Source: Octopus vulgaris (lineage: Eukaryota). From it: 64,000 bases of DNA. Under the pieces are notes generated by a model, which did no database searches, had not been told where the DNA came from, and worked only from the letters and a program-made list of their open reading frames with translations. The translations under genes were made by a program, and so were the position numbers. Location of the stretch: NCBI GenBank assembly GCA_951406725.2, contig OX597836.1, forward strand, positions 43,462,001-43,526,000, read 5' to 3'. This document shows, piece after piece, positions 1 through 64,000 of this stretch; the first letter of the stretch is position 1, and each line of letters begins with the position of its first letter.

Positions 1-369
1 TTTAAAGATTGGTTTTACTAAGTTGTTTTTAATTTGCATAACATATGGTAGTATTAACCAGATAGTATTGTTTCCTATGTTCATAGGATTGGGGTTAATG
101 TTCTTTAGTCTATTGTTATTATTAGGGCAGTAACTTTTATTATTAATAATATTGACATTATACCTATCATTAGTACTGCCATTGTTATCACTATTTATGC
201 AGCTGATGATGGTACCTGCTTGAGATTTCTTATGTTATTTGTTTTTTCCTTCTTATATCTGTGTTTGCCACTAGGATTTTAAAATTTATTATTAATTCCT
301 ATATTATTTCTGTCATTGCTTGCATCATAGGTATTTATAGTATTTTCATTATTATTCCCATTATTACAT

Positions 370-725
370 GATCATCATCGTTTAACGTCCGTTTTCCGTG
401 CTAGCACGGGTTGGACGGTTCGACCGGGGGGAAGCCAGGGTCTGGGAAGCCAGGGGCTGCACCAGGCTCCAGTCTGATCTGACAGAGTTTCTACAGCTGG
501 ATGGCCCTTCCTAACGCCAACCACTCCGTGAGTGTAGTGGGTGCTTTTTACGTGCCACCTGCACAGGTGCCGGGGGGGGGGGGGGGGGTCCAGCATCAGC
601 CACGATCGGATGGTGCTTTTTATGTGCCACCGGCACTGGAGCCAGTCAAGGCACCACTGGCAACGGCCACGTTCGGACGGTGCTTTTTATGTGCCACCGG
701 CACAGAAGCCAGTCGAGGCGGCGCT
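370..725 (-). mobile_element. SINE-like repeat with (GAT)n tail and internal GTGCCACCGGCAC sub-repeats; representative copy
   Basis: GTTAGGAAGGGCATCCAGCTGTAGAAAC...GACGTTAAACGATGATG. Other copies at ~9050, 11175(-), 13190, 33340(-), 46000, 57500. Confidence 0.8.
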
Positions 726-729
726 CAGG

Positions 730-1770
730 GAAAGTATTTAATTTTATCCTTATACTCTGCATTTTTAAGTGCTGTATTATACTTATCCTTGTGCTTATCA
801 AAAATGTCTTCATTTGAGGAGAGATTTCAGATTCTTTTGCTTATATTTCTTAAAAGGGCTCTTTTTATTTGTTGGGTATGGTTGCTGAAATTGTTTATAT
901 ACCTTAAATTGGAGTTCTGTTTCTTATACGGTTCATGTAGTCCAGTGTTCAAGTTACAGTTTACATCTAAATAGTTAATGGAGTAATTTTCATTTTCTAT
1001 TGTTAAAGAAAGACCAAATCTACTGGAAAACTTATGTAGGTGTTTCTTTAATAATTCCAGGCATCTGTTCGAGTGACTTCTAACTATAAAGAGTGCGTCA
1101 TCCCTATACAAACCTCTTCTTAATTCTGGGAATTCCTTGTTTATGTTGTCTAAAAGATATATTCCTACTAAGTCAGTCACTTATGCTGAATCTGACGAAC
1201 CCATTGTGATATCAAATAGATTAGGTGTATCATTTCATGCCCATAGTTTGTTATGGAATCCAATGACAGTTTTTGGGGGGCTGTAAGTACAACATTTATT
1301 TCCCTCGTGCTTAAATTAGTGAATTTCTTGGCGAAAATAAGAGCACTGTTCAAAACTGTAGGATTGAAGAGTAATAGTTTTGTATGTCTATTCTTTCTAT
1401 TCTCTTCTTTTATTTGTTTCAGTCATTTATTTGCGGCCATGCTGGAGCACCACCTTTTAAGAATTTGTCTTTTTGTAAGAATTTCTGATTATTCTTATTT
1501 TGTATGCTGGAGAACCAGTCTAGAGCACTTTGGGTGTTACTCCATAGTTTGAGCTTGATTTTGTTTTTAGTGTTGGTAGGTATTTATCCAGAATTACTTT
1601 ACTTAGTTTACTTATGTCTGGTTTATTAGGGCATATTAATCTAATTATCCTTATGGTCCTTAATTGTAATACAGGGTATGATTGGTGTAAATGGCTCTGT
1701 CTTATCATCTAAATAAAAATCCAACATAATATTCTTAGCTTCTAAATTGAATTTTTCCAAATAAATTTGG
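730..1770 (-). mobile_element. Penelope-like element, degraded RT fragment
   Basis: DITMGSSDSA..DLVGIYLL..GLYRDDAL..INYLDV..YKKQN..YINNFSNH (PLE RT motifs), with stops. Confidence 0.8.
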
Positions 1771-1781
1771 AGTTATACTCC

Positions 1782-1842
<61 letters not shown>

Positions 1843-3319
1843 GTATATATATATATATGTATAGGCAAAGGAGTGGCTATGTGGTAAGTAGCTTGCTTAC
1901 CAACTACACTACACCTTGGGCAAGTGTCTTCTGCTATAGCCTTAGGCCGACCAAAGCCTTGTGAGTGGATTTGGTAGGTGGAAACTGAAAGAAGCTTGTC
2001 GTATATATGTGTGTGTATGTGTATATATATTTGTGTGTCTGTGTTTGTCCCACCATCGCTTGACAACCAATGTTGGTGTGTTTATGTTCCCATAATTTAG
2101 TGGTTTAACAGAAAGGAATGATAGAATAAGTCCTAGGGTCGATTTGCTCGACTAAAGGCGGTGCTCCAGCATGGCCACAGTCAAATGACTGAAACAAGTA
2201 AAAGAATAATAGGTGCAAGCATGGTAAGTAGCTTGCTTACCAACCACATACTTCTAAGGTTCAGTCCCTCTTCGTGGCACCCAGGGCAAGTGTCTTCTAC
2301 TATAAAAGCCTTGTGAGCGAATTTGGTAGACGGAAACTGAAAGAAGCTTGTCGTATATATGTGTGTTTGTGTTTGTCCCCCCCACCATTGCTTGACAACC
2401 AATGCTGGTGTGTTTACATCCCTGTAACTTAGCAGTTCGGCAAAAGAGACTGATATAATAAGTACTAGGCTTACAAAGTATAAGTCCTGGGGTCAACTTG
2501 TTAGACTAAATGACAGAAACAAATAAAAGAATATAAAAACGTATATAATTGACGAAATTGGAGTTAGGAAGGGGGAGTACTCTTTTACTTGTTTCAGTCA
2601 TTTGACTGCGGCCATGCTGGAGCACCGCCTTTAGTCGAGCAAATCGACCCCGGGACTTATTCTTTGTAAGCCCAGTACTTATTCTATCGGTCTCTTTTGC
2701 CGAACCGCTAGATGTTTTTTTTATTATTTGCTACAATTGTTTCGACACAACATAGTTCTCCAAGAATACAGGTACTTGATTATGCAACTGTTTATTTGCA
2801 TAATAAGATCTAGTTGTGTTTCCTCAGGCGATATACAAGTGTTGCAACCATTAGTTTAAAATCTTTGATTTCAAGGTCATTCTCTTTGTTTGTTGTAGTT
2901 TGAAGTTGGTTGTGGCTGAAATCCTCATGGTTCAAGCTGTAAGAGCATGTTTGTATGGCCACTGTGGAATGTCGTGTGTGGCACAGGCAAGCCTTTCAGT
3001 GGTATTATTATCTATTTGTTTGTATTTCAGGTTTGTCCTTCATGGCTGGCTGCACATGGGAATTTCCTACTCTGACTTTTAGTATTCATTGGTTAGATAC
3101 ATACGGATATAGACAGACTCACGCATACATTCTCACACACAAACCTATTGATATATGCCCATACACACACACACTCTCACTCATATATACATACACATAG
3201 TTTCCCCCACACACTCTTATATAGATACTCAAATTTTAGAAACTGTATATACATGCATACAAGCAGATGTATACTTGTGCATACACACATAAGTACACCA
3301 ATCAAACTATATACTTACA

Positions 3320-4610
<1,291 letters not shown>

Positions 4611-5079
4611 TATTCTTCATAATACTAATATTTGACTGCACTGGGTCTAGAGATTGTGTGTGTGTGTGTGTGTATAGGTGCAGGTGTGGCTGTGTGGTAA
4701 GTAGCTTGCTTACCAACCACATGGTTCCGGTTTCAGTCCCACTGCATAGCACCTTGGGCAAGTGTCTTCTACTATAGTGTCAAGCTGACCAAAGCTTTGT
4801 GAGTGGATTTGGTAGATGGAAACTAAAATAAGCCTGTCATATATATATATATATATATACATATATGTATGTGTGTGTGTTTATGTGTCTGTGTTTGTTC
4901 CCTCCCATCGCTTGACAACCGATGGTGGTAGGTTTACGTCCCCATAACTTAGCAGTTTCGCAAAAGAGACTGATTGTCTAAGTACTAGGCTTACAAAGAA
5001 TTAGCCCTGGGGTCGATTTGATCGACTAAAGGCGGTGCTCCAGCATGGCCGCAGTCAAACGACTGAAACAAGTAAAGGA

Positions 5080-5162
<83 letters not shown>

Positions 5163-5164
<2 letters not shown>

Positions 5165-5565
5165 CGTAGGAGTGTCTGTGTGGTAAGTAGCTTGCTTACC
5201 AACCACATGGTTCTGGGTTCAGTCCCACTGCGTGACACCTTGGGCAAGTGTCTTCTACTATAGCCTCGGGCCGACCAAAGCCTTGTGAGTGGATTTGGTA
5301 GACGGAAACTGGAAGAAGCCCGTCGTATATATATGTGTATATATATATATGTGTGTGTGTGCGTGTTTGTCTGTGTTTGTCCCCCCAACATCGCTTGACA
5401 ACCGATGCTGGTGTGTTTACGACCCCATAACTTAGTGGTTCGGCAAAAAAGAGACCGATAAAATAAGTACTAGGCTTACAAAGAATAAGTCCTGGGGTCA
5501 ATTTGATCGACTAAAAGCGGTGCTCCAGCATGGCCACAGTCACATGACTGAAACAATTAAAAGAG
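5163..5565 (+). mobile_element. tRNA-derived SINE with CORE-like GCACCTTGGGCAAG segment and internal (TA)/(TG) tract; representative copy
   Basis: A/B-box-like GTGGCTGTGTGGTAAG..GGTTCAGTCCC. Further copies at ~1865, 2210, 4680, 8140(-), 13577, 15301, 37620(-), 48520(-), 51790(-), 59585(-), 61733. Confidence 0.85.
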
Positions 5566-5749
5566 TATATATATATATATATACATACAGAGAGAGAAGG
5601 AGAGGCAGAGAGAAATTGGGATATGAGCAGCCAGGCAAATATGCTTATATATAGAGAGGGAGAGAAAACAAAGAAAGGACGAAGAGAAAGAATGCATCAC
5701 TACAGACAGACGCATCAGCAGGTTGGAAGAGGGAAAAATAAAGGATTAT

Positions 5750-7165
5750 TGTTATTTCACAGTGTTTAATCTTGAGAATGCATGTTTGGTATGGTAGGGA
5801 CATCGCAGAATTTTTTTAGAATACTTGTTTACTAATTTTTCCTTACTTAGCAGGATGCATAAGGCTTCCTCGAGGCAGAGGTCACATGTGCTGGATAGCA
5901 TATTGCATGGGTATGCATAATATTGACCAGCCTGTTTTATATTTAATTTTCCATCTTTCAATTTCCATATTAGTTTTGCTAGTGAAGTTGCATGCTGTCT
6001 GTTTACCTTTCGGAATGATGAGATATAGTTTCAATAACAGACCTTAAATTGGTTTTCTGAGGCGCCTATGTATGCATATTTTTGTTGTGGTGTGGTGTGG
6101 TGTGGTGACTGTGCACTTGTATATTATGTTTTTTTAGACACGTATTTCCATTGTCTGTGGATGTTGTTTGCATGTTCATTTTCTCATTGTATTTATGTAT
6201 ATAGTATTCCATGTTGTTAAATGTTGTGTATGATATTTTTACTGTCTGCTTATTCAATATACAATAGTATTTATGTGTTGCAGGGAAGCACCCAGGGCTG
6301 GATTAAGACCCATCAAAGCCCTAGGCGCTTAAAAGATTTTGGTGCCCCTCTAAAAGATTATGTAATTCAAAATATAAACAATAACAAACCATAAAATAAA
6401 TTTTTATTTCTCAAAACAAAATAAAACAGTAAAAGGGAAAATAATGTTTCCCATTTTATTTATATTTGAAAAGTTTCCTCCTACTTTTTTGAATTGCAGA
6501 GTTTTTGATCAGATCCTCAAAATTAATCTTCTGTAACACATCTGCATCTATACTTAGTAGAGATAAAAACATCCCAAATATTATTTTAGCAAGTTTAAAG
6601 TGATTTCTTTTGTGTCGTAGACCATTTACTATTTCTGTCGTGTCCCTTCCTTCCCTTGATGCCCTAAGCACGTGCTTATTTTGCTTAATGGTTAATCCAG
6701 CACTAGAAGCACTTATTTAATTCTGCAAGTAATTGCCTTCCTATTTTGGACGATATCTGTAATCCGAAAGTTGTACCATAGGACTTTTGAATTTTTGTAT
6801 CTTTTGTTTGGTTCTCTCAGCCTATTTTCTGTGCCTGTTTTCCCATTATTGTTTAATCTTTTGTGCTATTTCTATTTTCCTCCCACTCTTTTGTTGTGTC
6901 TTTATTGTTATGTGTTTGTTGTTCTTTGTGTTTTGTGTATATTCTGCCTTATTTGTGTGTGCATTAGTGCTCTTTTGTGGTTGCATTAGGTGTGAACTCG
7001 AATTTTTTCTTTGTATCCGGCACTAGCTAGTGCTTCATTGTAGCATGGTGCATGCATGTTGAATATTTCCTCTGTGGCTGATAGTCGCGATATTCTGGTG
7101 ACTATGTTCCTAATTATTGCTTTGGTTATGGATGGTGGATGGTTGGACTTTACGTTTATGAATAT
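5750..7165 (-). mobile_element. Penelope-like element, linker/GIY-YIG-region fragment interrupted by a hAT element
   Basis: IGRQLL..CFPATHKYY.ILNKQTVKISY..NMEYYIHKYN and ATSLAKLIWKLKD..CDLCLEE motifs. Confidence 0.7.
6293..6705 (-). mobile_element. Non-autonomous hAT element with transposase C-terminal remnant
   Basis: TIRs CAGGGCTGGATTAA / TTAATCCAGCACTA; 8-bp TSD GAAGCACC/GAAGCACT; LSLLSIDADVLQKINFEDLIKNSAIQKSRRK resembles the end of the hAT dimerization domain. Confidence 0.8.
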
Positions 7166-7778
7166 ATATATTTTATTTATGCACCCTTTTAAAGCCTAGC
7201 CAGCTCATGGGCCCGGTTTCCCAGTTTCAATGGTGTATGTGTTCCCCCCTGCTGGACGGGACGCCAGTCCATCGCAGCATTACTCAAGAAACAGGAAGAA
7301 ATAGTGAGAGAAAGTTGGGGCGAAAGAGTACAACAGGGCTCGCCACCAGTCCCTGTCAGAGCCTCGTGGAACTTTTAGGTGTTTTTGCTCAATAAACACA
7401 CACAACGCCCGGTCTGGGAATCAAAACAGCGATCCTCCGACTGCGAGTCCACTGCCCTAACCAATGGGCCATTGCGCCTCCACATATATATCTTTTATTA
7501 AACTTTTAATACTTTTGATATTTAAAAAAAATAAAAATAAATAAATTAATTAATTAATTAATTAATTAATTAATTAATATATAAATATAAAAATATACAT
7601 ACATACATGTATATATATATTAGTATATATATATAAAATTTATAAGCTTAAATTATTTAAATAATTTTTTATTTTTAACTTTTATATTTTTAAATTAATT
7701 TTATGTATTGGCTTATTTTCTTCACTGTTTGATTTGCCTCATAGTGGTTTTATCTCTAATTTAATATAATATAATATA

Positions 7779-7836
<58 letters not shown>

Positions 7837-8343
7837 TTATGTAGATTGATTGTCTATTTTGTTTTGTATAGACGGTAATTGCAAATGTCGTTAACAAGTA
7901 TTTATAAATTATGAATTGTCATTTGAATTGTCATTTGAAGTGTATTTATATATTTTTCTGCTTTTCATTGGTCTGGCATTCGGTTAATTTCTTTCTATCA
8001 TAATTTAATTGTTTGCTCCTTTCTGGGCTATTGTAAAGGTCTTTATATTCTTGTTAGTAGAACCCATTCATTCCAATAAGGAATTCCTGAGGAAAAGCCT
8101 AATGTGTGATTTCAAAACTTGGAATGGAGTAATACTCTTTTACTCTTTTACTTGTTTCAGTCATTTGACTGCGGCCATGCTGGAGCACCACCTTTAGTCG
8201 AGCAAATCGACCCCGGGACTTATTCTTTGTAAGCCCAGTACTTATTCTATCGGTCTCTTTTGCCGAACTGCTAAGTGATGGGGACGTAAACACACTAGCA
8301 TCAGTTGTCAAGCAATGCTAGGGGGACAAACACTGACACACAA

Positions 8344-8412
<69 letters not shown>

Positions 8413-9474
8413 CATATATACGACGGGCTTCTTTCAGTTTCCGTCTACCAAATCCACTCACAAAGCATTGGTCAGCCCGGGGCTATAGCAGAAGACACTT
8501 GCCCAAGATGCCACGCAGTGGGACTGAACCCGGAACCATGTGGCTAGTTAGCAAGCTACTTACCACACAGCCACTCCTGCGCCTATGTCTACACTTCTAT
8601 TTTTCCTTTCCCTATTATACTTTGTTTATTGTACCAATATTGAATTTATAGATTTTTACATATATTCTTTGCTTTGGATTGGACCAGCGGACTTGGATGC
8701 TTAACGTCCCTTTAAAGGATTTAGGTCCTTACTTCTGTGTGTGTGTGTGTGCAGGACAAACAACAAGACAGAATCTCTTTGAAGTAGCATGGCAGAGAGA
8801 CAGACAGACAGACAGAGAATATAGAGCAAATAGAGAATAGAGGAGACATAGAAAGAAAATCTTTGAGAGATGGTGTCTGGTTTTAGTTTCACTTTGTGGG
8901 ACAAACAGACAGAATCTCTCTTTTATATATGTAGATTATTTATATTTATACATATAAATATTTATAATAAGTGTATATAAATATATTTATATGACTCTAT
9001 TGGTGATGATGCCCTGTAAAAAGGACTGGTGCTAGTGCTGCACCCAGTACATTCTGTGAAGTGGTTGGTGTTAGGAAGGGCATCCAGCTGTAGAGACCAA
9101 GTTGAAACAGACGATGGAGCATAGTGTGACTCCCAGCCTCGCAAGCTCTGGTCAAACTGTCCAGCCTATGCCAGTGTGGAAAACGGACATTAAATAATGA
9201 TGATACGTGTGTGTGGCTATATCCCCCACCACTGCTTGACAACTGGTGTTGATGTGTTTATGGCAAAAGAGATCAATAGGATAAAGACCAGGCTTTAAAA
9301 AAAATAAGTACTGGAGTGGATTTGTTTAGCAAAAATTCAAGCTGGAGCCCCAGCATGGCCACAGTCTAATGACTGAAACAAGTAAAATCAAAGATAAAAG
9401 ATAAGCAAATAATTTCAAGGGGCTCATGAATGATCCCTTGATCTTTGTAGATAGTAAAATCCTTTTACCAAAGG

Positions 9475-10432
9475 GGCCAGTCAGGCGGTACTGGCAATGA
9501 CCTCGCTCGAATCTTTTTACACATGCCACTGGCACAGGTGCCAGTAAGGCGACATTGGTAACAATCACGCTTGAATGGTGCCCTTTACATGCCATGGCAC
9601 AGGGGCCAGTCAGGCGGTACTGGCAATGACCTCGCTCGAATCTTTTTACACATGCCACTGGCACAGGTGCCAGTAAGGCGACGTTGGTAATGATCACGCT
9701 TGAATGGTGCCCTTTTACGTGCCACGGCACGGGGGCCAGTCAGGCGGTACTGGCAATGACCTCGCTCGAATCTTTTTACACATGCCACTGGCACAGGTGC
9801 CAGTAAGGCGACGTTGGTAATGATCACGCTTGAATGGTGCCCTTTTACGTGCCACGGCCAGTCAGGCGGTACTGGCAATGACCTCGCTCGAATCTTTTTA
9901 CACATGCCACTGGCACAGGTGCCAGTAAGGCGACGTTGGTAATGATCACGCTTGAATGGTGCCCTTTTACGTGCCACGGCACGGGAACCAGTCAGGCGGT
10001 ACTGGCAATGACCTCGCTCGAATCTTTTTACACATGCCACTGGCACAGGTGCCAGTAAGGCAACGTTGGTAATGATCACGCTTGAATGGTGCCCTTTTAC
10101 GTGCCACGGCACGGGGGCCAGTCAGGCGGTACTGGCAATGACCTCGCTCGAATCTTTTTACACATGCCACTGGCACAGGTGCCAGTAAGGCAACGTTGGT
10201 AATGATCACACTTGAATGGTGCCCTTTTACGTGCCACGGCACGGGGGCCAGTCAGGCGGTACTGGCAATGACCTCGCTCGAATCTTTTTACACATGCCAC
10301 TGGCACAGGTGCCAGTAAGGCAACGTTGGTAATGATCACGCTTGAATGGTGCCCTTTTACATGCCACTGCACAGGAGCCAATCAGGCGGTACTGGCAATG
10401 ACCTCGCTCGAATCTTTTTACATATGCCATTG
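9475..10432. repeat. Tandem repeat, ~130-bp unit x ~7.5, derived from the internal repeats of the (GAT)n-tailed SINE
   Basis: CCAGTCAGGCGGTACTGGC-type motif recurs at ~9476, 9605, 9735, 9857, 9987, 10117, 10247, 10377. Confidence 0.95.
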
Positions 10433-10585
10433 GTATTATGGTGTCATGGGATGTGATTTGTTGTGGGAAATTTAGCTGCTATTTCCAGTAATTTACTCAA
10501 ATGACATTTTCCCTCCTCGGCTTAGATTAGTTGGTTTAGATAAGCTTAATAATGTCTTATCACATGTTTCAAAGTTTATTTTCAG

Positions 10586-10661
10586 AACAAAAGACAGGAA
10601 GAGAACTGTTAGAGATTATCGTTATACAATAAAAGCTTAAGAAAAAGCACAGACACAGAGG
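10586..10661 (+). other. Possible non-coding (5' UTR) exon
   Basis: Unique sequence with an attttcag acceptor and a G|gtatgt donor; stops in all three frames. Link to the kinase gene is inferred only. Confidence 0.3.
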
Positions 10662-10761
10662 GTATGTGAGTTGTATTCAAAGTCCTATCACTGTCGACAG
10701 CCTCAAAACAACAATGTTTTGGAGTAGGGGTGTGGCCTTAGTCATCATCATCATCACTTAA

Positions 10762-11056
10762 CCGTTGCTCTGATCCCGCGGTTCCTCTCGTACTGGACGG
10801 GATAGCCGTAGCCAAGTTGACGTTGCCGACGCCCGCCTAAGGTCGGCCGGAGAAATGCCGGCGGCACGGCCAGGACGGACGACGCGCGAGCGCGCCGCCG
10901 CCTCGACCGCACGCCGAGTACCCCAACGCAACTCGGGGCGCCGCGTACGCGCGATGCATCGGTAGGATAAAACTAACCTGTCTCACGACGGTCTAATCCC
11001 AGCTCACATTCCCTGTTAGTGGGTGAACAATCCAACGCTTTGCGAATTCTGTTTCG

Positions 11057-11094
<38 letters not shown>

Positions 11095-11133
11095 GACGTC
11101 GCTGCGAACGCTTGGCCGCCACAAGCCAGTTAT
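10762..11133 (-). rRNA. 28S rRNA fragment (peptidyl-transferase region to sarcin-ricin loop), isolated pseudogenic piece
   Basis: Reverse complement contains GATCCTTCGATGTCGGCTCTTCCTATCATTG, GGATTGTTCACCCACTAA, AGACCGTCGTGAGACAGGTTAG and the sarcin-ricin loop AGTACGAGAGGAACC. Confidence 0.95.
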
Positions 11134-12029
11134 GCTAAAATTGACCAGATCCAACCTTTCACACCTAATCTACAATCATCATCATCATTTAATGTCTGCT
11201 TTCCATGCTAGCATGGGTTGGACGATTTTGACTGAGGGCTGGAAAACCGGATGGCTGCACCAGGCTCCAATCTTGATCTGGCAGAATTTCTACAGCTGGA
11301 TGCCCTTCCTAATACCAACCACTCCGAGAGTTTAGTGGGTGCTTTTTACGTGCCACCGGCACAGGGGCCAGTCATGCGGTACTGGCAATGACCTCACTTG
11401 AATCTTTTTACACATGCCACTGACAAGATGCCAGTAAGGCAACGTTGGCAACGATCACGTTCGAATGCTGCCCTTTTACATGCCACGGCACGGGGGCCAG
11501 TCAGGCGGTACTGGCAAATGACCTCACTCGAATCTTTTTACACATACCACCAGCACAGGTGCCAGTAAGGCGACGATCAATAAATTTGTTCATATCTGTG
11601 ATATCTTATAAAATGAAATTAACCTCTGTATTTGACTGATATGCTATTTTATTAACCTTGCTGAGGATTTAAATTCGACCGTGATCATTGCCAGAGCAGC
11701 CAACTGGCTTCCATGCCGGTGGCACGTAAAAGTGCACCATTCGAGCGTGATCGTTACCAACGTCGCCTTACTGGCACCTGTGCCGGTGGCATGTGTAAAA
11801 AGATTCGAGTGAGGTCATTGCCAGTATCGCCGGCACGTAAAAAGCACCCACTACAGCATGCTCATGGAATTAACATGCAACTGGCAGAGCACTTCATAGA
11901 CACATGTACCCCTAATGTAGTTTTCAGGGAAATTCAGCATGAAACAGAATGTGACAAGGCGGGCCCTCTGAATTACAAGTACAATTCATTTTTGCCAGCT
12001 GAGTGGATTGGAGAAATGGAAAATAAAGG

Positions 12030-12945
12030 GTCTTTTCTACTCTAGGTACAAGGCCCGGAATTTTGTCGGAGGGGGTCAGTCGATTAGATCGATCACAATT
12101 TGCAACTGGTAATAAGGTGAAATAAAGTGTCTTGCTCAAGAACATGTGTTGACACAACACTTATGACCGTACAACCACAAGCCAAATACCCTAACCACTG
12201 AGCCATGCACCTTCACATGAGAGACTACAATACTTTACAAATGGAACCTCTTGTGTTTTTGTTGTGTTCTCAGTAAACTTTTTTTTTCTACACTAGGCAC
12301 CAGGCCCGAAACTTTTGGGGAGGGGGCCAGTCAATTAGATCGACCTCAGTACACAACTGGTACTTAATTTATCAACCCTGAAAGGATGAAAGGCAAAGTC
12401 GACCTCTGTGGAATTTGAAATCAGAATGTAAACACAGTTGAATTACTGTTAAGCATTTTGCCTGGCGTGCTAACATTTCTCGCCACCTGGTGGATATCAA
12501 ATATTCTTTTCTTCTCTAGGCATAAGGCCCGAAATTTTGGTGGAGGGGGCCAGTCAATTAGATCAACCCCAGTATGCAACTGATACTTAATTTACTGACC
12601 ACAAAAGGATGAAAGGCAAATCTCAACCTTGGCGGAATTTGAACTCAGAACATAAAGACAGATGAAATACTGCTAAGCATTTCGCCCAACGTGCTAACGT
12701 TTCTGCCAGCTTGCCACCTTAAAATATTCTTTTCTACTCTAGGCACAAGCCTGGGAATTTTGGGGGAGTGGGAAGCAGCGACTAGATCGATCCACAGTAT
12801 GCAACTGGTACTTAATTTATTGAACCTGAAAGGATAAGAGGCAAAGTTGACCTTGGCGGAATTTGAACTCAGAACGTAAAGACAGATGAAATACCGCTAA
12901 GCATTTTGCTCGGCATGCTAACATTTCTGCCAGCTTGCTGCCTTG
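12030..12945 (-). mobile_element. Cluster of Nin/Deu-domain-like SINEs with the GGCCTTGTGCCTAGAGTAGAAAAG tail
   Basis: Repeated GAAAGGATGAAAGGCAAAGTCGACC (reverse complement of GCCTTTCATCCTTTCGGGGTCGATAAATTAAGTACCAG). Confidence 0.75.
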
Positions 12946-14250
12946 TGTTCCCAGTAAACAGACAAAGTCCTTTGGCAAGATTGGAGAAAATGCTTTGCAG
13001 TGTTTAGTTACAATATTCTTTTATTCTTTTACTTGTTTCAGTCATTTGACTGTGGCCATGCTGCCTTAAGGGGTTTTTAACCCAAGAAATTGAGCCTCCC
13101 CAGAACTTATTTGTTGTAAGCCTAATACTTATTATATTGTTCTCTTTTTGCCAAACTGCTAAGTTATGGGAACATAACACACCAACATCAGAGTGGTTGG
13201 CATTAGGAAGGGCATCCAGCTGTAGAAACTCTGCCAGATCAGATTGGAGCCTGGTGCAGCCATCTGGTTCGCCAGCCCTCAGTCAAATCGTCCCACCCAT
13301 GCTAGCATGGAAAGCAGACATTAAATGATGATGATGATGATGATGATGATGATTGTAGATTAGGTGTGAAAGGTTGGATCTGGTCAATTTTAGCATAAAG
13401 CAGGTTGAATATTCAGGCTAGATATGGCCAAATTAAATGCTAAAGTGTTAATAAACACAGGTAAATTATTGAAGACAAGGCCTATTGATTCGCCAGTTTC
13501 AAGCAATATCATTTAATATCATCAGTTCATTTTTATGCATCTCGGCCAAAAGAGTTTACATGTTTAAAAAAGTTTGCGCAGGAGTGGCTGTGTGGTAAGT
13601 AGCTTGCTAACCAACCACATGGTTCCGGGTTCAGTCCCACTGCGTGGCATCTTGGGCAAGTGTCTTTTGCTATAGCCCCGGGCCGACCAAAGCCTTGTGA
13701 GTGGATTTGGTAGACGGAAACTAAAAGAAGCCTGTCGTATATATGTATATATATATATATATATGTTTGTGTGTCTGTGTTTGTCCCCCTAGCATTGCTT
13801 GACAACCGATGCTGGTGTGTTTACGTCCCCGTCACTTAGCGGTTCGGCAAAAGAGACCAATAGAATAAGTACTTGGCTTACAAAGAATAAGTCCCGGGGT
13901 CGATTTGCTTGACTAAAGGCGGTGCTCCAGCATGGCCGTAGTCAAATGACTGAAACAAGTAAAGAGAGAGTACGTACTAAAACTTTGCTCTTTGCTAAGT
14001 TAACTATAAGACCCCTTGATTCTAGGTTTTACTGCTACACCCAAAATTTCTTTCCTAATTCTACTATAGATTCTGTATAACAGCATTTCCATGGCCAACC
14101 AGACTTAACCCTTTTGTTACCAACCCGGCTGAAACTGTCTCTGGCTCTGAGTACAGACGTCTTGTTTTCATAAGTTTTGAATTAAAATCTTCCACCAAAC
14201 CTTAGTCACAATTTATGTTCCTAATACTAGATTAATGATAACTAAGTTAT

Positions 14251-14789
14251 AATAAATCTCAGAGCGAGTTATAAATAGTAGTTACAACACGTAGTGACGT
14301 ATATTTGCCATTTAAATATGGCTAACCCCTAAGGGTGGATGCTACTGTAGTTTATAGCCCCAGGAGGACACCTCCTCCAGCTGGCTATAGACACACTTTC
14401 TGTGCCCTATCAGTATTTGCAAAGGGAAGCCATCCTTGCCGTCTTCAACTTATGATACACACGGACTCGAGTTTCTGGGTATTGACCTGTCATTGGCATG
14501 TGAAGGGAACTTATTTGTTATCCTTTGTGAAGGGAACCTACTTTTCATCCCTTGTGAAGGGAACCTACTTTTCATCGACAACTGTGATTGTCACACGCCG
14601 ACGACGGGTCAATATCCAGAAACTCGAGTCCATGTGTATCATAAGTTGAAGACAAGAAGGATGGCTTCCCTTTGCAAATACTGATAGGGCACAGAAAGTG
14701 TGTCTATAGCCAGCTGGAGGAGGTGTCCTCCTGGGGCTACAAACTACAGTAGCATCCACCCTTAGGGGTTAGCCATATTTAAATGGCAA
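14251..14789. mobile_element. Fold-back insertion with ~180-bp inverted arms inside a TTAA MITE
   Basis: 14303-14483 is the reverse complement of ~14608-14790; flanked by an AAGTTAT duplication. Confidence 0.8.
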
Positions 14790-15895
14790 AAGTTATTTTA
14801 CTAAATTCTTTGTTATATTTGAAGTAATTGAAAGAAACACAGAGCAGAAACACAGAATAAGTCCTGGGGTAGATTTGCTCGACTAAAGGCGGTGCTCCAG
14901 AATGGCCGCAGTCAAATGACTGAAACGAATAAAAGAGAACTGAGAACTAAGTCATAATGACCTTCTACCTTTGCACTAAATTTATTGCCATCCTCATCGT
15001 TAGCTCTCACCTTGCTGTATACTTCTCTGTACAAGGCTTTTATGGCCTTCACAAGCCATTCATTTGCTCCTAGCTTCCTTAGTGACCACCCGATAACAAC
15101 GGATCAAGAGACCCCGTCAAGAGTTTTCTCTAGGTCAATAAATGCAAAGTCGACTAGCTAAGCACTTCTGCTGTTGTCTCACTAAAAACAGATTATCCAT
15201 AGTACTTTCCTTGGTAAAACTGAAATGCCTTACTTTCATCTACATTAACTCTTTCTTTAATTAAATAAGCCATAAATTTTTATATGACATGCATTATATA
15301 GGCGCAGGAGTGGCTGTGTGGTAAGTAGCTTGCTAACCAACCACATAGTTTCGGGTTCAGTCCCACTGCGTGGCATCTTGGGCAAGTGTCTTCTGCTATA
15401 GCCCCGGGCCGACCAATGCCTTGTGAGTGGATTTGGTAGGCGGAAACTGAAAGAAGCCTGTCGTATATATGTATATATATATAAGTGTGTGTGTATATGT
15501 TTGTCCCCCTAGCATTGCTTGACAACTGATGCTGGTGTGTTTACGTCCCCGTCACTTAGTGGTTCGGCAAAAGAGACCGATAGAATAAGTACTGGGCTTA
15601 CAAAGAATAAGTCCTGGGGTAGATTTGCTTGACTAAAGGCGGTGCTCCAGAATGGCCGCAGTCAAATGACTGAAACAAGTAAAAGATATATATATATATA
15701 TTGGTGATATCATCAATTTTAAAATTTACCCACAGATGATATGAATAGTAAGTAGTGACATCTGATTTCAAATCTCAATGTTTGAATGTTTTGCTTATAA
15801 AATTTTATGCACCATGTGCTCTGTTTTTGGCGCAAAACAAAACCAGTTGCACAGTCAGAGTTTAACGTGACACTTATGGATTATTACCTAGTAGG

Positions 15896-15950
15896 CCACA
15901 CTGACGAGGCTCAGGGTTAAAATACTCAAAGGCCAAAACCTCGTTTGTGG
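15896..15950 (+). ncRNA. Degenerate minimal type-I hammerhead ribozyme (Penelope-type)
   Basis: CCACA-CTGACGA-GGC...GCC-AAAAC-CTC-GTT-TGTGG: stems I and II are present; GAAA->AAAA and GTC->GTT are decayed. Confidence 0.55.
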
Positions 15951-16315
15951 ATATCCCTAATTGCATAATATTTTTATTTGTGCTGTGAAATGTTTTAATC
16001 CTTTCTGTTTTCCTCACGTACTGTTTTTTTCTGTTATCTTGGTGCAGTACGGTGCATGAATTTAAGACTTTAGCTCTTATTTCTAGCAGGTGGATGCTTG
16101 TTAAGCATCCTTACACTTTGTACAAATTTATAATTTGTAGCTATTTAATGCTATTGTGGCTGCAATCCACCCATGTCACTGCTGGTGATATCATCAATTA
16201 TAAAATTTATCCACAGATGATATGAACAGTAGTGACATCTGATTTCAAATCTCAATGTTTGAATGTGTGATTTTTTAACTCCGTCTTCCGTTCCTTGGAT
16301 CTTTCCTTTTCCTAT

Positions 16316-16352
16316 GTTTCTGATGAAGAACTCCGCTCGAAACATTAAATCC
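16316..16352 (+). ncRNA. Degenerate minimal hammerhead-like motif in a Penelope-type LTR
   Basis: GTTT-CTGATGA-AGAACTCCGCTC-GAAAC-ATTAAAT. Confidence 0.45.
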
Positions 16353-16639
16353 TCCTTCTTTCTTTCCTTTCCCGAGCGTCCAATAATACTATAATCGTTC
16401 CATGTCCACACGTTGTTGTGTTTTCTCTTTGTGTATTCATGTTTGGATTAACTATATATATATATACTAGCATTAAAGACCCGTCGTTGCTGGGTCATAG
16501 TGCTAGTGCATGTATATATGTGTACATATTACATGTACATCTATATATATATATATATACATCTACACATAAAATACAAAATACAAAGTTATATCTTGAT
16601 ATCGCTAGTGATAACAATACTCAAAATATATAACAGATT

Positions 16640-16953
16640 GGAATTGTTAGCCCGTCTCTTGTAATTTCGATCAATTGTATCTTGTCCTCCTCTTGTATAG
16701 AAGTGTGGCTACAATCCAGCCTACCTCTACTTCGGGTGGGGGGGTGCATTTAAAATTTTGGGCGGGGACATCCTACGTCCCTGATATAAAGGTAAAAATA
16801 AAATATTTCCACTTTGCAAGTTTGAGTCGAGTACTCCCTTGCACGCTCCGTTGACTTGAACCTTGCTTCTATTGTGGCGAATTTACCGCCTCTGATTAGA
16901 TACTTTTCATAGTCGCACCAAGACACTTTTTGAAGGTGCTTTCCTCCATGTTG
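16640..16953 (-). pseudogene. Decayed fourth ORF1 (ORF1-D), downstream part
   Basis: Fragments NMEESTFKKCLGA / YLIRGGKFATIEARF / PPEVEVGWIVATLL match ORF1-B EIEKCLGD..RGKKFGTVEVR..PPEVKTEWL. Confidence 0.75.
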
Positions 16954-17197
16954 TTTTATTATTACCCACAAGGGGCGAACACAGATGGGACAATACATTC
17001 TGATGATGGGGTCAGACAAACGAATGGGTTTTTACAATAAATCGGGTTTAAAAATTTTCATGAATAACAATAAATGGACAAAAATCGAGTGATAGGACAG
17101 ACCGGAAGACATTACGGGTGGAGTGGGTGCGGGTTTAGCTCGGACCCCACGAGCCCCGCCTCCCCACTGATACTTTTGGTTGCACTTGGTATTACAT

Positions 17198-20100
17198 TTA
17201 TGTTGTAACTTTCATTCGCAACTTCCGTGCTACATCCTTCCATCGTTCTTCATACGCTCTCCTAGTCAGGCATATTCTCTCCAGCCCTATCTTCCTTTTC
17301 AGGTGAAAGATGAAATAATTCATCAAACCAGGGCCGGAGATGAACTTGCCTGACTGTAAACCTTTCATTCTCGTCTTCCATATCACCTCTTTCGCGATTG
17401 CTACTACAACGAGAAAACGAAACTTACCTTCATTCACGAGGAAATCCGGTGGGTCAATTTTTGTAATCGACTCAGTCGACAGCTGTACTCTTCGTGTACC
17501 TGACAACAGGTGTTCGGCATAAACCCACACCTCAGACACGTCCGGACAATGAACAATCGCGTGCGGGACGGTTTCCCTATCCCGCCCGCATCTTGGACAT
17601 ATCGGACTGTCTTGGCCACCGTGCCTTGCGAGTTTATCCCGAACAGGTAGAGCTCCTCTGTAGCATTGCCATGCCAGAGACTTCTGGAAGTTGTCCAGTG
17701 TCCTTGGCTCGAACGTACGTCGGAACAGACTGGCCAGCTGATTATCGTCGAGACCTAGGGTTTCCCCCAAGGTATCTTCACATTCCGCCTCTACCAACCC
17801 TCTATAGAAGAAAGTGGTGGAACCCCCACCGCAGGCGTTGCCCGAGCGACGGAATAGCAGGAGAGCCTTGCGACACTCCGTGTACCAAGTACCAAGTTTC
17901 GATCTACGATTCAGCCAGGTTTCCCATCCACCGAAACTAGTGAACTTGGGAAACATCAGTTTTGCTAGCGAAGACCACACCCGTTCACCATCCAGGTAGA
18001 GCCACAGATGTCTTAACCTCAGCGCATGTCTGCGCATCATCAGCCAAGGCATCCCTAGCCCACCCTTTAACGGTTGTTGACAGCAAGTAGAGCGTTTCAC
18101 AAGTGGTTTCCCGCCCTTCCACAAGAAGTAGAAGAGCTGTCTTTCCAACTTGATCAACCACGAATCAGGGCAAGGAACGACGGAAAGGCGGTAGGTGATA
18201 ACCGATGCGATAAACACATTGGCCACCTCCGCCCTCCCTTTCAGGGATAGCCACCGCCAAGACCAGGTCTTGGCTACTGCAGCCACCTTGCTCGTTACCT
18301 CGCCCCAATTCTTCTCTATTTGGAGGTCTGGACCGAACCAGACCCCTAGCAGTTTAATCGGACCCTCCGTCCAACGTCCCACGACGCTGTCAGGAGGCAT
18401 CGACTTGCCTCTCCAGGTGCCGAGTTGCAAGCCGACTGACTTTTCGCGATTAACTTTTGCTCCTGTCACCGTCTCGTACACCTCTATGGCCTTGCCTACT
18501 TTACATAGGTGGTCCATTTCGGTTACGATGATGGTGATGTCATCCGCGTACGCTGACACTGATTTTCCATTACCTGGCTGTCTCGGGATGCCGCTCAGTT
18601 TTCGCAGTAATGGCTCAAGAGCCATCACGTACAAAAGCGGGGAGAGCGGACACCCTTGACGAACCGAGCGTTTGATTTTGAACGGCTTCGACAAGAAGCC
18701 GTTCACCCGAACTACCGAGTCGATGTTATCATAAATTTCGATAATCCACCTGAGGAATCCAAGGCTCAGCCCGAACTGTGCCAGGGCAGATACCAGGTAA
18801 CGATGGTCGACCCTATCAAAAGCTTTAGATTGGTCTAAATGGACCAGTGCCCCACCCTTGCCAGAATCACTATTAAACCCCTCTATAGTGTACCGCATTA
18901 GATGGAGATTATCCTGAATGGATCTGCCCGGAACGGCACATGTCTGTGCCCCTCCGATCAGACCATCCGCGACACGCGCCAATCTTTTCGATAACACTTT
19001 GGCCAAAATCTTCAACTCTGTGTTTAGCAGAGTGATGGGCCTGAAATTATCAATGCACTCCCCTTGCTCGGGTCCTTTCTGACGAGAGTCACTACTCCCC
19101 GGCGCACAGATCTGGGTATAAGCCCGTTCTGCTGCCAGTTCGCGTAGACCTCCGCCAGTAGGTGCCCGAACAAGTCTGGCATACTCTTATATAACTCATA
19201 GGGTAGACCATCCAAACCCGGCGCCTTGCCCGCGCCGCAGTCCGCCATTGCCTCAACCACCTCCTCAGGCGTGATTGGCCCTTCACAGCCCTCCGCATCT
19301 CGCCCCGATAAGCGCGGCAGACCGTCGAGTAGGTCCGTAAAGGCCCTCCTCCTATCCAGTCCGCCGCACTCACCGAAAAGCTGAGCGAAGTGCTCCTGAA
19401 AGGCCTCACACATCTCCTCGGGTTCGTTTATCAACTCACCTTGTTGGTTCGTCAAAGATCGAATCGTGGCATCGTTACCATGCTGAGCTTCCACCACTCG
19501 GGCCCATCTCACGGCGTTGATTCCTTCACATCCCATATGACGGATTCTAGCCCTGACAATGCAGCCCATGTGTTTGGCCTCGAGGTGCTGGTTTAACACC
19601 AGTCTCTTGGCCGCCACCTGAGCCGCAGAGCCAGTTTTCATGGCTTCCTCTAATTCCTTAACTAGAGTAGTTTCCCTTCTAGCCTCTCTAGCCACTACTC
19701 CTATGCTATATCTAATAGACTCAAACTTGATGGCTCGTTTGAGGGCGTACCACCATTTGTTATTAATGATGGTACCAGATAGTGCCCTCTGAATTATATT
19801 CCTAATCCGGTCTTTGTACTCCTTAATCGCCAAAAGGGACGTATTAAGTTTCCAGTAACCGGATCCTCTATTTTTAACCTTGTCAAGCTTACAAGTGACC
19901 ATTTTATGATCACTGTAGCTGATCGGGTAAAACTGTGGACACTTAGCTATTTTACTGTCTACTTTTCTAATTAGTATTCTATCTAGATACGACCTGGAAG
20001 ATCCGTCGCTGTTTGACCATGTCCACAATGGAGCGTTCGGAAATTCCAGCCTATAAGGATCTGCTAGCTCAAAGCGGCTTAGCAGTTCCATGAAGCCACT

Positions 20101-20586
20101 GTTGCCTTTTCTATCTGGACACGAGCCAACATAATCTACATCCGCTTTGCAAATTGTGTTAAAGTCTCCTAGCACCACTAATGAATGCGAAGTACCAAGA
20201 AAGTTTTCTAGTTCACGAAAATAATCACTTTGCCCTGTATGGTTGGGTGCGTAAATTGCAACCAGTCTGATAACTTTACCATTACTGAACGTCAAATCCA
20301 TGACGACCAGCCTACCTTCTGGATCTGCAAAAATTAACTTTTTCTCAGAAACCCGGTTTCTTTTTAATAGGACCAACACCCCACTCCCGCCTGTAGGACT
20401 GCCAGGAGAGAAAAAACTCTCGTAGCCGTCAAACAGCGGGAGTAGACCTCTTGGCCCCTCTAGCCGGGTTTCTGTAGCAACAATAACATCTAAATTACGC
20501 GACCTGATATCATGCAGGAAGCGACCTTGCTTCCAGCCTGCTCCCAGGCCGCGCACATTTAAACAACCAACATAAATGTAATCCAT
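17198..20586 (-). CDS. ORF2: APE endonuclease / reverse transcriptase / zinc finger (about 1129 aa if one frameshift is corrected)
   Basis: CLNVRGL, ETR, GDFN, SYLDRIL, SDHK (APE); LDQSKAFDRV, RQGCPLSP, YADD (RT); CPRC...HAIVHC. One 1-bp loss in a G run at ~19060-19063; restoring it reads KG-ECIDNFRPITLLNTELKILAK. Confidence 0.92.
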
Positions 20587-20595
20587 TACTTACCT

Positions 20596-21997
20596 TTATA
20601 TCAGTGGTTCGGTTTTTTCTTCTTCTTCCTTCTCTTTTTCTGGGCCTCGTGGGGGAGTCTGACGTAGGCCCTCGAATATATGTGGAGATGTTACATCCAA
20701 CCTAAGTGGGCCTACGTCATGGAAGAAATCTGACTTTATCCGCCCGTAATCCTTCCGGTCTATTTTGTAAATTGCAAAGTCATTTTTTTCTCTACTCTCT
20801 TCACATTGGCCATGGCTGCCAACACGTTTCCGAGTCTGCTATTTGATGCTTTTACGGCCATATATGAGTTTATTGACTCTTTTTTCTTTTTTAAAATTAC
20901 TCTGGGAGGGGTGGTTTCCGTTTTTCTTTTTTTTTTTCCGATAATTTTTGCCCACCCCTCCTCATTTATCTTTTCCTCGCTCTTTTTTTCTCCGCCGCTG
21001 GTTCTGCTGTTACCATCACCTCCACACCTTCAGTCTTCCCTTCTGGGCCGTCTGACGCTGCTTCTGGTGACACATTGTCTTCTTTTCCTTTTGGCTTAGG
21101 TGCTTCCTGCGGTTTGGGTTGGGGCTGGCATTCCGCCCTTACATGCCCCTTCTTACCGCAGCCGAAGCACCTCGGCTTTCTGCCCTCTACGAAGACTGTG
21201 ACTCTTTCATCTTCGCTTATCCTAAGAGTCTCTGGGATCTCTTCCAGGGTTTGTACTTCTGCTTGTATGGCTATTATTATCTTTTGCCCTTTCCAGAATT
21301 CTTCTTCTTCTACGGTGGCCTGGAGGATGTTTATTTTTTCCTCCAGGCCTACCATAACTGCTGCCACTAGGACTTCGGCATCCGCTTCTGGCGGGATGTT
21401 GTTCATAGTGATTTTGGAAGTTCTCTTGCCTTTATACAGGGGTAGGAGAACAATATCCTCTGCTTTTATGGGTTCCATGGATAGCTTCTTCGCTACCTCC
21501 TCTGACGTGAATCTCACCTCCACTGTGCCGTATTTCTTCCCTCGATTGATATACGTAATTTTGTCCATTATTGGCTTTAAGCAGTTTTCAATCTTTTTCT
21601 CCTCTATTTTTTGGATTGCTCTGTTTGTTATACTGAATGTCTTATAGATTATTCTCCTATTCGAAATATCCTCTTGTATTTTGGCGTTTGAAGCCACGGT
21701 TACTTCTGTGCCCTCTTTTGACACACAGTCTGCATGTTTTCCCAGGTTGTCCACGTTAATTTTTTTAATTTTCTTCCCAGCCACTTCAGCGAATTTTTTT
21801 GCTGGAGTTGATGCTGGTACTGGTTTTACCATTTTCTTGGGCGACGCCGCCTCTTTTTTCTTCGGCGACAGCGCCTCTTTTTTCCTTGGCGACAACGCCT
21901 CTTTTTTACTTGGCGACAATGCCTCTTTTTTACTTGGCGACAACGCCGGGTATTCATCCTCGCTCGTCACGGGCGAATAAGTGATGGGGGACTCCAT
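20596..21997 (-). CDS. ORF1-A: RRM-like + CCHC zinc-knuckle RNA-binding protein (about 467 aa after two homopolymer corrections)
   Basis: ATG at 21997 (MESPITY); VEGRKPRCFGCGKKGHVRAEC knuckle; frame resumes after A-run indels (~20985, ~20785) and ends ...KTEPLI* 9 nt before the ORF2 ATG. Confidence 0.85.
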
Positions 21998-22228
21998 TTT
22001 GAACAAATGGCTTTAACAAGCCTTTGGTAATCTAAATTGATTGTAGTTTTCCCCCACTGAGGGGGGAACACCAACGCGAAGTCTTCGCGCGAAGGTTGAC
22101 TTCGTCAGTTAGACAACAATGGACAAAAAAAGGTAGACCAACAGTATATAATAACAGAGATAAGTAGTATGAGAGCAAAAATATATATCAACTTACTACT
22201 AACGCAAAAAATTGATTTCCTCCAGGTG

Positions 22229-24011
22229 ATTTTATTACTACCCACAAGGGGCGAACATAGAGGGGACAATACAATCGGGGAACTTAAAATAAGAAAGCGA
22301 AATGACAAGAAGGGAAAAAATAAAAATAAAAATGACAAATGAAAGAATATTTACAATGAGATGCAAATGCCCACTCGATCCCCGGAATCGAGAGGTTACA
22401 TTTTCGTCACATATAGTTCACAATTTTTTTTTTCTTTTTTCTCTTCTTTCTTCTCTCTCCTCTCACAATCTCACACGTATTCCATAATACTTTTCAAGTC
22501 TCTAAAGTCAATCACTGAGCCCTCAGGCAGCCGCTCTTTCACTCGAACACCCGTGTAAAAAATTACACTCTCTCCAGCTGCTCTGAGGAACTCAGCGACT
22601 CTTTCTTCGGGGATCAGAGCAGTCTCCTGCCACTGATCAGTCATCCTGTTGACCCACACATGTCCCTCCATACTACATGTCAATTCCTTCATTTCGGGGC
22701 TGAAATGGAAGGTTATTAACTTGTAGTAATCTTGTTTCCGTCCTACGTTTTCTCTCGTTTTTCTTTTCGGGCTTACTTCTTCCTTGTTCTCCTCTCTTTG
22801 TTTCTCTCTTTCTCTCTTTTTGCCTTCTTTTCTTTCTTCTTCCTTCTCTTGTCTTTTTGGTTCTTTGTCTGTTCTCTCTTTCTCTCGTGTTTTATGTTCC
22901 TTTTCTTTTTCTTTTTGTGTGCCGTCTTTTCTTTTCGTTTGATTCTGTTCTCTCTCTTGTTTTTTTCCTGTTGTTTCTTTTTCCTTTTTCTTTTCCTGAC
23001 TCTGTTTTGGTTCTATTTCTTTCTTTTCTTTTATTTCTTTTTCCTTCGTTGACTTATTATTTCCTTTCTCTTGTTGTTTTGTCTCCTTTTCTATGTTTTC
23101 TTTTTCATTTACCGTATTCTTCTTTTCTTCAGTTTCCTTCTCATACTCCGCCATGAATTCATATAACGGGCACTCTTTTTTAATGTGCCCCCTTGTCCCG
23201 CACAAGTAGCAGTTTGGCTTTCTTCCCTCTACAATTACACTGAGGGTTTTCTCGTCTTCGATTTCTATTCTATAGGGGAACCTTTCAATGTCCTCTTTTG
23301 TGGCCATCAAACACAGTTCTACCCCATATCCTCTCCAATTTACTGCGTTGGACTCCTTAAAGGATTCCACCTCCACTTCCTCTTCTGCTGCTCCTAGAAT
23401 AGCTGTTGCCAGCCATTCTGTTTTTACTTCTGGGGGTATATTCGGGATTTTAACCCGGACCCCTCTTCTTCCCTTGTATGAGGGCCACATTATAAATGTT
23501 TCCGCTCTTAGAACAGTGGTAGCCAGTGAGGCTGCAATTTCTTCCGTTGCACATCTCACCTCCACCGTACCAAATTTTTTTCCTCTACTCACGTAGGTCG
23601 ATTTATCCATTATGTCTCCCAGACATTTTTCGATCTCTGCTATCTCCACTCTTGCCAGTTTCTTTGTACTTTTGTCCTGGGTTCTATACGTTACAGTTTT
23701 GTTTTCTTTGTCCTCTTTTGCTTTCGCGGGGGGATTAGCTTCACGCTATCACCCTCCCTTTTGAATAGTTTTTCATATTCCTTGAGTTTACTCTTCTCAA
23801 AGAAGACATCCTTCACGATTATTGCCGAATCATTATTATTCTTTCCCGTGACCCCCGCGTAAGTCGCCATGACTAGAGGGTCAATTCACCTTCTTCGGAA
23901 GGTTTCCAAACGTGGAGGCAAATGCCTCGCGCGATATTAATCACTTTACACAACAAAATTTCAACGTCTAATCACAGATAACAACACACGTGGGTAAATT
24001 TCCTCGATGTG
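22229..24011 (-). mobile_element. ORF1-only retroelement unit B1 (ORF 22471-23870)
   Basis: MATYAGVT...CYLCGTRGHIKKEC...; own 5' UTR; 3' tail TTGTCCCCTCTATGTTCGCCCCTTGTGGGTAGTAATAAAAT; no ORF2; frameshift in a G6 run at ~23730. Confidence 0.88.
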
Positions 24012-25790
24012 ATTTTATTACTACCCACAAGGGGCGAACATAGAGGGGACAATACAATCGGGGAACTTAAAATAAGAAAGCGAAATGACAAGAAGGGAAA
24101 AAATAAAAATAAAAATGACAAATGAAAGAATATTTACAATGAGATGCAAATGCCCACTCGATCCCCGGAATCGAGAGGTTACATTTTCGTCACATATAGT
24201 TCACAATTTTTTTTTTCTTTTTTCTCTTCTTTCTTCTCTCTCCTCTCACAATCTCACACGTATTCCATAATACCTTTCAAGTCTCTAAAGTCAATCACTG
24301 AGCCCTCAGGCAGCCGCTCTTTCACTCGAACACCCGTGTAAAAAATTACACTCTCTCCAGCTGCTCTGAGGAACTCAGCGACTCTTTCTTCGGGGATCAG
24401 AGCAGTCTCCTGCCACTGATCAGTCATCCTGTTGACCCACACATGTCCCTCCATACTACATGTCAATTCCTTCATTTCGGGGCTGAAATGGAAGGTTATT
24501 AACTTGTAGTAATCTTGTTTCCGTCCTACGTTTTCTCTCGTTTTTCTTTTCGGGCTTACTTCTTCCTTGTTCTCCTCTCTTTGTTTCTCTCTTTCTCTCT
24601 TTTTGCCTTCTTTTCTTTCTTCTTCCTTCTCTTGTCTTTTTGGTTCTTTGTCTGTTCTCTCTTTCTCTCGTGTTTTATGTTCCTTTTCTTTTTCTTTTTG
24701 TGTGCCGTCTTTTCTTTTCGTTTGGTTCTGTTCTCTCTCTTGTTTTTTTCCTGTTGTTTCTTTTTCCTTTTTCTTTTCCTGACTCTGTTTTGGTTCTATT
24801 TCTTTCTTTTCTTTTATTTCTTTTTCCTTCGTTGACTTATTATTTCCTTTCTCTTGTTGTTTTGTCTCCTTTTCTATGTTTTCTTTTTCATTTACCGTAT
24901 TCTTCTTTTCTTCAATTTCCTTCTCATACTCCGCCATGAATTCATATAACGGGCACTCTTTTTTAATGTGCCCCCTTGTCCCGCACAAGTAGCAGTTTGG
25001 CTTTCTTCCCTCTACAATTACACTGAGGGTTTTCTCGTCTTCGATTTCTATTCTATAGGGGAACCTTTCAATGTCCTCTTTTGTGGCCATCAAACACAGT
25101 TCTACCCCATATCCTCTCCAATTTACTGCGTTGGACTCCTTAAAGGATTCCACCTCCACTTCCTCTTCTGCTGCTCCTAGAATAGCTGTTGCCAGCCATT
25201 CTGTTTTTACTTCTGGGGGTATATTCGGGATTTTAACCCGGACCCCTCTTCTTCCCTTGTATGAGGGCCACATTATAAATGTTTCCGCTCTTAGAACAGT
25301 GGTAGCCAGTGAGGCTGCAATTTCTTCCGTTGCACATCTCACCTCCACCGTACCAAATTTTTTTCCTCTACTCACGTAGGTCGATTTATCCATTATGTCT
25401 CCCAGACATTTTTCGATCTCTGCTATCTCCACTCTTGCCAGTTTCTTTGTACTTTTGTCCTGGGTTCTATACGTTACAGTTTTGTTTTCTTTGTCCTCCT
25501 TTGCTTTCGCGGGGGGATTAGCTTCACGCTATCACCCTCCCTTTTGAATAGCTTTTCATATTCTTTGATTTTACTTTTCTCAAAGAAAACATCCTTCACG
25601 ATTATTGCCGAATCATTATTATTCTTTCCCGTGACCCCCGCGTAAGTCGCCATGACTAGAGGGTCAATTCACCTTCTTCTGAAGGTTTCCAAACGTGGAG
25701 GCAAACGCCTCGCGCGATATTAATCACTTTACACAACAAAATTTCAACTTCTAATCACAGATAACAACACTTGGAGATTTCCTCCATGTG
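24012..25790 (-). mobile_element. ORF1-only unit B2 (ORF 24254-25653)
   Basis: Near-identical tandem copy of B1. Confidence 0.88.
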
Positions 25791-27571
25791 ATTTTATTAC
25801 TACCCACAAGGGGCGAACATAGAGGGGACAATACAATCGGGGAACTTAAAATAAGAAAGCGAAATGACAAGAAGGGAAAAAATAAAAATAAAAATGACAA
25901 ATGAAAGAATATTTACAATGAGATGCAAATGCCCACTCGATCCCCGGAATCGAGAGGTTACATTTTCGTCACATATAGTTCACAATTTTTTTTTTCTTTT
26001 TTTCTTCTTTCTTCTCTCTCCTCTCACAATCTCACACGTATTCCATAATACTTTTCAAGTCTCTAAAGTCAATCACTGAGCCCTCAGGCAGCCGCTCTTT
26101 CACTCGAACACCCGTGTAAAAAATTACACTCTCTCCAGCTGCTCTGAGGAACTCAGCGACTCTTTCTTCGGGGATCAGAGCAGTCTCCTGCCACTGATCA
26201 GTCATCCTGTTGACCCACACATGTCCCTCCATACTACATGTCAATTCCTTCATTTCGGGGCTGAAATGGAAGGTTATTAACTTGTAGTAATCTTGTTTCC
26301 GTCCTACGTTTTCTCTCGTTTTTCTTTTCGGGCTTACTTCTTCCTTGTTCTCCTCTCTTTGTTTCTCTCTTTCTCTCTTTTTGCCTTCTTTTCTTTCTTC
26401 TTCCTTCTCTTGTCTTTTTGGTTCTTTGTCTGTTCTCTCTTTCTCTCGTGTTTTATGTTCCTTTTCTTTTTCTTTTTGTGTGCCGTCTTTTCTTTTCGTT
26501 TGATTCTGTTCTCTCTCTTGTTTTTTTCCTGTTGTTTCTTTTTCCTTTTTCTTTTCCTGACTCTGTTTTGGTTCTATTTCTTTCTTTTCTTTTATTTCTT
26601 TTTCCTTCGTTGACTTATTATTTCCTTTCTCTTGTTGTTTTGTCTCCTTTTCTATGTTTTCTTTTTCATTTACCGTATTCTTCTTTTCTTCAATTTCCTT
26701 CTCATACTCCGCCATGAATTCATATAACGGGCACTCTTTTTTAATGTGCCCCCTTGTCCCGCACAAGTAGCAGTTTGGCTTTCTTCCCTCTACAATTACA
26801 CTGAGGGTTTTCTCGTCTTCGATTTCTATTCTATAGGGGAACCTTTCAATGTCCTCTTTTGTGGCCATCAAACACAGTTCTACCCCATATCCTCTCCAAT
26901 TTACTGCGTTGGACTCCTTAAAGGATTCCACCTCCACTTCCTCTTCTGCTGCTCCTAGAATAGCTGTTGCCAGCCATTCTGTTTTTACTTCTGGGGGTAT
27001 ATTCGGGATTTTAACCCGGACCCCTCTTCTTCCCTTGTATGAGGGCCACATTATAAATGTTTCCGCTCTTAGAACAGTGGTAGCCAGTGAGGCTGCAATT
27101 TCTTCCGTTGCACATCTCACCTCCACCGTACCAAATTTTTTCCTCTACTCACGTAGGTCGATTTATCCATTATGTCTCCCAGACATTTTTCGATCTCTGC
27201 TATCTCCACTCTTGCCAGTTTCTTTGTACTTTTGTCCTGGGTTCTATACGTTACAGTTTTGTTTTCCTTGTCCTCCTTTGCTTTCACGGGGGGGATTAGC
27301 TTCACGCTATCACCCTCCCTTTTGAATAGCTTTTCATATTCTTTGATTTTGCTTTTCTCAAAGAAAACATCCTTCACGATTATTGCTGAATCATTATTAT
27401 TCTTTCCCGTGACCCCCGCGTAAGTCGCCATGACTAGAGGGTCAATTCACCTTCTTCTGAAGGTTTCCAAACGTGGAGGCAAACGCCTCGCGCGATATTA
27501 ATCACTTTACACAACAAAATTTCAACTGTCTAATCACAGATAACAACACGCAAATAGATTTCCTCCAGGTG
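25791..27571 (-). mobile_element. ORF1-only unit B3 (ORF 26032-27431)
   Basis: Near-identical copy. Its G7 run keeps the N-terminus in frame; it has a frameshift in a T run at ~27135 instead. Confidence 0.88.
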
Positions 27572-29345
27572 ATTTTATTACTACCCACAAGGGGCGAACA
27601 TAGAGGGGACAATACAATCGGGGAACTTAAAATAAGAAAGCGAAATGACAAGAAGGGAAAAAATAAAAATAAAAATGACAAATGAAAGAATATTTACAAT
27701 GAGATGCAAATGCCCACTCGATCCCCGGAATCGAGAGGTTACATTTTCGTCACATATAGTTCACAATTTTTTTTTCTTTTTTCTCTTCTTTCTTCTCTCT
27801 CCTCTCACAATCTCACACGTATTCCATAATACCTTTTCAAGTCTCTAAAGTCAATCACTGAGCCCTCAGGCAGCCGCTCTTTCACTCGAACACCCGTGTA
27901 AAAAATTACACTCTCTCCAGCTGCTCTGAGGAACTCAGCGACTCTTTCTTCGGGGATCAGAGCAGTCTCCTGCCACTGATCAGTCATCCTGTTGACCCAC
28001 ACATGTCCCTCCGTACTACATGTCAATTCCTTCATTTCGGGGCTGAAATGGAAGGTTATTAACTTGTAGTAATCTTGTTTCCGTCCTACGTTTTCTCTCG
28101 TTTTTCTTTTCGGGCTTACTTCTTCCTTGTTCTCCTCTCTTTGTTTCTCTCTTTCTCTCTTTTTGCCTTCTTTTCTTTCTCCTTCCTTCTCTTGTCTTTT
28201 TGGTTCTTTGTCTGTTCTCTCTTTCGTGTTTTATGTTCCTTTTCTTTTTCCTTTTGTGTGCCGTCTTTTCTTTTCGTTTGATTCTGATCTCTCTCTTGTT
28301 TTTTTCCTGTTGTTTCTTTTTCCTTTTTCTTTTCCTGACTCTGTTTTGGTTCTATTTCTTTCTTTTCTTTTATTTCTTTTTCCTTCGTTGACTTATTATT
28401 TCCTTTCTCTTGTTGTTTTGTTTCCTTTTCTATGTTTTCTTTTTCATTTACCGTATTCTTCTTTCGAGTTCCTGCTCGCACTCCGCTACGAATTCGTATA
28501 ACGGGCACTCTTTTTTAATGTGCCCCCTTGTCCCGCACAAGTAGCAGTTTGGCTTTCTTCCCTCTACAATTACACTGAGGGTTTTCTCGTCTTCGATTTC
28601 TATTCTATAGGGGAACCTTTCAATGTCCTCTTTTGTGGCCATCAAACACAGTTCTACCCCATATCCTCTCCAATTTACTGCGTTGGACTCCTTAAAGGAT
28701 TCCACCTCCACTTCCTCTTCTGCTGCTCCTAGAATAGCTGTTGCCAGCCATTCTGTTTTTACTTCTGGGGGTATATTCGGGATTTTAACCCGGACCCCTC
28801 TTCTTCCCTTGTATGAGGGCCACATTATAAATGTTTCCGCTCTTAGAACAGTGGTAGCCAGTGAGGCTGCAATTTCTTCCGTTGCACATCTCACCTCCAC
28901 CGTACCAAATTTTTTTCCTCTACTCACGTAGGTCGATTTATCCATTATGTCTCCCAGACATTTTTCGATCTCTGCTATCTCCACTCTTGCCAGTTTCTTT
29001 GTACTTTTATCCTGGGTTCTATACGTTACAGTTTTGTTTTCTTTGTCCTCTTTTGCTTTCGCGGGGGGATTAGCTTCACGCTATCACCCTCCCTTTTGAA
29101 TAGTTTTCATATTCTTTGAGTTTACTCTTCTCAAAGAAAACATCCTTCACGATTATTGCCGAATCATTATTATTCTTTCCCGTGACCCCCGCGTAAGTCG
29201 CCATGACTAGAGGGTCAATTCACCTTCTTCGGAAGGTTTCCAAACGTGGAGGCAAATGCCTCGCGCGATATTAATCACTTTACACAACAAAATTTCAACG
29301 TCTAATCACAGATAACAACACACGTGGGTAAATTTCCTCCATGTG
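27572..29345 (-). mobile_element. ORF1-only unit B4 (ORF 27813-29204, several indels)
   Basis: Copy of B with a locally divergent patch at ~28460-28500 and small indels. Confidence 0.86.
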
Positions 29346-31078
29346 ATTTCTTTATTACCCACTAAGGGGCTACGAAGAATGGCGGACATAACAAAACATG
29401 GGGACATAGAACATTATAATTAAACTTTATGAAAATGAATTGTTAAACGAAAAAAATGATAAAATGAAAGCGATACCAACGGCCCCGTCCGTCAGCATCA
29501 CTTACCTGTCCTTTGTTTTTCATAGTCACTTGAATGTTCTTTGTCAATACGAATAAATTCCATATCCATTCTTACTCCGAAATACTCATCCATATTTTCC
29601 ACGAATTCATCGCTCATTCTTATATCTTTCACCTCCCAATTCTCCCTTTCACACCTCCCCATAAACTCACCTATGTTCTTCTTTTCAATCACAGCATACC
29701 TAGTCTCTCCAACATCATACCATTTATACTCTTCCATTAGACTTTTAACTTCTTTCTGTTCAGTCATAGTACAAATGTACGGCCTGGGTTCGATTTCAAT
29801 CTCTTGTGTGTGTGTATTCTTTTTTTTCTTTTGTTTTCTTGTTGGGGGGGAGCGGGTGGGTTCAATGTCTGCATGGATAGGGTGGGACTCAGAGGGTGTG
29901 GGTGGTTTTGGGGTAGATTGGAGTTCCATATTATTTTCTTTTTTTCCACGTATTCTTCTCTTCCTCTTACTTCCAGCTTCCTTCCATTTCTGTGTATTCT
30001 CTTCCTCTGTTTCCTTCTCCTCTGGTTTCTGCTTCTCTCTCTCTGGTTCGGAATCCATTTCTTTCCCTGGGGGAGGGCAGAAGGCTCTTATGTGACCCCT
30101 CAGGCCACACTTGTAACAACGTGGAGCCCTGCCCTCCACCCACACTCTCATGATCACGTCTCCCAGTCTGATGCTTTCCGTCAGGTCCACCAGTACCTCG
30201 GTCTCTGCCTGTACGTTCAGCTCCACCGTTACGCCTCTCCAGCCCTCGGACTTAACCGAGGCATGGAGAATATCCACTTCGTCCTCGTGGCCGCTGATCA
30301 CAGCCGCCACAATCCATTCTGCCTCCACGTTTGGTGGCACTCCCTCCACCCTTATTCGTGTAATCCTCCTGTTTAAATACGTAGGTAATAGGGTTACCTT
30401 TTCTGACTTCACCGCCTTCGCCGCCATCTTCCTCGCTGCAGACTCAGTTTTGAAATGCACAACTACGGTACCGTACTTGGATCCTCGAGTCAGAAAATTT
30501 ATTTCCTCCTCAGTTCTTCGCAGGGCCTCCTCTATCCATTCCATGGTTACAACTTCTACCCTCTTCCTTTCGTTTGCGAACACCCTGTAAATAATGGTCC
30601 TCTTATCATACCATTCCTTTCTCCTGGGTGTCGGTGATAGTTCCACCTCACCGCTTTCCTTTTTCATGTATTTCTGGTAACTTGGCAACTTGGCCATGTC
30701 TACCCCTTTCTCTTCCGCCTTCTTGGTTACACCGGCATAGGTATAACCCAGCTTCTCTTCCAAATTCCTTGCTGCCATTTCTAGCTCTTTCTCAGACGTA
30801 GGCAGGTCTGATAAAGACTCGAAAATTCCAGCCTTTTCTTCCATCAGCTTCATTGCAATTGCCTGTTCCAGTTCCTCATCTGTCGTGGACAAGTCTGTTA
30901 GAGACTCATAGTCCATTTCCTTCTGTCTGACAGACCGAGAACGGCCGCCAAAATAGAAAAAGTGTAACGCGCTGAACGAGCGAAACGCGAAACCGCATCA
31001 ACGCCGTTCAGAACCTCCACAACAACAACAACGCTTCTTGTTCTTTTTTACCGAATTTCAGGAGCCGAAAAAAAACGT
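29346..31078 (-). mobile_element. ORF1-only unit C1
   Basis: Own 5' UTR; 3' tail GCCCCTTAGTGGGTAATAAAGAAAT; no ORF2. Confidence 0.88.
29498..30916 (-). CDS. ORF1-C (472 aa, intact): RRM-like + CCHC knuckle
   Basis: TYAGVTKK, RGSKYGTVVVHF, LLPTY..R, VPPNV, VEGRAPRCYKCGLRGHIRAFC; motif order collinear with ORF1-A and ORF1-B. Confidence 0.9.
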   Translation of the reverse strand: MDYESLTDLSTTDEELEQAIAMKLMEEKAGIFESLSDLPTSEKELEMAARNLEEKLGYTYAGVTKKAEEKGVDMAKLPSYQKYMKKESGEVELSPTPRRKEWYDKRTIIYRVFANERKRVEVVTMEWIEEALRRTEEEINFLTRGSKYGTVVVHFKTESAARKMAAKAVKSEKVTLLPTYLNRRITRIRVEGVPPNVEAEWIVAAVISGHEDEVDILHASVKSEGWRGVTVELNVQAETEVLVDLTESIRLGDVIMRVWVEGRAPRCYKCGLRGHIRAFCPPPGKEMDSEPEREKQKPEEKETEEENTQKWKEAGSKRKRRIRGKKENNMELQSTPKPPTPSESHPIHADIEPTRSPPTRKQKKKKNTHTQEIEIEPRPYICTMTEQKEVKSLMEEYKWYDVGETRYAVIEKKNIGEFMGRCERENWEVKDIRMSDEFVENMDEYFGVRMDMEFIRIDKEHSSDYEKQRTGK

Positions 31079-32831
31079 ATTTCTTTATTACCCACTAAGG
31101 GGCTACGAAGAGTGCCGGACATCACAAAACATGGGGACATAGAACATTATAATTAAACTATATGAACATGAAGTGTTAAACGAAAAAAATGATAAAATGA
31201 AAGCGATACCAACGGCCCCGTCCGTCAGCATCACTTACCTGTCCTTTGTTTTTCATAGTCACTTGAATGTTCTTTGCCAATACGAATAAATTCCATATCC
31301 ATTCTTACTCCGAAATACTCATTCATATTTTCCACGAATTCATCGCTCATTCTTATATCTTTCACCTCCCAATTCTCCCTTTCACACCTCCCCATAAACT
31401 CACCTATGTTCTTTTTTTCAATCACAGCATACCTAGTCTCTCCAACATCATACCGTTTATACTCTTCCATTAGACTTTTAACTTCCCTCTGTTCAGTCAT
31501 AGTACAAATGTACGGCCTGGGTTCGATTTCAATCTCTTGTGTGTGTGTATTCTTTTTTTCTTTTGTTTTCTTGTTGGGGGGAGCGGGTGGGTTCAATGTC
31601 TGCATGGATAGGGTGGGACTCAGAGGGTGTGGGAGGTTTTGGGGTAGATTGGAGTTCCATATTATTTTCTTTTTTTCCACATATTCTTCTCTTCCTCTTA
31701 CTTCCAGCTTCCTTCCATTTCTGTGTATTCTCTTCCTCTGTTTCCTTCTCCTCTGGTTTCTGCTTCTCTCTCTCTGGTTCGGGATCCATTTCTTTCCCTG
31801 GGGGAGGGCAGAAGGCTCTTATGTGACCCCTCAGGCCACACTTGTAACAACGTGGAGCCCTGCCCTCCACCCACACTCTCATGATCACTTCTCCCAGTCT
31901 GATGCTTTCCGTCAGGTCCACCAGTACCTCGGTCTCTGCCTGTACGTTCAGCTCCACTGTTATGCCTCTCCAGCCCTCGGACTTAACCGAGGCATGGAGA
32001 ATATCCACTTCGTCCTCGTGGCCGCTGATCACAGCCGCCACAATCCATTCTGCCTCCACGTTTGGTGGCACTCCCTCCACCCTTATTCGTGTAATCCTCC
32101 TGTTTAAATACGTAGGTAACAGTGTTACCTTTTCCGACTTCACTGCCTTCGCTGCCATCTTCCTCGCTGCAGATTCACTTTTAAAGTGCACAACTACGGT
32201 CCCGTACTTGGATCCTCGAGTCAGAAAATTTATTTCCTCCTCAGTTCTTCGCAGGGCTTCCTCTATCCATTCCATGGATACAACTTCTACCCTCTTCCTT
32301 TCGTTTGCGCACACCCTGTAAACAATGGTCCTCTTATCATACCATTCTTTTCTCCTGGGTGTCGGTGATAGTTCCACCTCACCGCTTTCCTTTTTCATGT
32401 ATTTCTGGTAACTTGGCAACTTGGCCATGTCGACCCCTTTCTCTTCCGCCTTCTTGGTTACACCGGCATAGGTATAACTCAGCTTGTCTTCCAATTTCCT
32501 TGCTGCCATTTCTAGCTCCTTCTCAGACGTAGGCAAGTCTGATAAAGACTCGAAAACTCCAGCCTTTTCCTCCATCAGCTTCACTGCAATTGCCTGTTCC
32601 AGTTCCTCATCCGTCGTGGACAAGTCTGTTAGAGACTCATAGTCCATTTCCTTCTGTCTGACAGACCGAAAACGGCCGCCAAAACAGAAAAAGTGTAACG
32701 CGCTGAACGAGCGAAACGCGAAACCGCGTCAACGCCGTTCAGAATTTCCACAACAACAACAACGCTTTTTGTTCTTTTTTACCGAATTTTCAGGAGCCGA
32801 GAAAAAAAAACACGGAGCCGAAAAAAAAACG
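31079..32831 (-). mobile_element. ORF1-only unit C2 (ORF 31231-32647, one frameshift near 31570)
   Basis: Diverged copy of C1; its 5' end has a duplicated GTTTTTTTTTC(TC)GGCTCC motif. Confidence 0.88.
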
Positions 32832-32880
32832 ACCTTTTTTCTCTACATTGTATACTTTATAGACAATAGTCTTTTCTTTA
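32832..32880 (-). pseudogene. Decayed ORF1-D, upstream part
   Basis: EKTIVYKVYNVEKKG resembles ORF1-C KRTIIYRVFANERK and ORF1-B NKTVTYRTQDKSTKK, which lie just upstream of the KCLG motif found across the array. Confidence 0.55.
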
Positions 32881-34189
32881 ATTTAATTTTTTATTATCCA
32901 TCTGGACTATTCCATTTCTGCATGCTAATTTTATTTTTAATTTATTCCCATTCATGTGAAACCACTTATTCAAGTTCAAATCATTGATGCAATTTTATAC
33001 CAATTGCTATTTTTACTTTTGTCATGTTACTTTAGTTTGATTTTAATTATTACTTACTACATATAATTCAATTGTTATTATTATTTTTATTGTTAAAGTG
33101 AAAGTATCTGACATAAAATAGGGAAACGTTTTTGTTTCACTTTTAACACGTAATGCTGAAATAGTGGAGAAGATATGATATTGCTATGGACTCGCTCTAG
33201 GCCAGAAGTTGAAAATTTTTTGTTGCCCATGAAACTACATGTGTAAAATTTGAATGAAATTGGTTGTGTAGTTCTCAAGTTTTAGGCAAACACACAGACA
33301 GACAGACACACATTCTCAGTTTTATATATATAAAGATATATCATCATCATTTAACATCCGTTTTCCGTGCTAGCACGGGTTGGATGGTTCAACTGGGGTC
33401 TGGGAAGCCAGGAGGCTGCACCAGGCTCCAGTCTGATCTGGCAGTGGCCACGATCAGTTGGTGCTTTTTACGTGCCACCGGCACAGAAGCCAGTCAAGGC
33501 GGTGCTGGCATCAGCCATGTTCGGATGGTGCTTTTTACATGTCGCCGGCACAGGTATCACAACTACAATTTCCTTTTAATATTTATTTTGATGTTGATGT
33601 ACTTGACTCAATAGGTCTCCTCAAGCACAGCAGGTCGCCCTATGATCCAAGGTAAACACAGCAGGTCGTTCTGCAATCCAAGGTACTTCGGATGGGCTGG
33701 GGCTATGCGAAACTGGTGCAGGAAGCAGCCATGAACTCACATTATTTGTCGGGTCTTTGCAGTCACAGCATATCTCCAGAGATCTCGGTCTTTCGTCATT
33801 GCCTCTGTGAGGCCTAACGTTCAAAGGTCATGCTTGACTACCTCATCCCATGTCTTCCTGGGTCTACCTCTCCTCCGGATACCTTCAACTGTTTGGGAGT
33901 GGCACTTCTTCACACATCTCTCCTTATCCATCTGCAGTACATATGTGTGTGTGTGTGTGGATATGCAATGGCCCAGTGGTTAGGGCAGTGGACTTGCAGT
34001 CATAGGATCGTGGTTTCGATTCCCAGACCGGGCGTTGTGAGTGTTTATTGAGTGAAAACACCTAAAAGCTCCAAAAAGCTCCAGCAGGGGGTGGTGGTGA
34101 TCCCTGCTGTACTTTTTCACCACAACCTTCTCTCACTCTTTCTTCTGATGGTTTGGTTGGTCATGTGATATATATATATATATATATAT

Positions 34190-34399
34190 AACTAAGAATA
34201 AGGGTGTCTGAGAGACACCACCATGCCGAAATAGCAGTCAAAACCCTGACTTTAAAAATCACGTTAAATGTTCATATCGTACCATGAGATAAGACAGAGG
34301 GGCATGGTACGATATGAACATTTAACGTGGTTTTTAAAGTCAGGGTTTTGACTGCTATTTCAGCATGGTGGTGTCTCTCAGACACCCTTATTTTTAGTT
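34190..34399. repeat. Near-perfect hairpin: ~97-bp arms, 16-nt loop
   Basis: 34190-34286 is the reverse complement of 34303-34399. Confidence 0.93.
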
Positions 34400-34776
34400 G
34401 TAAAAAAATTATTACCTTTGTACGGTATTTTTTCCCATGCTGGCCACTTGATAATATCGATAATTAAATATCGATATTATCCTTATTTATAAATATATAT
34501 ATATACACACACACATAAGAATAAGCATATTAAAAGGGGTCTGTGGGAAAGCTTATTTAAATATAAGGGTTGGGAATCACTGTTTTAAAACCTTGTTAAG
34601 TGAAAGGTCCCCACTGTCGCCATGGACCACCACTCAGAAACAAACCATATTAAATAATTATTTCAATGTTTTTGTTTTAATAAAGAATTGTTTTTGTTTT
34701 TCTTGCAGGTGGTGGCGGTTGTTGCTGTGATTTCACTCTTTCTAGGAACTGTGAGTGAAACACAACAGGTTCCAGT

Positions 34777-34915
34777 ATGGGGTCTCTATGTGGAAAATGT
34801 TGTAAACAACCCACAGACACAGGAAAGACAATCGATATAACAAACTCATTGACTACGTCCAATTCTGATAGAACGGAAAGAGGGCTCCCACCTGTTCCAC
34901 TGAATGGAGCTTGTG
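34777..34915 (+). CDS. Src-family tyrosine kinase, coding exon 1 (SH4/unique region)
   Basis: Acceptor tcttgcag ends at 34708. ATG at 34777 gives MGSLCGKCCKQPT...GAC (Gly2 myristoylation plus Cys cluster). Donor G|gtaaga at 34916, phase 1, compatible with the next exon. Confidence 0.85.
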
Positions 34916-35082
34916 GTAAGAGTAAATTTTTTTGTGTTAAGCCCTCCCCCCTCTCCCGGCCGGGCCGGCTTTAATTGAGTGGACTTATGACAAAATCCTG
35001 TCGGCCATGACCGTCCCTTCACATTTTCAGATATTATCTAACTTATTTTCTCTTTTTTAAAAAAAAAAAGTTTGGGTATGAT

Positions 35083-35985
35083 TTAACCCTTTCATTACCG
35101 TATTTATTTTGAGATACTCCGTGTTTCTTTCAGTTATTTTAAATTTAACAAAGAATTTATTAAAATAACTTGGTTATCATTAAGCTAGTGTTAGAAACAT
35201 AAATTGTGACTAAGGTTTGGTGGAAGATTTTAATTCAAAACTTATGAAAACAAGGCATTTGTACTACTGAGCCAGAGGCGGATTCAGCCAGGTTGGTATC
35301 AGAAGGGTTAAATACAACAAAGAATTTATTAAAATAACTTAGTTATCATTAAGCTAATGTTAGGAACATAAATTGTGACTAAGGTTTGGTGGAAGATTTT
35401 TATTCAAAATTTATGAAAACAAGACATTTGTCCTCAGAGCCAGAGCTGGTTTCAGCCGGGTTGGTATCAGAAGGGTTAAATATACAAAGAATTTATTAAA
35501 ATAACTTAGTTATCATTAAGCTAGTGTTAGGAACATAAATTGTGACTAAGGTTTGGTGGAAGATTTTTATTCAAAATTTATGAAAACAAGACATTTGTCC
35601 TCAGAGCCAGAGCTGGTTTCAGCCGGGTTGGTATCAGAAGAGTTAAATATACAAAGAATTTATTAAAATAACTTAGTTATCATTAAGCTAGTGTTAGGAA
35701 CATAAATTGTGACTACGGTTTGGTGGAAGATTTTAATTCAAAACTTAAGAAAACAAGGCATTTGTACTACAGAGCCAGAAGCGGTATCAGCCGGGTTGGT
35801 ATCAGAAGGGTTAAATATAACAAAGAATTTAGTAAAATAACTTAGTTATCATTCAGCTAGTGTTAGGAACATAAATTGTGACTAAGGTTTGGTGGAAGAT
35901 TTTAATTCAAAACTTAAGAAAACAAGGCATTTGTACTACAGAGTGAGAGGCAGTTTCGGCCGGGTTGATAATGAAAGGGTTAAAG
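35083..35985. repeat. TTAA-flanked MITE amplified into five ~168-bp tandem units
   Basis: ACAAAGAATTTA at ~35148, 35317, 35484, 35651, 35820; TTAACCCTTT...AAGGGTTAA ends; monomer copies at ~14105 and ~46967. Confidence 0.88.
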
Positions 35986-36029
35986 CAGAGTTGGCTCTTA
36001 TTTCTAACAAGTTGAGTGATTACATAAAG

Positions 36030-36346
36030 CAATGGTACCCAACCATTTTTCACCTCTGGGCCCCTTTGTTTGCTATTTTATTGTGGTGACCCCCCCCCCC
36101 TTTTGATGTTTAAAAGCTAGTTTTATATTTATTCCTTCCAAAATTTCTATTTTGTTTTGCACACATTAACTTGTATAGCTTAAACTATGTGAAAAGGCAG
36201 AGAAAGAAACCTAGCTGTTTCTTGCAATACATACATTTAAATCAAAACATTTTATGGGCCCTTGAAATACTACTGTGGATCCCCAATTTGCTATTTTATT
36301 TGTATGGCCACTCAGGAGTCATGTGGACCCAGGTTGAGAAGCACTG
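36030..36346. mobile_element. hAT-type MITE
   Basis: TIRs CAATGGTACCCAACC / GGTTGAGAAGCACTG; 8-bp TSD ACATAAAG/ACATAAAA. Confidence 0.7.
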
Positions 36347-36449
36347 ACATAAAAGCTTGCTCTGGCATAGTTTTTGTCATTTGTATCAAACAGCTACACC
36401 GGTATCTCACATTTTCTTTTACTGGTGTCGGCCTTTCTTTGATAAAGTA

Positions 36450-37282
36450 TTGGGTTGTCCGGAGAATTCATGCCGATTTATAGCAGCTTACCTTTCAACT
36501 TATTTTAGAACATGGTTGAGTCCATAAAATAGGATTTGACTGCACCTCCATTTAGAGCACAGTTTAAGCTATCTTTTCCTGGAAGAAGATTTATGTTCTT
36601 ATAACCTGTTTTAATTCTGTAACCCTTTAAAATGGAAGATAAGAAAGTTCATTTTCGGCACTTTGGGAACCTGACAAAAATTGCTGCAGCTCGGCTGGGA
36701 TGTGTTACCCCACCCTCCATATTCACCAGATATTTCTCTTTCGGATTTCCACTTATTCAGGTCTCTGCAGAATAGTCTTATTGGTAAAAATTTCAATTCT
36801 TTGGATTACATAAAAAGATACCTAGATGAATCCTTTACCATGAAAGCACCTCAATTCTGGGAAGAGGGTATTTTCAAGTTAAAGGAAAGATGGAGACGCA
36901 TTGTGCAACAAAGTGGTTCATATTTGGATGATTAAAAATGTAATGGCAAGTATCTATTGCCGTTTTTCCAAATGTTAATCCAGGAAAGTCACCAGCAGAG
37001 TTAATGTTCACGCGTAAAATAAAATCGACCTTTGGTAAATCGACCAGGAAAAAATACATTTGAAGGAAATACAAGAAATATTTCAAAACATTTCGAAGTA
37101 GGAGATAAAGTTCATTTTAAAAATTACAAAAATGGTAAAGAAGGTTGAGAGGATGGCTGTGTAATCAAAAGATTAGGTAATATCTAATCTTTTGATTAGA
37201 GTGGCTGTCTGGTAAGTAGCTTGCTTAACAACCACCTTTTTCTTTCCTTTAAAAATCGGTACGAACTTTCCTGACAACCCAA
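36450..37282 (+). mobile_element. Internally deleted mariner transposon
   Basis: TIRs TTGGGTTGTC.GGA / TCCTGACAACCCAA with TA TSD; LGWDVLPHPPYSPDISLSDFHLFRSLQN transposase C-terminus at 36681-36935. Confidence 0.9.
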
Positions 37283-37402
37283 TACATTACAATACTAGGT
37301 CTGAAGAGAAATCCTAGCCTGATGGCTAAAGGTGATGATGTTCTATCAAACCATGTTCCGATAATACCTGTACTAACTGTGGTGTATGTTTTTCTTTGAC
37401 AG

Positions 37403-37499
37403 ATATTTTAATTGTTCGAGCATTGTATGACTTTGATGCCATTACCGACGAAGACCTTTCGTTCAAGAAAGGGGATCGCATGAAAGTTGAAGATAATTT
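37403..37499 (+). CDS. Src-family kinase exon 2 (SH3 N-half)
   Basis: ctttgacag acceptor; (D)ILIVRALYDFDAITDEDLSFKKGDRMKVEDN contains the SH3 ALYDF...DLSFxKGD motif; gtaagt donor, phase 2. Confidence 0.93.
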
Positions 37500-37837
37500 G
37501 TAAGTCAACCTTTAAACATCCTCTTCATCATCATCATCATCATCATGATTATTAACTAATGTTCTCGCTATTACCACCATCCTCATCTTCCTCATCATCA
37601 TCATTCCATTGTCTTACTCTCTGTTTTACTCTTTTACTTGTTTCAGTCATTTGACTGCGGCCACGCTGGAGCACCGCCTTTAGTCGAGCAAATCGACCCC
37701 GGGACTTATTCTTTGTAAGCCCAGTACTTATTCTATCGGTCTCTTTTGCCGAACCGCTAAGTGACGGGGACGTAAATACACCAGCATCAGTTGTCAAGCA
37801 ATGCTAGAGGGACAAACACAGACACACAAACATATAG

Positions 37838-37880
<43 letters not shown>

Positions 37881-38421
37881 TACGACAGGCTTCTTTCAGT
37901 TTCCGTCTACCAAATCCACGCACAAGGCTTTGGTCGGCCCAAGGCTATAGCAGAAGACACTTGCCCAAGATGCCATGCAGTGGGACTGAACCCAGAACCA
38001 TGTGGTTGGTTAGCAAGCAACTTACCACACAGCCACTCCTGCGTCTTCTTTATTTTTCTACAACAAGCTACAAAACACAAAACAGATTATTTCCATTTGT
38101 TTTTTTCTTTCCGCATAGTCCATAGCAGTCCACGGAAGCCAAAATAATCCAAATTGATAAGCTTCAATCTGGATTATTTTGGTTTTAGGACCTCATTATT
38201 GCAAAATAACTTCCCTAACCATTCAGCCATCTGCACCTATGACTAACTCCAAACTCCAAACAAACCACAACATCCAACTGATTCCACATCTCTCACATTA
38301 TAAACATCCTTCTAGTTAAGGAGAGCTCCTATGTGGTCACTGAGCCTGTTAGAAATAGCTGCCAAATCTTCTTCTGCCTTTAAAATCAAATGATACCATT
38401 CTCAAGTCAAATTCTACTTTT

Positions 38422-41400
38422 CTTAACCCCTTAGCATTCAAACCAGCTATATCTCACCCAAGTGGAGGTGCAATGGCCCAGTGGTTAGGACAGCGGACTC
38501 GTGGTCATAGGATCGCGGTTTCAATTCCCAGACCGGGCGTTGTGAGTGTTTATTGAGCGAAAACACCTAAAAAGCTCCACGAGGCTCCGGCAGGGGATGG
38601 TGGTGATCCCTGCTGTACTCTTTCACCACAACTTTCTTTCACTCTTTCTTCCTGTTTCTGTTGTACCTGTATTTTCAAAGGGCCGGCCTTGTCACTCTCT
38701 GTGTCACGCTGAATATCCCCGAGAACTGCGTTAAGGGTACACGTGTCTGTGGAGTGCTCAGCCACTTACACGTTAATTTCACGGATCAACCGGAACCCTC
38801 GTCGTTGTAACTGACGGAGTGCTTCCATCCATCCATCTCACCCAAATATTCTACCTGCATTATGTTCAAATTGATCTGATCAGGCCTTTCCCACCTACCC
38901 TATGGTTGGTTGTTCCTTCTCGACCCATGCCTGGCTCATAAGGGCCGGTTTCCCGGTTTCCTTGGAGTATAGGTTCCCCACCTGGATGGGACACCGGTCC
39001 GTCGCAGGTGAGCTGCAAGATGCAGGAGGAAAGAGTGAGAGAAAGTTGTGGCGAAAGATTCAGCAGAAGTTTCGCCATTACCTTCTGCCAGAGCCGCGTG
39101 GAGCTTAGGTGCTTCGCTCATAAACACACACATCGGCCGGTCTGAGATTTGAACTCGCGATCCCTCGACCGCGAGTCCGCTGCTCTAACCACTAGGCCAT
39201 GTGCCTCCACCCACCTACCCTATGATATCATTCTAAAAGTAACCAATCACTTCATTAAAATCTCAAAGCTACAAGATAATGCAAGATTGGTTCAGAGCAA
39301 TGTTAATTAATAAATAAGGATTACGTTGAGGTTCTGAGAGATAATGGTGTCATTGAGAACCAAAGGTGTCAAGTAATGCTGAATAAGTGCTATAGACAGA
39401 CCATAGTTAAGTTCCAGATTCAGTAATATTGCAAATAAAGGGCTCAACGTTGGTTCTATGTCAGCGTGTGTATATATGAATTTAAGGATAATAAGGATTA
39501 CACTTGACAAAATAAGGATAAATAAGGATTACATTTGACAAAATAAGGATAAATAAGGATTACATTTGACAAAATAAGGATAAATAAGGATTACATTTGA
39601 CGAAATAAGGATAAATAAGGAATACTTTTGACACAATAAGGATTACATTTGACAAAATAAGGATAAATAAGGAATACTTTTGACACAATAAGGATTACTT
39701 TTGACAAAATAAGGATAAATAAGGAATACTTTTGACACAATAAGGATTACATTTGACAAAATAAGGATAAATAAGGATTACTTTTGACAAAATAAGGATT
39801 AGATTTGACAAAATAAGGATTACATTTGACAAAATAAGGATGACAAATAAGGATAAATAAGGATTACATTTGACAAAATAAGGATAATAAAGATTACATT
39901 TGACAAAACAAGGATAAATAAGGATTATATTTGACAAAATAAGGACAAATAAGGATTACTTTTGACAAAATAAGGATAAAGAAGGATTACTTTTGACAAA
40001 ATAAGGATAAATAAGGATTACATTTGACAAAATAAGGATAATAAAGATTACATTTGACAAAATAAGGATGACAAAATAAGGATTACATTTGACAAAATAA
40101 GGATAAATAAGGATTACTTTTGACAAAATAAGGATAAATAAGGATTACTTTTGACAAAATAAGGATAAATAAGGAATACTTTTGACACAATAAGGATTAC
40201 TTTTGACAAAATAAGGATAAATAAGGAATACTTTTGACACAATAAGGATTACTTTTGACAAAATAAGGATAAATAAGGATTACTTTTGACAAAATAAGGA
40301 TTAGATTTGACAAAATAAGGATTACATTTGACAAAATAAGGATGACAAATAAGGATAAATAAGGAATACTTTTGACACAATAAGGATTACTTTTGACAAA
40401 ATAAGGATAAATAAGGAATACTTTTGACACAATAAGGATTACTTTTGACAAAATAAGGATAAATAAGGATTACTTTTGACAAAATAAGGATTAGATTTGA
40501 CAAAATAAGGATTACATTTGACAAAATAAGGATGACAAATAAGGATAAATAAGGATTACATTTGACAAAATAAGGATAATAAAGATTACATTTGACAAAA
40601 TAAGGATAAATAAGGATTATATTTGACAAAATAAGGATAAATAAGGATTACTTTTGACAAAATAAGGATAAAGAAGGATTACTTTTGACAAAATAAGGAT
40701 AAATAAGGATTACATTTGACAAAATAAGGATAATAAAGATTACATTTGACAAAATAAGGATGACAAAATAAGGATTACATTTGACAAAATAAGGATAAAT
40801 AAGGATTACTTTTGACAAAATAAGGATAAATAAGGATTACTTTTGACAAAATAAGGATAAATAAGGATTACTTTTGACTAAATAAGGATTACTTTTGACA
40901 AAATAAGGATAAATAAGGATTACATTTGACAAAATAAGGATAAATAAGGATTACTTTTGACAAAATAAGGATTACTTTTGACAAAATAAGGATTACATTT
41001 GACAAAATAAAGATGACAAAATAAGGATAATAAAGATTACATTTGACAAAATAAGGATGACAAAACAAGGATAAATAAGGATTACATTTGACAAAATAAG
41101 GATAAATAAGGATTACATTTGACAAAATAAGGATTAGATTTGACAAAATAAGGATAATAAAGATTACATTTGACAAAATAAGTATGACAAAATAAGGATT
41201 ACATTTGACAAAATAAGGATTACATTTGACAAAATAAAGATTAGATTTGACAAAATAAGGATAAATAAGTTTTACATTTGACAAAATAAGGATAAATAAG
41301 GATTACATTTGACAAAATAAGGATTAGATTTGACAAAATAAGGATAATAAAGATTACATTTGACAAAATAAGGATGACAAAATAAGGATTACATTTGACA

Positions 41401-44324
41401 AAATAAGGATTACATTTGACAAAATAAAGATTACATTTGACAAAATAAGGATAAATAAGTTTTACATTTGACAAAATAAGGATAAATAAGGATTACATTT
41501 GACAAAATAAGGATTAGATTTGACAAAATAAGGATAAATAAGTTTTACATTTGACAAAATAAGGATAATAAAGATTACATTTGACAAAATAAGGATTAGA
41601 TTTGACAAAATAAGGATAATAAAGATTACATTTGACAAAATAAGAATGACAAAATAAGGATTACATTTGACAAAATAAGGATAAATAAGGATCACTTTTG
41701 ACAAAATAAGGATAAATAAGTTTTACATTTGACAAAATAAGGATAAATAAGGATTACTTTTGACAAAATAAGGATAAATAAGTATTACATTTGACAAAAT
41801 AAGGATAAATAAGGATTACTTTTGACAAAATAAGGATAAATGAGGATTACTTTTGACAAAATAAGGATAAATAAGGATTACTTTTTACAAAATAAGGATA
41901 AATAAGGATTACTTTTGACAAAATAAGGATAAATAAGGATTACTTTTGACAAAATAAGGATAAATAAGGATTACTTTTGACAAAATAAGGATAAATAAGG
42001 ATTACATTTGACAAAATAAGGATAAATAAGGATTACATTTGACAAAATAAGGATAAATAAGGATTACTTTTGACAAAATAAGGATAAATAAGGATTACAT
42101 TTGACAAAATAAAGATTAGATTTGACAAAATAAGGATAAATAAATTTTACATTTGACAAATTAAGGATTAGAATTGACAAAATAAGGATAAATAAGGATT
42201 ACATTTGACAAAATAAGGATAATAGAGATTACATTTGACAAAATAATGATGACAAAATAAGGATTACATTTGACAAAATAAGGATGACAAATAAGGATAA
42301 ATAAGGATTACTTTTGACAAAATAAGGATAAATAAGGATCACTTTTGACAAAATAAGGATAAATAAGGATTACATTTGACAAAATAAAGATTAGATTTGA
42401 CAAAATAAGGATGACAAAATAAGGATTACATTTGACAAAATAAGGATGACAAATAAGGATAAATAAGGATTACTTTTGACAAAATAAGGATAAATAAGGA
42501 TTACTTTTGACAAAATAAGGATAAATAAGGATTACATTTGACAAAATAAAGATTACATTTGACAAAATAAGGATAAATAAGTTTTACATTTGACAAAATA
42601 AGGATAAATAAGGATTACATTTGACAAAATAAGGATAAATAAGGATTACTTTTGACAAAATAAGGATAAATAAGGATTACTTTTGACAAAATAAGGATAA
42701 ATAAGGATTACTTTTGACAAAATAAGGATCAATAAGGATTACTTTTGACAAAATAAGGATTAGATTTGACAAAATAAGGATAAATAAGGATTACATATGA
42801 CAAAATAAGGATTACTTTTGACAAAATAAGGATAAATAAGGATTACATTTGACAAAATAAGGATGACAAAATAAGGATTACATTTGACAAAATAAGGATG
42901 ACAAATAAGGATAAATAAGGATTACTTTTGACTAAATAAGGATCACTTTTGACAAAATAAGGATAAATAAGGATTACATTTGACAAAATAAAGATTAGAT
43001 TTGACAAAATAAGGATTACATTTGACAAAATAAGGATAAATAAGGATTACATTTGACAAAATAAGGATAAATAAAGATTACATTTGACAAAATAAGGATG
43101 ACAAAATAAGGATTACATTTGACAAAATAAGGATGACAAATAAGGATAAATAAGGATTACTTTTGACAAAATAAGGATAAATAAGGATCACTTTTGACAA
43201 AATAAGGATAAATAAGGATTACATTTGACAAAATAAAGATTAGATTTGACAAAATAAGGATTACATTTGACAAAATAAGGATAAATAAGGATTACATTTG
43301 ACAAAATAAGGATAAATAAGGATTACTTTTGACAAAATAAGGATAAATAAGGATTACTTTTGACAAAATAAGGATAAATAAGGATTACTTTTGACAAAAT
43401 AAGGATCAATAAGGATTACTTTTGACAAAATAAGGATTAGATTTGACAAAATAAGGATAAATAAGGATTACTTATGACAAAATAAGGATTACATTTGACA
43501 AAATAAAGATTAGATTTGACAAAATAAGGATTACATTTGACAAAATAAGGATAAATAAGGATTACATTTGACAAAATAAGGATAAATAAAGATTACATTT
43601 GACAAAATAAGGATGACAAAATAAGGATTACATTTGACAAAATAAGGATGACAAATAAGGATAAATAAGGATTACTTTTGACAAAATAAGGATAAATAAG
43701 GATCACTTTTGACAAAATAAGGATAAATAAGGATTACATTTGACAAAATAAAGATTAGATTTGACAAAATAAGGATTACATTTGACAAAATAAGGATAAA
43801 TAAGGATTACATTTGACAAAATAAGGATTACTTTTGACAAAATAAGGATAAATAAGGATTACTTTTGACAAAATAAGGATAAATAAGGATTACTTTTGAC
43901 AAAATAAGGATCAATAAGGATTACTTTTGACAAAATAAGGATTAGATTTGACAAAATAAGGATAAATAAGGATTACTTATGACAAAATAAGGATTACTTT
44001 TGACAAAATAAGGATAAATAAGGATTAGATTTGACAAAATAAGGATAAATAAGGATTACATTTGACAAAATAAGGATAAATAAGGATTACTTTTGACAAA
44101 ATAAGGATAAATAAGGATTACTTTTGACAAAATAAGGATAAATAAGGATTACATTTGACAAAATAAGGATGACAAATAAGGATAAATAAGGATTACTTTT
44201 GACAAAATAAGGATTAGATTTGACAAAATAAGGATTACATTTGACAAAATAAGGATTACTTTTGACAAAATAAAAATAAATAAGGATTACTTTTGACAAA
44301 ATAATCTGAATGCTGAACAGTTAA
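38422..44324. mobile_element. TTAA MITE host containing two nested SINEs and the 4.8-kb satellite
   Basis: Ends TTAACCCCTTAGCATTCA and TGAATGCTGAACAGTTAA; SINEs at 38462-38834 (TSD ATCTCACCCAA) and 38905-39211 (TSD CCACCTACCCTATG). Confidence 0.65.
39482..44303. repeat. Satellite of 31-bp (TTTGACAAAATAAGGATAAATAAGGATTACW) and 21-bp variants
   Basis: Directly visible; higher-order duplication of ~692 bp (39695 vs 40387). Confidence 0.98.
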
Positions 44325-44729
44325 GATAAGGAATGCAATTGATAGTGTAGTCCTAGATAACCCGTGTCTTGAAAGTATGCTCATAAGTTCTACTGGGCCT
44401 GGAATAAACAAAAGCAAAGTGAATGGGGGAATGTTTCTGATGTCAATCAGCCTAGAAGAAATAGCAGTCAAATGTCCTTCAAATCATATTCTGACTTCTT
44501 AGAAATGGAGAAACACTTTCGAAAATGTAACGTTTGTACACTGTGTCTGAGAAAAAAAAAAAGAAAAAGACAGGAAGGATGGTTGTTGAGTAAAACAATC
44601 AAAAAGAAGGACATTGTTTTTATACCACCATGAAAATGTTCTCGTATGCCTGTAGGACCTTATGAATATGCACACTTACAATTGTGCACACTTACACGCA
44701 CGCATGCATGCAAATGTAAGGCATACACA

Positions 44730-45125
44730 TATGTTCATGGTCTCAAAAATTTGTCCTATGAAGAAAGGCTGAGGACGCTCGACCTTTATTCTCTAGAAAA
44801 ACGCCGCCGCCGTGGTGGTCTCATTCTCGCCCACAACATCATATGCGGAAAGTGTAACCTTTCGAAAGAGCTGTTCTTCACTCCTGCGACAATTTCATCT
44901 CAATCGAAGGAGAGGAGCTTTCTCCATCTGGGTTGCGGCTCCGTGGAACAAGCTGCCAGACGAGATGGTGAAGATGCCGACAACCGCTTTGTTCAAAGTC
45001 TCCCTTGACCTCAAGTGGCCTGAACTCTTTACATGAACACCACTCTGTACTTAACTCCATGTCCTCCTACATGGCCTTGCTATTTGCTTTTGAGCCAAAT
45101 TAACTAACTAACTAACTAACTATCT
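44730..45125 (+). mobile_element. CR1-type LINE 3' fragment with (TAAC)n tail; second copy at 46655-46970
   Basis: LKNLSYEERLRTLDLYSLEKRRRRG.LI..H and W N.LP motifs. Confidence 0.82.
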
Positions 45126-45269
45126 AAATAGATATATCAAATAAAATTAAAAACAGAACACAAAGGATATCGCGGTACACGTGTTTCAAGCTTTATAAAC
45201 AACCTGTTCTTACATCATTGTATTATTGATATAAAAGATGGTTTAAAGCTCTCTTCAGCCGCAAACATT

Positions 45270-46000
45270 GTTAGTACACAGACACACACACACATGCAAA
45301 TGTAAGGCATACACATATAATCAGACATACATACGCACACACATGCAAATGTAAGGCTTACACATATACGTAGACATACATATATATATATATATACACA
45401 TGCAAATGTAAGGCATACACATAGACACACACACACACACATATACATGCAAATGTAAAGCAAACACATATACTTAGACACACGCACACATACACACGCG
45501 CACACATGCAAATGTAAGGCATATACATATGCTTCGAGACACATACACACACATGCAAATGTAAGACATACACATATAGTTAGACACACACACATGCAAA
45601 TTTAAGACATACACATATAGTTAGACACACACACATGCAAATTTAAGACATACACATATAGTTAGACACACACACATGCAAATTTAAGACATACACATAT
45701 AGTTAGACACACACACATGCAAATTTAATACATACACATATAGTTAGACACACACACATGCAAATTTAAGACATACACATATAGTTAGACACACACACAT
45801 GCAAATGTAAGACATACACATATATTAGACACACACACATGCAAATTTAAGACATACACATATAGTTAGACACACACACATGCAAATTTAAGACATACAC
45901 ATATAGTTAGACACACACACATGCAAATTTAAGACATACACATATAGTTAGACACACACACATGCAAATTTAAGACATACACATATAGTTCGACACACAC
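45270..46000. repeat. ~39-bp minisatellite (ACACACATGCAAATTTAAGACATACACATATAGTTAGAC)
   Basis: Directly visible tandem units. Confidence 0.93.
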
Positions 46001-47205
46001 ACTGGCCTCCGTGCCGGTGGCACGTAAAATGCACCAACAGATCGTGGCTGTCGCCTGCTTCCCCTGGCACCTGTGCCGGTGGCACGTAAAAAGCACCAAC
46101 AGATCGTGGCTGTCGCCTGCTTCCCCTGGCACCTGTGCCGGTGGCACGTAAAAAGCACCCGCTACACTCACGGAGTGGTTGGCGTTAGGAAGGGCATCCA
46201 GCTGTAGAAACACTGCCAGATCAGACTGGAGCCTGGTGCAGCCTCCTGGCTTCCCAGACCCCAGTTGAACCGTCCAACCCATGCTAGCATGGAAAACGGA
46301 CGTTAAACGATGATGATGATGATGATGACACACACACATACACTTGTATGCACAAATACATACACACATATATATTCAGACAAATATACCTACACTTGTC
46401 CAAATATCCACACACACACACATAAGCAAATATAACGTATACTTAGACACACACATACAAACACACACATACTCACACACGCAAGTCTAAGGTATACACA
46501 TATACATAGACACACACATGCACACATACACATAAACATATATATTATGCAGACAAGTATGTCTACACTTGTGTACATGTCCACACACACACAAACACAC
46601 ACATACACACACATACACATGCATACACAAACACAAAAACACACGCATACACACATTAAGCGGAAAGTGTAACCCCTCGAAAGAGCTGTTCTTCACTCCT
46701 GCTCCAGAGCGTCGGCTGCGGGGTCACTCCAAAAAGCTCTATCTGCGATGATTTCATCTCAATCGAAGGAGAGGGGCTTTCTCCGTCCGGGTTGCAGATC
46801 CGTGGAATAAGCTGCCGGATGAGATAGTGAAGATGCCGATGACCGCTCTGTTCAAAGTCTCTCTTGACCACAAATGGCCTGAACTCTTTGCATGAACACC
46901 CTCCCTGTACATAACTCCATGTCCCCCTACAAGGCCTTGCTTTTTGCTTTTTGAGCCAAAAATTAACTTAACCCTTTTGTTATCAACCCTGGCTCTGTAG
47001 TACAAATGTCTTGTTTTCATAAGTTTTGAATTAAAATCTTCCACCAAACCTTAGTAACAATTTATGTTCCTAACACAAGCTTAATGATAACTAAGTTATT
47101 TTACTAAATTCTTTGTTATATTCAAAATAATTGAAAGAAATACAGAGCATCTCAACAGAAATACAGTAACGAAAGGGTTAACTTAACTATATCTATTTTG
47201 TTCTC

Positions 47206-48362
47206 TAAGGCGGCGAGCTGGCAGAAACGTTAGCACGCCGGGCGAAATGCGTTGCCGTATTTCGTCTGCCGTTACATTCCCAGTTCAAATTCCGCCAAGG
47301 TCGACTTTGCCTTTCATCCTTTCGGGGTCGATAAATTAAGTACCAGTTACGCACTGGGGTCGATGTAATCAACTTAATCCCTTTGTCTGTCCTTGTTTGT
47401 CTCCTCTGTGTTTAGCCCCTTGAGGGTAGTAAAGAAATAGGTATTTCGTCTGTCTTTACGTTCCCAGTTCAAATTCCGCCAAGGTCAACTTTGCCTTTCA
47501 TCCTTTCGGGGTCGATAAATTAAGTACCAGTTACGCACTGGGGTCGATGTAATCGACTTAATCCCTTTGTCTGTCCTTGTTTGTCTCCTCTGTGTTTAGC
47601 CCCTTGAGGGTAGTAAAGAAATAGGTATTTCGTCTGTCTTTACGTTCCCAGTTCAAATTCCGCCAAGGTCGACTTTGCCTTTCATCCTTTCGGGGTCGAT
47701 AAATTAAGTACCAGTTACGCACTGGGGTCGATGTAATCGACTTAATCCCTTTGTCTGTCCTTGTTTGTCTCCTCTGTGTTTAGCCCCTTGTGGGTAGTAA
47801 AGAAATACGTATTTCGTCTGCCGTTACATTCTGAGTTCAAATTCCGCCAAGGTCGACTTTGCCTTTCATCCTTTCGGGGTCGATAAATTAAGTACCAGTT
47901 ACGCACTGGGGTCGATGTAATCGACTTAATCCCTTTGTCTGTCCTTGTTTGTCTCCTCTGTGTTTAGCCCCTTGTGGGTAGTAAAGAAATAGGTATTTCG
48001 TCTGCCGTTATGTTCTGAGTTCAAATTCCGCCGAGGTCAACTTTGCCTTTCGTCCTTTCGGGGTCGATAAATTAAGTACCAGTTACGCACTGGGGTCGAT
48101 GTAATCGACTTAATCCCTTTGTCTGTCCTTGTTTGTCTCCTCTGTGTTTAGCCCCTTGTGGGTAGTAAAGAAATAGGTATTTCGTCTGCCGTTACGTTCT
48201 GAGTTCAAATTCCGCCGAGGTCAACTTTGGCTTTTCGTCCTTTCGGGGTCGATAAATTAAGTACCAGTTACGCACTGGGGTCGATGTAATCGACTTAATC
48301 CCTTTGTCTGTCCTTGTTTGTCCCCTCTGTGTTTAGCCCCTTGTGGGTAGTAAAGAAATATG
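47206..48362 (+). mobile_element. Head-to-tail array of six Nin/Deu-domain-like SINE units (184-bp period) with a single TSD
   Basis: GTATTTCGTC at 47257, 47441, 47625, 47809, 47993, 48177; 16-bp TSD TATCTATTTTGTTCTC at 47190-47205 and 48363-48378. Confidence 0.92.
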
Positions 48363-48386
48363 TATCTATTTTGTTCTCAATTCCAG

Positions 48387-48491
48387 GCAGAGCAATGATT
48401 GGTGGGTCGCTTACCATTTAGTGAAGAAAATCAGTGGTTACATTCCCAGTAACTACGTCACTAAAGATGATAATTCCATTCAGGCACAGGA
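48387..48491 (+). CDS. Src-family kinase exon 3 (SH3 C-half)
   Basis: ttccag acceptor; (L)QSNDWWVAYHLVKKISGYIPSNYVTKDDNSIQAQ with the SH3 WW and GYIPSNYV motifs; gtaagt donor, phase 2. Confidence 0.93.
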
Positions 48492-49599
48492 GTAAGTACC
48501 CTTTGTTTTTTTCTCTACTCTTTTACTCTTTTACTTGTTTCAGTCGTTTCACTGTGGCCATGCTGGAGCAACACCTTTTACTCAAGCAAATCGACCCCCA
48601 GGACTTATTCTTTGTAAAAGCCTAGTACTTATTCTATCAGTCTCTTTTGCCAAACTGCTAAGTTACAGGGATGTAAACACACCATGCTGGAGCACCACCT
48701 TTAGTCGAGCAAATCGACCCCAGGACTTATTCTTTGGAAGCCTAGTACTTATTCTATCAGTCTCTTTTGCCAAACTGCTAAGTTACAGGGATGTAAACAC
48801 ACCATGCTGGAGCACCGCCTTTAGTCGAGCAAATCGACCCCAGGACTTATTCTTTGGAAGCCTAGTACTTATTCTATCAGTCTCTTTTGCCAAACTGCTA
48901 AGTTACAGGGATCTAAACACACCATGCTGGAGCACCGCCTTTAGTCGAGCAAATCGACCCCAGGACTTATTCTTTGGAAGCCTAGTACTTATTCTATCGG
49001 TTTCTTTTGCTGAACCGCTAATTTACGGAGACATAAACACACCAGCATTGGTTGTCAAGCGATGTTGGAGGGACAAACACAGACACACAAACACACACAC
49101 ACACAACACACAAACACACACATATATATATATACATATATACATGACGGGCTTCTTTCAGTTTCCACCTACTAAATCCACTCACAAGGCTTTGGTCGGC
49201 TCGAAGCTTTACGAGAAGACACTTTCCCAAGGTGCCACGCAGTGGGACTGAACCCGGAACTATTTGGTTGGTAAGCAAGCTACTTACCACACAGCCACTC
49301 CTATGTCTTTTAATGATGTTGACATAGGTAGAGGGAAAGTAAGGGTTATGACCACATTTTCAGACCCACCAAAACTACTGACAGGAAGAGAGTAAGTTAA
49401 CCCTAGACAAGATACAACGTCTACAAGTGTTTTGTAATGAACCAGAGTAGAAGTAAGTGCATATAATGATGCAGTAGTGTAGAAGTGTATATACCAATGA
49501 AATAGTGTAGAGGTGTATACATAGACGAAGCACTGCAGAGGTGTGTATAAAATGAAACAGGACAGGAGTAAGTGTGTATAATGATGGAGTACTGAAGAA

Positions 49600-51040
49600 G
49601 TGTTATTTAATGATGAAGCAGTGTAAAGTAAGTGTATGTAATGATGAAGCAGTGTAAAGTAAGTGTATGTAATGATGAAGCAGTGTAAAGTAAGTGTATG
49701 TAATGATGAAGCAGTGTAAAGTAAGTGTATGTAATAATGAAGCAGTGTAAAGTAAGTGTATGTAATGATGAAGCAGTGTAAAGTAAGTGTATGTAATGAT
49801 GAAGCAGTGCAAAGTAAGTGTATGTAATAATGAAGCAGTGTAAAGTAAGTGTATGTAATGATGAAGCAGTGTAAAGTAAGTGTATGTAATGATGAAGCAG
49901 TGTAAAGTAAGTGTATGTAATGATGAAGCAGAGTAAAGTAAGTGTATGTAATGATGAAGCAGTGTAAAGTAAGTGTATGTAATAATGAAGCAGTGTAAAG
50001 TAAGTGTATGTAATGATGAAGCAGTGTAAAGTAAGTGTATGTAATGATGAAGCAGTGTAAAGTAAGTGTATGTTATGATGAAGCAGTGTAAAGTAAGTGT
50101 ATGTAATGATGAAGCAGTGCAAAGTAAGTGTATGTAATGATGATGCAGTGTAAAGTAAGTGTATGTAATAATGAAGCAGTGTAAAGTAAGTGTATGTAAT
50201 GATGAAGCAGTGTAAAGTAAGTGTATGTAATGATGAAGCAGTGTAAAGTAAGTGTATGTAATGATGAAGCAGTGTAAAGTAAGTGTATGTAATGATGAAG
50301 CAAAGTAAAGTAAGTGTATGTAATGATGAAGCAGTGTAAAGTAAGTGTATGTAATGAGGAAGCAGTGTAAAGTAAGTGTATGTAATGATGAAGCAGTATA
50401 AAATAAGTGTGTAATGATGAAGCAGTGTAAAGTAAGTGTATGTAATGATGAAGCAGTGTAAAGTAAGTGTATGTAATGATGAAGCAGTGTAAAGTAAGTG
50501 TATGTTATGATGAAGCAGTGTAAAGTAAGTGTATGTAATGATGAAGCAGTGCAAAGTAAGTGTATGTAATGATGACGCAGTGTAAAGTAAGTGTATGTAA
50601 TAATGAAGCAGTGTAAAGTAAGTGTATGTAATGATGAAGCAGTGTAAAGTAAGTGTATGTAATGATGAAGCAGTGTAAAGTAAGTGTATGTAATGATGAA
50701 GCAGTGTAAAGTAAGTGTATGTAATGATGAAGCAAAGTAAAGTAAGTGTATGTAATGATGAAGCAGTGTAAAGTAAGTGTATGTAATGAGGAAGCAGTGT
50801 AAAGTAAGTGTATGTAATGATGAAGCAGTATAAAATAAGTGTGTAATGATGAAGCAGTGTAAAGTAAGTGTATGTAATGATGAAGCAGTGTAAAGTAAGT
50901 GTATGTAATGATGAAGCAGTGTAAAGTAAGTGTATGTAATGATGAAGCAGTGTAAAGTAAGTGTATGTAATGATGAAGCAGTGTAAAGTAAGTGTATGTA
51001 ATGATGAAGCAGTGTAAAGTAAGTGTATGTAATGATGAAG
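49600..51040. repeat. 31-bp satellite GTAATGATGAAGCAGTGTAAAGTAAGTGTAT
   Basis: Directly visible; the variant pattern repeats at ~432 bp (50071 vs 50503); degenerate units at 49430-49600. Confidence 0.98.
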
Positions 51041-51687
51041 TAATATGGAAGAGTATGTCATTAATATCAGTGTTGAATTTCGTGTGTGGCTTTTTCAAGC
51101 TTTTACTTGGATGGGGGTGAGGCAGCTAGTGGTTATTTAGGTACCCTACAAAAGGTATCTAGGTACATGGTAAGGTTCATCTAAGTGTACCTTTAAGGAT
51201 ATCTAAATGCACTTTTAGAGATATAACAGTGCATTTTTAGTGGTATCTATGTACACTGTATATTTTGAGACATCTAATTTAACCTTTAGCACACTGTAAG
51301 TGCATTGTATCACTGTATGAGTTCTCTCCCTTGTAGTAACAGAGCAATGGCAAGGGAAATATTTCTAGAGAAATTGCAGTGTGCAAAAGATTGAGGTTTT
51401 ATAAAATCCCTACTAATGTTTTTAAGTTTCTTTAAAAAAATCCATGTTGTTCTTAATTTTGTTACATATTTTCTCTAAATTTTAACTTTAAACTTGAGTT
51501 TTAAGTTCCATTTCGGTGCAAAGTGTGTCAGTAATTCAGTGTACCATTAGTCAAACAGATGGAGTACCATCTTCTTATCTACTTAGCCATTTTACTTCCG
51601 CTATACTCTTCAGAAAAATATGACCAAAATTCGAAAAATTTTTCTTTTTTCTAAAATTTCTTTTTTATTCTTCACTGATGTGTGTAG

Positions 51688-51779
51688 CTGGTGGCATGAT
51701 TTGGAACGCAAAGATGCAGAAATACAACTTCTACTTCCTGGTAATATAGCCGGTACATACTTGGTACGACTCGCAAGTG
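51688..51779 (+). CDS. Src-family kinase exon 4 (SH2 N-half)
   Basis: tgtag acceptor; (D)WWHDLERKDAEIQLLLPGNIAGTYLVRLAS with an SH2 R.DAE..LL..GN..GT(F/Y)LVR motif; gtgagt donor, phase 1. Confidence 0.92.
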
Positions 51780-54589
51780 GTGAGTTTACTCTTTTACTCT
51801 TTTACTTGTTTCAGGCATTTGACTGTGGCCATGCTGGAGCACCGTATTTAGTCGAGCAAATCGACCCTAGGACTTATTCTTTGTAAAAGCCTAGTACTTA
51901 TTCTATCAGTCTCTTTTGCCAAACTGCTAAGTTATGGGGATGTAAACACACCAGCATCGGTTGTCAAGCGATGTTGGGGGGACAAACACAGACACACAAA
52001 CACATATATACATACATATATGACGGGCTTCTTTCAGTTTCCATCTACCAAATCCATTCACAAGGCATTGGTTGGCCCGAGGATATAATAGAAGACACTT
52101 GCCCAAGGTGCCATGCAGTGGGAATGAACCCGGAACCATGTGGTTGGTAAGCAAGCTACTTACCACACAGCCACTCCTGTGCCTATTTATTTATTAATTC
52201 TTAATGTTGTTAGCAAAAAGGCAACCTGGAAGAATCATAAGCACATTGTTCAAAATGCTAAGCAGCATCGTGTCCGTTTTTATGTTCTGAGTTCAGATTC
52301 CATTGTGGTTGACTTTACCTTTCATCCTCTCGAGATTGATCAAATAAGTACCAGTTGAGCATTGGGATTGACGTAATTGGAATTGGCTCTCCCGAAGTTG
52401 CTGGCCTTGTGCCAAAATTTGAAACCAATGTTGTTATTGGAAATGTTTTTGTCTGTTTGCTTATTTGTTTCTTGTTAGCTAACCAGGTAACCACATGAGA
52501 ATGTTGCAGCTAGGCATGTCATCAAGGTACTAAACTATCAAGCAAAGAGGGTCTGTTTAGGGCCTAATATTCCCCAGATTTACGGAGGAGAGACGGCTGA
52601 GATGATAAAGCATCAAAGTACCTTTGATTAATCCAACCCATGCCAGCTTCAAAAACATCTGTTTTCCATGCTGGCATGGGTTGGATGGCTTGACACACCA
52701 GGTTCCACAGTCTGCTTTGGTTTGGTTTCTTATTTCTGTATTGCCCACAAGGGGCTAAACATAGAGGGGACAAACAAGGACAGGCATAGGTATTAAGTCG
52801 ATTACATCGACCGCAGTGCATAACTGGTACTTAAGTTATCGACCCCGAAAGGATGAAAGGCAAAGTCGACCTTAGCAGAATTTGAACTCAGAATGTTACG
52901 ACAGATAAAATACTGCTAAGCATTTCACCCGGCATGCTAACGTTTCTGCCAGCTTGCCTTGGTTTTGGTTTGGTTTCTACTGCCAGATGCCCTTCCTAAT
53001 GCCAACCACTTCACATAGTGTACTGGGTGCTTTTTATGTGGTATCAACACCCACACCAACGCTTTTTATGAGGCACCTTGGTTTTAGGATCTCAGCTCTG
53101 TTGTGGTGGGTGGCTCCACATATCTTGGTTCTCTGTGAGCTCATTCGTATGGCTCAGTGTTTTACGATCAACCTTCAATACTTCATCCAATTTCCTCCTG
53201 GGTTTCCCTCTATTCTTAAAACAGTTTAGCAGACTTGAACATGAACATGGTTTTCACTAGCAGGCCTTAGCACACATCAGTAAACATTTTATTTGTTGGT
53301 TTATATAAACAGGAACAATGTTTCTCATCTAGTTCCATATTTCTTTACTACCCACAAAGGGCTAAACATAGAGGGGACAAACAAGGACATACAAAGGGAT
53401 TAAGTCGATTACATCGACTCCAGTGCATAACTGGTACTTAATTTTTCGACCCCGAGAGGATGAAAGGCAAAGTTGTCCTCGGCGGAATTTGAACTCAGAA
53501 CGTAACGGCAGATGAAATACCGCTAAGCATTTCGCCCGGTGTGCTAACATTTATGCCATCTCACCGCCTTTTCTCATCTAGTTCCAACGGACTGGATGGT
53601 ATCTATTAATGAGTTACAACTATGCTGAAGCACTGGTGTCTGATAGTCTGCTGATGTCACTTAGAGCAGGTGTGTTGTTTACGCACATCACCTGTAGGCA
53701 GAATTCATTCTCTTTGGTGCAAAGCTATGATCATACTTGAGTCTGCCAGAATATGTTGAGAATGGCTATACACGCAGTTGTTTTCATTTTTATTTACTTC
53801 TTTCAGTTAAGGGATGAGAAGCAACTGCCGTGACCTTTACGAGCCTTCCCAGACAGAATTGACATTGATGTAGTTCAAACAATTTTGTAAATCAAAGCAA
53901 GATTGTCATTTTGTATTCACATGACTCAGTGGTTAAAGTATCCGGATCACAGTCATGAGGTAGTGAGTTCAATTCCCAGACCAGACCGTGTGTTGTGTTC
54001 TTGAGCAAGACACTTTATTTCTTGTTGCTCCAGTTCACTCAGCTGTAGAAATGAGTCACTGGTGCCAAGCTGTATCAGCCTTTGCCTTTCCTTTGGACAA
54101 CATTGGTGGCGTGGAGAGGGGAGGCTGGTATGCATGGGCGACTGCTGGTCTTTCATAAACAAACCTTGCTTGAACTTGTGCCTTGGTGCAATCCCATGGT
54201 CAGTCATGACTGAAAGGGGTCTTTACCCTTTATAATTTCTTACAGTTTACATAACAATATTCTGGTTTCCTAAGGCAGCGAGCTGGCAGAGGCATTAGCA
54301 TGCCAGGCGATATGCTTAACGGCATTTCATCTGTCTTTACGTTTAGTACCAGTTGCATACTGGGGTCAATCTAAGCGACTGCACCCCCCCAAAAAAAAAA
54401 ATTGGGGGCCTTGTGCCTAGAGTAGAAAAGAATATTCTGGTTTCCTGTGTACTTGTTAATCATTTCTTCAGTTTGACTAAATAGATCAGAGCTTCTGTCT
54501 TATGCAAAACACTAGTTAATCACTTTCACTTTTTTTGCTAATTCTTTTTTTTTCACTATTGTTATTGCTTCAGTTATAAAAACCACAAT

Positions 54590-55500
54590 GTTCTCTACTA
54601 CATGTTGTTATGTCCTACTACTACATGTTGTTATGCCTCACTACCAAATGTTGCTGTCCCACTACTATATGTTGTTTTCCAATTACTATAAGACGTTATG
54701 TCCTACTACTACATGTTGTTATTCCCCACTACTATATGCTGCTATGCTCCCACTTCTGTATGTTATTGTTGCCCACTATTCTATCTTGCTATGTCCCACT
54801 TCTACATGTTGTTCTGTCCCACTACTATATATTGTTATTCCCCTCTACCAAATGTTGTTTTGTCCCATTACTACATGTTATGTCCCATTACCATATGTAG
54901 CTATGTCCCACTACTACATGTTGTTCTGTCCCACTACTACATGTTGTTCTGTCCCACTACTACATGTTGTTCTGTCCCACTACTATATATTGTTATTCCC
55001 CTCTACCAAATGTTATGTTCCATTACTACATGTTGTTCTGTCCCACTACTATATATTGTTATTCCCCTCTACCAAATGTTGTTATGTCCCATTACCATGT
55101 GTTGCTATGTCCCACTACTACATGTTGTTCTGTCCCACTACTATACATTGTTATTCCCCTCTACCAAATGTTGTTATGTCCCATTACCATGTGTTGCTAT
55201 GTCCCACTACTACATGTTGTTCTGTCCCACTACTATACATTGTTATTCCCCTCTACCAAATGTTGTTTTGTCCTATTACTACATGTTGTTATGTCCCATT
55301 ACCATGTGTTGCTATGTCCCACTGCTATACATTGTTATTCCCCTCTACCAAATGTTGTTTTGTCCCATTACTACATGTTGTTATGTCCCATTACCATGTG
55401 TTGCTATGTCCCACTACTACATGTTGTTCTGTCCCATTATTATATGTCGTTAGGTCTCGCTTATGTACCACTATCATATACTGTTATATTCCACTACTAT
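54590..55500. repeat. ~23-bp minisatellite (CCCACTACTACATGTTGTTCTGT variants)
   Basis: Directly visible tandem units. Confidence 0.93.
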
Positions 55501-55637
55501 ACGTCATTCTGTCTCATCACTATGTATTTGTTATGTCTCACCAGCAACATATATCATTCTACATCAGCATTATATATTATTTATTGTATCACTAGAGCAT
55601 GCTATCATTTATCAACAGCATATAAGGATTTAAAGTG

Positions 55638-56020
55638 TAGGTGCAATGGCCCAGTGGTTAGGGCAGCGGACTCGCGGTCGTAGGATCGCGGTTTCGACTC
55701 CCAGACCGGGCGTTGTGAGTGTTTATTGAGCGAAAACACCTAAAGCTCCACGAGGCTCCGGCAGGGGATGGTGGTGATCCCTGCTGTACTCTTTCACCAC
55801 AACTTTCTCTCACTCTTACTTCATGTTTCTGTTGTACCTGTATTTCAAAGGCCGGCCTTGTCACTCTCTGTGTCACGCTGAATATCCCCGAGAACTGCGT
55901 TAAGGGTACACGTGTCTGTGGAGTGCTCAGCCACTTACACATTAATTTCACGAGCAGGCTGTTCCGTTGATCGGATCAACCGGAACCCTCGTCGTCGTAA
56001 CCGACGGAGTGCTTCCATCC
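55638..56020 (+). mobile_element. tRNA-derived SINE (GCAATGGCCCAGTGGTTAGGGCAGCGGACTCGCGG head); representative copy
   Basis: 16-bp TSD ATAAGGATTTAAAGTG. Relatives at ~7180(-), 33965, 38462, 38905(-), 60956, 61273, 63306. Confidence 0.88.
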
Positions 56021-56160
56021 ATAAGGATTTAAAGTGACTTGTATATATACTGTTTTCTACCATTCTATATATATTTTTATAGGTATAACAGCTACATTAC
56101 AATGTATACCCCTGTAAACAATAAATTGTACCTCTTTATTTTCATTTCATTTTGTTTCAG

Positions 56161-56319
56161 ATAGGAAATCCTATGTATTATCTGTCCGAGATTATGATGA
56201 AAAATTACACCTGCCTATGGTAAAACATTACCGGCTTCGAACCATTGACAATGGTGGATACTACATAACACCAAAACATCTTTTTTCTGATTTGTTTGAG
56301 TTACTAGATCACTACCGCT
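56161..56319 (+). CDS. Src-family kinase exon 5 (SH2 C-half)
   Basis: Polypyrimidine tract plus cag acceptor; (D)RKSYVLSVRDYDEKLHLPMVKHYRLRTIDNGGYYITPKHLFSDLFELLDHYR; gtaagt donor, phase 1. Confidence 0.94.
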
Positions 56320-56683
56320 GTAAGTAAAGTAAATTTTGAAATATGTTGGTCCTCTATTGTATGTTGCGTGGGGGGTCTGCACGTGATATATTCGCGTGAT
56401 GTATGTGTATGAAAGGTTCCTCACTTTAACGATATTGTGAAAGGTCTTGGTGGAGGCCCAACCTTCTAAGTTCTTTTATAGGGCTTAGAAAAACTGAAGG
56501 ACCACTGGATTAAGTGAGTGAATTTGAGAGGGGAATATGTTGAATAAAATCATTGTTGATTCTCCTGTATTTTCTTTCATCTGAAGCCAGGAACTTTACA
56601 ACACAACTTTGTATGTGTTTATATACATATGTTGTATATATGTATAGTGTATGTGTGTATATATGTATACATATGAATGCCTG

Positions 56684-56722
<39 letters not shown>

Positions 56723-56784
56723 GACTATACATACATATATGTATGTATACATACACACATATGTATATATATATATATATACAT

Positions 56785-57061
56785 ATCACCTTGATCACCT
56801 TGACCGACCAGTCCGTCGGGCGTCCATTTGACATCGCTGGTCACAGCATGTTGTCCACTCCTCTCTGGATAGCGCCTTTCTCATCTACGTGATCCCAATC
56901 GTTCTCCTGAAATCGTAACTCCACCATCATGGAGGCCTTTCTGGTGGTCGTTTCCGCTCGCATGGGTACCACTCGACAACAGCATGGGCCCACCGATTAT
57001 CGGTGAGCCGAGCGACGTATATACACGCAGCAAGTTTAGATGGGCTGGACACGTCGCCCGA

Positions 57062-57066
<5 letters not shown>
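56785..57066 (-). mobile_element. RTE-type LINE 3' fragment with 5' inversion
   Basis: - strand VARLTDNRWAHAVVEWYP..RKRP; + strand SKFRWAGHVARL at ~57030-57066. Confidence 0.65.
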
Positions 57067-57109
<43 letters not shown>

Positions 57110-58184
57110 TTTTTTTTGTTTTTTAATTATTAAAATTCTTCCTAGAAGTAGTTGGCTTCTCAAGAAACAAAGTTCCATTACTTGAATCTGGAAAACAACA
57201 ACAATTATTACACATTGAACTTTAAGAAAATGTTACATATTTTTATTGTTCTACTTACAAATTGAATTGGTAAAGTTTGTGTTAGCAATTTTTTTTTTTT
57301 TTTTTTTTTTTTGCTTGAAAATCCTAGCTTTTCCAGAAGGTTACTTAGACATTTAATAGCATAACCAAGTGTACCAATAATTATTGGGATAAATGTAGAT
57401 TTGTAATCAAAGAAAAGAAACTGCAGGTTCTGAATTGGTTGTCCTTAAATATTCCCCTCGCAGACTTTGGAAGAACTGTTCACATCTGCAAGGCAGCTGA
57501 CATCCAACAAAATCAAAATCAAAATCGATCAACATCAATGGAAATTGTAGCTGTGATACCAGTGCCGGTGGCACGTAAGAGAACCATCCGAACGTGGCTG
57601 TTGCCAGCGCCGCCCAGAGTGGCATGTAAAAAGCACCATCCGATCGTGGCTATTGCCAGCCTTGCCTGGCCTCCGTGCCGGTGGCATATAAAAAGCACCA
57701 TCCGATCGTGGCCGTTTGCCAGCCTCGTCTGGCACCTGTGCGGGTGGCACGTAAAAAGCACCCACTACACTCATGGAATGGTTGGCGTTAGGAAGGGCAT
57801 CCAGCTGTAGAAACACTGCCAGATCAGACTGGGCCTGGTGCAGGTATCTAGCTTCCCAGACCCCAGTTGAACCGTCCAACCCATGCTTGCATGGAAAGCA
57901 GCCGCTAAACAATGATGATGATGATGTCCCAAACAACTTTATCAGACATGTTTAATTTGCACTTAGTAGAAATTTTGATGGGAATTTTCCACTATCATTC
58001 TTTGTGTTGCATGTACTCAGTTATGGGACATTCACTTTATTTATTGTACACCAGCCTTTCCTAAGGGTGGCATTATATATTGGTTTAGTGGCCACATCAT
58101 GTTCCAGTGGGAAATAGAACCTCAACAATATTTTTAGGCACCTGCTGCCCATCATTGATCTTTTACTTGTTTCAGTCATTAGAT

Positions 58185-58404
58185 CAGTGCTTTTCAAGCT
58201 TTTTGCTGGAGCGGAACCCCAAGGAAACATTCTACTGGCTCGAGGAACCTCTGTGCAATAATTTAATAGTCTTATGCACTCATATCTGCACAGGAGAATT
58301 AAAAATTACTGCCGATTTTAGCAGTTTTGTAACTTCTTGCGGAACCCCTGGACTGTACTGGCAGAACCCTAAGGTTCACGCGGAACCCTGGTTGAAAACC
58401 ACTG
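58185..58404. mobile_element. hAT-type MITE inserted in a SINE
   Basis: TIRs CAGTGCTTTTCAA / TTGAAAACCACTG; 8-bp TSD CATTAGAT. Confidence 0.85.
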
Positions 58405-58777
58405 CATTAGATTATAGCCTTGCTGAGGCACTGCCTTGAAGAATTCTTAGTTGAATATATTGACCCTAGTACTTATTTCTTTAAAGCCTCATGCTTATTT
58501 TATCGGTTTCTCTTGCCAAACTCCTAAGTTATTGGAACGTAAACACACCACCACTGCTTATCAGGCAGTGGTGGGGAACAAAGTTAGACACAAAGACACT
58601 CACACGCACACAGACACACACACATGTGTGCGTGCGTATATCTATGATGTGATTCTTTGAGTTTCCGTCTACCAAATTCACTCACAAGGCTTTGTTCAGC
58701 CTGAAGCTCTAGTAGAAGACACCCAAGGTGCCATGCAGTAAAACTGAACCTGAACCATGTGGTCGGCAAGATAGTTT

Positions 58778-59330
58778 CTTATTTCTTTATTGCCCACAAG
58801 GGGCTAAACATAGAGGGGACAAACAAGGAGTGACAAACGGATTAAGTCGATTACATCGACCCCAGTGCATAACTGGTACTTAATTTATCGACCCCGAGAA
58901 GATGAAAGGCAAAGTCGACCTCGGCGGGATTTGAACTCAGGATGTAATGGCTATCGGAATACCTATTTCTTTATTATCCACAAGGGGCTAAATATAGAGG
59001 GGACAAACAAGGACAGACAAACGGATTAAGTCGATTATATCGACCCCAGTGCGTAACTGGTACTTAATTTATCGACCCCGAAAGGATGAAAGGCAAACTC
59101 GACCTCGGCGGGATTTTAACTCAGGACGTAACGGCAGACGAAATACCTATTTCTTTATTATCCACAAGGGGCTAAACATAGAGGGGAGAAACAAGGACAG
59201 ACATAGGTATTAAGTCAATTACATCGACCCCAGTGTGTAACTGGTACTTATTTAATCAACCCCGAAAGGATGCAAAGCAAAGTTGACCTCGGCGGGATTT
59301 GAACTCAGGATGTAAATGCAGACGAAATAT
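58778..59330 (-). mobile_element. Three tandem Nin/Deu-domain-like SINE units; single copies at ~52730 and ~53338
   Basis: Same unit and tail (CCCCTCTATGTTTAGCCCCTTGTGG.TAATAAAGAAATAG) as the 47206 array. Confidence 0.85.
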
Positions 59331-60728
59331 GTGTGGCCTAATCGATTTTCTTATGGTCCCATTTTATGGGTTTAAGGGCCTCAATGTCTCAATTGTTCAT
59401 TGGGTATTTCGTAATCATCTCTTGCTCATGGATTGTAACAGTATAACCTTTGTAATGTGAAATGATGTACGAGTCAAAAATCGAAGAGTGCCCCCACACA
59501 CCTTGTTATTATTAGCATTGAAGGAAGCAAACTCACAGAATCATTCAAAACCCTGATAAAATGCTTAGCAGTATTTCGTCTAACTTTACTCTTTTACTTG
59601 TTTCAGTCATTTGACTGCGGCCATGCTGGAGCACCGCCTTTAATCGAGCAACTCGACCCCAGGACTTATTCTTTGTAAGCCTAGTACTTATTCTATCGGT
59701 CTCTTTTGCCGAACCGCTAAGTGACGGGGACATAAACACACCAGCATCGGTTGTCAAGCAATGCTAGGGGGACAAACACAAACACACACATATATATATA
59801 CATATATATACGACAGGCTTCTTTCAGTTTCCGTCTACCAAATCCACTCACAAGGCTTTGGTCGGCCCGAGGCTATAGTAGAAGACACTTGCCCAAGGTG
59901 CCACCCAGTGGGACTGAGCCTGGAACCATGTGGTTGGTAAACAAGCTACTTACCACACAGCCACTCCTGCGCCTTTACATTCTGAGTTCAAATGCTGCTG
60001 GGGTTGACTTAGCCTTTTTTCATCCTTTCAGGGTTGATGAAATAAGCACCACTGGGGTTGATGTAATCACCCACCCTTCCCTTGAAATTGCTGGCCTTGT
60101 GCCAAAATTTGAAACAAATATTAGCATCTTTCTCAAGTTTACTGGAAACGCATCTATGCACGAGTTCATGTGATATGCTGTGTGCTTTTCTCCCAGGCCT
60201 TTTTTTTTTTGAGGTACACTAGTGCTAAATGTCTGAGTTTACGTTGGGGGTTAATATTTCTCGAAGACTTAGGTTTTTGTATCTGGTCTACAAGAATCTT
60301 TATGTGAATTTGTGTGTTGAAACAAATTTTGTTGTGTCTGGGGAGAGTCATACTCCTTAATATCCAAAACACTTAATATCTAACACAGAGTCAACATTCA
60401 TTGACAAGGTTGGAAAAGAAAAAATATAAATAATAAATGAGTGGAAATCAAATCAGTGCGTGTGTTAGATATTAAGGCAGTATGACTCTCCCCAGACAAC
60501 AAAGCTTCTTGAAGAGTTCTCACATAATTTAATTTTATAGAACTTAGCTCCCATATGAAAATATCTATGCTATTAACCTTTAGCACACTGTAGGTGCATC
60601 ATATCACCATATGAGTTTTGTCCCTTGTAGTATCAGAGCAGTGACAAGGAAAATGATTCTAGAGAAAATGCAGTGTTCTAAAGGTTAAAAGTCACCATTA
60701 ATTCTGTGAAATGTATTTTTTTTTGTAG

Positions 60729-60875
60729 CTTTTAGCGAGGGTCTGTGTCAGCGTCTAATAAGAGTTTGTCCAAAAGAGCGTCCAGTTGTGCATTTTCGAG
60801 AACTGGAGATCAACCGTGAAGCTGTGGTTCTGATAAAGAAACTGGATAGCGGATGTTTTGGTGATGTCTATTTAG
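60729..60875 (+). CDS. Src-family kinase exon 6 (SH2-kinase linker and kinase G-loop); gene continues beyond the window
   Basis: ttgtag acceptor; (S)FSEGLCQRLIRVCPKERPVVHFRELEINREAVVLIKKLDSGCFGDVYL; gtaagt donor. All six exons join in frame. Confidence 0.92.
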
Positions 60876-63187
60876 GTAAGTCTTTATTACTCTTGTTTTG
60901 TATTTATTACTCATGCCATTTCTTTGAACCATGCCATCATTTTCACTCTAAATTCGTGGAGGCACATAGCCTAGTGGTTAGAGCAGCGGACTCGCGGTCT
61001 AGGAATCGCAGGTTCGAATCTCAGACCGGGTGATGTGTATGTTTATGAGCGAAACACCTAAGCTCCACGCGGCTCCGGCAGAAGGTAATGGCGAAACTTC
61101 TGCTGACTCTTTCGCCACAACTTTCTCTCACTCTTTCCTCCTGCATCTTGCAGCTCACCTGCGATGGACCGGCGTCCCGTCCAGGTGGGGGAACCTATAC
61201 GCCAAGGAAACCGGGAAACCGGTCCTTATGAGTCAGGCATGGCTCAAGAAGGAACAAACAATATTTTATTGAGTGGAGGCACATGGCCTAGTGGTTAGTG
61301 CAGCAGACTTGCGGTCGAGGGATCGCGGGTTCAAATCTCAGACCAGGTGATGTGTATGTTTATGAGCGCAACACCTAAGCTCCACGCGGCTCCGGCAGAA
61401 GGTAATGGCGAACTTCTGCTGACTCTTTTGCCACAACTTTCACTCTTTCCTCCTGCATCTTGCAGTTCACCTGTGATGGACCGCCGTCCTGTCCAGGTGG
61501 GAAACCTATATGCCAAGAAACCGGGAAACCGGCCCCTATGAGCCAGGCATGGCTCGAGAAGGAACAAACTCTAAATTTAGTTCACTGGAGTCTCATGGTC
61601 TTCAAAATACTGCGGTTGATGAAGCAGCATTTCTTTCAAACACATAAAGTCATCTACTGCTTGATTGTGCTGCATGTAAGGACAGCAGAGACTAGATAAA
61701 TCCATCTAAATATGCATATATCTATTATATAGCCGCAGGAGTGGCTGTGTGGTAAGTAGCTTGTTTACCAACCACATGGTTCCGGGTTCAGTCCCACTGC
61801 GTGGCACCTTGGGCAAGTGTCTTCTATTATAGCCTCGGGCCGACCAAAGCCTTGTGAGTGGATTTGGTAGACGGAAACTGAAAGAAGCCCATCATATATA
61901 TGTATGTATGTGTGTGCGTGTATATTCTTGTGTCTGTGTTTGTCCCCCTAGCATTGCTTGACAACCAATGCTGGTGTGTTTATGTCTCCATTACTTAGCG
62001 GTTCGGCAAAAGAGACCGATAGAATAAGTACTGGGCTTACAAAGAATAAGTCCCGGGGTCGTGTTGCTCGATTAAAGGCGGTGCTCCAGCTTGGCCGCAG
62101 TCAAAATGACTGAAACAAGTAAAAAAAATCCGTTCTGTCTGTCTGTCTGTGTGCCTTCTAGGATCTTGGGAATCCTCCATCCGATTGCACTAAAATTTTG
62201 ATTTGTAGATACCGACAGTATCAAGGCATGTATAAGTCTTGAAAAAATTACAAAAATCGATTCCAGGTGAGAATGCGATCGATAAAGCCGTGGAAACGTG
62301 CATTTGTACACGCAAGTACATCAGCTGTTGTGATCGATACTACACGTACGTGAGAAAAATGCTCATGCAGCTTACGCAAGCAAAGCCCGCTGGCTTGAAA
62401 TAAATGCCACAAAATGCAGTATATGTAAGAGACCAAAAAAGTAAGATGCAAAAGAGATATTTTCTTCAAACTTGGCATGAAGGAAGGAAAGATTATTTGG
62501 TTTCTCAAGAAGTTTTTTTTTTTGCCTTAACTTTCTACCTTTATTTCTTCTTTTTCTGGTGTCTCAAATTTAGGTTAAATCAGTGTTTCTCAAAAGGGAG
62601 GCCTATGGGACGGTCAGACAAGTTGTTTTGAGAAAATTTGGCTTAAATGTTTGACAACTCAGCACCGTCCATTGGACGGGGGTGGGGGGGGGCGTTTTGC
62701 TTGTATTTCATAATTTATCTTGGACAGAGCCATCCCATAAGAATAATAGCTAAAACAGTTGTTTCCACCAACTTAACAATAACAATTATGATTTTTGGGG
62801 GAATGTAACCCTAGACATTGAGAAAGGCAAGAACTAACCCCCACAGAAATCCCAACAAGGAAGTGTTTATATCCATAGAAACTCTAATCACCACTCACTC
62901 ACCAGCTGTAATTAGAAACCTGGTCACAGGTATTAACAGTGGAACCTCCAGTCTGCTGGTCGTCAGAAAGAGACCTTCAGTATGGCTTCACTCTGTAACA
63001 ACATATAATGAAGAGTGGCTTTATTGATAAGTCATTGTACTTGGAGCATTCTTTGTCCTTAACCACAAACCTGAAGAAAGTTAGAAAGAAATATATATAT
63101 ATATATATACACACACACATATATATACACATACATATATACATACATATATATATATATATATGCACATACATATATATATATATT

Positions 63188-63239
<52 letters not shown>

Positions 63240-63259
63240 CATATATATATATATATATT

Positions 63260-63307
<48 letters not shown>

Positions 63308-64000
63308 GAGGCGCAATGGCTCGGTCATTAGGGCAGCAGACTTGCGGTTGTAGGATCGCGGTTTCGATTCCCAGATCGGGCGTTGTGAGTGTTTAGAGAG
63401 CGAAGACACCTAAAAGCTCCACGAGGCTCCGGCAGGGGGTGGTGGCAATCCCTGCTGTACTCTTTCGCCGCAACTTTCTCTCATTCTTTCTTCTGTTGGC
63501 CTGCTTGCTTATCCAGCGGGGTGGTGTCATTCGAAGGCTAAAACAATGCATATCGCTCATGTTGGACTCTTTAGAATTGGAATTTTTGAAAAGTAAAAAT
63601 TTTGCATTATGTAGCTTGTTATTCTCTTTAAGTGAACATTTTTCTGGTTGAAATACACCGAAAAATGGCGATACAGCAGTAAAAAATCTTAAAAATAGGG
63701 ATTTTCTTAGAAAAATAGCACCTTTTTGATGTAAATGATTTTTGGTGTTAATATGGTCCAATTTGAATTTTTTCTTCTACAGAAGGAAAAGCAAGCCTTC
63801 TTCTATCATACTCTCAATTTTGGTCACTTGCGCCGCAGGGTCTCGGAGGAGATAGTGTTAGTTGAAGGCTACCATACACAGACAACTTCAGCTTTATATA
63901 TAGAGAGATATATCTGTATAAATTATTGTATGACAAGGGTATAAGAATCACATAACCAACTTCATTAGCTCTCAGTTGTTTCTGCTACGAGAAGCAGTAC

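What the first reader, a model, noticed from the sequence alone, without database searches (positions are those of the whole stretch)
16467..33336. The whole LINE array sits inside a Helitron: a Tx1L/Tx1D-like nested composite
Seen: a Helitron-type 5' end (A|TC, TATATA, (TCTG)n, AACTACACAACCAATTTCATTCAAATTT) at 33336 and a Helitron-type 3' end (GACCC..GGGTC hairpin, then CTAG|T) at 16467. Both are on the - strand and face each other. Removing the array leaves ~1 kb, a typical non-autonomous Helitron size. Known: Xenopus Tx1L inserts site-specifically into the DNA transposon Tx1D. Inference: this Helitron family may be the preferred landing pad for the LINE, and could mobilise the 17-kb composite by rolling circle.
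Basis: partly seen in the sequence, partly recalled or inferred. Interest (0 to 1): 0.8.

Follow-up and report, generated by a model that had tools for sequence, protein, structure and literature searches.

The report
Retrotransposon stacks inside a Helitron
In an octopus genome, a LINE jumping gene and partners that keep only its RNA-binding gene sit stacked at one exact spot in over a hundred copies of a small rolling-circle transposon; that spot lies in a scrap of their own kind of gene, which the transposon likely picked up and spread, and the 17-kb stack shows no sign of having moved as a whole.

Summary
Observation confirmed. Both ends belong to one non-autonomous Helitron of about 1 kb, and empty copies are common (25 of 35 related loci; 327 exact empty sites genome-wide). 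The array is one complete L1/Tx1-type LINE plus six ORF1-only units of two families, not seven LINEs.

Targeting holds across the genome: 104 exact filled junctions, and 43 bounded arrays of 32 different make-ups, all at the same site. The site lies inside an ORF1 relic of the same LINE lineage. A longer host form carries its 5' UTR and a 175-codon open frame, so this Helitron has spread LINE DNA before. One base matters: 24% of ACATGG sites are filled against 2% of ACCTGG sites. A sister LINE uses a different word at the same distance, in a deleted host form.

Stacks were built in place, likely at their 5' side. No moved composite was found: filled hosts differ by 2.2% or more, while their inserts mostly differ by under 1%.

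Tx1 LINEs that target transposons are known; I found no report of a Helitron host or of a self-derived site. This scan noted the same system before on other DNA of this genome.

The parts
32835..33336 (-). 5' half of the non-autonomous Helitron host (A|TC end at 33336)
32835..32879 (-). Upstream piece of the ORF1 relic carried by the Helitron (reads KEKTIVYKVYNVEKK)
31079..32834 (-). ORF1-only unit A1 (frame broken). Its head replaces the bases upstream of the target. Likely the last unit inserted.
29346..31078 (-). ORF1-only unit A2, ORF1 30916-29498 open; the same sub-lineage as lone A insertions
27572..29345 (-). Target-like linker plus ORF1-only unit B1 (frame broken)
25791..27571 (-). Linker plus ORF1-only unit B2 (frame broken)
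24012..25790 (-). Linker plus ORF1-only unit B3 (424-codon open frame)
22229..24011 (-). Linker plus ORF1-only unit B4 (424-codon open frame, zinc knuckle)
16953..22228 (-). Linker plus complete LINE C of L1/Tx1 type. Likely the first unit inserted.
20966..21997 (-). ORF1 of C, 343 aa: two predicted RRM domains and a CCHC knuckle
17198..20586 (-). ORF2 of C: endonuclease, reverse transcriptase, zf-RVT. One-base frameshift near 19060 in this copy; open over 1131 aa in 15 of 29 full-length copies.
16940..16951 (-). Target word ACATGGAGGAAA; the empty site reads GATTTGAAC|ACATGGAGGAAAGCACC
16640..16951 (-). Downstream piece of the ORF1 relic (frameshifted here). Its end holds the word used by the sister LINE in the deleted host form (16651-16640).
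16467..16952 (-). 3' half of the Helitron host, with hairpin at 16496-16478 and CTAG|T end

Best explanation
A roughly 1-kb non-autonomous Helitron carries a relic of a LINE ORF1 gene, and a complete L1/Tx1-type LINE and its ORF1-only partners lie at one exact base inside that relic at many loci, the partners likely copied by the LINE's enzyme and the stacks likely built in place, one unit at a time, from the 5' side. Shown: host ends, empty copies, the fixed site, the relic, different array make-ups, and old hosts with young inserts. Inferred, step by step: (1) The Helitron took up the 5' UTR and front half of ORF1 of a LINE relative and spread it; two deletions then gave the 1-kb and 0.7-kb forms. 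(2) ORF2p nicks at C|AC(A/C) in this context and primes reverse transcription, and the partners are recognised by their shared 3' tail. (3) Each full-length B or C unit leaves a target-like 12-base linker at its 5' junction, so the site next to the Helitron's 5' half is renewed and reused. (4) A units overwrite that site, after which mainly A sub-lineages add on. In the window the order would be C first and A1 last. The Helitron supplies and multiplies the site; it has not been seen to move a stack.
For: Empty and filled alleles of one family. Exact counts of 327 empty and 104 filled. 43 of 49 mapped regions are bounded by both halves, with 32 make-ups and 1.8-44 kb of insert; 41 of 43 follow the order A, B, C. 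Relic: 36% identity over 118 aa to C ORF1, E 1e-22; HH probability 99.3; 175-aa open frame with a start codon in the long host form. 29 of 30 long-form loci have the Helitron 5' half upstream. RNA route for the partners: shared tail, 5'-truncated C copies with longer duplications, and A>G-only copies (45 of 48, 16 of 16 and 21 of 23 private changes). Built in place: A1 and A2 differ by 2.9%, while each has a copy 0.2% away elsewhere. 5' growth: the most diverged B/C units are 3'-most in 5 arrays that mix old and young units. The 4 lone A insertions are all of the type found 3'-most in A runs, and A sub-lineage matches what follows it in 64 of 66 units (shuffles: mean 42.6, max 55). Sequence matters: ACATGG 104 filled/327 empty against ACCTGG 13/565, Fisher p 2e-28. 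Context matters: the sister LINE (ORF2 93% identical) sits in the deleted host in 7 of 7 resolved loci, though that word is four times commoner in undeleted hosts (161 against 627).
Against: No enzyme test; nick position and trans-mobilisation are inferred. 18 of 100 tails lie elsewhere. Two long B arrays contain identical neighbours, so local duplication also builds arrays. Two arrays break the A, B, C order. The one apparent old-upstream case is an A>G-edited copy. Gene conversion between arrays could mimic the sub-lineage pattern, and the A sample was drawn by likeness to A2. About 45 of at least 117 filled hosts were resolved, so a rare moved composite could be missed. The free source of the relic was seen only as search rows. 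The ACA/ACC contrast could be confounded with host subfamily.
Confidence: 0.82

Rival explanations
1. One reading: the Helitron moves the whole LINE-filled composite by rolling circle, and many filled loci are copies of a few composites.
For: Ends intact. A young 6.2-kb autonomous Helitron family (14 of 20 fetched loci, 98-99.7% alike) has similar termini. The host has carried about 1 kb of LINE DNA before. A units share an odd 5' junction across loci.
Against: No filled pair of hosts is closer than 2.2% among 37, and filled hosts are no more alike than empty ones (medians 5.0% and 3.8%). There are 32 make-ups in 43 arrays. The best hits to the window's halves are 93% and 96%. No DNA homology to autonomous ends beyond short motifs.
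Confidence: 0.07
2. The site is chosen by position, for example a transcription start behind a TATA-like box or a host factor bound on the Helitron's 5' half (as for TRE5-A), not by its letters.
For: In full and deleted hosts the junction lies 7 bases after the same GAAGA although the downstream letters differ. One B unit inserted at that base in front of an unrelated word (locus C20b). A TATAAAG lies 39 bases upstream. Earlier notes propose this for relatives.
Against: One base changes the fill rate tenfold. The 6 distinct off-target sites with a resolved duplication all read C|AC(A/C), with no TATA box near -30 by eye. The sister LINE's off-target flanks begin ATTCC. The absence of long-form hosts among 45 filled ones is explained by their ACC word.
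Confidence: 0.25
3. The RNA chooses the site: transcripts read a few bases into what follows them, and those bases must pair with the nicked strand, so each sub-lineage returns to the flank it came from.
For: A sub-lineage is tied to the following sequence in 64 of 66 units. C and its sister differ in target word with ORF2 93% identical. 5' linkers carry variants shared across chromosomes and unlike the locus's own 3' copy.
Against: No RNA ends were seen, only contigs. Endonuclease changes between C and its sister could explain the switch. This is compatible with the best explanation as an added step.
Confidence: 0.4
4. The Helitron is only a passive frame; the real target is the ORF1 gene of a relative, wherever it lies.
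For: The site is inside the relic. Search rows suggest longer ORF1 copies of the relic's family, one of which also has the ACCTGG site.
Against: All 43 bounded arrays lie in Helitron hosts. The hot ACA word and the deletion that serves the sister LINE are features of Helitron subfamilies. The ancestral-looking ACC word is rarely filled.
Confidence: 0.2
5. Assembly artefact, or one tandem amplification.
For: Units are 97-99% alike. Homopolymer frameshifts occur in many copies.
Against: Window units are as close or closer to copies on other contigs. Contigs of independent runs show the empty junction (X1, X4, X6, X8) and one spans the Helitron-A junction (X4).
Confidence: 0.02

Closest known systems
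Tx1L in Tx1D (Xenopus); Tx1-Mar and SINEU-3 in Mariner-N4_AMi; Tx1-9_AMi in Harbinger; Tx1-8_Crp and Tx1-4_AMi in LTR elements (PMC4494074: passages and section 15 read)
   Same: An endonuclease/RT LINE of the L1/Tx1 group lands at a fixed place in a non-autonomous transposon, and non-autonomous partners share the target.
   Different: The host is a Helitron, the partners code for ORF1, the site lies in an ORF1 relic of the same lineage, and stacks reach 44 kb. The text has no mention of Helitron; the target labels in its Fig. 3 and its supplements were not seen.
ORF1-only non-autonomous LINEs HeT-A, HAL1 and Ag-Sponge (PMC5786205: passages read; the HAL1 paper was not held)
   Same: Keep ORF1 and a 3' tail, and lack ORF2. 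Head-to-tail arrays with an autonomous partner recall HeT-A/TART (recalled, not from a call).
   Different: Those derive from the Jockey, L1 and CR1 clades as listed there. Here several old ORF1 families (31-32% identity to C) share an internal, sequence-defined site.
Canonical Helitrons with captured gene fragments (Helraiser; PMC4778049: passages read)
   Same: 5' TC, 3' hairpin and CTAG, insertion between A and T, a captured fragment, and tandem copies.
   Different: The captured fragment is a retrotransposon gene that acts as a landing site for its own relatives.
TRE5-A of Dictyostelium (PMC5911963: passages read)
   Same: An L1-type element that inserts at a fixed distance from a landmark.
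   Different: TRE5-A is guided by TFIIIB near tRNA genes. Here a short sequence word clearly matters and no host factor is shown.

Membership tests
Non-autonomous canonical Helitron | 5' TC preceded by A | tested here: met
   A|TC in 30 of 32 filled hosts with a complete 5' end; also in empty copies
Non-autonomous canonical Helitron | 3' hairpin, then CTRR followed by T | tested here: met
   Hairpin z -3.5; T follows in 37 of 37 ends that kept CTAG
Non-autonomous canonical Helitron | Dispersed multicopy element with sharp ends | tested here: met
   970 and 248 exact junction motifs for the short and long forms; different flanks
Non-autonomous canonical Helitron | No target-site duplication | not tested
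   Flanks are mostly (TA)n; no orthologous empty flank was compared
Non-autonomous canonical Helitron | Autonomous RepHel partner with matching ends | tested here: inconclusive
   Similar end motifs in 16 of 20 fetched RepHel loci, but no longer homology
L1/Tx1-group LINE (unit C) | ORF2 with AP endonuclease, RT and C-terminal zinc motif | tested here: met
   PF03372, PF00078, PF13966; best solved relative is L1 ORF2p, E 7e-65, ahead of R2 at 5e-26
L1/Tx1-group LINE (unit C) | ORF1 with RNA-binding domains and knuckle | tested here: met
   Model at pLDDT 82 matches tandem-RRM proteins at E about 5e-5 with low TM-scores; zf-CCHC
Tx1 clade in the strict sense | RT tree places it with named Tx1 families | not testable with these tools
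   No named reference set was at hand; only 1 of 25 homologues had a name, an automatic TX1 label at 26% identity
Target-specific LINE (criterion in PMC4494074: over 20% of flanks of one type) | Flanks dominated by one repeat at one base | tested here: met
   59 of 100 tails directly on the site; 82 of 100 counting array linkers and the deleted host
ORF1-only non-autonomous LINE (HAL1/HeT-A type; units A, B) | ORF1, no ORF2, 3' tail shared with the autonomous partner, independent insertions | tested here: met
   lone A at 3 and lone B at 3 of 43 bounded loci
ORF1-only non-autonomous LINE (HAL1/HeT-A type; units A, B) | Moved in trans by the partner's ORF2p | not testable with these tools
   Inferred from the shared site and tail, and from A>G-edited copies
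Helitron-mobilised composite transposon | Twin composites in different flanks | tested here: not met
   No pair of filled hosts closer than 2.2% among 37; 32 make-ups in 43 arrays

The most novel reading that the evidence does not exclude
A self-feeding pair of transposons. A Helitron captured the front of a LINE and scattered over a thousand copies of what became that lineage's landing site. One point change and one deletion in Helitron subfamilies then redirected two sister LINEs with near-identical enzymes, with the site set by a fixed distance from the Helitron's 5' half plus a few RNA read-through bases rather than by new endonuclease specificity. Target choice would then switch through the RNA, and occasional stacks could still be carried by the Helitron.
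Probability: 0.3. Interest if true: 0.85.

Novelty: new variant of a known kind. Interest (0 to 1): 0.62.

Why it matters
How endonuclease-type LINEs gain and switch target sites is poorly resolved. This genome holds a natural series: three host forms, two target words one base apart with a tenfold difference in use, two sister LINEs with 93% identical ORF2, and partner sub-lineages tied to their flank. That makes enzyme, RNA and position models directly testable. It also shows one class of transposon making safe landing sites for another out of the other's own gene, and it explains 2-44 kb head-to-tail arrays that annotation reads as host genes.

Tried and rejected
Composite mobilisation: no twin found. 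An autonomous Helitron with ends homologous to the host: only short motif likeness in 20 loci. A TATA box behind off-target sites: not seen in the 6 resolved ones; the other off-target loci gave no usable duplication. Long host form as evidence for a position effect: 0 of 45 filled hosts are long, but 27 of 29 long forms carry the weak ACC word, so I rejected it as evidence. Age gradient in A runs from divergence: no clear trend. A longer protein for the relic in the protein database: none among 908 candidates, which is weak evidence; the free source family stayed unfetched. A profile test of the relic failed on a script error and was replaced. Expression: no RNA holder listed; the contigs laid cannot show starts, ends or levels. 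Look-up of earlier findings by sequence was blank. Literature: ten searches and passages of PMC8967140, PMC10294476 and PMC9004415 showed no LINE described as targeting a Helitron. Repbase and Dfam entries, subscription papers, figures and supplements were not seen and could hold such a family.

Full report
What is there. On the minus strand, 33336-16467 reads: Helitron 5' half, A1, A2, B1-B4, C, Helitron 3' half. C is a complete LINE. Its ORF1 is 343 aa, and its ORF2 has endonuclease, RT and zf-RVT domains and is closest among solved structures to L1 ORF2p. This copy has a one-base frameshift; 15 of 29 full-length copies are open over 1131 aa. A and B are units of about 1.75 kb with ORF1 only, 31-32% identical to C ORF1. 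The ORF1 core is predicted as two RRM domains plus a knuckle. All units end in nearly the same tail. Near-identical proteins carry an octopus name.

The host. The two ends belong to one family. Of 35 distinct non-self loci, 25 were empty hosts of about 1 kb, 3 were a deleted 0.7-kb form and 7 were filled at the same base. Ends are A|TC (30 of 32) and hairpin-CTAG|T (37 of 37 that kept CTAG), as described for Helraiser. Exact motifs give 970 short-form and 248 long-form junctions. Young RepHel elements with similar end motifs are present, but no partner is proven.

Targeting. The empty site reads GATTTGAAC|ACATGGAGGAAAGCACC (327 exact copies); 104 exact filled junctions exist. In the 30 best loci for each unit's 3' end (window copies included), C was followed by the host half in 22, by another unit in 4 and by other DNA in 4. 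B and A were followed by the host half or by array sequence in all 30 each, once two A flanks were resolved. A less biased sample, the first 100 of 152 exact tails, gave 59 on the site, 13 on linkers, 10 at the site of the deleted host and 18 elsewhere. Single full-length B and C insertions are flanked by about 12 bases of target-like repeat, while A units lose the upstream bases. Of 49 mapped regions, 43 were bounded by both halves, with 32 make-ups; 41 follow the order A, B, C. Three of the other six were off-target and three were not resolved.

The site lies in an ORF1 relic. The flanks of the site translate into ORF1-like peptide. Natural host copies keep that frame open: 36% identity over 118 aa to C ORF1, E 1e-22. 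A longer host form adds about 570 bases with a UTR-like stretch and a start codon, giving a 175-aa frame that stops before the knuckle. 29 of 30 such loci have the Helitron 5' half upstream, and none is filled. The relic is its own branch, closest by identity to the sister LINE's ORF1 (up to 47%). I infer capture of the front of a LINE relative, spread by the Helitron, then two deletions. Rows hint at the free source but were not read.

What fixes the site. Sequence: ACATGG sites are filled at 104 of 431 and ACCTGG sites at 13 of 578, and resolved off-target sites read C|AC(A/C). Context: a sister LINE (ORF2 93% identical) uses ATTCC exactly 7 bases after the same upstream GAAGA. It lies in the deleted host in 7 of 7 loci with a resolved 5' half; four more were unresolved or truncated. 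The same word is commoner in undeleted hosts (627 against 161; chance about 1.5e-5). So a short word plus upstream flank is needed. Whether the enzyme, RNA read-through or a host factor reads them is open.

How stacks grow. Window units are independent insertions: A1 and A2 differ by 2.9%, but each has a copy 0.2% away elsewhere. Some long B runs have identical neighbours, so duplication also occurs. The most diverged B/C units lie 3'-most in five mixed arrays, and linkers drift from the original word towards the 5' side. Lone A insertions are of the type found 3'-most in A runs, and sub-lineage matches the following sequence in 64 of 66 units. Both point to growth at the 5' junction, so C came first and A1 last; gene conversion is a caveat. 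The window's own units show none.

Did the composite move? Filled hosts differ by 5.0% at the median and never by less than 2.2%; the window's host is 3.4% from its nearest, and its inserts are 0.15-0.7% from theirs. The host spread first and was filled later. The sample covers under half of the filled sites, so rare events are not excluded.

Comparison and verdict. It works like Tx1L/Tx1D and Tx1-Mar, with HeT-A/HAL1-type partners. Strict Tx1 membership could not be tested. Ten searches found no Helitron-targeting LINE and no self-derived site; Repbase, figures and supplements were not seen. The scan's earlier notes describe the same system on other DNA of this genome; they are leads, not support. 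New variant of a known kind; interest 0.62.

Noticed in passing
window 47257-48365 (+), 58780-59329 (-), about 52755 and 53362 (-): A SINE-like repeat, partly in 184-bp tandem arrays, ends in the same tail as units A, B and C; this LINE lineage is its likely partner.
   Followed up: partly
G000:C25:30667456 and 30672279 (L041, L042, L164-L165): Two 5'-truncated C copies end directly in front of a tRNA-like SINE head that begins ACATGG.
   Followed up: partly
G000:C19:52500-72499 (L134-L135): Three head-to-tail Helitron hosts of one haplotype; only the middle one is filled (B, C, C), so filling followed tandem formation.
   Followed up: partly
L228-L241: A very young 6.2-kb autonomous Helitron family, 98-99.7% alike, with frames up to 1744 codons.
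   Followed up: partly
G000:C11:23294287, 24230457, 26662534 (L309, L310, L322, L323, L329): A further ORF1-only family (72% to B) sits outside the Helitron in three near-identical flanks at C|ACCTCTC, probably duplicated segments.
   Followed up: partly
G000:C2:150138900, C15:795000, C3:20070500 arrays: Single A or B copies with almost only A>G private changes (45 of 48, 16 of 16, 21 of 23).
   Followed up: yes
window 32905-32835; arrays on C17, C15, C2, C8, C9: Some internal A units are preceded by 20-70 bases of the Helitron 5' half, several starting at C|AGATGG, one mismatch from the target word.
   Followed up: partly
window 39483-44256, 49567-51040, 54595-55456, 35139-35984: Long tandem arrays of 31/52, 31, 23 and 167 bp.
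   Followed up: no
G000:C14:73410871 and 73445992; C7:100131528 and 100146784: Pairs of filled sites 35 kb and 15 kb apart; the second member of each pair was not read.
   Followed up: no

What the first reader, a model, noticed from the sequence alone, without database searches (positions are those of the whole stretch)
16940..29346. Recurring junction motif CAC[A/C]TGGAGGAAA suggests sequence-specific self-targeting
Seen (- strand), immediately after the 3' tail at six of seven junctions: CAACATGGAGGAAAG (16953, inside ORF1-D), CACCTGGAGGAAAT (22228), CACATCGAGGAAAT (24011), CACATGGAGGAAAT (25790), CACCTGGAGGAAAT (27571), CACATGGAGGAAAT (29345). The sequence following the motif is unrelated between A, B and D. 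Known: many Tx1-clade APE endonucleases are target-specific. Inference: each unit carries the target at its 5' end, so each new insertion lands in front of the previous one and builds a polarised array, reminiscent of telomeric retrotransposon arrays. The C2/C1 junction lacks the motif.
Basis: partly seen in the sequence, partly recalled or inferred. Interest (0 to 1): 0.75.

Follow-up and report, generated by a model that had tools for sequence, protein, structure and literature searches.

The report
LINE arrays nested inside a Helitron
The repeated motif marks one insertion site inside a small, roughly thousand-copy rolling-circle-type transposon, where a LINE retrotransposon and its ORF1-only partners stack head-to-tail, likely newest first; it is a likely new variant of known transposon-targeting LINEs, and each element may inherit its landing site from flanking RNA that it carries.

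Summary
The motif is real at six of seven junctions, but it is not a free-standing self-target. The 16-kb array (two ORF1-only C units, four ORF1-only B units, one APE-RT LINE A) splits a ~1-kb non-autonomous Helitron-like element, D. D carries a decayed ORF1 fragment and has at least 924 copies; 23 of 30 sampled are empty and hold the motif once.

The motif is the start of a 16-19-bp target duplication, often overwritten on the 5' side by a target-like leader that the element brings. It is not sufficient for targeting: only 1 of 321 motif sites lacking the usual D/element continuation has a tail, and that one is D too. A sister subfamily uses the equivalent spot in a D deletion variant that lacks the motif.

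Polarised growth is supported: 5' B units are more derived in 4 of 4 mixed arrays. C-type units lie upstream of A/B in 15 of 15 arrays, and C removes the site, which explains the C2/C1 gap. The arrays are interstitial, not telomeric.

Closest known: Tx1L in Tx1D, and Tx1-Mar/SINEU in Mariner-N4. Not found in my searches: a Helitron host, a target inside an ORF1 relic, the C-B-A order and lineage-inherited neighbour choice.

The parts
32834..33336 (-). Left half of host element D: non-autonomous Helitron-like, A|TC 5' end, (CTGT)n tract, ends at ...GTAGAGAAAAAAG. The ATTTGAAC+motif of the empty site is missing here (target truncation at C's 5' junction).
31078..32833 (-). C2: ORF1-only non-autonomous unit (ORF1 frameshifted), shared tail. 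Followed directly by the C1 start, no motif.
29345..31077 (-). C1: ORF1-only unit with an intact 472-aa ORF1 (30916-29498). Member of the C subclade that is followed by the motif.
29333..29344 (-). Junction motif ACATGGAGGAAA (C1|B1)
27571..29332 (-). B1: ORF1-only unit (frameshifted), ORF1 with CCHC knuckle
27559..27570 (-). Junction motif ACCTGGAGGAAA (B1|B2)
25790..27558 (-). B2: ORF1-only unit
25778..25789 (-). Junction motif ACATGGAGGAAA (B2|B3)
24011..25777 (-). B3: ORF1-only unit
23999..24010 (-). Junction motif variant ACATCGAGGAAA (B3|B4); the same variant occurs at two unlinked loci
22228..23998 (-). B4: ORF1-only unit (PF00098 zinc knuckle, E 7.5e-5)
22216..22227 (-). Junction motif ACCTGGAGGAAA (B4|A); differs from the local target allele ACAT, so likely brought by A
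16952..22215 (-). A: full-length L1/Tx1-type LINE. ORF1 21997-20969 (broken). ORF2 20586-17198 with APE, RT and zf-RVT, split by a frameshift near 19.06 kb; other copies have an intact 1129-1131-aa ORF2. AATAAA ends 3 nt before the element end; no poly(A).
16940..16951 (-). Terminal motif ACATGGAGGAAA, the target's own sequence (start of the target duplication)
16467..16939 (-). Right half of D: rest of the decayed ORF1-like fragment, subterminal hairpin at 16496-16478, CTAG|T 3' end

Best explanation
The motif is the left part of an insertion site inside a ~1-kb Helitron-like repeat (D) that an APE-RT LINE (A) and its ORF1-only partners (B, C) occupy again and again; it likely reappears between units because each insertion duplicates the site and each RNA likely starts with a target-like leader.

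Shown from sequence: (1) empty D sites hold the motif once; (2) arrays split D at AAC|A; (3) 5'-truncated and off-target copies have 16-19-bp duplications; (4) 5' junction variants are element-borne; (5) unit order is C-B-A and B age is polarised.

Inferred: the ORF2 endonuclease nicks at AAC|A using sequence upstream in D. Reverse transcription starts at the tail. The second nick falls about 16-17 nt downstream. The cDNA end pairs with this overhang through the leader, which gives a mosaic ~12-nt motif. Only the 5' copy keeps the upstream D sequence, so the next unit lands in front. C-type units replace the site with their own start, which blocks A/B but not C.
For: Host and site: at least 924 D right halves, 23 of 30 empty; both D halves flank the window array.
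Independent insertion: 37 occupied D hosts differ by 6.6% on average (minimum 2.1%) and mix with empty copies, while A copies on different chromosomes are often 99% alike. The window's C1 and C2 are 2.9% apart but 0.17% from copies on other chromosomes.
True duplications of 16-19 bp. Private local alleles are copied through whole arrays (ATCTGG x3 at C1:108.57 Mb; AGCGAGG x5 across three B subfamilies at C1:118.75 Mb).
Leader: 29 of 33 terminal motifs but only 2 of 14 left-end motifs equal D's two main alleles. All 7 'D-left + TGTC[CGT]GAAA' sites are followed by an element start and none by D. One non-D locus (L189) shows a D-derived GATTT..AACA+leader piece in front of A.
Motif not sufficient: 1 of 321, and that one is D, against 5 of 30 D sites with the same strict tail (Fisher p 2e-5).
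Upstream context: all 11 informative arrays at AAC|AATTCCAGTCTG are in the deletion variant of D, although full-length D holds the same 12-mer about 295 bp downstream and is about 6 times commoner by pattern counts.
Polarity: in a B tree rooted on divergent B copies, the 5' unit is more derived in 27 of 27 within-array pairs that differ by at least 0.02, from 4 of 4 mixed arrays.
Against: No biochemistry: nick positions and recognition are inferred from junctions. The D-deletion-targeting copies form their own endonuclease clade (20-29 of 240 residues differ), so this does not show that one enzyme ignores the motif. A simpler age proxy, distance to the nearest copy elsewhere, showed no significant polarity (B rho 0.29, p 0.15; C rho -0.12). 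The 27 pairs are not independent. Some arrays grew partly by local duplication (12 near-identical C units at C2:138.77 Mb). The left-end sample may under-count exact motifs: 7 of 11 hits were exact D-left+motif+element junctions. 24 of 98 tails lie outside D. The model alone does not explain why A is the 3'-most unit in 34 of 34 mixed A/B arrays.
Confidence: 0.8

Rival explanations
1. Flank-guided targeting (an addition to the main model). AATAAA lies 3-6 nt from the element end, so transcripts would be cleaved about 10-30 nt further on, inside the neighbour's leader or D. This 3' read-through would pair with the nicked strand and bias each lineage to land in front of the same kind of neighbour as its donor.
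For: AATAAA position and absence of poly(A) at all seven window junctions. Among C units, which encode no endonuclease, 7 of the 10 followed by the motif fall in one 8-member clade: 5 changes on the tree against 9.4 in shuffles, p 0.0002. A is 3'-most in 34 of 34 mixed arrays (counted by eye). One A copy (L177) carries the leader of its relatives' site and sits in an unrelated site that matches that leader at all but two positions. Off-target flanks begin with the same 3-4 nt as the lineage's usual flank (ACAT/ACC, ATT or GAT). Precedent: 3' target sequence on R2Ol RNA raises retrotransposition (PMC6530143, passages).
Against: Kin share labels and 12 of the 48 C units come from one array, so the tree p value is inflated. 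Target classes of A track endonuclease clades. Cb-Ca pairs at four loci could have moved as dimers. ORF1p or a second autonomous partner (A2) could set the bias. No transcript ends were seen.
Confidence: 0.4
2. One reading: the endonuclease recognises CAC[A/C]TGGAGGAAA itself and the elements target themselves.
For: The motif is at 125 of 383 tails. Leaders resemble it. Occupied sites are re-hit over time: arrays reach 10-15 units while most D copies are empty.
Against: None of at least 320 motif sites without the D/element continuation is used. Strongly changed variants (GTGTCGGAAA, GGCTCCAAG) are re-targeted. Arrays are flanked by D halves.
Confidence: 0.08
3. The arrays are local tandem duplications or Helitron-carried composites, so the junctions are copies of one event.
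For: B1-B4 are about 98-99% identical. 11 of 26 B and 17 of 43 C units have their nearest relative in the same array. Two C'-B2-A arrays are 97.8% identical over 8.5 kb.
Against: Most units are closest to copies on other chromosomes. The window's six motifs and four B starts differ from each other. D hosts are far more diverged than their passengers.
Confidence: 0.07
4. Whole arrays form in one event by template jumping: ORF2p copies A first, then jumps to B/C RNAs whose 3' read-through pairs with the cDNA leader.
For: Explains A-last order and two units at one off-target nick (L189, C3:38.18 Mb).
Against: B subfamily age changes stepwise along arrays over 4-11% divergence, which needs insertions spread over time. 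It may account for short blocks only.
Confidence: 0.1

Closest known systems
Tx1L in Tx1D (Xenopus laevis)
   Same: An APE-type LINE inserted at a fixed site in a non-autonomous DNA transposon (PMC4494074, passage).
   Different: The host here is Helitron-like, not piggyBac; the site lies in a captured ORF1 relic; long mixed arrays with ORF1-only partners.
Tx1-Mar and SINEU-3 in Mariner-N4_AMi (crocodilians)
   Same: Autonomous and non-autonomous partners share a site in a DNA transposon; tandem copies sandwich a TSD and were read as sequential insertions; 5' extensions come from the host transposon (PMC4494074, passages).
   Different: The partners here are coding ORF1-only elements, not snRNA-headed SINEs; arrays reach 10-15 units with fixed order and age polarity; C destroys the site.
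HAL1 (half-L1)
   Same: Non-autonomous LINE derivative encoding only ORF1p (PMC5753468, passage).
   Different: B and C ORF1s are only about 33-37% identical to A's over the core; they share A's 3' tail, are site-specific and form arrays.
HeT-A / TART / TAHRE telomeric arrays
   Same: Polarised head-to-tail arrays of ORF1-only and RT-encoding units; a unit's transcript can include neighbour sequence (PMC4700185, passages).
   Different: Interstitial, with target duplications, inside a Helitron-like host. HeT-A adds to chromosome ends without need for an endonuclease.
R1/R2 rDNA elements
   Same: Target sequence carried at the RNA ends aids 3' priming and 5' joining (R2Ol, PMC6530143, passages; R1Bm seen only as a cited title). 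Tandem R1 copies separated by duplications: recalled, no call.
   Different: Different clades and an rDNA target; here the flank differs between donors, so it could be heritable.

Membership tests
Tx1 clade LINE | ORF2 with N-terminal APE, RT and C-terminal cysteine-rich finger | tested here: met
   PF03372, PF00078, PF13966; intact 1131-aa copies
Tx1 clade LINE | ORF1 with CCHC zinc knuckle | tested here: met
   PF00098 in B; the CX2CX4HX4C pattern is visible in A, B and C; atlas neighbours are CCHC/ZCCHC3-like clusters
Tx1 clade LINE | RT groups with named Tx1 elements in a phylogeny | tested here: inconclusive
   No curated Tx1/L1 references were at hand. The only hits named after a LINE clade among the close RT matches carry automatic 'Transposon TX1' labels (38% and 26% identity); one weak hit is labelled jockey-like. 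No tree was built.
Tx1 clade LINE | Target preference with TSD | tested here: met
   About 74 of 98 tails in D or D-deletion arrays; TSD 16-19 bp
Tx1 clade LINE | Endonuclease sets the specificity | not testable with these tools
   Endonuclease clades track target classes; no assay
Non-autonomous Helitron (host D) | 5' TC and 3' CTAG, inserted between A and T | tested here: met
   Window: A|TC at 33336, CTAG|T at 16467. Hairpin+CTAG|T in 16 of 21 D and 13 of 22 D-deletion copies with a hairpin found; A|TC in 9 of 17 and 21 of 26 with a 5' end found; many other 5' ends merge into (TA)n.
Non-autonomous Helitron (host D) | Short hairpin about 10 nt before the 3' end | tested here: met
   16496-16478, 5-bp stem, -3.7 kcal/mol
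Non-autonomous Helitron (host D) | Autonomous RepHel partner with the same ends | not tested
   no search made
HAL1-like ORF1-only retroposon (B, C) | ORF1 only, LINE-like 3' tail, interspersed with TSD | tested here: met
   single B copies in D (L208 and C1:124.82 Mb)
Telomeric retrotransposon array | Located at chromosome ends | tested here: not met
   43.5 of 50.6 Mb; arrays mid-chromosome on many contigs
Self-targeting element (Zepp-like; recalled) | Primary target lies within the element | tested here: not met
   The homologous ORF1 position in A, B and C does not carry the site; the primary target is in D. Later units do enter D-element junctions.

The most novel reading that the evidence does not exclude
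Target choice is inherited through RNA. Because the poly(A) signal sits at the very end of each unit, every transcript carries its donor's downstream neighbour as a short guide. Endonuclease-less B and C lineages therefore land in front of the same kind of neighbour as their parent, which yields the C-B-A order and lets lineages switch targets (D, D-deletion, another repeat). The original site lies in an ORF1 relic of a sister lineage that a Helitron captured and amplified into more than a thousand landing pads.
Probability: 0.35. Interest if true: 0.75.

Novelty: new variant of a known kind. Interest (0 to 1): 0.52.

Why it matters
LINEs that target other transposons, and tandem copies separated by a TSD, are known. 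This case adds a Helitron-like host, a site inside a relic of the LINE family's own ORF1, at least four ORF1-only lineages, and dozens of ordered arrays that record insertion history. It is a natural experiment on an open question: how much of APE-LINE specificity comes from the endonuclease and how much from RNA-DNA pairing at the two junctions. Intact 1131-aa ORF2 copies and three target classes with matching endonuclease clades make that testable.

Tried and rejected
Small-RNA target: no Rfam match beyond microsatellite noise.

Intact parent of D's ORF1 fragment: the pattern for the in-frame version found 125 sites. Of the 10 read, the two with D ends located were older D copies and all ten carried stops or shifts, so no parent element was found.

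Age polarity by nearest-copy distance or private changes: not significant; the rooted tree worked.

Expression: no RNA holder listed on record. Four 'RNA?' contig sets covered A but cannot show starts, ends or strand, and gave no poly(A) junction; this is no evidence either way.

Clade placement: homolog and atlas searches gave mostly unnamed hits.

A first junction script missed A/B tails through a pattern error and was redone; in turn misses C tails.

Literature: searches found no report of a Tx1/L1-type element targeting a Helitron or of these arrays. Repbase entries, subscription papers and supplements (for example the repeat library of PMC13282606) were not seen and could hold these families. 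The Tx1L endonuclease paper was not held.

Earlier-findings look-ups were empty.

Rejected: telomeric role, motif as part of the 3' tail, Helitron co-mobilisation as the main source.
Full report
OBSERVATION. The window holds 32 near-matches against 19.1 expected. On the minus strand the region reads C2, C1, B1-B4, A. A has ORF1 and an APE-RT-zinc-finger ORF2, split here by a frameshift; intact 1129-1131-aa ORF2s exist in other copies. B and C carry only an ORF1 homologue, about 33-37% identical to A's over the core. The genome is 2.8 Gb. The best named RT hit is from Argonauta hians at 64%, so an octopod host is likely; this is inference.

THE TARGET IS A HELITRON-LIKE REPEAT. The sequence after the last motif is shared by many loci for about 480 bp and ends in a hairpin followed by CTAG|T. 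It has at least 924 copies. Of the first 30, 23 have no tail in front and read ...GTAGAGAAAAAAGATTTGAAC|AC[A/C]TGGAGGAAAGCACC. The left part of that sequence is found at 32834-33336 in the window, starting A|TC. So the 16-kb array splits one ~1-kb element, D, with Helitron ends. D contains a decayed ORF1 fragment (tblastn with A's ORF1, best E 2.5e-15), and the motif encodes its H-M/L-E-E. The homologous codons in A, B and C do not form the site. An older in-frame D variant has at least 125 copies. The right halves of 37 occupied D copies differ by 6.6% on average and mix with empty copies in a tree, so the LINEs came after D had spread.

HOW SPECIFIC. 125 of 383 strict A/B tails have GGAGGAAA[G/T] next. 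I read the flanks of the first 100 listed tails, which gave 98 distinct contexts: 32 end on D's right half, 33 lie inside arrays before a motif-like leader (9 of these re-classed by eye from the script's 'other' group), 9 belong to a second site (one doubtful), and 24 lie elsewhere, many of them short or divergent copies. The motif alone is not enough. Of 321 genomic [A/C]AC[A/C]TGGAGGAAA[A/C] sites only 1 has a tail, and it is a D copy with one substitution; 5 of 30 D sites have such a tail (p 2e-5). The second site is in a D variant (at least 147 copies; 29 of 30 read are empty) in which about 300 bp including the motif are deleted. There, at least 15 tails sit at ...AAAAAAGAAGAGCTAAC|AATTCCAGTCTG, just behind the same upstream sequence. 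All 11 arrays with an informative left end are in the deletion variant, although full-length D carries the same downstream 12-mer; five others were uninformative. Against over-reading: these A copies form their own endonuclease clade, 20-29 residues of 240 away, and a third clade of three copies uses a different repeat.

WHY THE MOTIF RECURS. Two sources are visible. First, target duplication. Truncated and off-target copies have 16-19-bp duplications. Private alleles run through whole arrays, for example ATCTGG three times at C1:108.57 Mb and AGCGAGG five times across three B subfamilies at C1:118.75 Mb. Second, a leader brought by the element. Only 30 of 59 units have identical 12-mers on both sides; 29 of 33 terminal motifs but 2 of 14 left-end motifs equal D's main alleles (one search found 7 further exact left ends among 11 hits, so exact cases are not rare). 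Variants such as TGTC[CGT]GAAA and GGCTCCAAG recur on different chromosomes, and in 7 of 7 cases D-left plus TGTC[CGT]GAAA is followed by an element start, never by D. At one non-D locus a piece of D's upstream sequence plus leader precedes A (L189). In 17 of 29 mismatched pairs the first 4 nt agree, as expected for a target/leader mosaic. In the window all four adjacent motif pairs scored differ. I infer pairing of the cDNA end with the ~16-nt overhang through the leader, as described for upstream target sequence on R2 RNA (PMC6530143, passages).

POLARITY AND ORDER. Most units are closest to copies elsewhere (same-array nearest: B 11 of 26; C 17 of 43, 12 of them from one locally amplified array). 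Nearest-copy distance gave no significant age gradient. A B tree rooted on four divergent B copies is ladder-like, however, and the 5' unit is the more derived in 27 of 27 pairs differing by at least 0.02, from 4 of 4 mixed arrays (52 units). The window's four B units are too alike to order. C-type 5' junctions cut D short at ...GAGAAAAAAG|G and bring no motif. In 15 of 15 arrays that hold both kinds, no A or B lies upstream of a C; a different autonomous family with C-like ends, A2, does so once (counted by eye). That explains the C2/C1 junction. A is the 3'-most unit seen in 34 of 34 arrays with A and B; in 3 a further A lies upstream of B, four run past the fetched stretch or are truncated, and one A2-B array was left out. 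B-only arrays exist. Simple sequential insertion does not predict this asymmetry.

THE BOLDER READING. AATAAA ends 3-6 nt before each unit's end and no poly(A) follows. By the usual 10-30-nt spacing (textbook knowledge) the transcript would end inside the next unit's leader or in D, and that piece is complementary to the priming strand. Among 48 C units, 7 of the 10 followed by the motif fall in one clade of 8 (5 changes against 9.4 in shuffles), although C has no endonuclease. One A copy landed in an unrelated site matching its relatives' flank at all but two positions (L177). R2Ol shows that 3' target sequence on the RNA strongly raises insertion (PMC6530143, passages), and 3'-end/target similarity is discussed for several LINEs (PMC3649969, passages). 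Dimers, ORF1p-directed targeting or different helper LINEs could explain the same pattern, and kinship inflates the tree statistic. I give it 0.35-0.4.

COMPARISON. Tx1L enters the DNA transposon Tx1D; Tx1-Mar and SINEU-3 enter Mariner-N4, with tandem copies sandwiching a TSD (PMC4494074, passages). HAL1 is the ORF1-only precedent (PMC5753468, passage). HeT-A/TART arrays are similar in layout but terminal (PMC4700185, passages), while this window is 7 Mb from its contig end. A recent Octopus vulgaris repeat paper lists 13 recently active L1-Tx1 families; the passages I saw do not describe targets or nesting (PMC13282606; supplements not seen). Tx1 membership fits by architecture and behaviour but was not settled by a tree. 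My nine topic searches found no Helitron-targeting case; Repbase was not searchable.

VERDICT. Observation confirmed; interpretation partly right. A new variant of transposon-targeting LINEs with ORF1-only partners, interest 0.52.

Noticed in passing
window 48314-48359 and 53339-53384; genome-wide hits: An abundant short repeat ends in nearly the same tail as B (87% over 47 bp). Many of the 473 C-type tail hits are this family at unrelated sites, and contig depth at the B tail is very high in four runs. Likely a SINE mobilised by this LINE group.
   Followed up: partly
G000:C1:108.56 Mb (L080, L171): A second autonomous family, A2 (about 76% to A, 1128-aa ORF2), with a C-like tail and C-like 5' end sits upstream of C units; likely the helper of C.
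   Followed up: partly
L102/L103, L190, L177: An A subclade with its own endonuclease variant inserts in another repeat (flanks 91% alike, elements 96-98%) with duplication AACTGAATACTC; the host repeat was not identified.
   Followed up: partly
L005, L030, L183, L193, L210: Short or older A-like copies (about 83% where scored) insert at dispersed sites, mostly C|GAT, with 16-18-bp duplications: a relaxed-specificity relative.
   Followed up: partly
L031-L060: The D subfamily with GCACCTTCG/GCACATTCG is occupied more often (6 of 13) than the one with GCACCATC/GCACAATC (1 of 17); p 0.025.
   Followed up: partly
L195 and L197 (C4:26.04 and 70.03 Mb): Two arrays of the same C'-B2-A make-up are 97.8% identical over 8.5 kb, yet their D right halves are not each other's nearest relatives: possible multi-unit transposition or conversion.
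   Followed up: no
G000:C2:138.76-138.79 Mb: At least 13 C units, most nearly identical and several sharing a private spacer: local tandem amplification on top of insertion.
   Followed up: partly
window 47256-48365, 48558-49044, 49425-51073, 54593-55541: Several unrelated tandem repeats (periods of about 184, 120, 62 and 90 bp) seen in the self-comparison.
   Followed up: no
window 33938-34159, 55635-55841, 60956-61474, 63286-63507: Another interspersed repeat with several copies in the window, and an inverted repeat at 34187-34402.
   Followed up: no

Follow-up and report, generated by a model that had tools for sequence, protein, structure and literature searches.

An L1/Tx1-type LINE and its ORF1-only satellites in Octopus vulgaris: likely choice of insertion site by position within a Helitron

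In a 64,000-nt stretch of the Octopus vulgaris genome (the window), an array of LINE-type units is framed by two pieces of a decayed ORF1 of the same superfamily, which raises the question of whether the family inserts into its own relatives, as the original prediction held, or finds its site by other means. The array, which like all features given here lies on the minus strand, is composed of two C and four B units, containing ORF1 only, and one full LINE A, with a 3' tail common to all. In the 5' to 3' direction these are C1 (31079-32834; one frameshift, and about 9 nt of target deleted at its 5' junction), C2 (29346-31078; a 472-aa open frame from the ATG at 30916), B1 (27572-29345), B2 (25791-27571), B3 (24012-25790), B4 (22229-24011), and A (16952-22228). 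Each B unit and A is associated with a 5' target copy, located at 29333-29344, 27559-27570, 25778-25789, 23999-24010, and 22216-22227, respectively. Within A, ORF1 (ATG at 21997) comprises two predicted RRM-like domains and a CCHC motif, ORF2 (ATG at 20586; one frameshift) comprises APE, RT, and zf-RVT, and the 3' tail is AT-rich.

Pfam domains of the A ORF2 are Exo_endo_phos (3.8e-14), RVT_1 (8e-31), and zf-RVT (7e-9), and its best solved relative is human L1 ORF2 (1.4e-31; R2, 8.5e-20). This arrangement of an N-terminal APE, an RT, and a C-terminal zinc finger is that of the L1 group and the Tx1 clade; A is an L1/Tx1-type LINE, the Tx1 label being given from architecture; 0 of the 120 matches listed carried that name. 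The predicted model of ORF1 (pLDDT 95) has tandem-RRM proteins as its top Foldseek matches (TM 0.3-0.5), and zf-CCHC is above the cut-off in the B ORF1 only, being weak in A and C. Elements are 99-100% identical and probably active. Like HAL1, B and C possess ORF1 but no ORF2 and end in a tail in common with A, the B and A tails being 88-90% identical over 61-64 nt. Their ORF1s are only 36-38% identical to that of A over the conserved domain and form separate branches; they are therefore not recent deletions of A, and a derivation of B and C from A by internal deletion was rejected.

The sequence that houses the array is a dispersed, non-autonomous Helitron, with 5' TC and 3' CTRR ends, placement between A and T, and no TSD. 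Its 3' end is CTAG followed by T in 9/9 empty copies, its 5' end is TC preceded by A in the window and in L003, L004, L007, L009, L010, L018, and L019, and its subterminal GC-rich hairpin has a z of -5.0 in L009 and -2.1 in the window copy. Long, short (1.02 kb), and shortest variants exist; the short one differs by a 560-bp deletion, and the long copies differ from it locally in a longer A-run and mostly ACC in place of ACA. The window contains the short variant, whose 5' half, beginning with TC after A, occupies 32835-33336 and whose 3' part occupies 16467-16645, with the hairpin at 16478-16496 and the terminal CTAG, before T, at 16467.

Both flanks of the array are halves of one L1/Tx1-type ORF1, designated D, and the two peptides read there in the original prediction were found at their positions. 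The 5' piece (32835-32897), with EKTIVYKVYNVEKK at 32876-32835, starts at the breakpoint left by the 560-bp deletion and in the window contains the TATA-like TATAAAG, while the 3' piece (16646-16951; MEESTF...RDG) has several frameshifts and terminates at a sequence called T3, the nick site in the shortest Helitron variant. The short 5' peptide belongs to ORF1: by itself it is weak in HMMER, which gave 2.1 bits with an A/B/C profile, collinear with profile positions 2-15, and -3.1 bits with a larger profile, but a PSSM from 152 aligned ORF1 stretches gave 24.7 bits, a score reached by 0/2000 shuffles and 0/9016 background 15-mers. The 3' flank of the array scored 13-32 bits against ORF1 in two frames. 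Among the other loci with this 3' flank, 9/19 are empty and have the upstream sequence of the window; in the empty copies L010 and L017, the frame continues across the site to KCLG, gapless against profile positions 2-36 (18-20 bits). The Y-to-KCLG spacing, initially put at about 18 aa versus 19 in ORF1-B, is identical to that of A and B once corrected, about 9 nt having disappeared from the window where C1 joins the target at its 5' end; the inserted elements contribute the G ending EKKG as well as the N of NMEE, and empty copies read EKKRFEHMEE. ORF1-D is better preserved in long Helitrons than in short ones. By protein identity, D groups with the LINE family D0 (74-75%) and not with A, A2, B, and C (only 30-36%). 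No direct donor closer than about 75% was found, and a pattern matching ORF1 read on without the cut returned four matches, all D0-type. Of the earlier proposal that an older ORF1 fragment, possibly captured by the Helitron, supplied the target, what holds is that a fragment of the same superfamily is borne by the Helitron, has been split, and serves repeatedly as a site.

Insertion at this site, T1, represented in the window by ACATGGAGGAAA (16940-16951), the duplicated target on the 3' side, is recurrent and precise. A 3' ends lie at the T1 nucleotide in 22/30 cases, in tandem in 4, and elsewhere in 4, which places A well above the >20% of flanks in one repeat used to define target-specific Tx1 families (PMC4494074). 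A target copy precedes 30/30 A 5' ends, and 29/30 B and 29/30 C 5' ends adjoin the Helitron or the tail of another unit. Genome-wide, exact junctions amount to at least 516 empty and at least 108 filled, with 0 of the reversed patterns. The reported absence of a clear TSD applies to C only, which deletes about 9 nt of the target instead of duplicating it; A and B generate a duplication of 12-13 bp, which is present at five internal junctions of the window array and flanks solo copies at either end, and the target copies on both sides of a 5'-truncated A make it a true TSD. The 5' and 3' target copies are unequal in 5/10 solo elements, and TTGAAC or GAAC leaders have been carried along to foreign sites (L275, L276, L289, and L305). 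SINEs with a similar tail, which resembles that of D0, were found at T1, T2, or T3 in 0/27 cases of an incidental sample. Single contigs from two runs with uncertain other-organism labels give no more than a hint: X15 and X16 join the empty site, and X15 also joins the shortest variant plus an A tail to T3.

What sets T1 apart is likely its position: A and its satellites B and C would pick a site by its spacing of about 85 nt on the downstream side of a landmark in the Helitron, likely just past a transcription start, and not by recognition of the ORF1 relic. The candidate landmark is the upstream motif AAATGGAATAGTCC (32904-32917), which was chosen after seeing the data and whose binding factor is putative; its core AATGGAAT lies 83-86 nt before the nick at T1 in most filled copies. 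T1 was not found filled in long Helitrons, either among 36 filled 5' junction entries or among eight filled CCAT-type sites, and the shorter variant without T1 is hit in a different sequence, T3, at the same distance of about 85 nt from the motif (85 nt to AATGGAAT in 5/7); the target is therefore likely positional. A third sequence, T2, belongs to an unrelated repeat used by sister families and has a 13/14 identical motif 83 nt upstream. The distance to the landmark is near-constant across different local sequences, with exceptions in deletion copies (59, 72, 79, and 8 nt). An old C-like insertion in one long Helitron misses T1, its distance to the motif being about 97 nt, and C nicks several weaker sites upstream. 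Among the targets that the A lineage uses outside the Helitron, only 4/8 have TGGAAT upstream, and it is missing there for both D0 and D1. The target is probably a transcription start. A strict TATA+36 rule was tried and fails because the TATA-like hexamer is missing from four filled copies (L057/L329, L083, L319, and L332). At the level of the clade, a post hoc hint is that TATA-like sequences occur at 33-41 nt in T2, L250, D0, and D1, compared with a background of 4.5%.

The target choice of APE-type LINEs is usually credited to the endonuclease. The enzyme may simply read T1 and its close context, as in Tx1L, with subfamilies reading T3 or T2 and the relic being the true target by chance or descent. 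This explanation, which we regard as unlikely though worth weighing, draws on the precision of T1 to a single nucleotide with its 12-13 bp TSDs, on ACATGG in 88/100 filled versus 18/100 empty sites among the matches listed, on T3 users being diverged subfamilies (83-92% identical to A), and on the attribution of Tx1 target choice mainly to the endonuclease in the cited account (PMC4494074). The longer A-run and the ACC of long copies could likewise reduce their use by sequence alone. However, ACCTGG sites do get filled where the Helitron is short (8/8 CCAT-type) and were not found filled where it is long, and 18/20 sampled empty ACCTGG sites are in long Helitrons. Although all long and all short copies contain T3, the T3 insertions seen at both ends are in rare deletion variants in 5/5 cases (L187 is an empty example of such a variant), and T1, T3, and T2 have little in common beyond AC/A, the slash marking the nick.

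That the family targets the ORF1 of its own relatives, in the manner of Zepp, is very improbable, although a true ORF1 homolog does enclose the main site and D could have arisen as an older insertion of the same clade, having kept a 5' UTR and with its 3' break abutting T3. This part of the original prediction did not survive: no filled T1 was found in the better-preserved ORF1-D of long Helitrons, the Helitron variant without T1 is hit in other sequence equally far from the Helitron DNA upstream, the ORF1 bodies of A, B, and C contain 0/30 A 3' ends, five free D0/D1 ORF1s recovered by an intact-protein search (L141, L154, L155, L157, and L199) are uninterrupted at the homologous site, and neither T2 nor T3 is the interior of an ORF1. 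Nor does a single insertion amplified by the Helitron, with arrays built by unequal crossing-over, explain the pattern with any appreciable probability. A near-identical B block in one array (C7; 9/231 pairs identical) and junction variants common along an array are in keeping with such a process, which may account for part of the longest arrays, the largest comprising 22 B plus A inside one Helitron. As the main cause it is refuted, since A tails are 99.4% alike, a value inflated by their selection as best matches, compared with 93.5% for their Helitron flanks, and single arrays combine units of the 94% and 98% haplotypes. Solo elements of each kind (A, B, and C) occupy one and the same nucleotide, as do truncated copies. 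Array units are heterogeneous, the nearest relative often residing on another contig; given this and the greater likeness of tails than of flanks, the insertions are independent.

In the positional reading, which we prefer, a DNA-bound host factor would tether the RNP, leaving the endonuclease to nick the best AC/A-like site nearby, and the A ORF2 would mobilize B and C in trans. By restoring the site 5' of the new unit, the staggered cut would make arrays grow mostly 5'-ward, and C, which would usually destroy the site, would tend to cap them. Transcription may begin a few nucleotides upstream of the nick; the RNA would therefore have a target-like leader, often overwriting the 5' TSD copy. 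The 560-bp deletion in the Helitron would have brought the ORF1-D codons under the landmark.

Tx1-clade LINEs are known to target DNA transposons, such as Tx1L in Tx1D piggyBac and Tx1-9_AMi in Harbingers, and the crocodilian Tx1-Mar and SINEU-3 target Mariner-N4_AMi, while Tx1-8_Crp targets LTR elements (PMC4494074, PMC6719617). As far as these accounts describe them, they resemble the octopus elements in being APE-RT LINEs that strongly favor a single location within another TE, in tandem insertions that sandwich a TSD, and in non-autonomous partners that use the same target. The octopus system differs in its Helitron target, in a choice that tracks distance across a natural deletion series, in partners encoding their own, very divergent ORF1s, and in the size of its arrays; it is a new form among TE-targeting Tx1 elements, with a putative tether. 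Dictyostelium TRE5-A inserts upstream of tRNA genes transcribed by Pol III, keeping a spacing of about 47 bp and a fixed distance to the transcription complex bound there, and its ORF1 binds TBP in vitro (PMC5391098). From what is described there, TRE5-A and TRE5-A.2 share with the octopus elements an APE-type LINE, a set distance from a landmark, tandems, and an ORF1-only derivative (trans-mobilized in TRE5-A), whereas the octopus landmark is carried by repeats, a Helitron among them, is Pol II-like in looks, and would act through a putative tether. It is tempting, if rather doubtful, to see the octopus clade as a Pol II counterpart of TRE5-A, whose RNP would dock on promoter-bound factors and insert a few bases past the start of repeat-borne promoters (Helitron, LTR-like element, and T2), living off a borrowed promoter and rebuilding its target with an RNA leader while divergent ORF1-only satellites ride along. 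The Helitron promoter would then have been born when the deletion joined TATA-like codons of a dead ORF1 to an upstream element.

ORF1-only non-autonomous LINEs are represented by HAL1, HeT-A, and Ag-Sponge (PMC5786205). B and C are similar to these, as described, in having ORF1 without ORF2 and a 3' tail in common with an autonomous LINE. Head-to-tail arrays are formed by HeT-A too, whereas those of the octopus are internal, not telomeric, and the ORF1s of B and C are not recent deletions of A. Zepp of Chlorella and Coccomyxa forms clusters of related LINEs at few loci, where copies nest in each other (PMC3446292); octopus clusters are alike in containing related LINEs, but, compared with that description, they occur at 100 or more dispersed loci, with units placed in a row at an external site that is regenerated. 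A search of freely accessible papers, judged by title and start of abstract, found neither a Helitron-targeting LINE nor this octopus system, families of which may figure as consensus sequences in the supplementary data of a 2026 paper on O. vulgaris repeats. Here, three natural Helitron lengths separate local sequence from position, and a single genome offers hundreds of sites that can be scored. A LINE that is compact and makes precise, full-length 5' joins next to a landmark that can be moved would be of interest for retrotransposon insertion tools, and for the octopus genome, Helitrons represent dispersed safe havens that collect arrays of up to about 45 kb.

Both flanks of the array are parts of one decayed ORF1 (ORF1-D, hereafter D), as the original prediction held. 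The 5′ flank peptide scores 24.7 bits against a PSSM built from 152 ORF1 stretches, a value that none of 2000 shuffles or 9016 background peptides attains; with HMMER alone it scores 2.1 bits, in collinear placement. Uninterrupted copies do exist: among the 19 other loci with the 3′ flank, the best of 40 scored from 1554 candidates, nine are empty and ten have the tail of LINE A or of the ORF1-only unit C joined at the same base. Two of the empty copies, L010 and L017, read EKKRFEHMEE..KCLG in frame, gapless against the profile. A non-autonomous Helitron of 1.02 kb (33336 to 16467) supplies both flanks, its hallmarks being A|TC, a hairpin, and CTAG|T. The locus flagged is real and unusual.

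The array consists of seven head-to-tail units on the minus strand from 32834 to 16952, namely C1 and C2 (1.75 kb each), B1–B4 (1.78 kb each), and A (5.26 kb). A encodes ORF1 and also an ORF2 containing APE, RT, and zf-RVT domains; among solved structures, human L1 ORF2 is its nearest relative. B and C encode ORF1 alone and share the terminal tail of A, GCCCC..GGGTAATAA. An annotated Octopus sinensis protein is 99% identical to ORF1-A over the matched part, and the ORF1 domain has a confident predicted fold with weak structural matches to tandem-RRM proteins; on its architecture, the clade is probably Tx1-like. Frameshifts of young A, B, and C copies sit in homopolymers (L314:3595 and 4554; about 19123 in the window; homopolymer runs of B and C), and since contigs from all four runs compared carry another homopolymer length at the two places in L314, many of them are likely assembly errors. 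Further units with other ORF1s, or with only 70–83% identity to B or C, are present in the same arrays (L267, L273, L298, L315–L319, L334), which extends the satellite swarm beyond B and C. The window also contains dispersed, partly tandem SINEs at 48150–48360 (+) and 53339–53500 (−), whose 3′ tail resembles those of the LINE clade, closest to the free LINE D0 and to C, and long low-complexity or minisatellite tracts (3217–4780, 40000–44000, 49300–51100) that give spurious six-frame ORFs.

Among 30 A 3′ ends (the best of 40 scored, from 518 candidates), 22 lie at the main Helitron site, T1, four against another unit, and four elsewhere. A target copy of 12–13 nt precedes 30 of 30 A 5′ ends, seven of them directly on the Helitron, and Helitron or another tail precedes 29 of 30 5′ ends for B and likewise for C. 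Exact patterns give lower bounds of at least 108 filled and at least 516 empty junctions. A tails, picked for similarity, are 99.4% identical to one another versus 93.5% for their flanks (one short flank excluded), which argues that the insertions are independent. All six arrays examined are bracketed by both Helitron halves, the largest having 22 B and an A; most of their units vary, one block being near-identical, and the usual order is C, B, A (exceptions L027, L259, L289, L305). At G000:C7:100.087-100.132 Mb (L166–L170), 22 B and one A occupy about 44 kb within a single 1-kb Helitron, and the junction variants shift step by step in the 5′ direction, resembling an insertion-order record. 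Off-target A copies occur in tandem repeats at L296 (G000:C30:1.29 Mb) and L295 (G000:C13:58.26 Mb), the latter with a ATGCAAAT octamer in every unit.

The absence of a clear TSD, also noted at first, applies to C but not to A: one 5′-truncated A is flanked by a target copy on either side, and the TSD is thus real. C joins the Helitron about 9 nt upstream in seven of seven Helitron junctions, which is why no TSD had been seen; C copies that arrived later sit at weaker sites, still farther upstream. The 5′ and 3′ target copies of ten solo elements differ in five (L073/L030, L075/L046, L121, L188, L332) and agree in five (L055, L072, L191, L314, L329), with identical variants recurring on separate contigs. 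Leaders starting TTGAAC or GAAC, 4–6 nt before the nick, are found at foreign targets (L275, L276, L289, L305). Transcription may begin just upstream of the nick, and the RNA leader would pair with the 5′ target copy, frequently overwriting its sequence.

With the nearest database ORF1 as query, a 1.6 kb Helitron variant was found, of which the window Helitron is a deletion derivative. Its 560 extra bases include the 5′ UTR and N-terminus of D, which is open or nearly open as far as a break at RDG. The free LINEs D0 and D1, which have ORF1 and ORF2, share 75% and 68% DNA identity with D; in protein, D is 74–75% identical to D0 and 30–36% to A, its sister family A2, B, and C. D0 is site-preferring, with a common flank at three of four 3′ ends, in a TG..CA element just past a TATA box. 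At L197–L202 (e.g. G000:C12:46320001-46330000), D0/D1 insertions lie ~33 nt after the TATA box of an LTR-like TG..CA element bearing CCAAT. D may have been captured by the Helitron or be an old insertion now missing its 3′ part, the latter being favoured a little because the break adjoins T3, another Helitron site, nicked by the A/B/C clade.

Arrays of A2 and some A copies sit in T2, a repeat unrelated to the Helitron. The candidate landmark of the Helitron, the upstream motif marked by AATGGAAT, has a counterpart identical at 13 of 14 positions 83 nt upstream in T2. Dispersed T2 copies (L229–L249, L254–L257, L275, L276, L280, L281, L285, L302) host A2, A, B, and C arrays, and carry what we take to be a conserved promoter-like block (a GGAATATTCC palindrome, an octamer-like TTGCATG, and TATTTAAA), together with a putative splice donor and a Mariner-like element nested inside.

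Insertion of the family into its own relatives, the explanation first proposed, is not supported by the distribution of filled sites: relic-bearing long Helitrons account for none of 36 filled 5′ junction entries examined (one array-internal), and an extra-short variant is hit at T3. Presuming two downstream variants only, about 44% of newer sites are filled (about 100 versus 125 empty) against about 2% of older ones (8 versus about 391). All eight filled older-type sites are in short Helitrons, and 18 of 20 empty ACCTGG sites on contig C1 (the first 21 minus one of newer type) are long Helitrons. Around the nick, from ~70 nt on its upstream side to 45 nt on its downstream side, long and short copies agree apart from the length of the A-run and a base or two. 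The distance from T1 to AATGGAAT is 83–86 nt in most copies. The extra-short variant (empty copy, L187) lacks T1 and is occupied at T3 by subfamilies 83–92% identical to A; T3 itself is present in every Helitron copy, and five of five T3 insertions known at both ends are in extra-short variants, T3 lying 85 nt from AATGGAAT in five of seven and 72 and 8 nt in further deletions. One old C-like insertion in a long Helitron lies about 97 nt from the motif. Against a positional reading, the motif was chosen post hoc and occurs at only four of eight non-Helitron targets (background 5.4%), a TATA-like hexamer is dispensable in four copies, and the local differences between long and short copies could contribute.

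Published work describes Tx1 families aimed at DNA transposons or at LTR elements, in which tandem copies surround a TSD (PMC4494074, PMC6719617), ORF1-only partners (PMC5786205), distance-based targeting by TRE5-A with an ORF1–TBP contact (PMC5391098), and the self-nesting of Zepp (PMC3446292). A 2026 O. vulgaris annotation lists 13 recently active L1-Tx1 families, and a term search of its whole main text found no 'target', 'nested', or 'ORF1' (PMC13282606). Full-text literature searches turned up no description of a Helitron-targeting LINE.

Many more microhomology deletions surround the hotspot in the Helitron family (L319, L329, L083, L332, L317, L147). The hotspot is likely positional and the ORF1 relic a passenger there, which the clade may itself have left on an earlier visit; the microhomology deletions offer a ready series for mapping the landmark.

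What the first reader, a model, noticed from the sequence alone, without database searches (positions are those of the whole stretch)
22229..22275. LINE/ORF1-unit 3' tail matches the tail of the Nin-domain-like SINE: candidate SINE-Tx1 partnership
Seen: the unit B tail is TTGTCCCCTCTATGTTCGCCCCTTGTGGGTAGTAA. The SINE tail (e.g. 48318-48360, 53340-53385, 58780-58825) is TTGTCCCCTCT[A/G]TGTTTAGCCCCTTGTGGGTAGTAAAGAAAT. Unit C ends GGGTAATAAAGAAAT like the SINE, and unit A shares an upstream CGTTTGTCTG. The core CCC-CTTGT-GGG can form a stem-loop. Known: shared 3' tails mark stringent LINE/SINE pairs (CR1, L2, RTE), whereas L1-like RTs are usually poly(A)-relaxed. Inference: this RT mobilises three classes of template (itself, ORF1-only units, a SINE) through one hairpin.
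Basis: partly seen in the sequence, partly recalled or inferred. Interest (0 to 1): 0.75.

Follow-up and report, generated by a model that had tools for sequence, protein, structure and literature searches.

The report
Tx1 tail shared by SINE, half-LINEs
In a likely octopus genome, one short 3'-end sequence is shared by many Tx1-type retrotransposons, their half-length ORF1-only relatives and a SINE with over 80,000 copies, so these passengers likely borrow Tx1 enzymes, although the site-specific LINE in this window likely moves only the ORF1-only units and not the SINE.

Summary
The window holds a 16-kb head-to-tail array (one Tx1-type LINE, four B and two C ORF1-only units) stacked at one site of a ~1-kb Helitron-like element. 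LINE A and unit B are site-specific genome-wide. The poly(A)-less tail is common to a radiation of Tx1-type families and several old ORF1-only lineages; B and C are under purifying selection (dN/dS 0.10-0.19 between subfamilies). The sampled CR1 and RTE tails are unrelated. The SINE (at least 81,605 exact tails) has Tx1-length target duplications (11-21 bp), but its hairpin word never precedes LINE A's exact target word (0 versus 90 for A/B). Its closest tail (53-54 of 58 nt) belongs to an older ORF1-only family, D. So the SINE/Tx1 partnership holds at clade level, not for this LINE; a relaxed-target sister family is the likelier driver. The hairpin is only modestly supported and the 'Nin-domain' label is unsupported. 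New variant of known SINE/LINE, HAL1 and crocodilian Tx1-Mar/SINEU systems; my seven literature searches found no tail-sharing animal SINE/Tx1 pair (Repbase not searchable).

The parts
22228..22275 (-). 3' tail of ORF1-only unit B (the finding): pyrimidine tract, CCC-TTGT-GGG hairpin, AATAAA, no poly(A)
16952..22215 (-). LINE A, Tx1-type non-LTR retrotransposon (about 5.26 kb); young site-specific subfamily, 49 exact-tail copies
20966..22012 (-). LINE A ORF1 (348 aa stop to stop), weak CCHC knuckle
17198..20589 (-). LINE A ORF2: APE endonuclease, RT, zf-RVT; split over two frames in this copy (19024-20589 and 17198-19186)
16952..17020 (-). LINE A 3' tail
16940..16951 (-). target word ACATGGAGGAAA after LINE A; variants recur at the junctions 22216-22227, 23999-24010, about 25778-25789, 27559-27570 and 29333-29344 (duplicated target)
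22228..29332 (-). four ORF1-only B units, about 1.78 kb each, 98.2-99.4% identical, three different 5' junctions; ORF up to 424 aa with CCHC knuckle
29345..32826 (-). two ORF1-only C units, about 1.73 kb each, 97% identical; tail and 5' end resemble family E
32830..33336 (-). 5' part of the host ~1-kb non-autonomous Helitron-like element (starts A|TC)
16467..16951 (-). 3' part of the same host (subterminal hairpin, then CTAG|T)
47209..48361 (+). SINE: one head plus six 184-bp units, each ending in the shared tail, flanked by a ~20-bp TSD
53338..53572 (-). SINE monomer (about 232 bp) with a ~17-19-bp TSD
52731..52965 (-). SINE monomer with a ~15-18-bp TSD
58780..59330 (-). three headless tandem SINE units

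Best explanation
The ~45-60-nt tail is shared by a radiation of Tx1-type retrotransposons, several ORF1-only lineages and a very abundant SINE in this genome, and it likely is the RNA signal by which Tx1 ORF2 proteins pick their templates. Shown: LINE A and ORF1-only unit B sit almost only at one site of a non-autonomous Helitron-like element, in arrays separated by a ~12-bp target word. Inferred: A-clade ORF2 nicks that site and reverse-transcribes its own RNA and B RNA; repeated insertion (with some later array duplication) builds the arrays, and B supplies its own ORF1p. Unit C likely uses a sister family (E-type tail and 5' end) that also reaches this host. The SINE likely took its tail from the older D lineage (or D's unseen LINE) by template switching. 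It is likely moved by relaxed-target sisters whose tails also end AAAGAAAT (family E is the best present candidate), not by LINE A, and likely primes by 3-7 nt of pairing at the nick. Inferred: this self-priming would also produce its 184-bp tandem arrays.
For: Tail shared and non-random. Hairpin-type tail in families A, A2-A5, E, G, H, which fall in one 28-row clade of a quick tree. LINE A: 20 of 30 loci run into the Helitron 3' part, 7 into the next A/B unit, 1 carries the word only, 2 other. B: 99 exact copies; of 30 loci 21 carry the site-1 word, 2 the site-2 word, 6 run into the next A/B unit, 1 other. Empty host sites exist: 20 empty, 4 deletion variant, 6 filled of 30. ORF1 dN/dS is 0.10-0.14 between B subfamilies and 0.19 between C subfamilies; B and C form deep clades apart from LINE ORF1s. 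SINE: 81,605 exact tails; TSD 11-21 bp in 20 of 34 headed terminal copies against 8 of 1122 swapped controls; 0 at A's word against 90 for A/B. Family D tail matches SINE tails at 53-54 of 58 columns. Family E has 17 distinct 3' flanks among 21 tails, mostly unrelated. 25 of 54 terminal SINE copies continue AGGTA or ATATA, often also present in the upstream target copy. CR1 and RTE ends are unrelated.
Against: No ORF2-bearing element with the exact SINE/D tail was found (0 hits), so the direct partner is not identified. RNAalifold found no consensus structure on 27 tails. The named structure has only one pair with two-sided change, and covariation was reached by 20 of 500 shuffles; single-tail energies are weak (-3 to -11.5 kcal/mol). 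Dong/R4, L2, Hero, R2 and Penelope ends were not compared with the SINE tail. 14 of 34 headed SINE copies gave no TSD. A shared tail could be descent plus a shared 3'-processing signal (AATAAA). One C pair (recently split) gave dN/dS 0.41. No mobilisation assay was run.
Confidence: 0.72

Rival explanations
1. One reading: LINE A's own RT mobilises itself, the ORF1-only units and the SINE through one hairpin.
For: The tail is shared; B uses A's site; SINE TSD lengths are Tx1-like.
Against: SINE hairpin word at A's exact target word: 0 genome-wide against 90 for A/B. LINE A is site-specific, rare (49 exact tails) and young (median 99.5% identity), whereas SINE bodies average 89.4%. Other families match the SINE tail better.
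Confidence: 0.12
2. The tail is a 3'-processing signal (AATAAA plus hairpin) kept by descent; the SINE captured it once but is moved by another clade (CR1, RTE, Dong/R4) without tail recognition.
For: AATAAA-like hexamer in nearly all tails; weak structure support; Tx1 families look too rare to explain 81,605 copies easily; CR1 and RTE dominate the RT hits.
Against: Elements end 5-6 nt after AATAAA with no poly(A), directly at the TSD. A Pol III SINE would not need a Pol II poly(A) signal (inference). The SINE has no (TAT)n or (GATA)n end like the CR1 and RTE copies seen and has Tx1-length TSDs.
Confidence: 0.1
3. The shared 'tail' is target DNA: the LINE and its units insert into SINE tails, so the match is a target-site remnant.
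For: Tx1 elements target other repeats (Kojima 2015, PMC4494074), and the tail repeats at every array junction.
Against: The empty host has no tail; the duplicated word is the Helitron's ACATGGAGGAAA. The tail differs by family and follows the ORF2 tree. No SINE body flanks the array.
Confidence: 0.03
4. The arrays arise mainly by DNA-level duplication (unequal crossing-over, or transport inside the Helitron), so B and C are not independently mobile.
For: A 22-unit B array on contig C7; two window B copies share one 5' junction; spacer variants repeat within arrays.
Against: The window's four B copies have three different 5' junctions and spacer words. B, C and A each abut the host alone at other loci. 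LINE A copies are 99.5% alike while their hosts are 87-95% alike to the window's host. ORF1 is under purifying selection.
Confidence: 0.08

Closest known systems
Crocodilian Tx1-Mar and SINEU (Kojima 2015, PMC4494074; parts 2-3 of 5 read)
   Same: Tx1 families that insert into a non-autonomous DNA transposon, form tandem copies around a TSD and trans-mobilise a SINE; sister families target microsatellites and other transposons.
   Different: SINEU has snRNA heads and poly(A), shares the LINE's target, and (SINEU-1) has no 3' similarity to any LINE. Here the SINE shares the 3' tail, has no poly(A) and does not share LINE A's target; the host is Helitron-like; ORF1-only passengers join the arrays.
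Stringent SINE/LINE pairs (L2, CR1, RTE; L1-clade only maize ZmSINE2/3 and Chlamydomonas SINEX-3) (Ohshima 2013, PMC3747384, passages and Table 1)
   Same: SINE and LINE share a 40-60-nt 3' end with a putative stem-loop.
   Different: No Tx1 and no animal L1-clade pair among the 58 listed; bivalve SINE partners are CR1, CR1-Zenon, L2 and Nimb (PMC11481361, passages). Here the tail is shared by a whole Tx1-type radiation and its closest holder is an ORF1-only element.
HAL1, HeT-A, Ag-Sponge (ORF1-only non-autonomous LINEs) (Kojima 2018, PMC5786205, passages)
   Same: Encode only ORF1p and depend on a LINE ORF2. HeT-A forms mixed head-to-tail arrays with its autonomous partners (recalled).
   Different: Derived from a Tx1-type lineage; at least three independent lineages (B, C, D); site-specific in interstitial repeats, not telomeres; no poly(A). 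That paper argues such elements cannot be a source of SINEs, whereas here family D holds the tail closest to the SINE's.
Kibi/Koshi and Xenopus Tx1L (named in PMC4494074; Tx1L targeting a DNA transposon is recalled)
   Same: Target-specific APE retrotransposons; a sister family here targets (TC)n in 29 of 30 loci like Kibi.
   Different: Helitron and Penelope-like targets, and many targets among near-identical ORF2s.

Membership tests
Tx1 clade non-LTR retrotransposon | ORF2 with L1-type APE endonuclease, RT and C-terminal zinc motif | tested here: met
   Pfam Exo_endo_phos, RVT_1, zf-RVT; all 9 PDB matches are L1 EN/ORF2
Tx1 clade non-LTR retrotransposon | ORF1 with CCHC zinc knuckle | tested here: met
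   zf-CCHC over cut-off in B and family E, below cut-off in A and C; motif visible in the translations
Tx1 clade non-LTR retrotransposon | Target-specific insertion with TSD | tested here: met
   28 of 30 LINE A loci at one word or array; TSDs of 13-26 bp in about 18 of 40 relatives, judged by eye
Tx1 clade non-LTR retrotransposon | RT phylogeny groups with named Tx1 elements (Tx1L, Keno, Kibi) rather than L1 | not testable with these tools
   No named Tx1 reference was returned; the nearest named hits are Argonauta hians (57%) and Sepia pharaonis proteins
Stringent SINE/LINE pair | SINE 3' end homologous to LINE 3' end | tested here: met
Stringent SINE/LINE pair | Conserved 3' stem-loop with compensatory change | tested here: inconclusive
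   86% of cells paired against 43-54% for slid controls, one pair with two-sided change; RNAalifold found none; different stems fold at the same place in single tails
Stringent SINE/LINE pair | Same insertion signature as the partner LINE | tested here: inconclusive
   TSD length matches the clade; the target does not match LINE A; family E targets are varied like the SINE's
Stringent SINE/LINE pair | Tail-dependent trans-mobilisation | not testable with these tools
   needs a reporter assay
ORF1-only non-autonomous LINE (HAL1/HeT-A/Ag-Sponge type) | ORF1 homolog, no ORF2, LINE-type 3' end | tested here: met
ORF1-only non-autonomous LINE (HAL1/HeT-A/Ag-Sponge type) | Multi-copy independent lineage with ORF1 under selection | tested here: met
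   99 exact B tails; dN/dS 0.10-0.19 between subfamilies; own clades
Nin-DC/Deu-domain SINE | Central domain homologous to Nin-DC | tested here: inconclusive
   One 20-nt word of the Lottia Nin domain (PMC4758252 supplement) is absent from the window at 3 mismatches, and no likeness is seen by eye. No full alignment was made, so the result leans against but is weak
tRNA-derived SINE | tRNA-like head with A and B boxes | tested here: inconclusive
   A-box- and B-box-like words seen by eye (box consensus recalled); ARAGORN and Rfam find no tRNA
Non-autonomous Helitron (host) | 5' TC, 3' hairpin then CTAG, inserted between A and T without TSD | tested here: met
   seen in most of 30 loci; criteria recalled
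Non-autonomous Helitron (host) | Autonomous RepHel partner with the same ends | not tested
   no search run

The most novel reading that the evidence does not exclude
These poly(A)-less Tx1 elements choose their target partly with RNA: transcripts run a few bases past the tail into the duplicated target word and pair with the nicked strand, so each lineage homes to its own flank. This would explain why A-clade subfamilies with 88-91% identical endonucleases and an identical WTWSNSDGSSRSY hairpin loop use different sites, why variant spacer words travel with B across chromosomes, why mixed LINE/ORF1-only arrays grow like HeT-A/TART arrays inside transposons, and why the SINE inserts into its own body. 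It would be a naturally retargetable, RNA-steered APE retrotransposon shared by LINEs, half-LINEs and a SINE. Against it: other endonuclease loops vary with the target, as expected for protein-coded specificity.
Probability: 0.2. Interest if true: 0.8.

Novelty: new variant of a known kind. Interest (0 to 1): 0.58.

Why it matters
L1/Tx1-clade enzymes are thought mostly to take any poly(A) RNA. Ohshima 2013 lists only three L1-tail SINEs, none in animals and none Tx1. A poly(A)-less, tail-sharing Tx1 radiation that carries a SINE with over 80,000 copies and several ancient ORF1-only lineages supports stringent recognition inside this clade and points to the driver of a major cephalopod SINE. 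Near-identical ORF2s with different targets make a natural series for separating endonuclease-coded from RNA-aided target choice, a question left open for APE elements (PMC1950540, abstract) and relevant to site-specific gene insertion tools.

Tried and rejected
Patterns meant to find a LINE with the exact SINE tail gave 0 hits, as did a first SINE-at-target pattern with a wrong spacer. The TC-targeting family (L112) was tested as partner and rejected: different hairpin, (TC)n target in 29 of 30 loci. The top CR1 and RTE families were rejected; that search returned only these clades, so Dong/R4, L2, Hero, R2 and Penelope remain unchecked. RNAalifold gave no consensus fold. No covariance model was built; alignment scores and genome BLAST were used instead. 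The careful ORF2 tree did not finish, so the quick tree is used. ARAGORN and Rfam found nothing in the SINE head. Sequencing runs: no RNA holder listed on record; the four runs laid were contigs and say nothing on transcript ends. Supplement searches for the SINE's central domain found nothing; SINEBase supplements, one file each of PMC4758252 and PMC4824008, and the FASTA of PMC11481361 could not be read and may bear on the SINE's identity. Earlier scan findings: none. One search was a script error, rerun.

Full report
Setting. The window is G000:C23:43462001-43526000 of a 2.8-Gb assembly. The nearest named relatives of the LINE's ORF2 are from Argonauta hians (57% identity) and Sepia pharaonis, so I infer an octopod; I cite the genome only as G000.

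The observation. The quoted B tail is at 22228-22275 on the minus strand. An 18-nt tail pattern hits 18 places in the window against 0.01 expected: seven array units and eleven SINE tails. Against three window SINE tails, local alignment scores are 55-60 for B, 41-51 for LINE A and 39-44 for C; shuffles average about 14, and CR1 and RTE ends score 10 and 13.

The array. On the minus strand run C1, C2, four B units and LINE A. LINE A has ORF1 and an EN-RT-zf-RVT ORF2 that is split over two frames in this copy; its endonuclease matches only L1-type structures. B and C carry only an ORF1 homolog. None has poly(A). A 12-nt word, ACATGGAGGAAA or a variant, follows C2, each B and A. Both flanks belong to one ~1-kb repeat with Helitron-type ends (A|TC, subterminal hairpin, CTAG|T; criteria recalled). 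Of 30 copies found with its 5' part, 20 are empty at this word, 4 are a deletion variant and 6 are filled. The word is therefore target DNA and the tail is not. Searches that did not include the flank show site specificity. LINE A has 49 exact tails; of the 30 fetched, 20 run into the host's 3' part, 7 into the next unit, 1 has the word only and 2 are other. B has 99 exact tails, including 22 in tandem on C7; of the 30 fetched, 21 carry the site-1 word, 2 a second host site, 6 run into the next A or B unit through a variant word and 1 is other. A C-type tail precedes the word at 17 places (that pattern included the word, so it does not measure specificity). The window's four B copies are 98.2-99.4% alike but have three different 5' junctions, which favours repeated insertion, with duplication probably adding to long arrays.

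The ORF1-only units are old lineages, not fresh deletions. B and C ORF1s form two long-branch clades apart from all LINE ORF1s among 44 rows. dN/dS is 0.10-0.14 between B subfamilies (dS up to 1.5) and 0.19 between C subfamilies; one recently split C pair gave 0.41. Yet their tails track the LINEs: B resembles the A clade, and C resembles family E in tail and 5' end.

The tail marks a radiation. A zf-RVT scan gave 150 scored hits; I examined the 30 returned loci and 40 fetched 10-kb stretches chosen mostly for long open frames, four of which overlap returned loci. A CCCC-T(T/A)GT-GGG tail ends families A, its subfamilies, E, G and H, which lie in a 28-row clade of a quick, unfinished tree. More distant families keep the pyrimidine tract and AATAAAGA end but have other stems (ACC/GGT, GATT/AATC). 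Targets differ by family: the Helitron-like host, a Mariner-like repeat, Penelope-like repeats (both labels from recalled features), (TC)n in 29 of 30 loci for the L112 family and (TTA)n for L114. About 18 of the 40 stretches gave a plausible TSD of 13-26 bp (judged by eye). Family E is relaxed: 17 distinct flanks among 21 tails.

Structure. On a 27-row alignment a nine-pair interrupted hairpin that I named has 86% of cells paired against 43-54% when slid, and one pair with two-sided change; covariation was reached by 20 of 500 shuffles. RNAalifold found no consensus, partly because MAFFT misregisters the divergent stems. Single tails fold at -3 to -11.5 kcal/mol. The hairpin is plausible, not shown.

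The SINE. It is about 230 bp, with 81,605 exact 30-nt tails genome-wide and bodies averaging 89.4% pairwise identity. In 70 loci from the start of contig C1, 115 distinct tails were seen: 55 run into the SINE's own position ~58 (184-bp tandem units), 6 into position ~15, 34 are terminal with a head and 20 terminal without. 20 of the 34 have TSDs of 11-21 bp; swapped flanks gave 8 of 1122. 25 of the 54 terminal copies continue AGGTA or ATATA, and the same letters often stand in the upstream target copy, which suggests priming by short pairing (inference). The SINE hairpin word followed by LINE A's exact target word has 0 hits; the same pattern with the A/B letters has 90. LINE A is also far younger (99.5%) and rarer than the SINE. 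So LINE A is unlikely to be its driver.

Best tail donor. A pattern for the LINE-type upstream block gave 178 hits, of which 50 were read. One, L372 (G000:C3:177741159-177741819), is a decayed ORF1-only element whose tail matches SINE tails at 53-54 of 58 columns, score 84-89. Its relatives (family D, 67-82% alike) carry the same tail type and form a third ORF1 clade, also in arrays. No ORF2-bearing copy with this exact tail was found. Among ORF2-bearing families the best scores are A2 (62-67) and older E copies (55-65), both ending AAAGAAAT like the SINE. The top RT hits of the genome, CR1 and RTE, end in unrelated sequence. Other clades were not sampled.

Mechanism. Shown: shared tail, site-specific arrays, conserved ORF1-only lineages, Tx1-length SINE TSDs, SINE absent from A's exact word. 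Inferred: Tx1 ORF2 recognises the tail; A-clade ORF2 moves A and B; an E-type ORF2 moves C; the SINE gained a D-type tail by template switch and rides relaxed sisters. On target choice the evidence is mixed. A-clade endonucleases (88-91% identical) share the hairpin-loop sequence yet use different sites, but three other loops vary with the target. Variant spacer words recur with B on different contigs, which hints at RNA-borne flanks. Confidence in the main reading is 0.72; in the RNA-steering reading, 0.2.

SINE label. One 20-nt word of the Lottia Nin domain printed in the supplement of PMC4758252 is absent from the window at 3 mismatches, and the rows look unlike the SINE body by eye. No full alignment was made. 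The central domain remains unassigned, and the element may be one of the octopus SINEs of Ohshima and Okada 1994, which I could not read.

Literature. Searches. Read: PMC4494074 (parts 2-3 of 5), PMC3747384 (passages, Table 1), PMC5786205 (passages), PMC4758252 (passages, supplement hits), PMC4824008 (passages), PMC11481361 (passages), PMC13282606 (part 1 of 3, passages, three supplement rows), PMC3531059 (passages), PMC1950540 (abstract, outline). Tx1 elements that target DNA transposons, form tandem arrays and mobilise a SINE are known (crocodilian Tx1-Mar/SINEU), as are ORF1-only LINEs (HAL1, HeT-A, Ag-Sponge) and L1-tail SINEs in maize and Chlamydomonas. In these searches I found no tail-sharing SINE/Tx1 pair in animals, no Tx1-derived ORF1-only family and no Tx1 targeting a Helitron. 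Repbase and subscription journals were not searchable.

Verdict. A real feature and a new variant of known systems. Interest 0.58.

Noticed in passing
G000:C7:100088831-100131592: 22 consecutive B units at 1.78-kb spacing ending in a LINE A copy: a ~43-kb array at one target.
   Followed up: no
L178-L207 (L112 family): Tx1-type family inserted into (TC)n in 29 of 30 loci, Kibi-like; an older subfamily (L271 and others) mostly lies outside TC runs.
   Followed up: partly
L096-L099, L118, L125: Tx1-type families inserted at fixed sites in Penelope-like repeats (label from recalled features); tail stem GATT/AATC.
   Followed up: partly
L124:3' flank; L070, L075, L102: Several Tx1-type families insert into one repeat that appears to hold a Mariner transposase fragment (read by eye), paralleling crocodilian Tx1-Mar.
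   Followed up: partly
L114: Divergent family, sister to an Argonauta hians protein, followed by a long (TTA)n run.
   Followed up: no
L284, L292, L370, L378: Further old ORF1-only families with the same upstream tail block but different hairpins.
   Followed up: partly
L377:1440-1720 (-): SINE-headed element with an inserted segment and a Tx1-type tail bearing a different hairpin; possibly a second SINE family.
   Followed up: no
L165:1050-1530: SINE copy interrupted by a ~250-bp palindromic, MITE-like insert.
   Followed up: no
window 47209-48361, 58780-59330: SINE tandem arrays of headless 184-bp units; 55 of 115 sampled tails run into the SINE's own position ~58.
   Followed up: partly
window 15300-15690: A second, different SINE-like repeat (CORE-like by recall) without the Tx1 tail.
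   Followed up: no
window 34710-34750 (+): Possible short coding exon after a splice-acceptor-like site, so the array may lie in an intron.
   Followed up: no
window 39483-44256 and 49567-51040: Long minisatellites (31/52/21-bp and 31-bp periods).
   Followed up: no
alignment: Endonuclease loops after YAPN, after NVRGL and before DRKGN vary with target site among otherwise ~90% identical A-clade subfamilies.
   Followed up: partly
P0008, P0151: Two close homologs of this ORF2 are labelled Herbaspirillum sp. on 1.8-kb contigs, probably host contamination.
   Followed up: no
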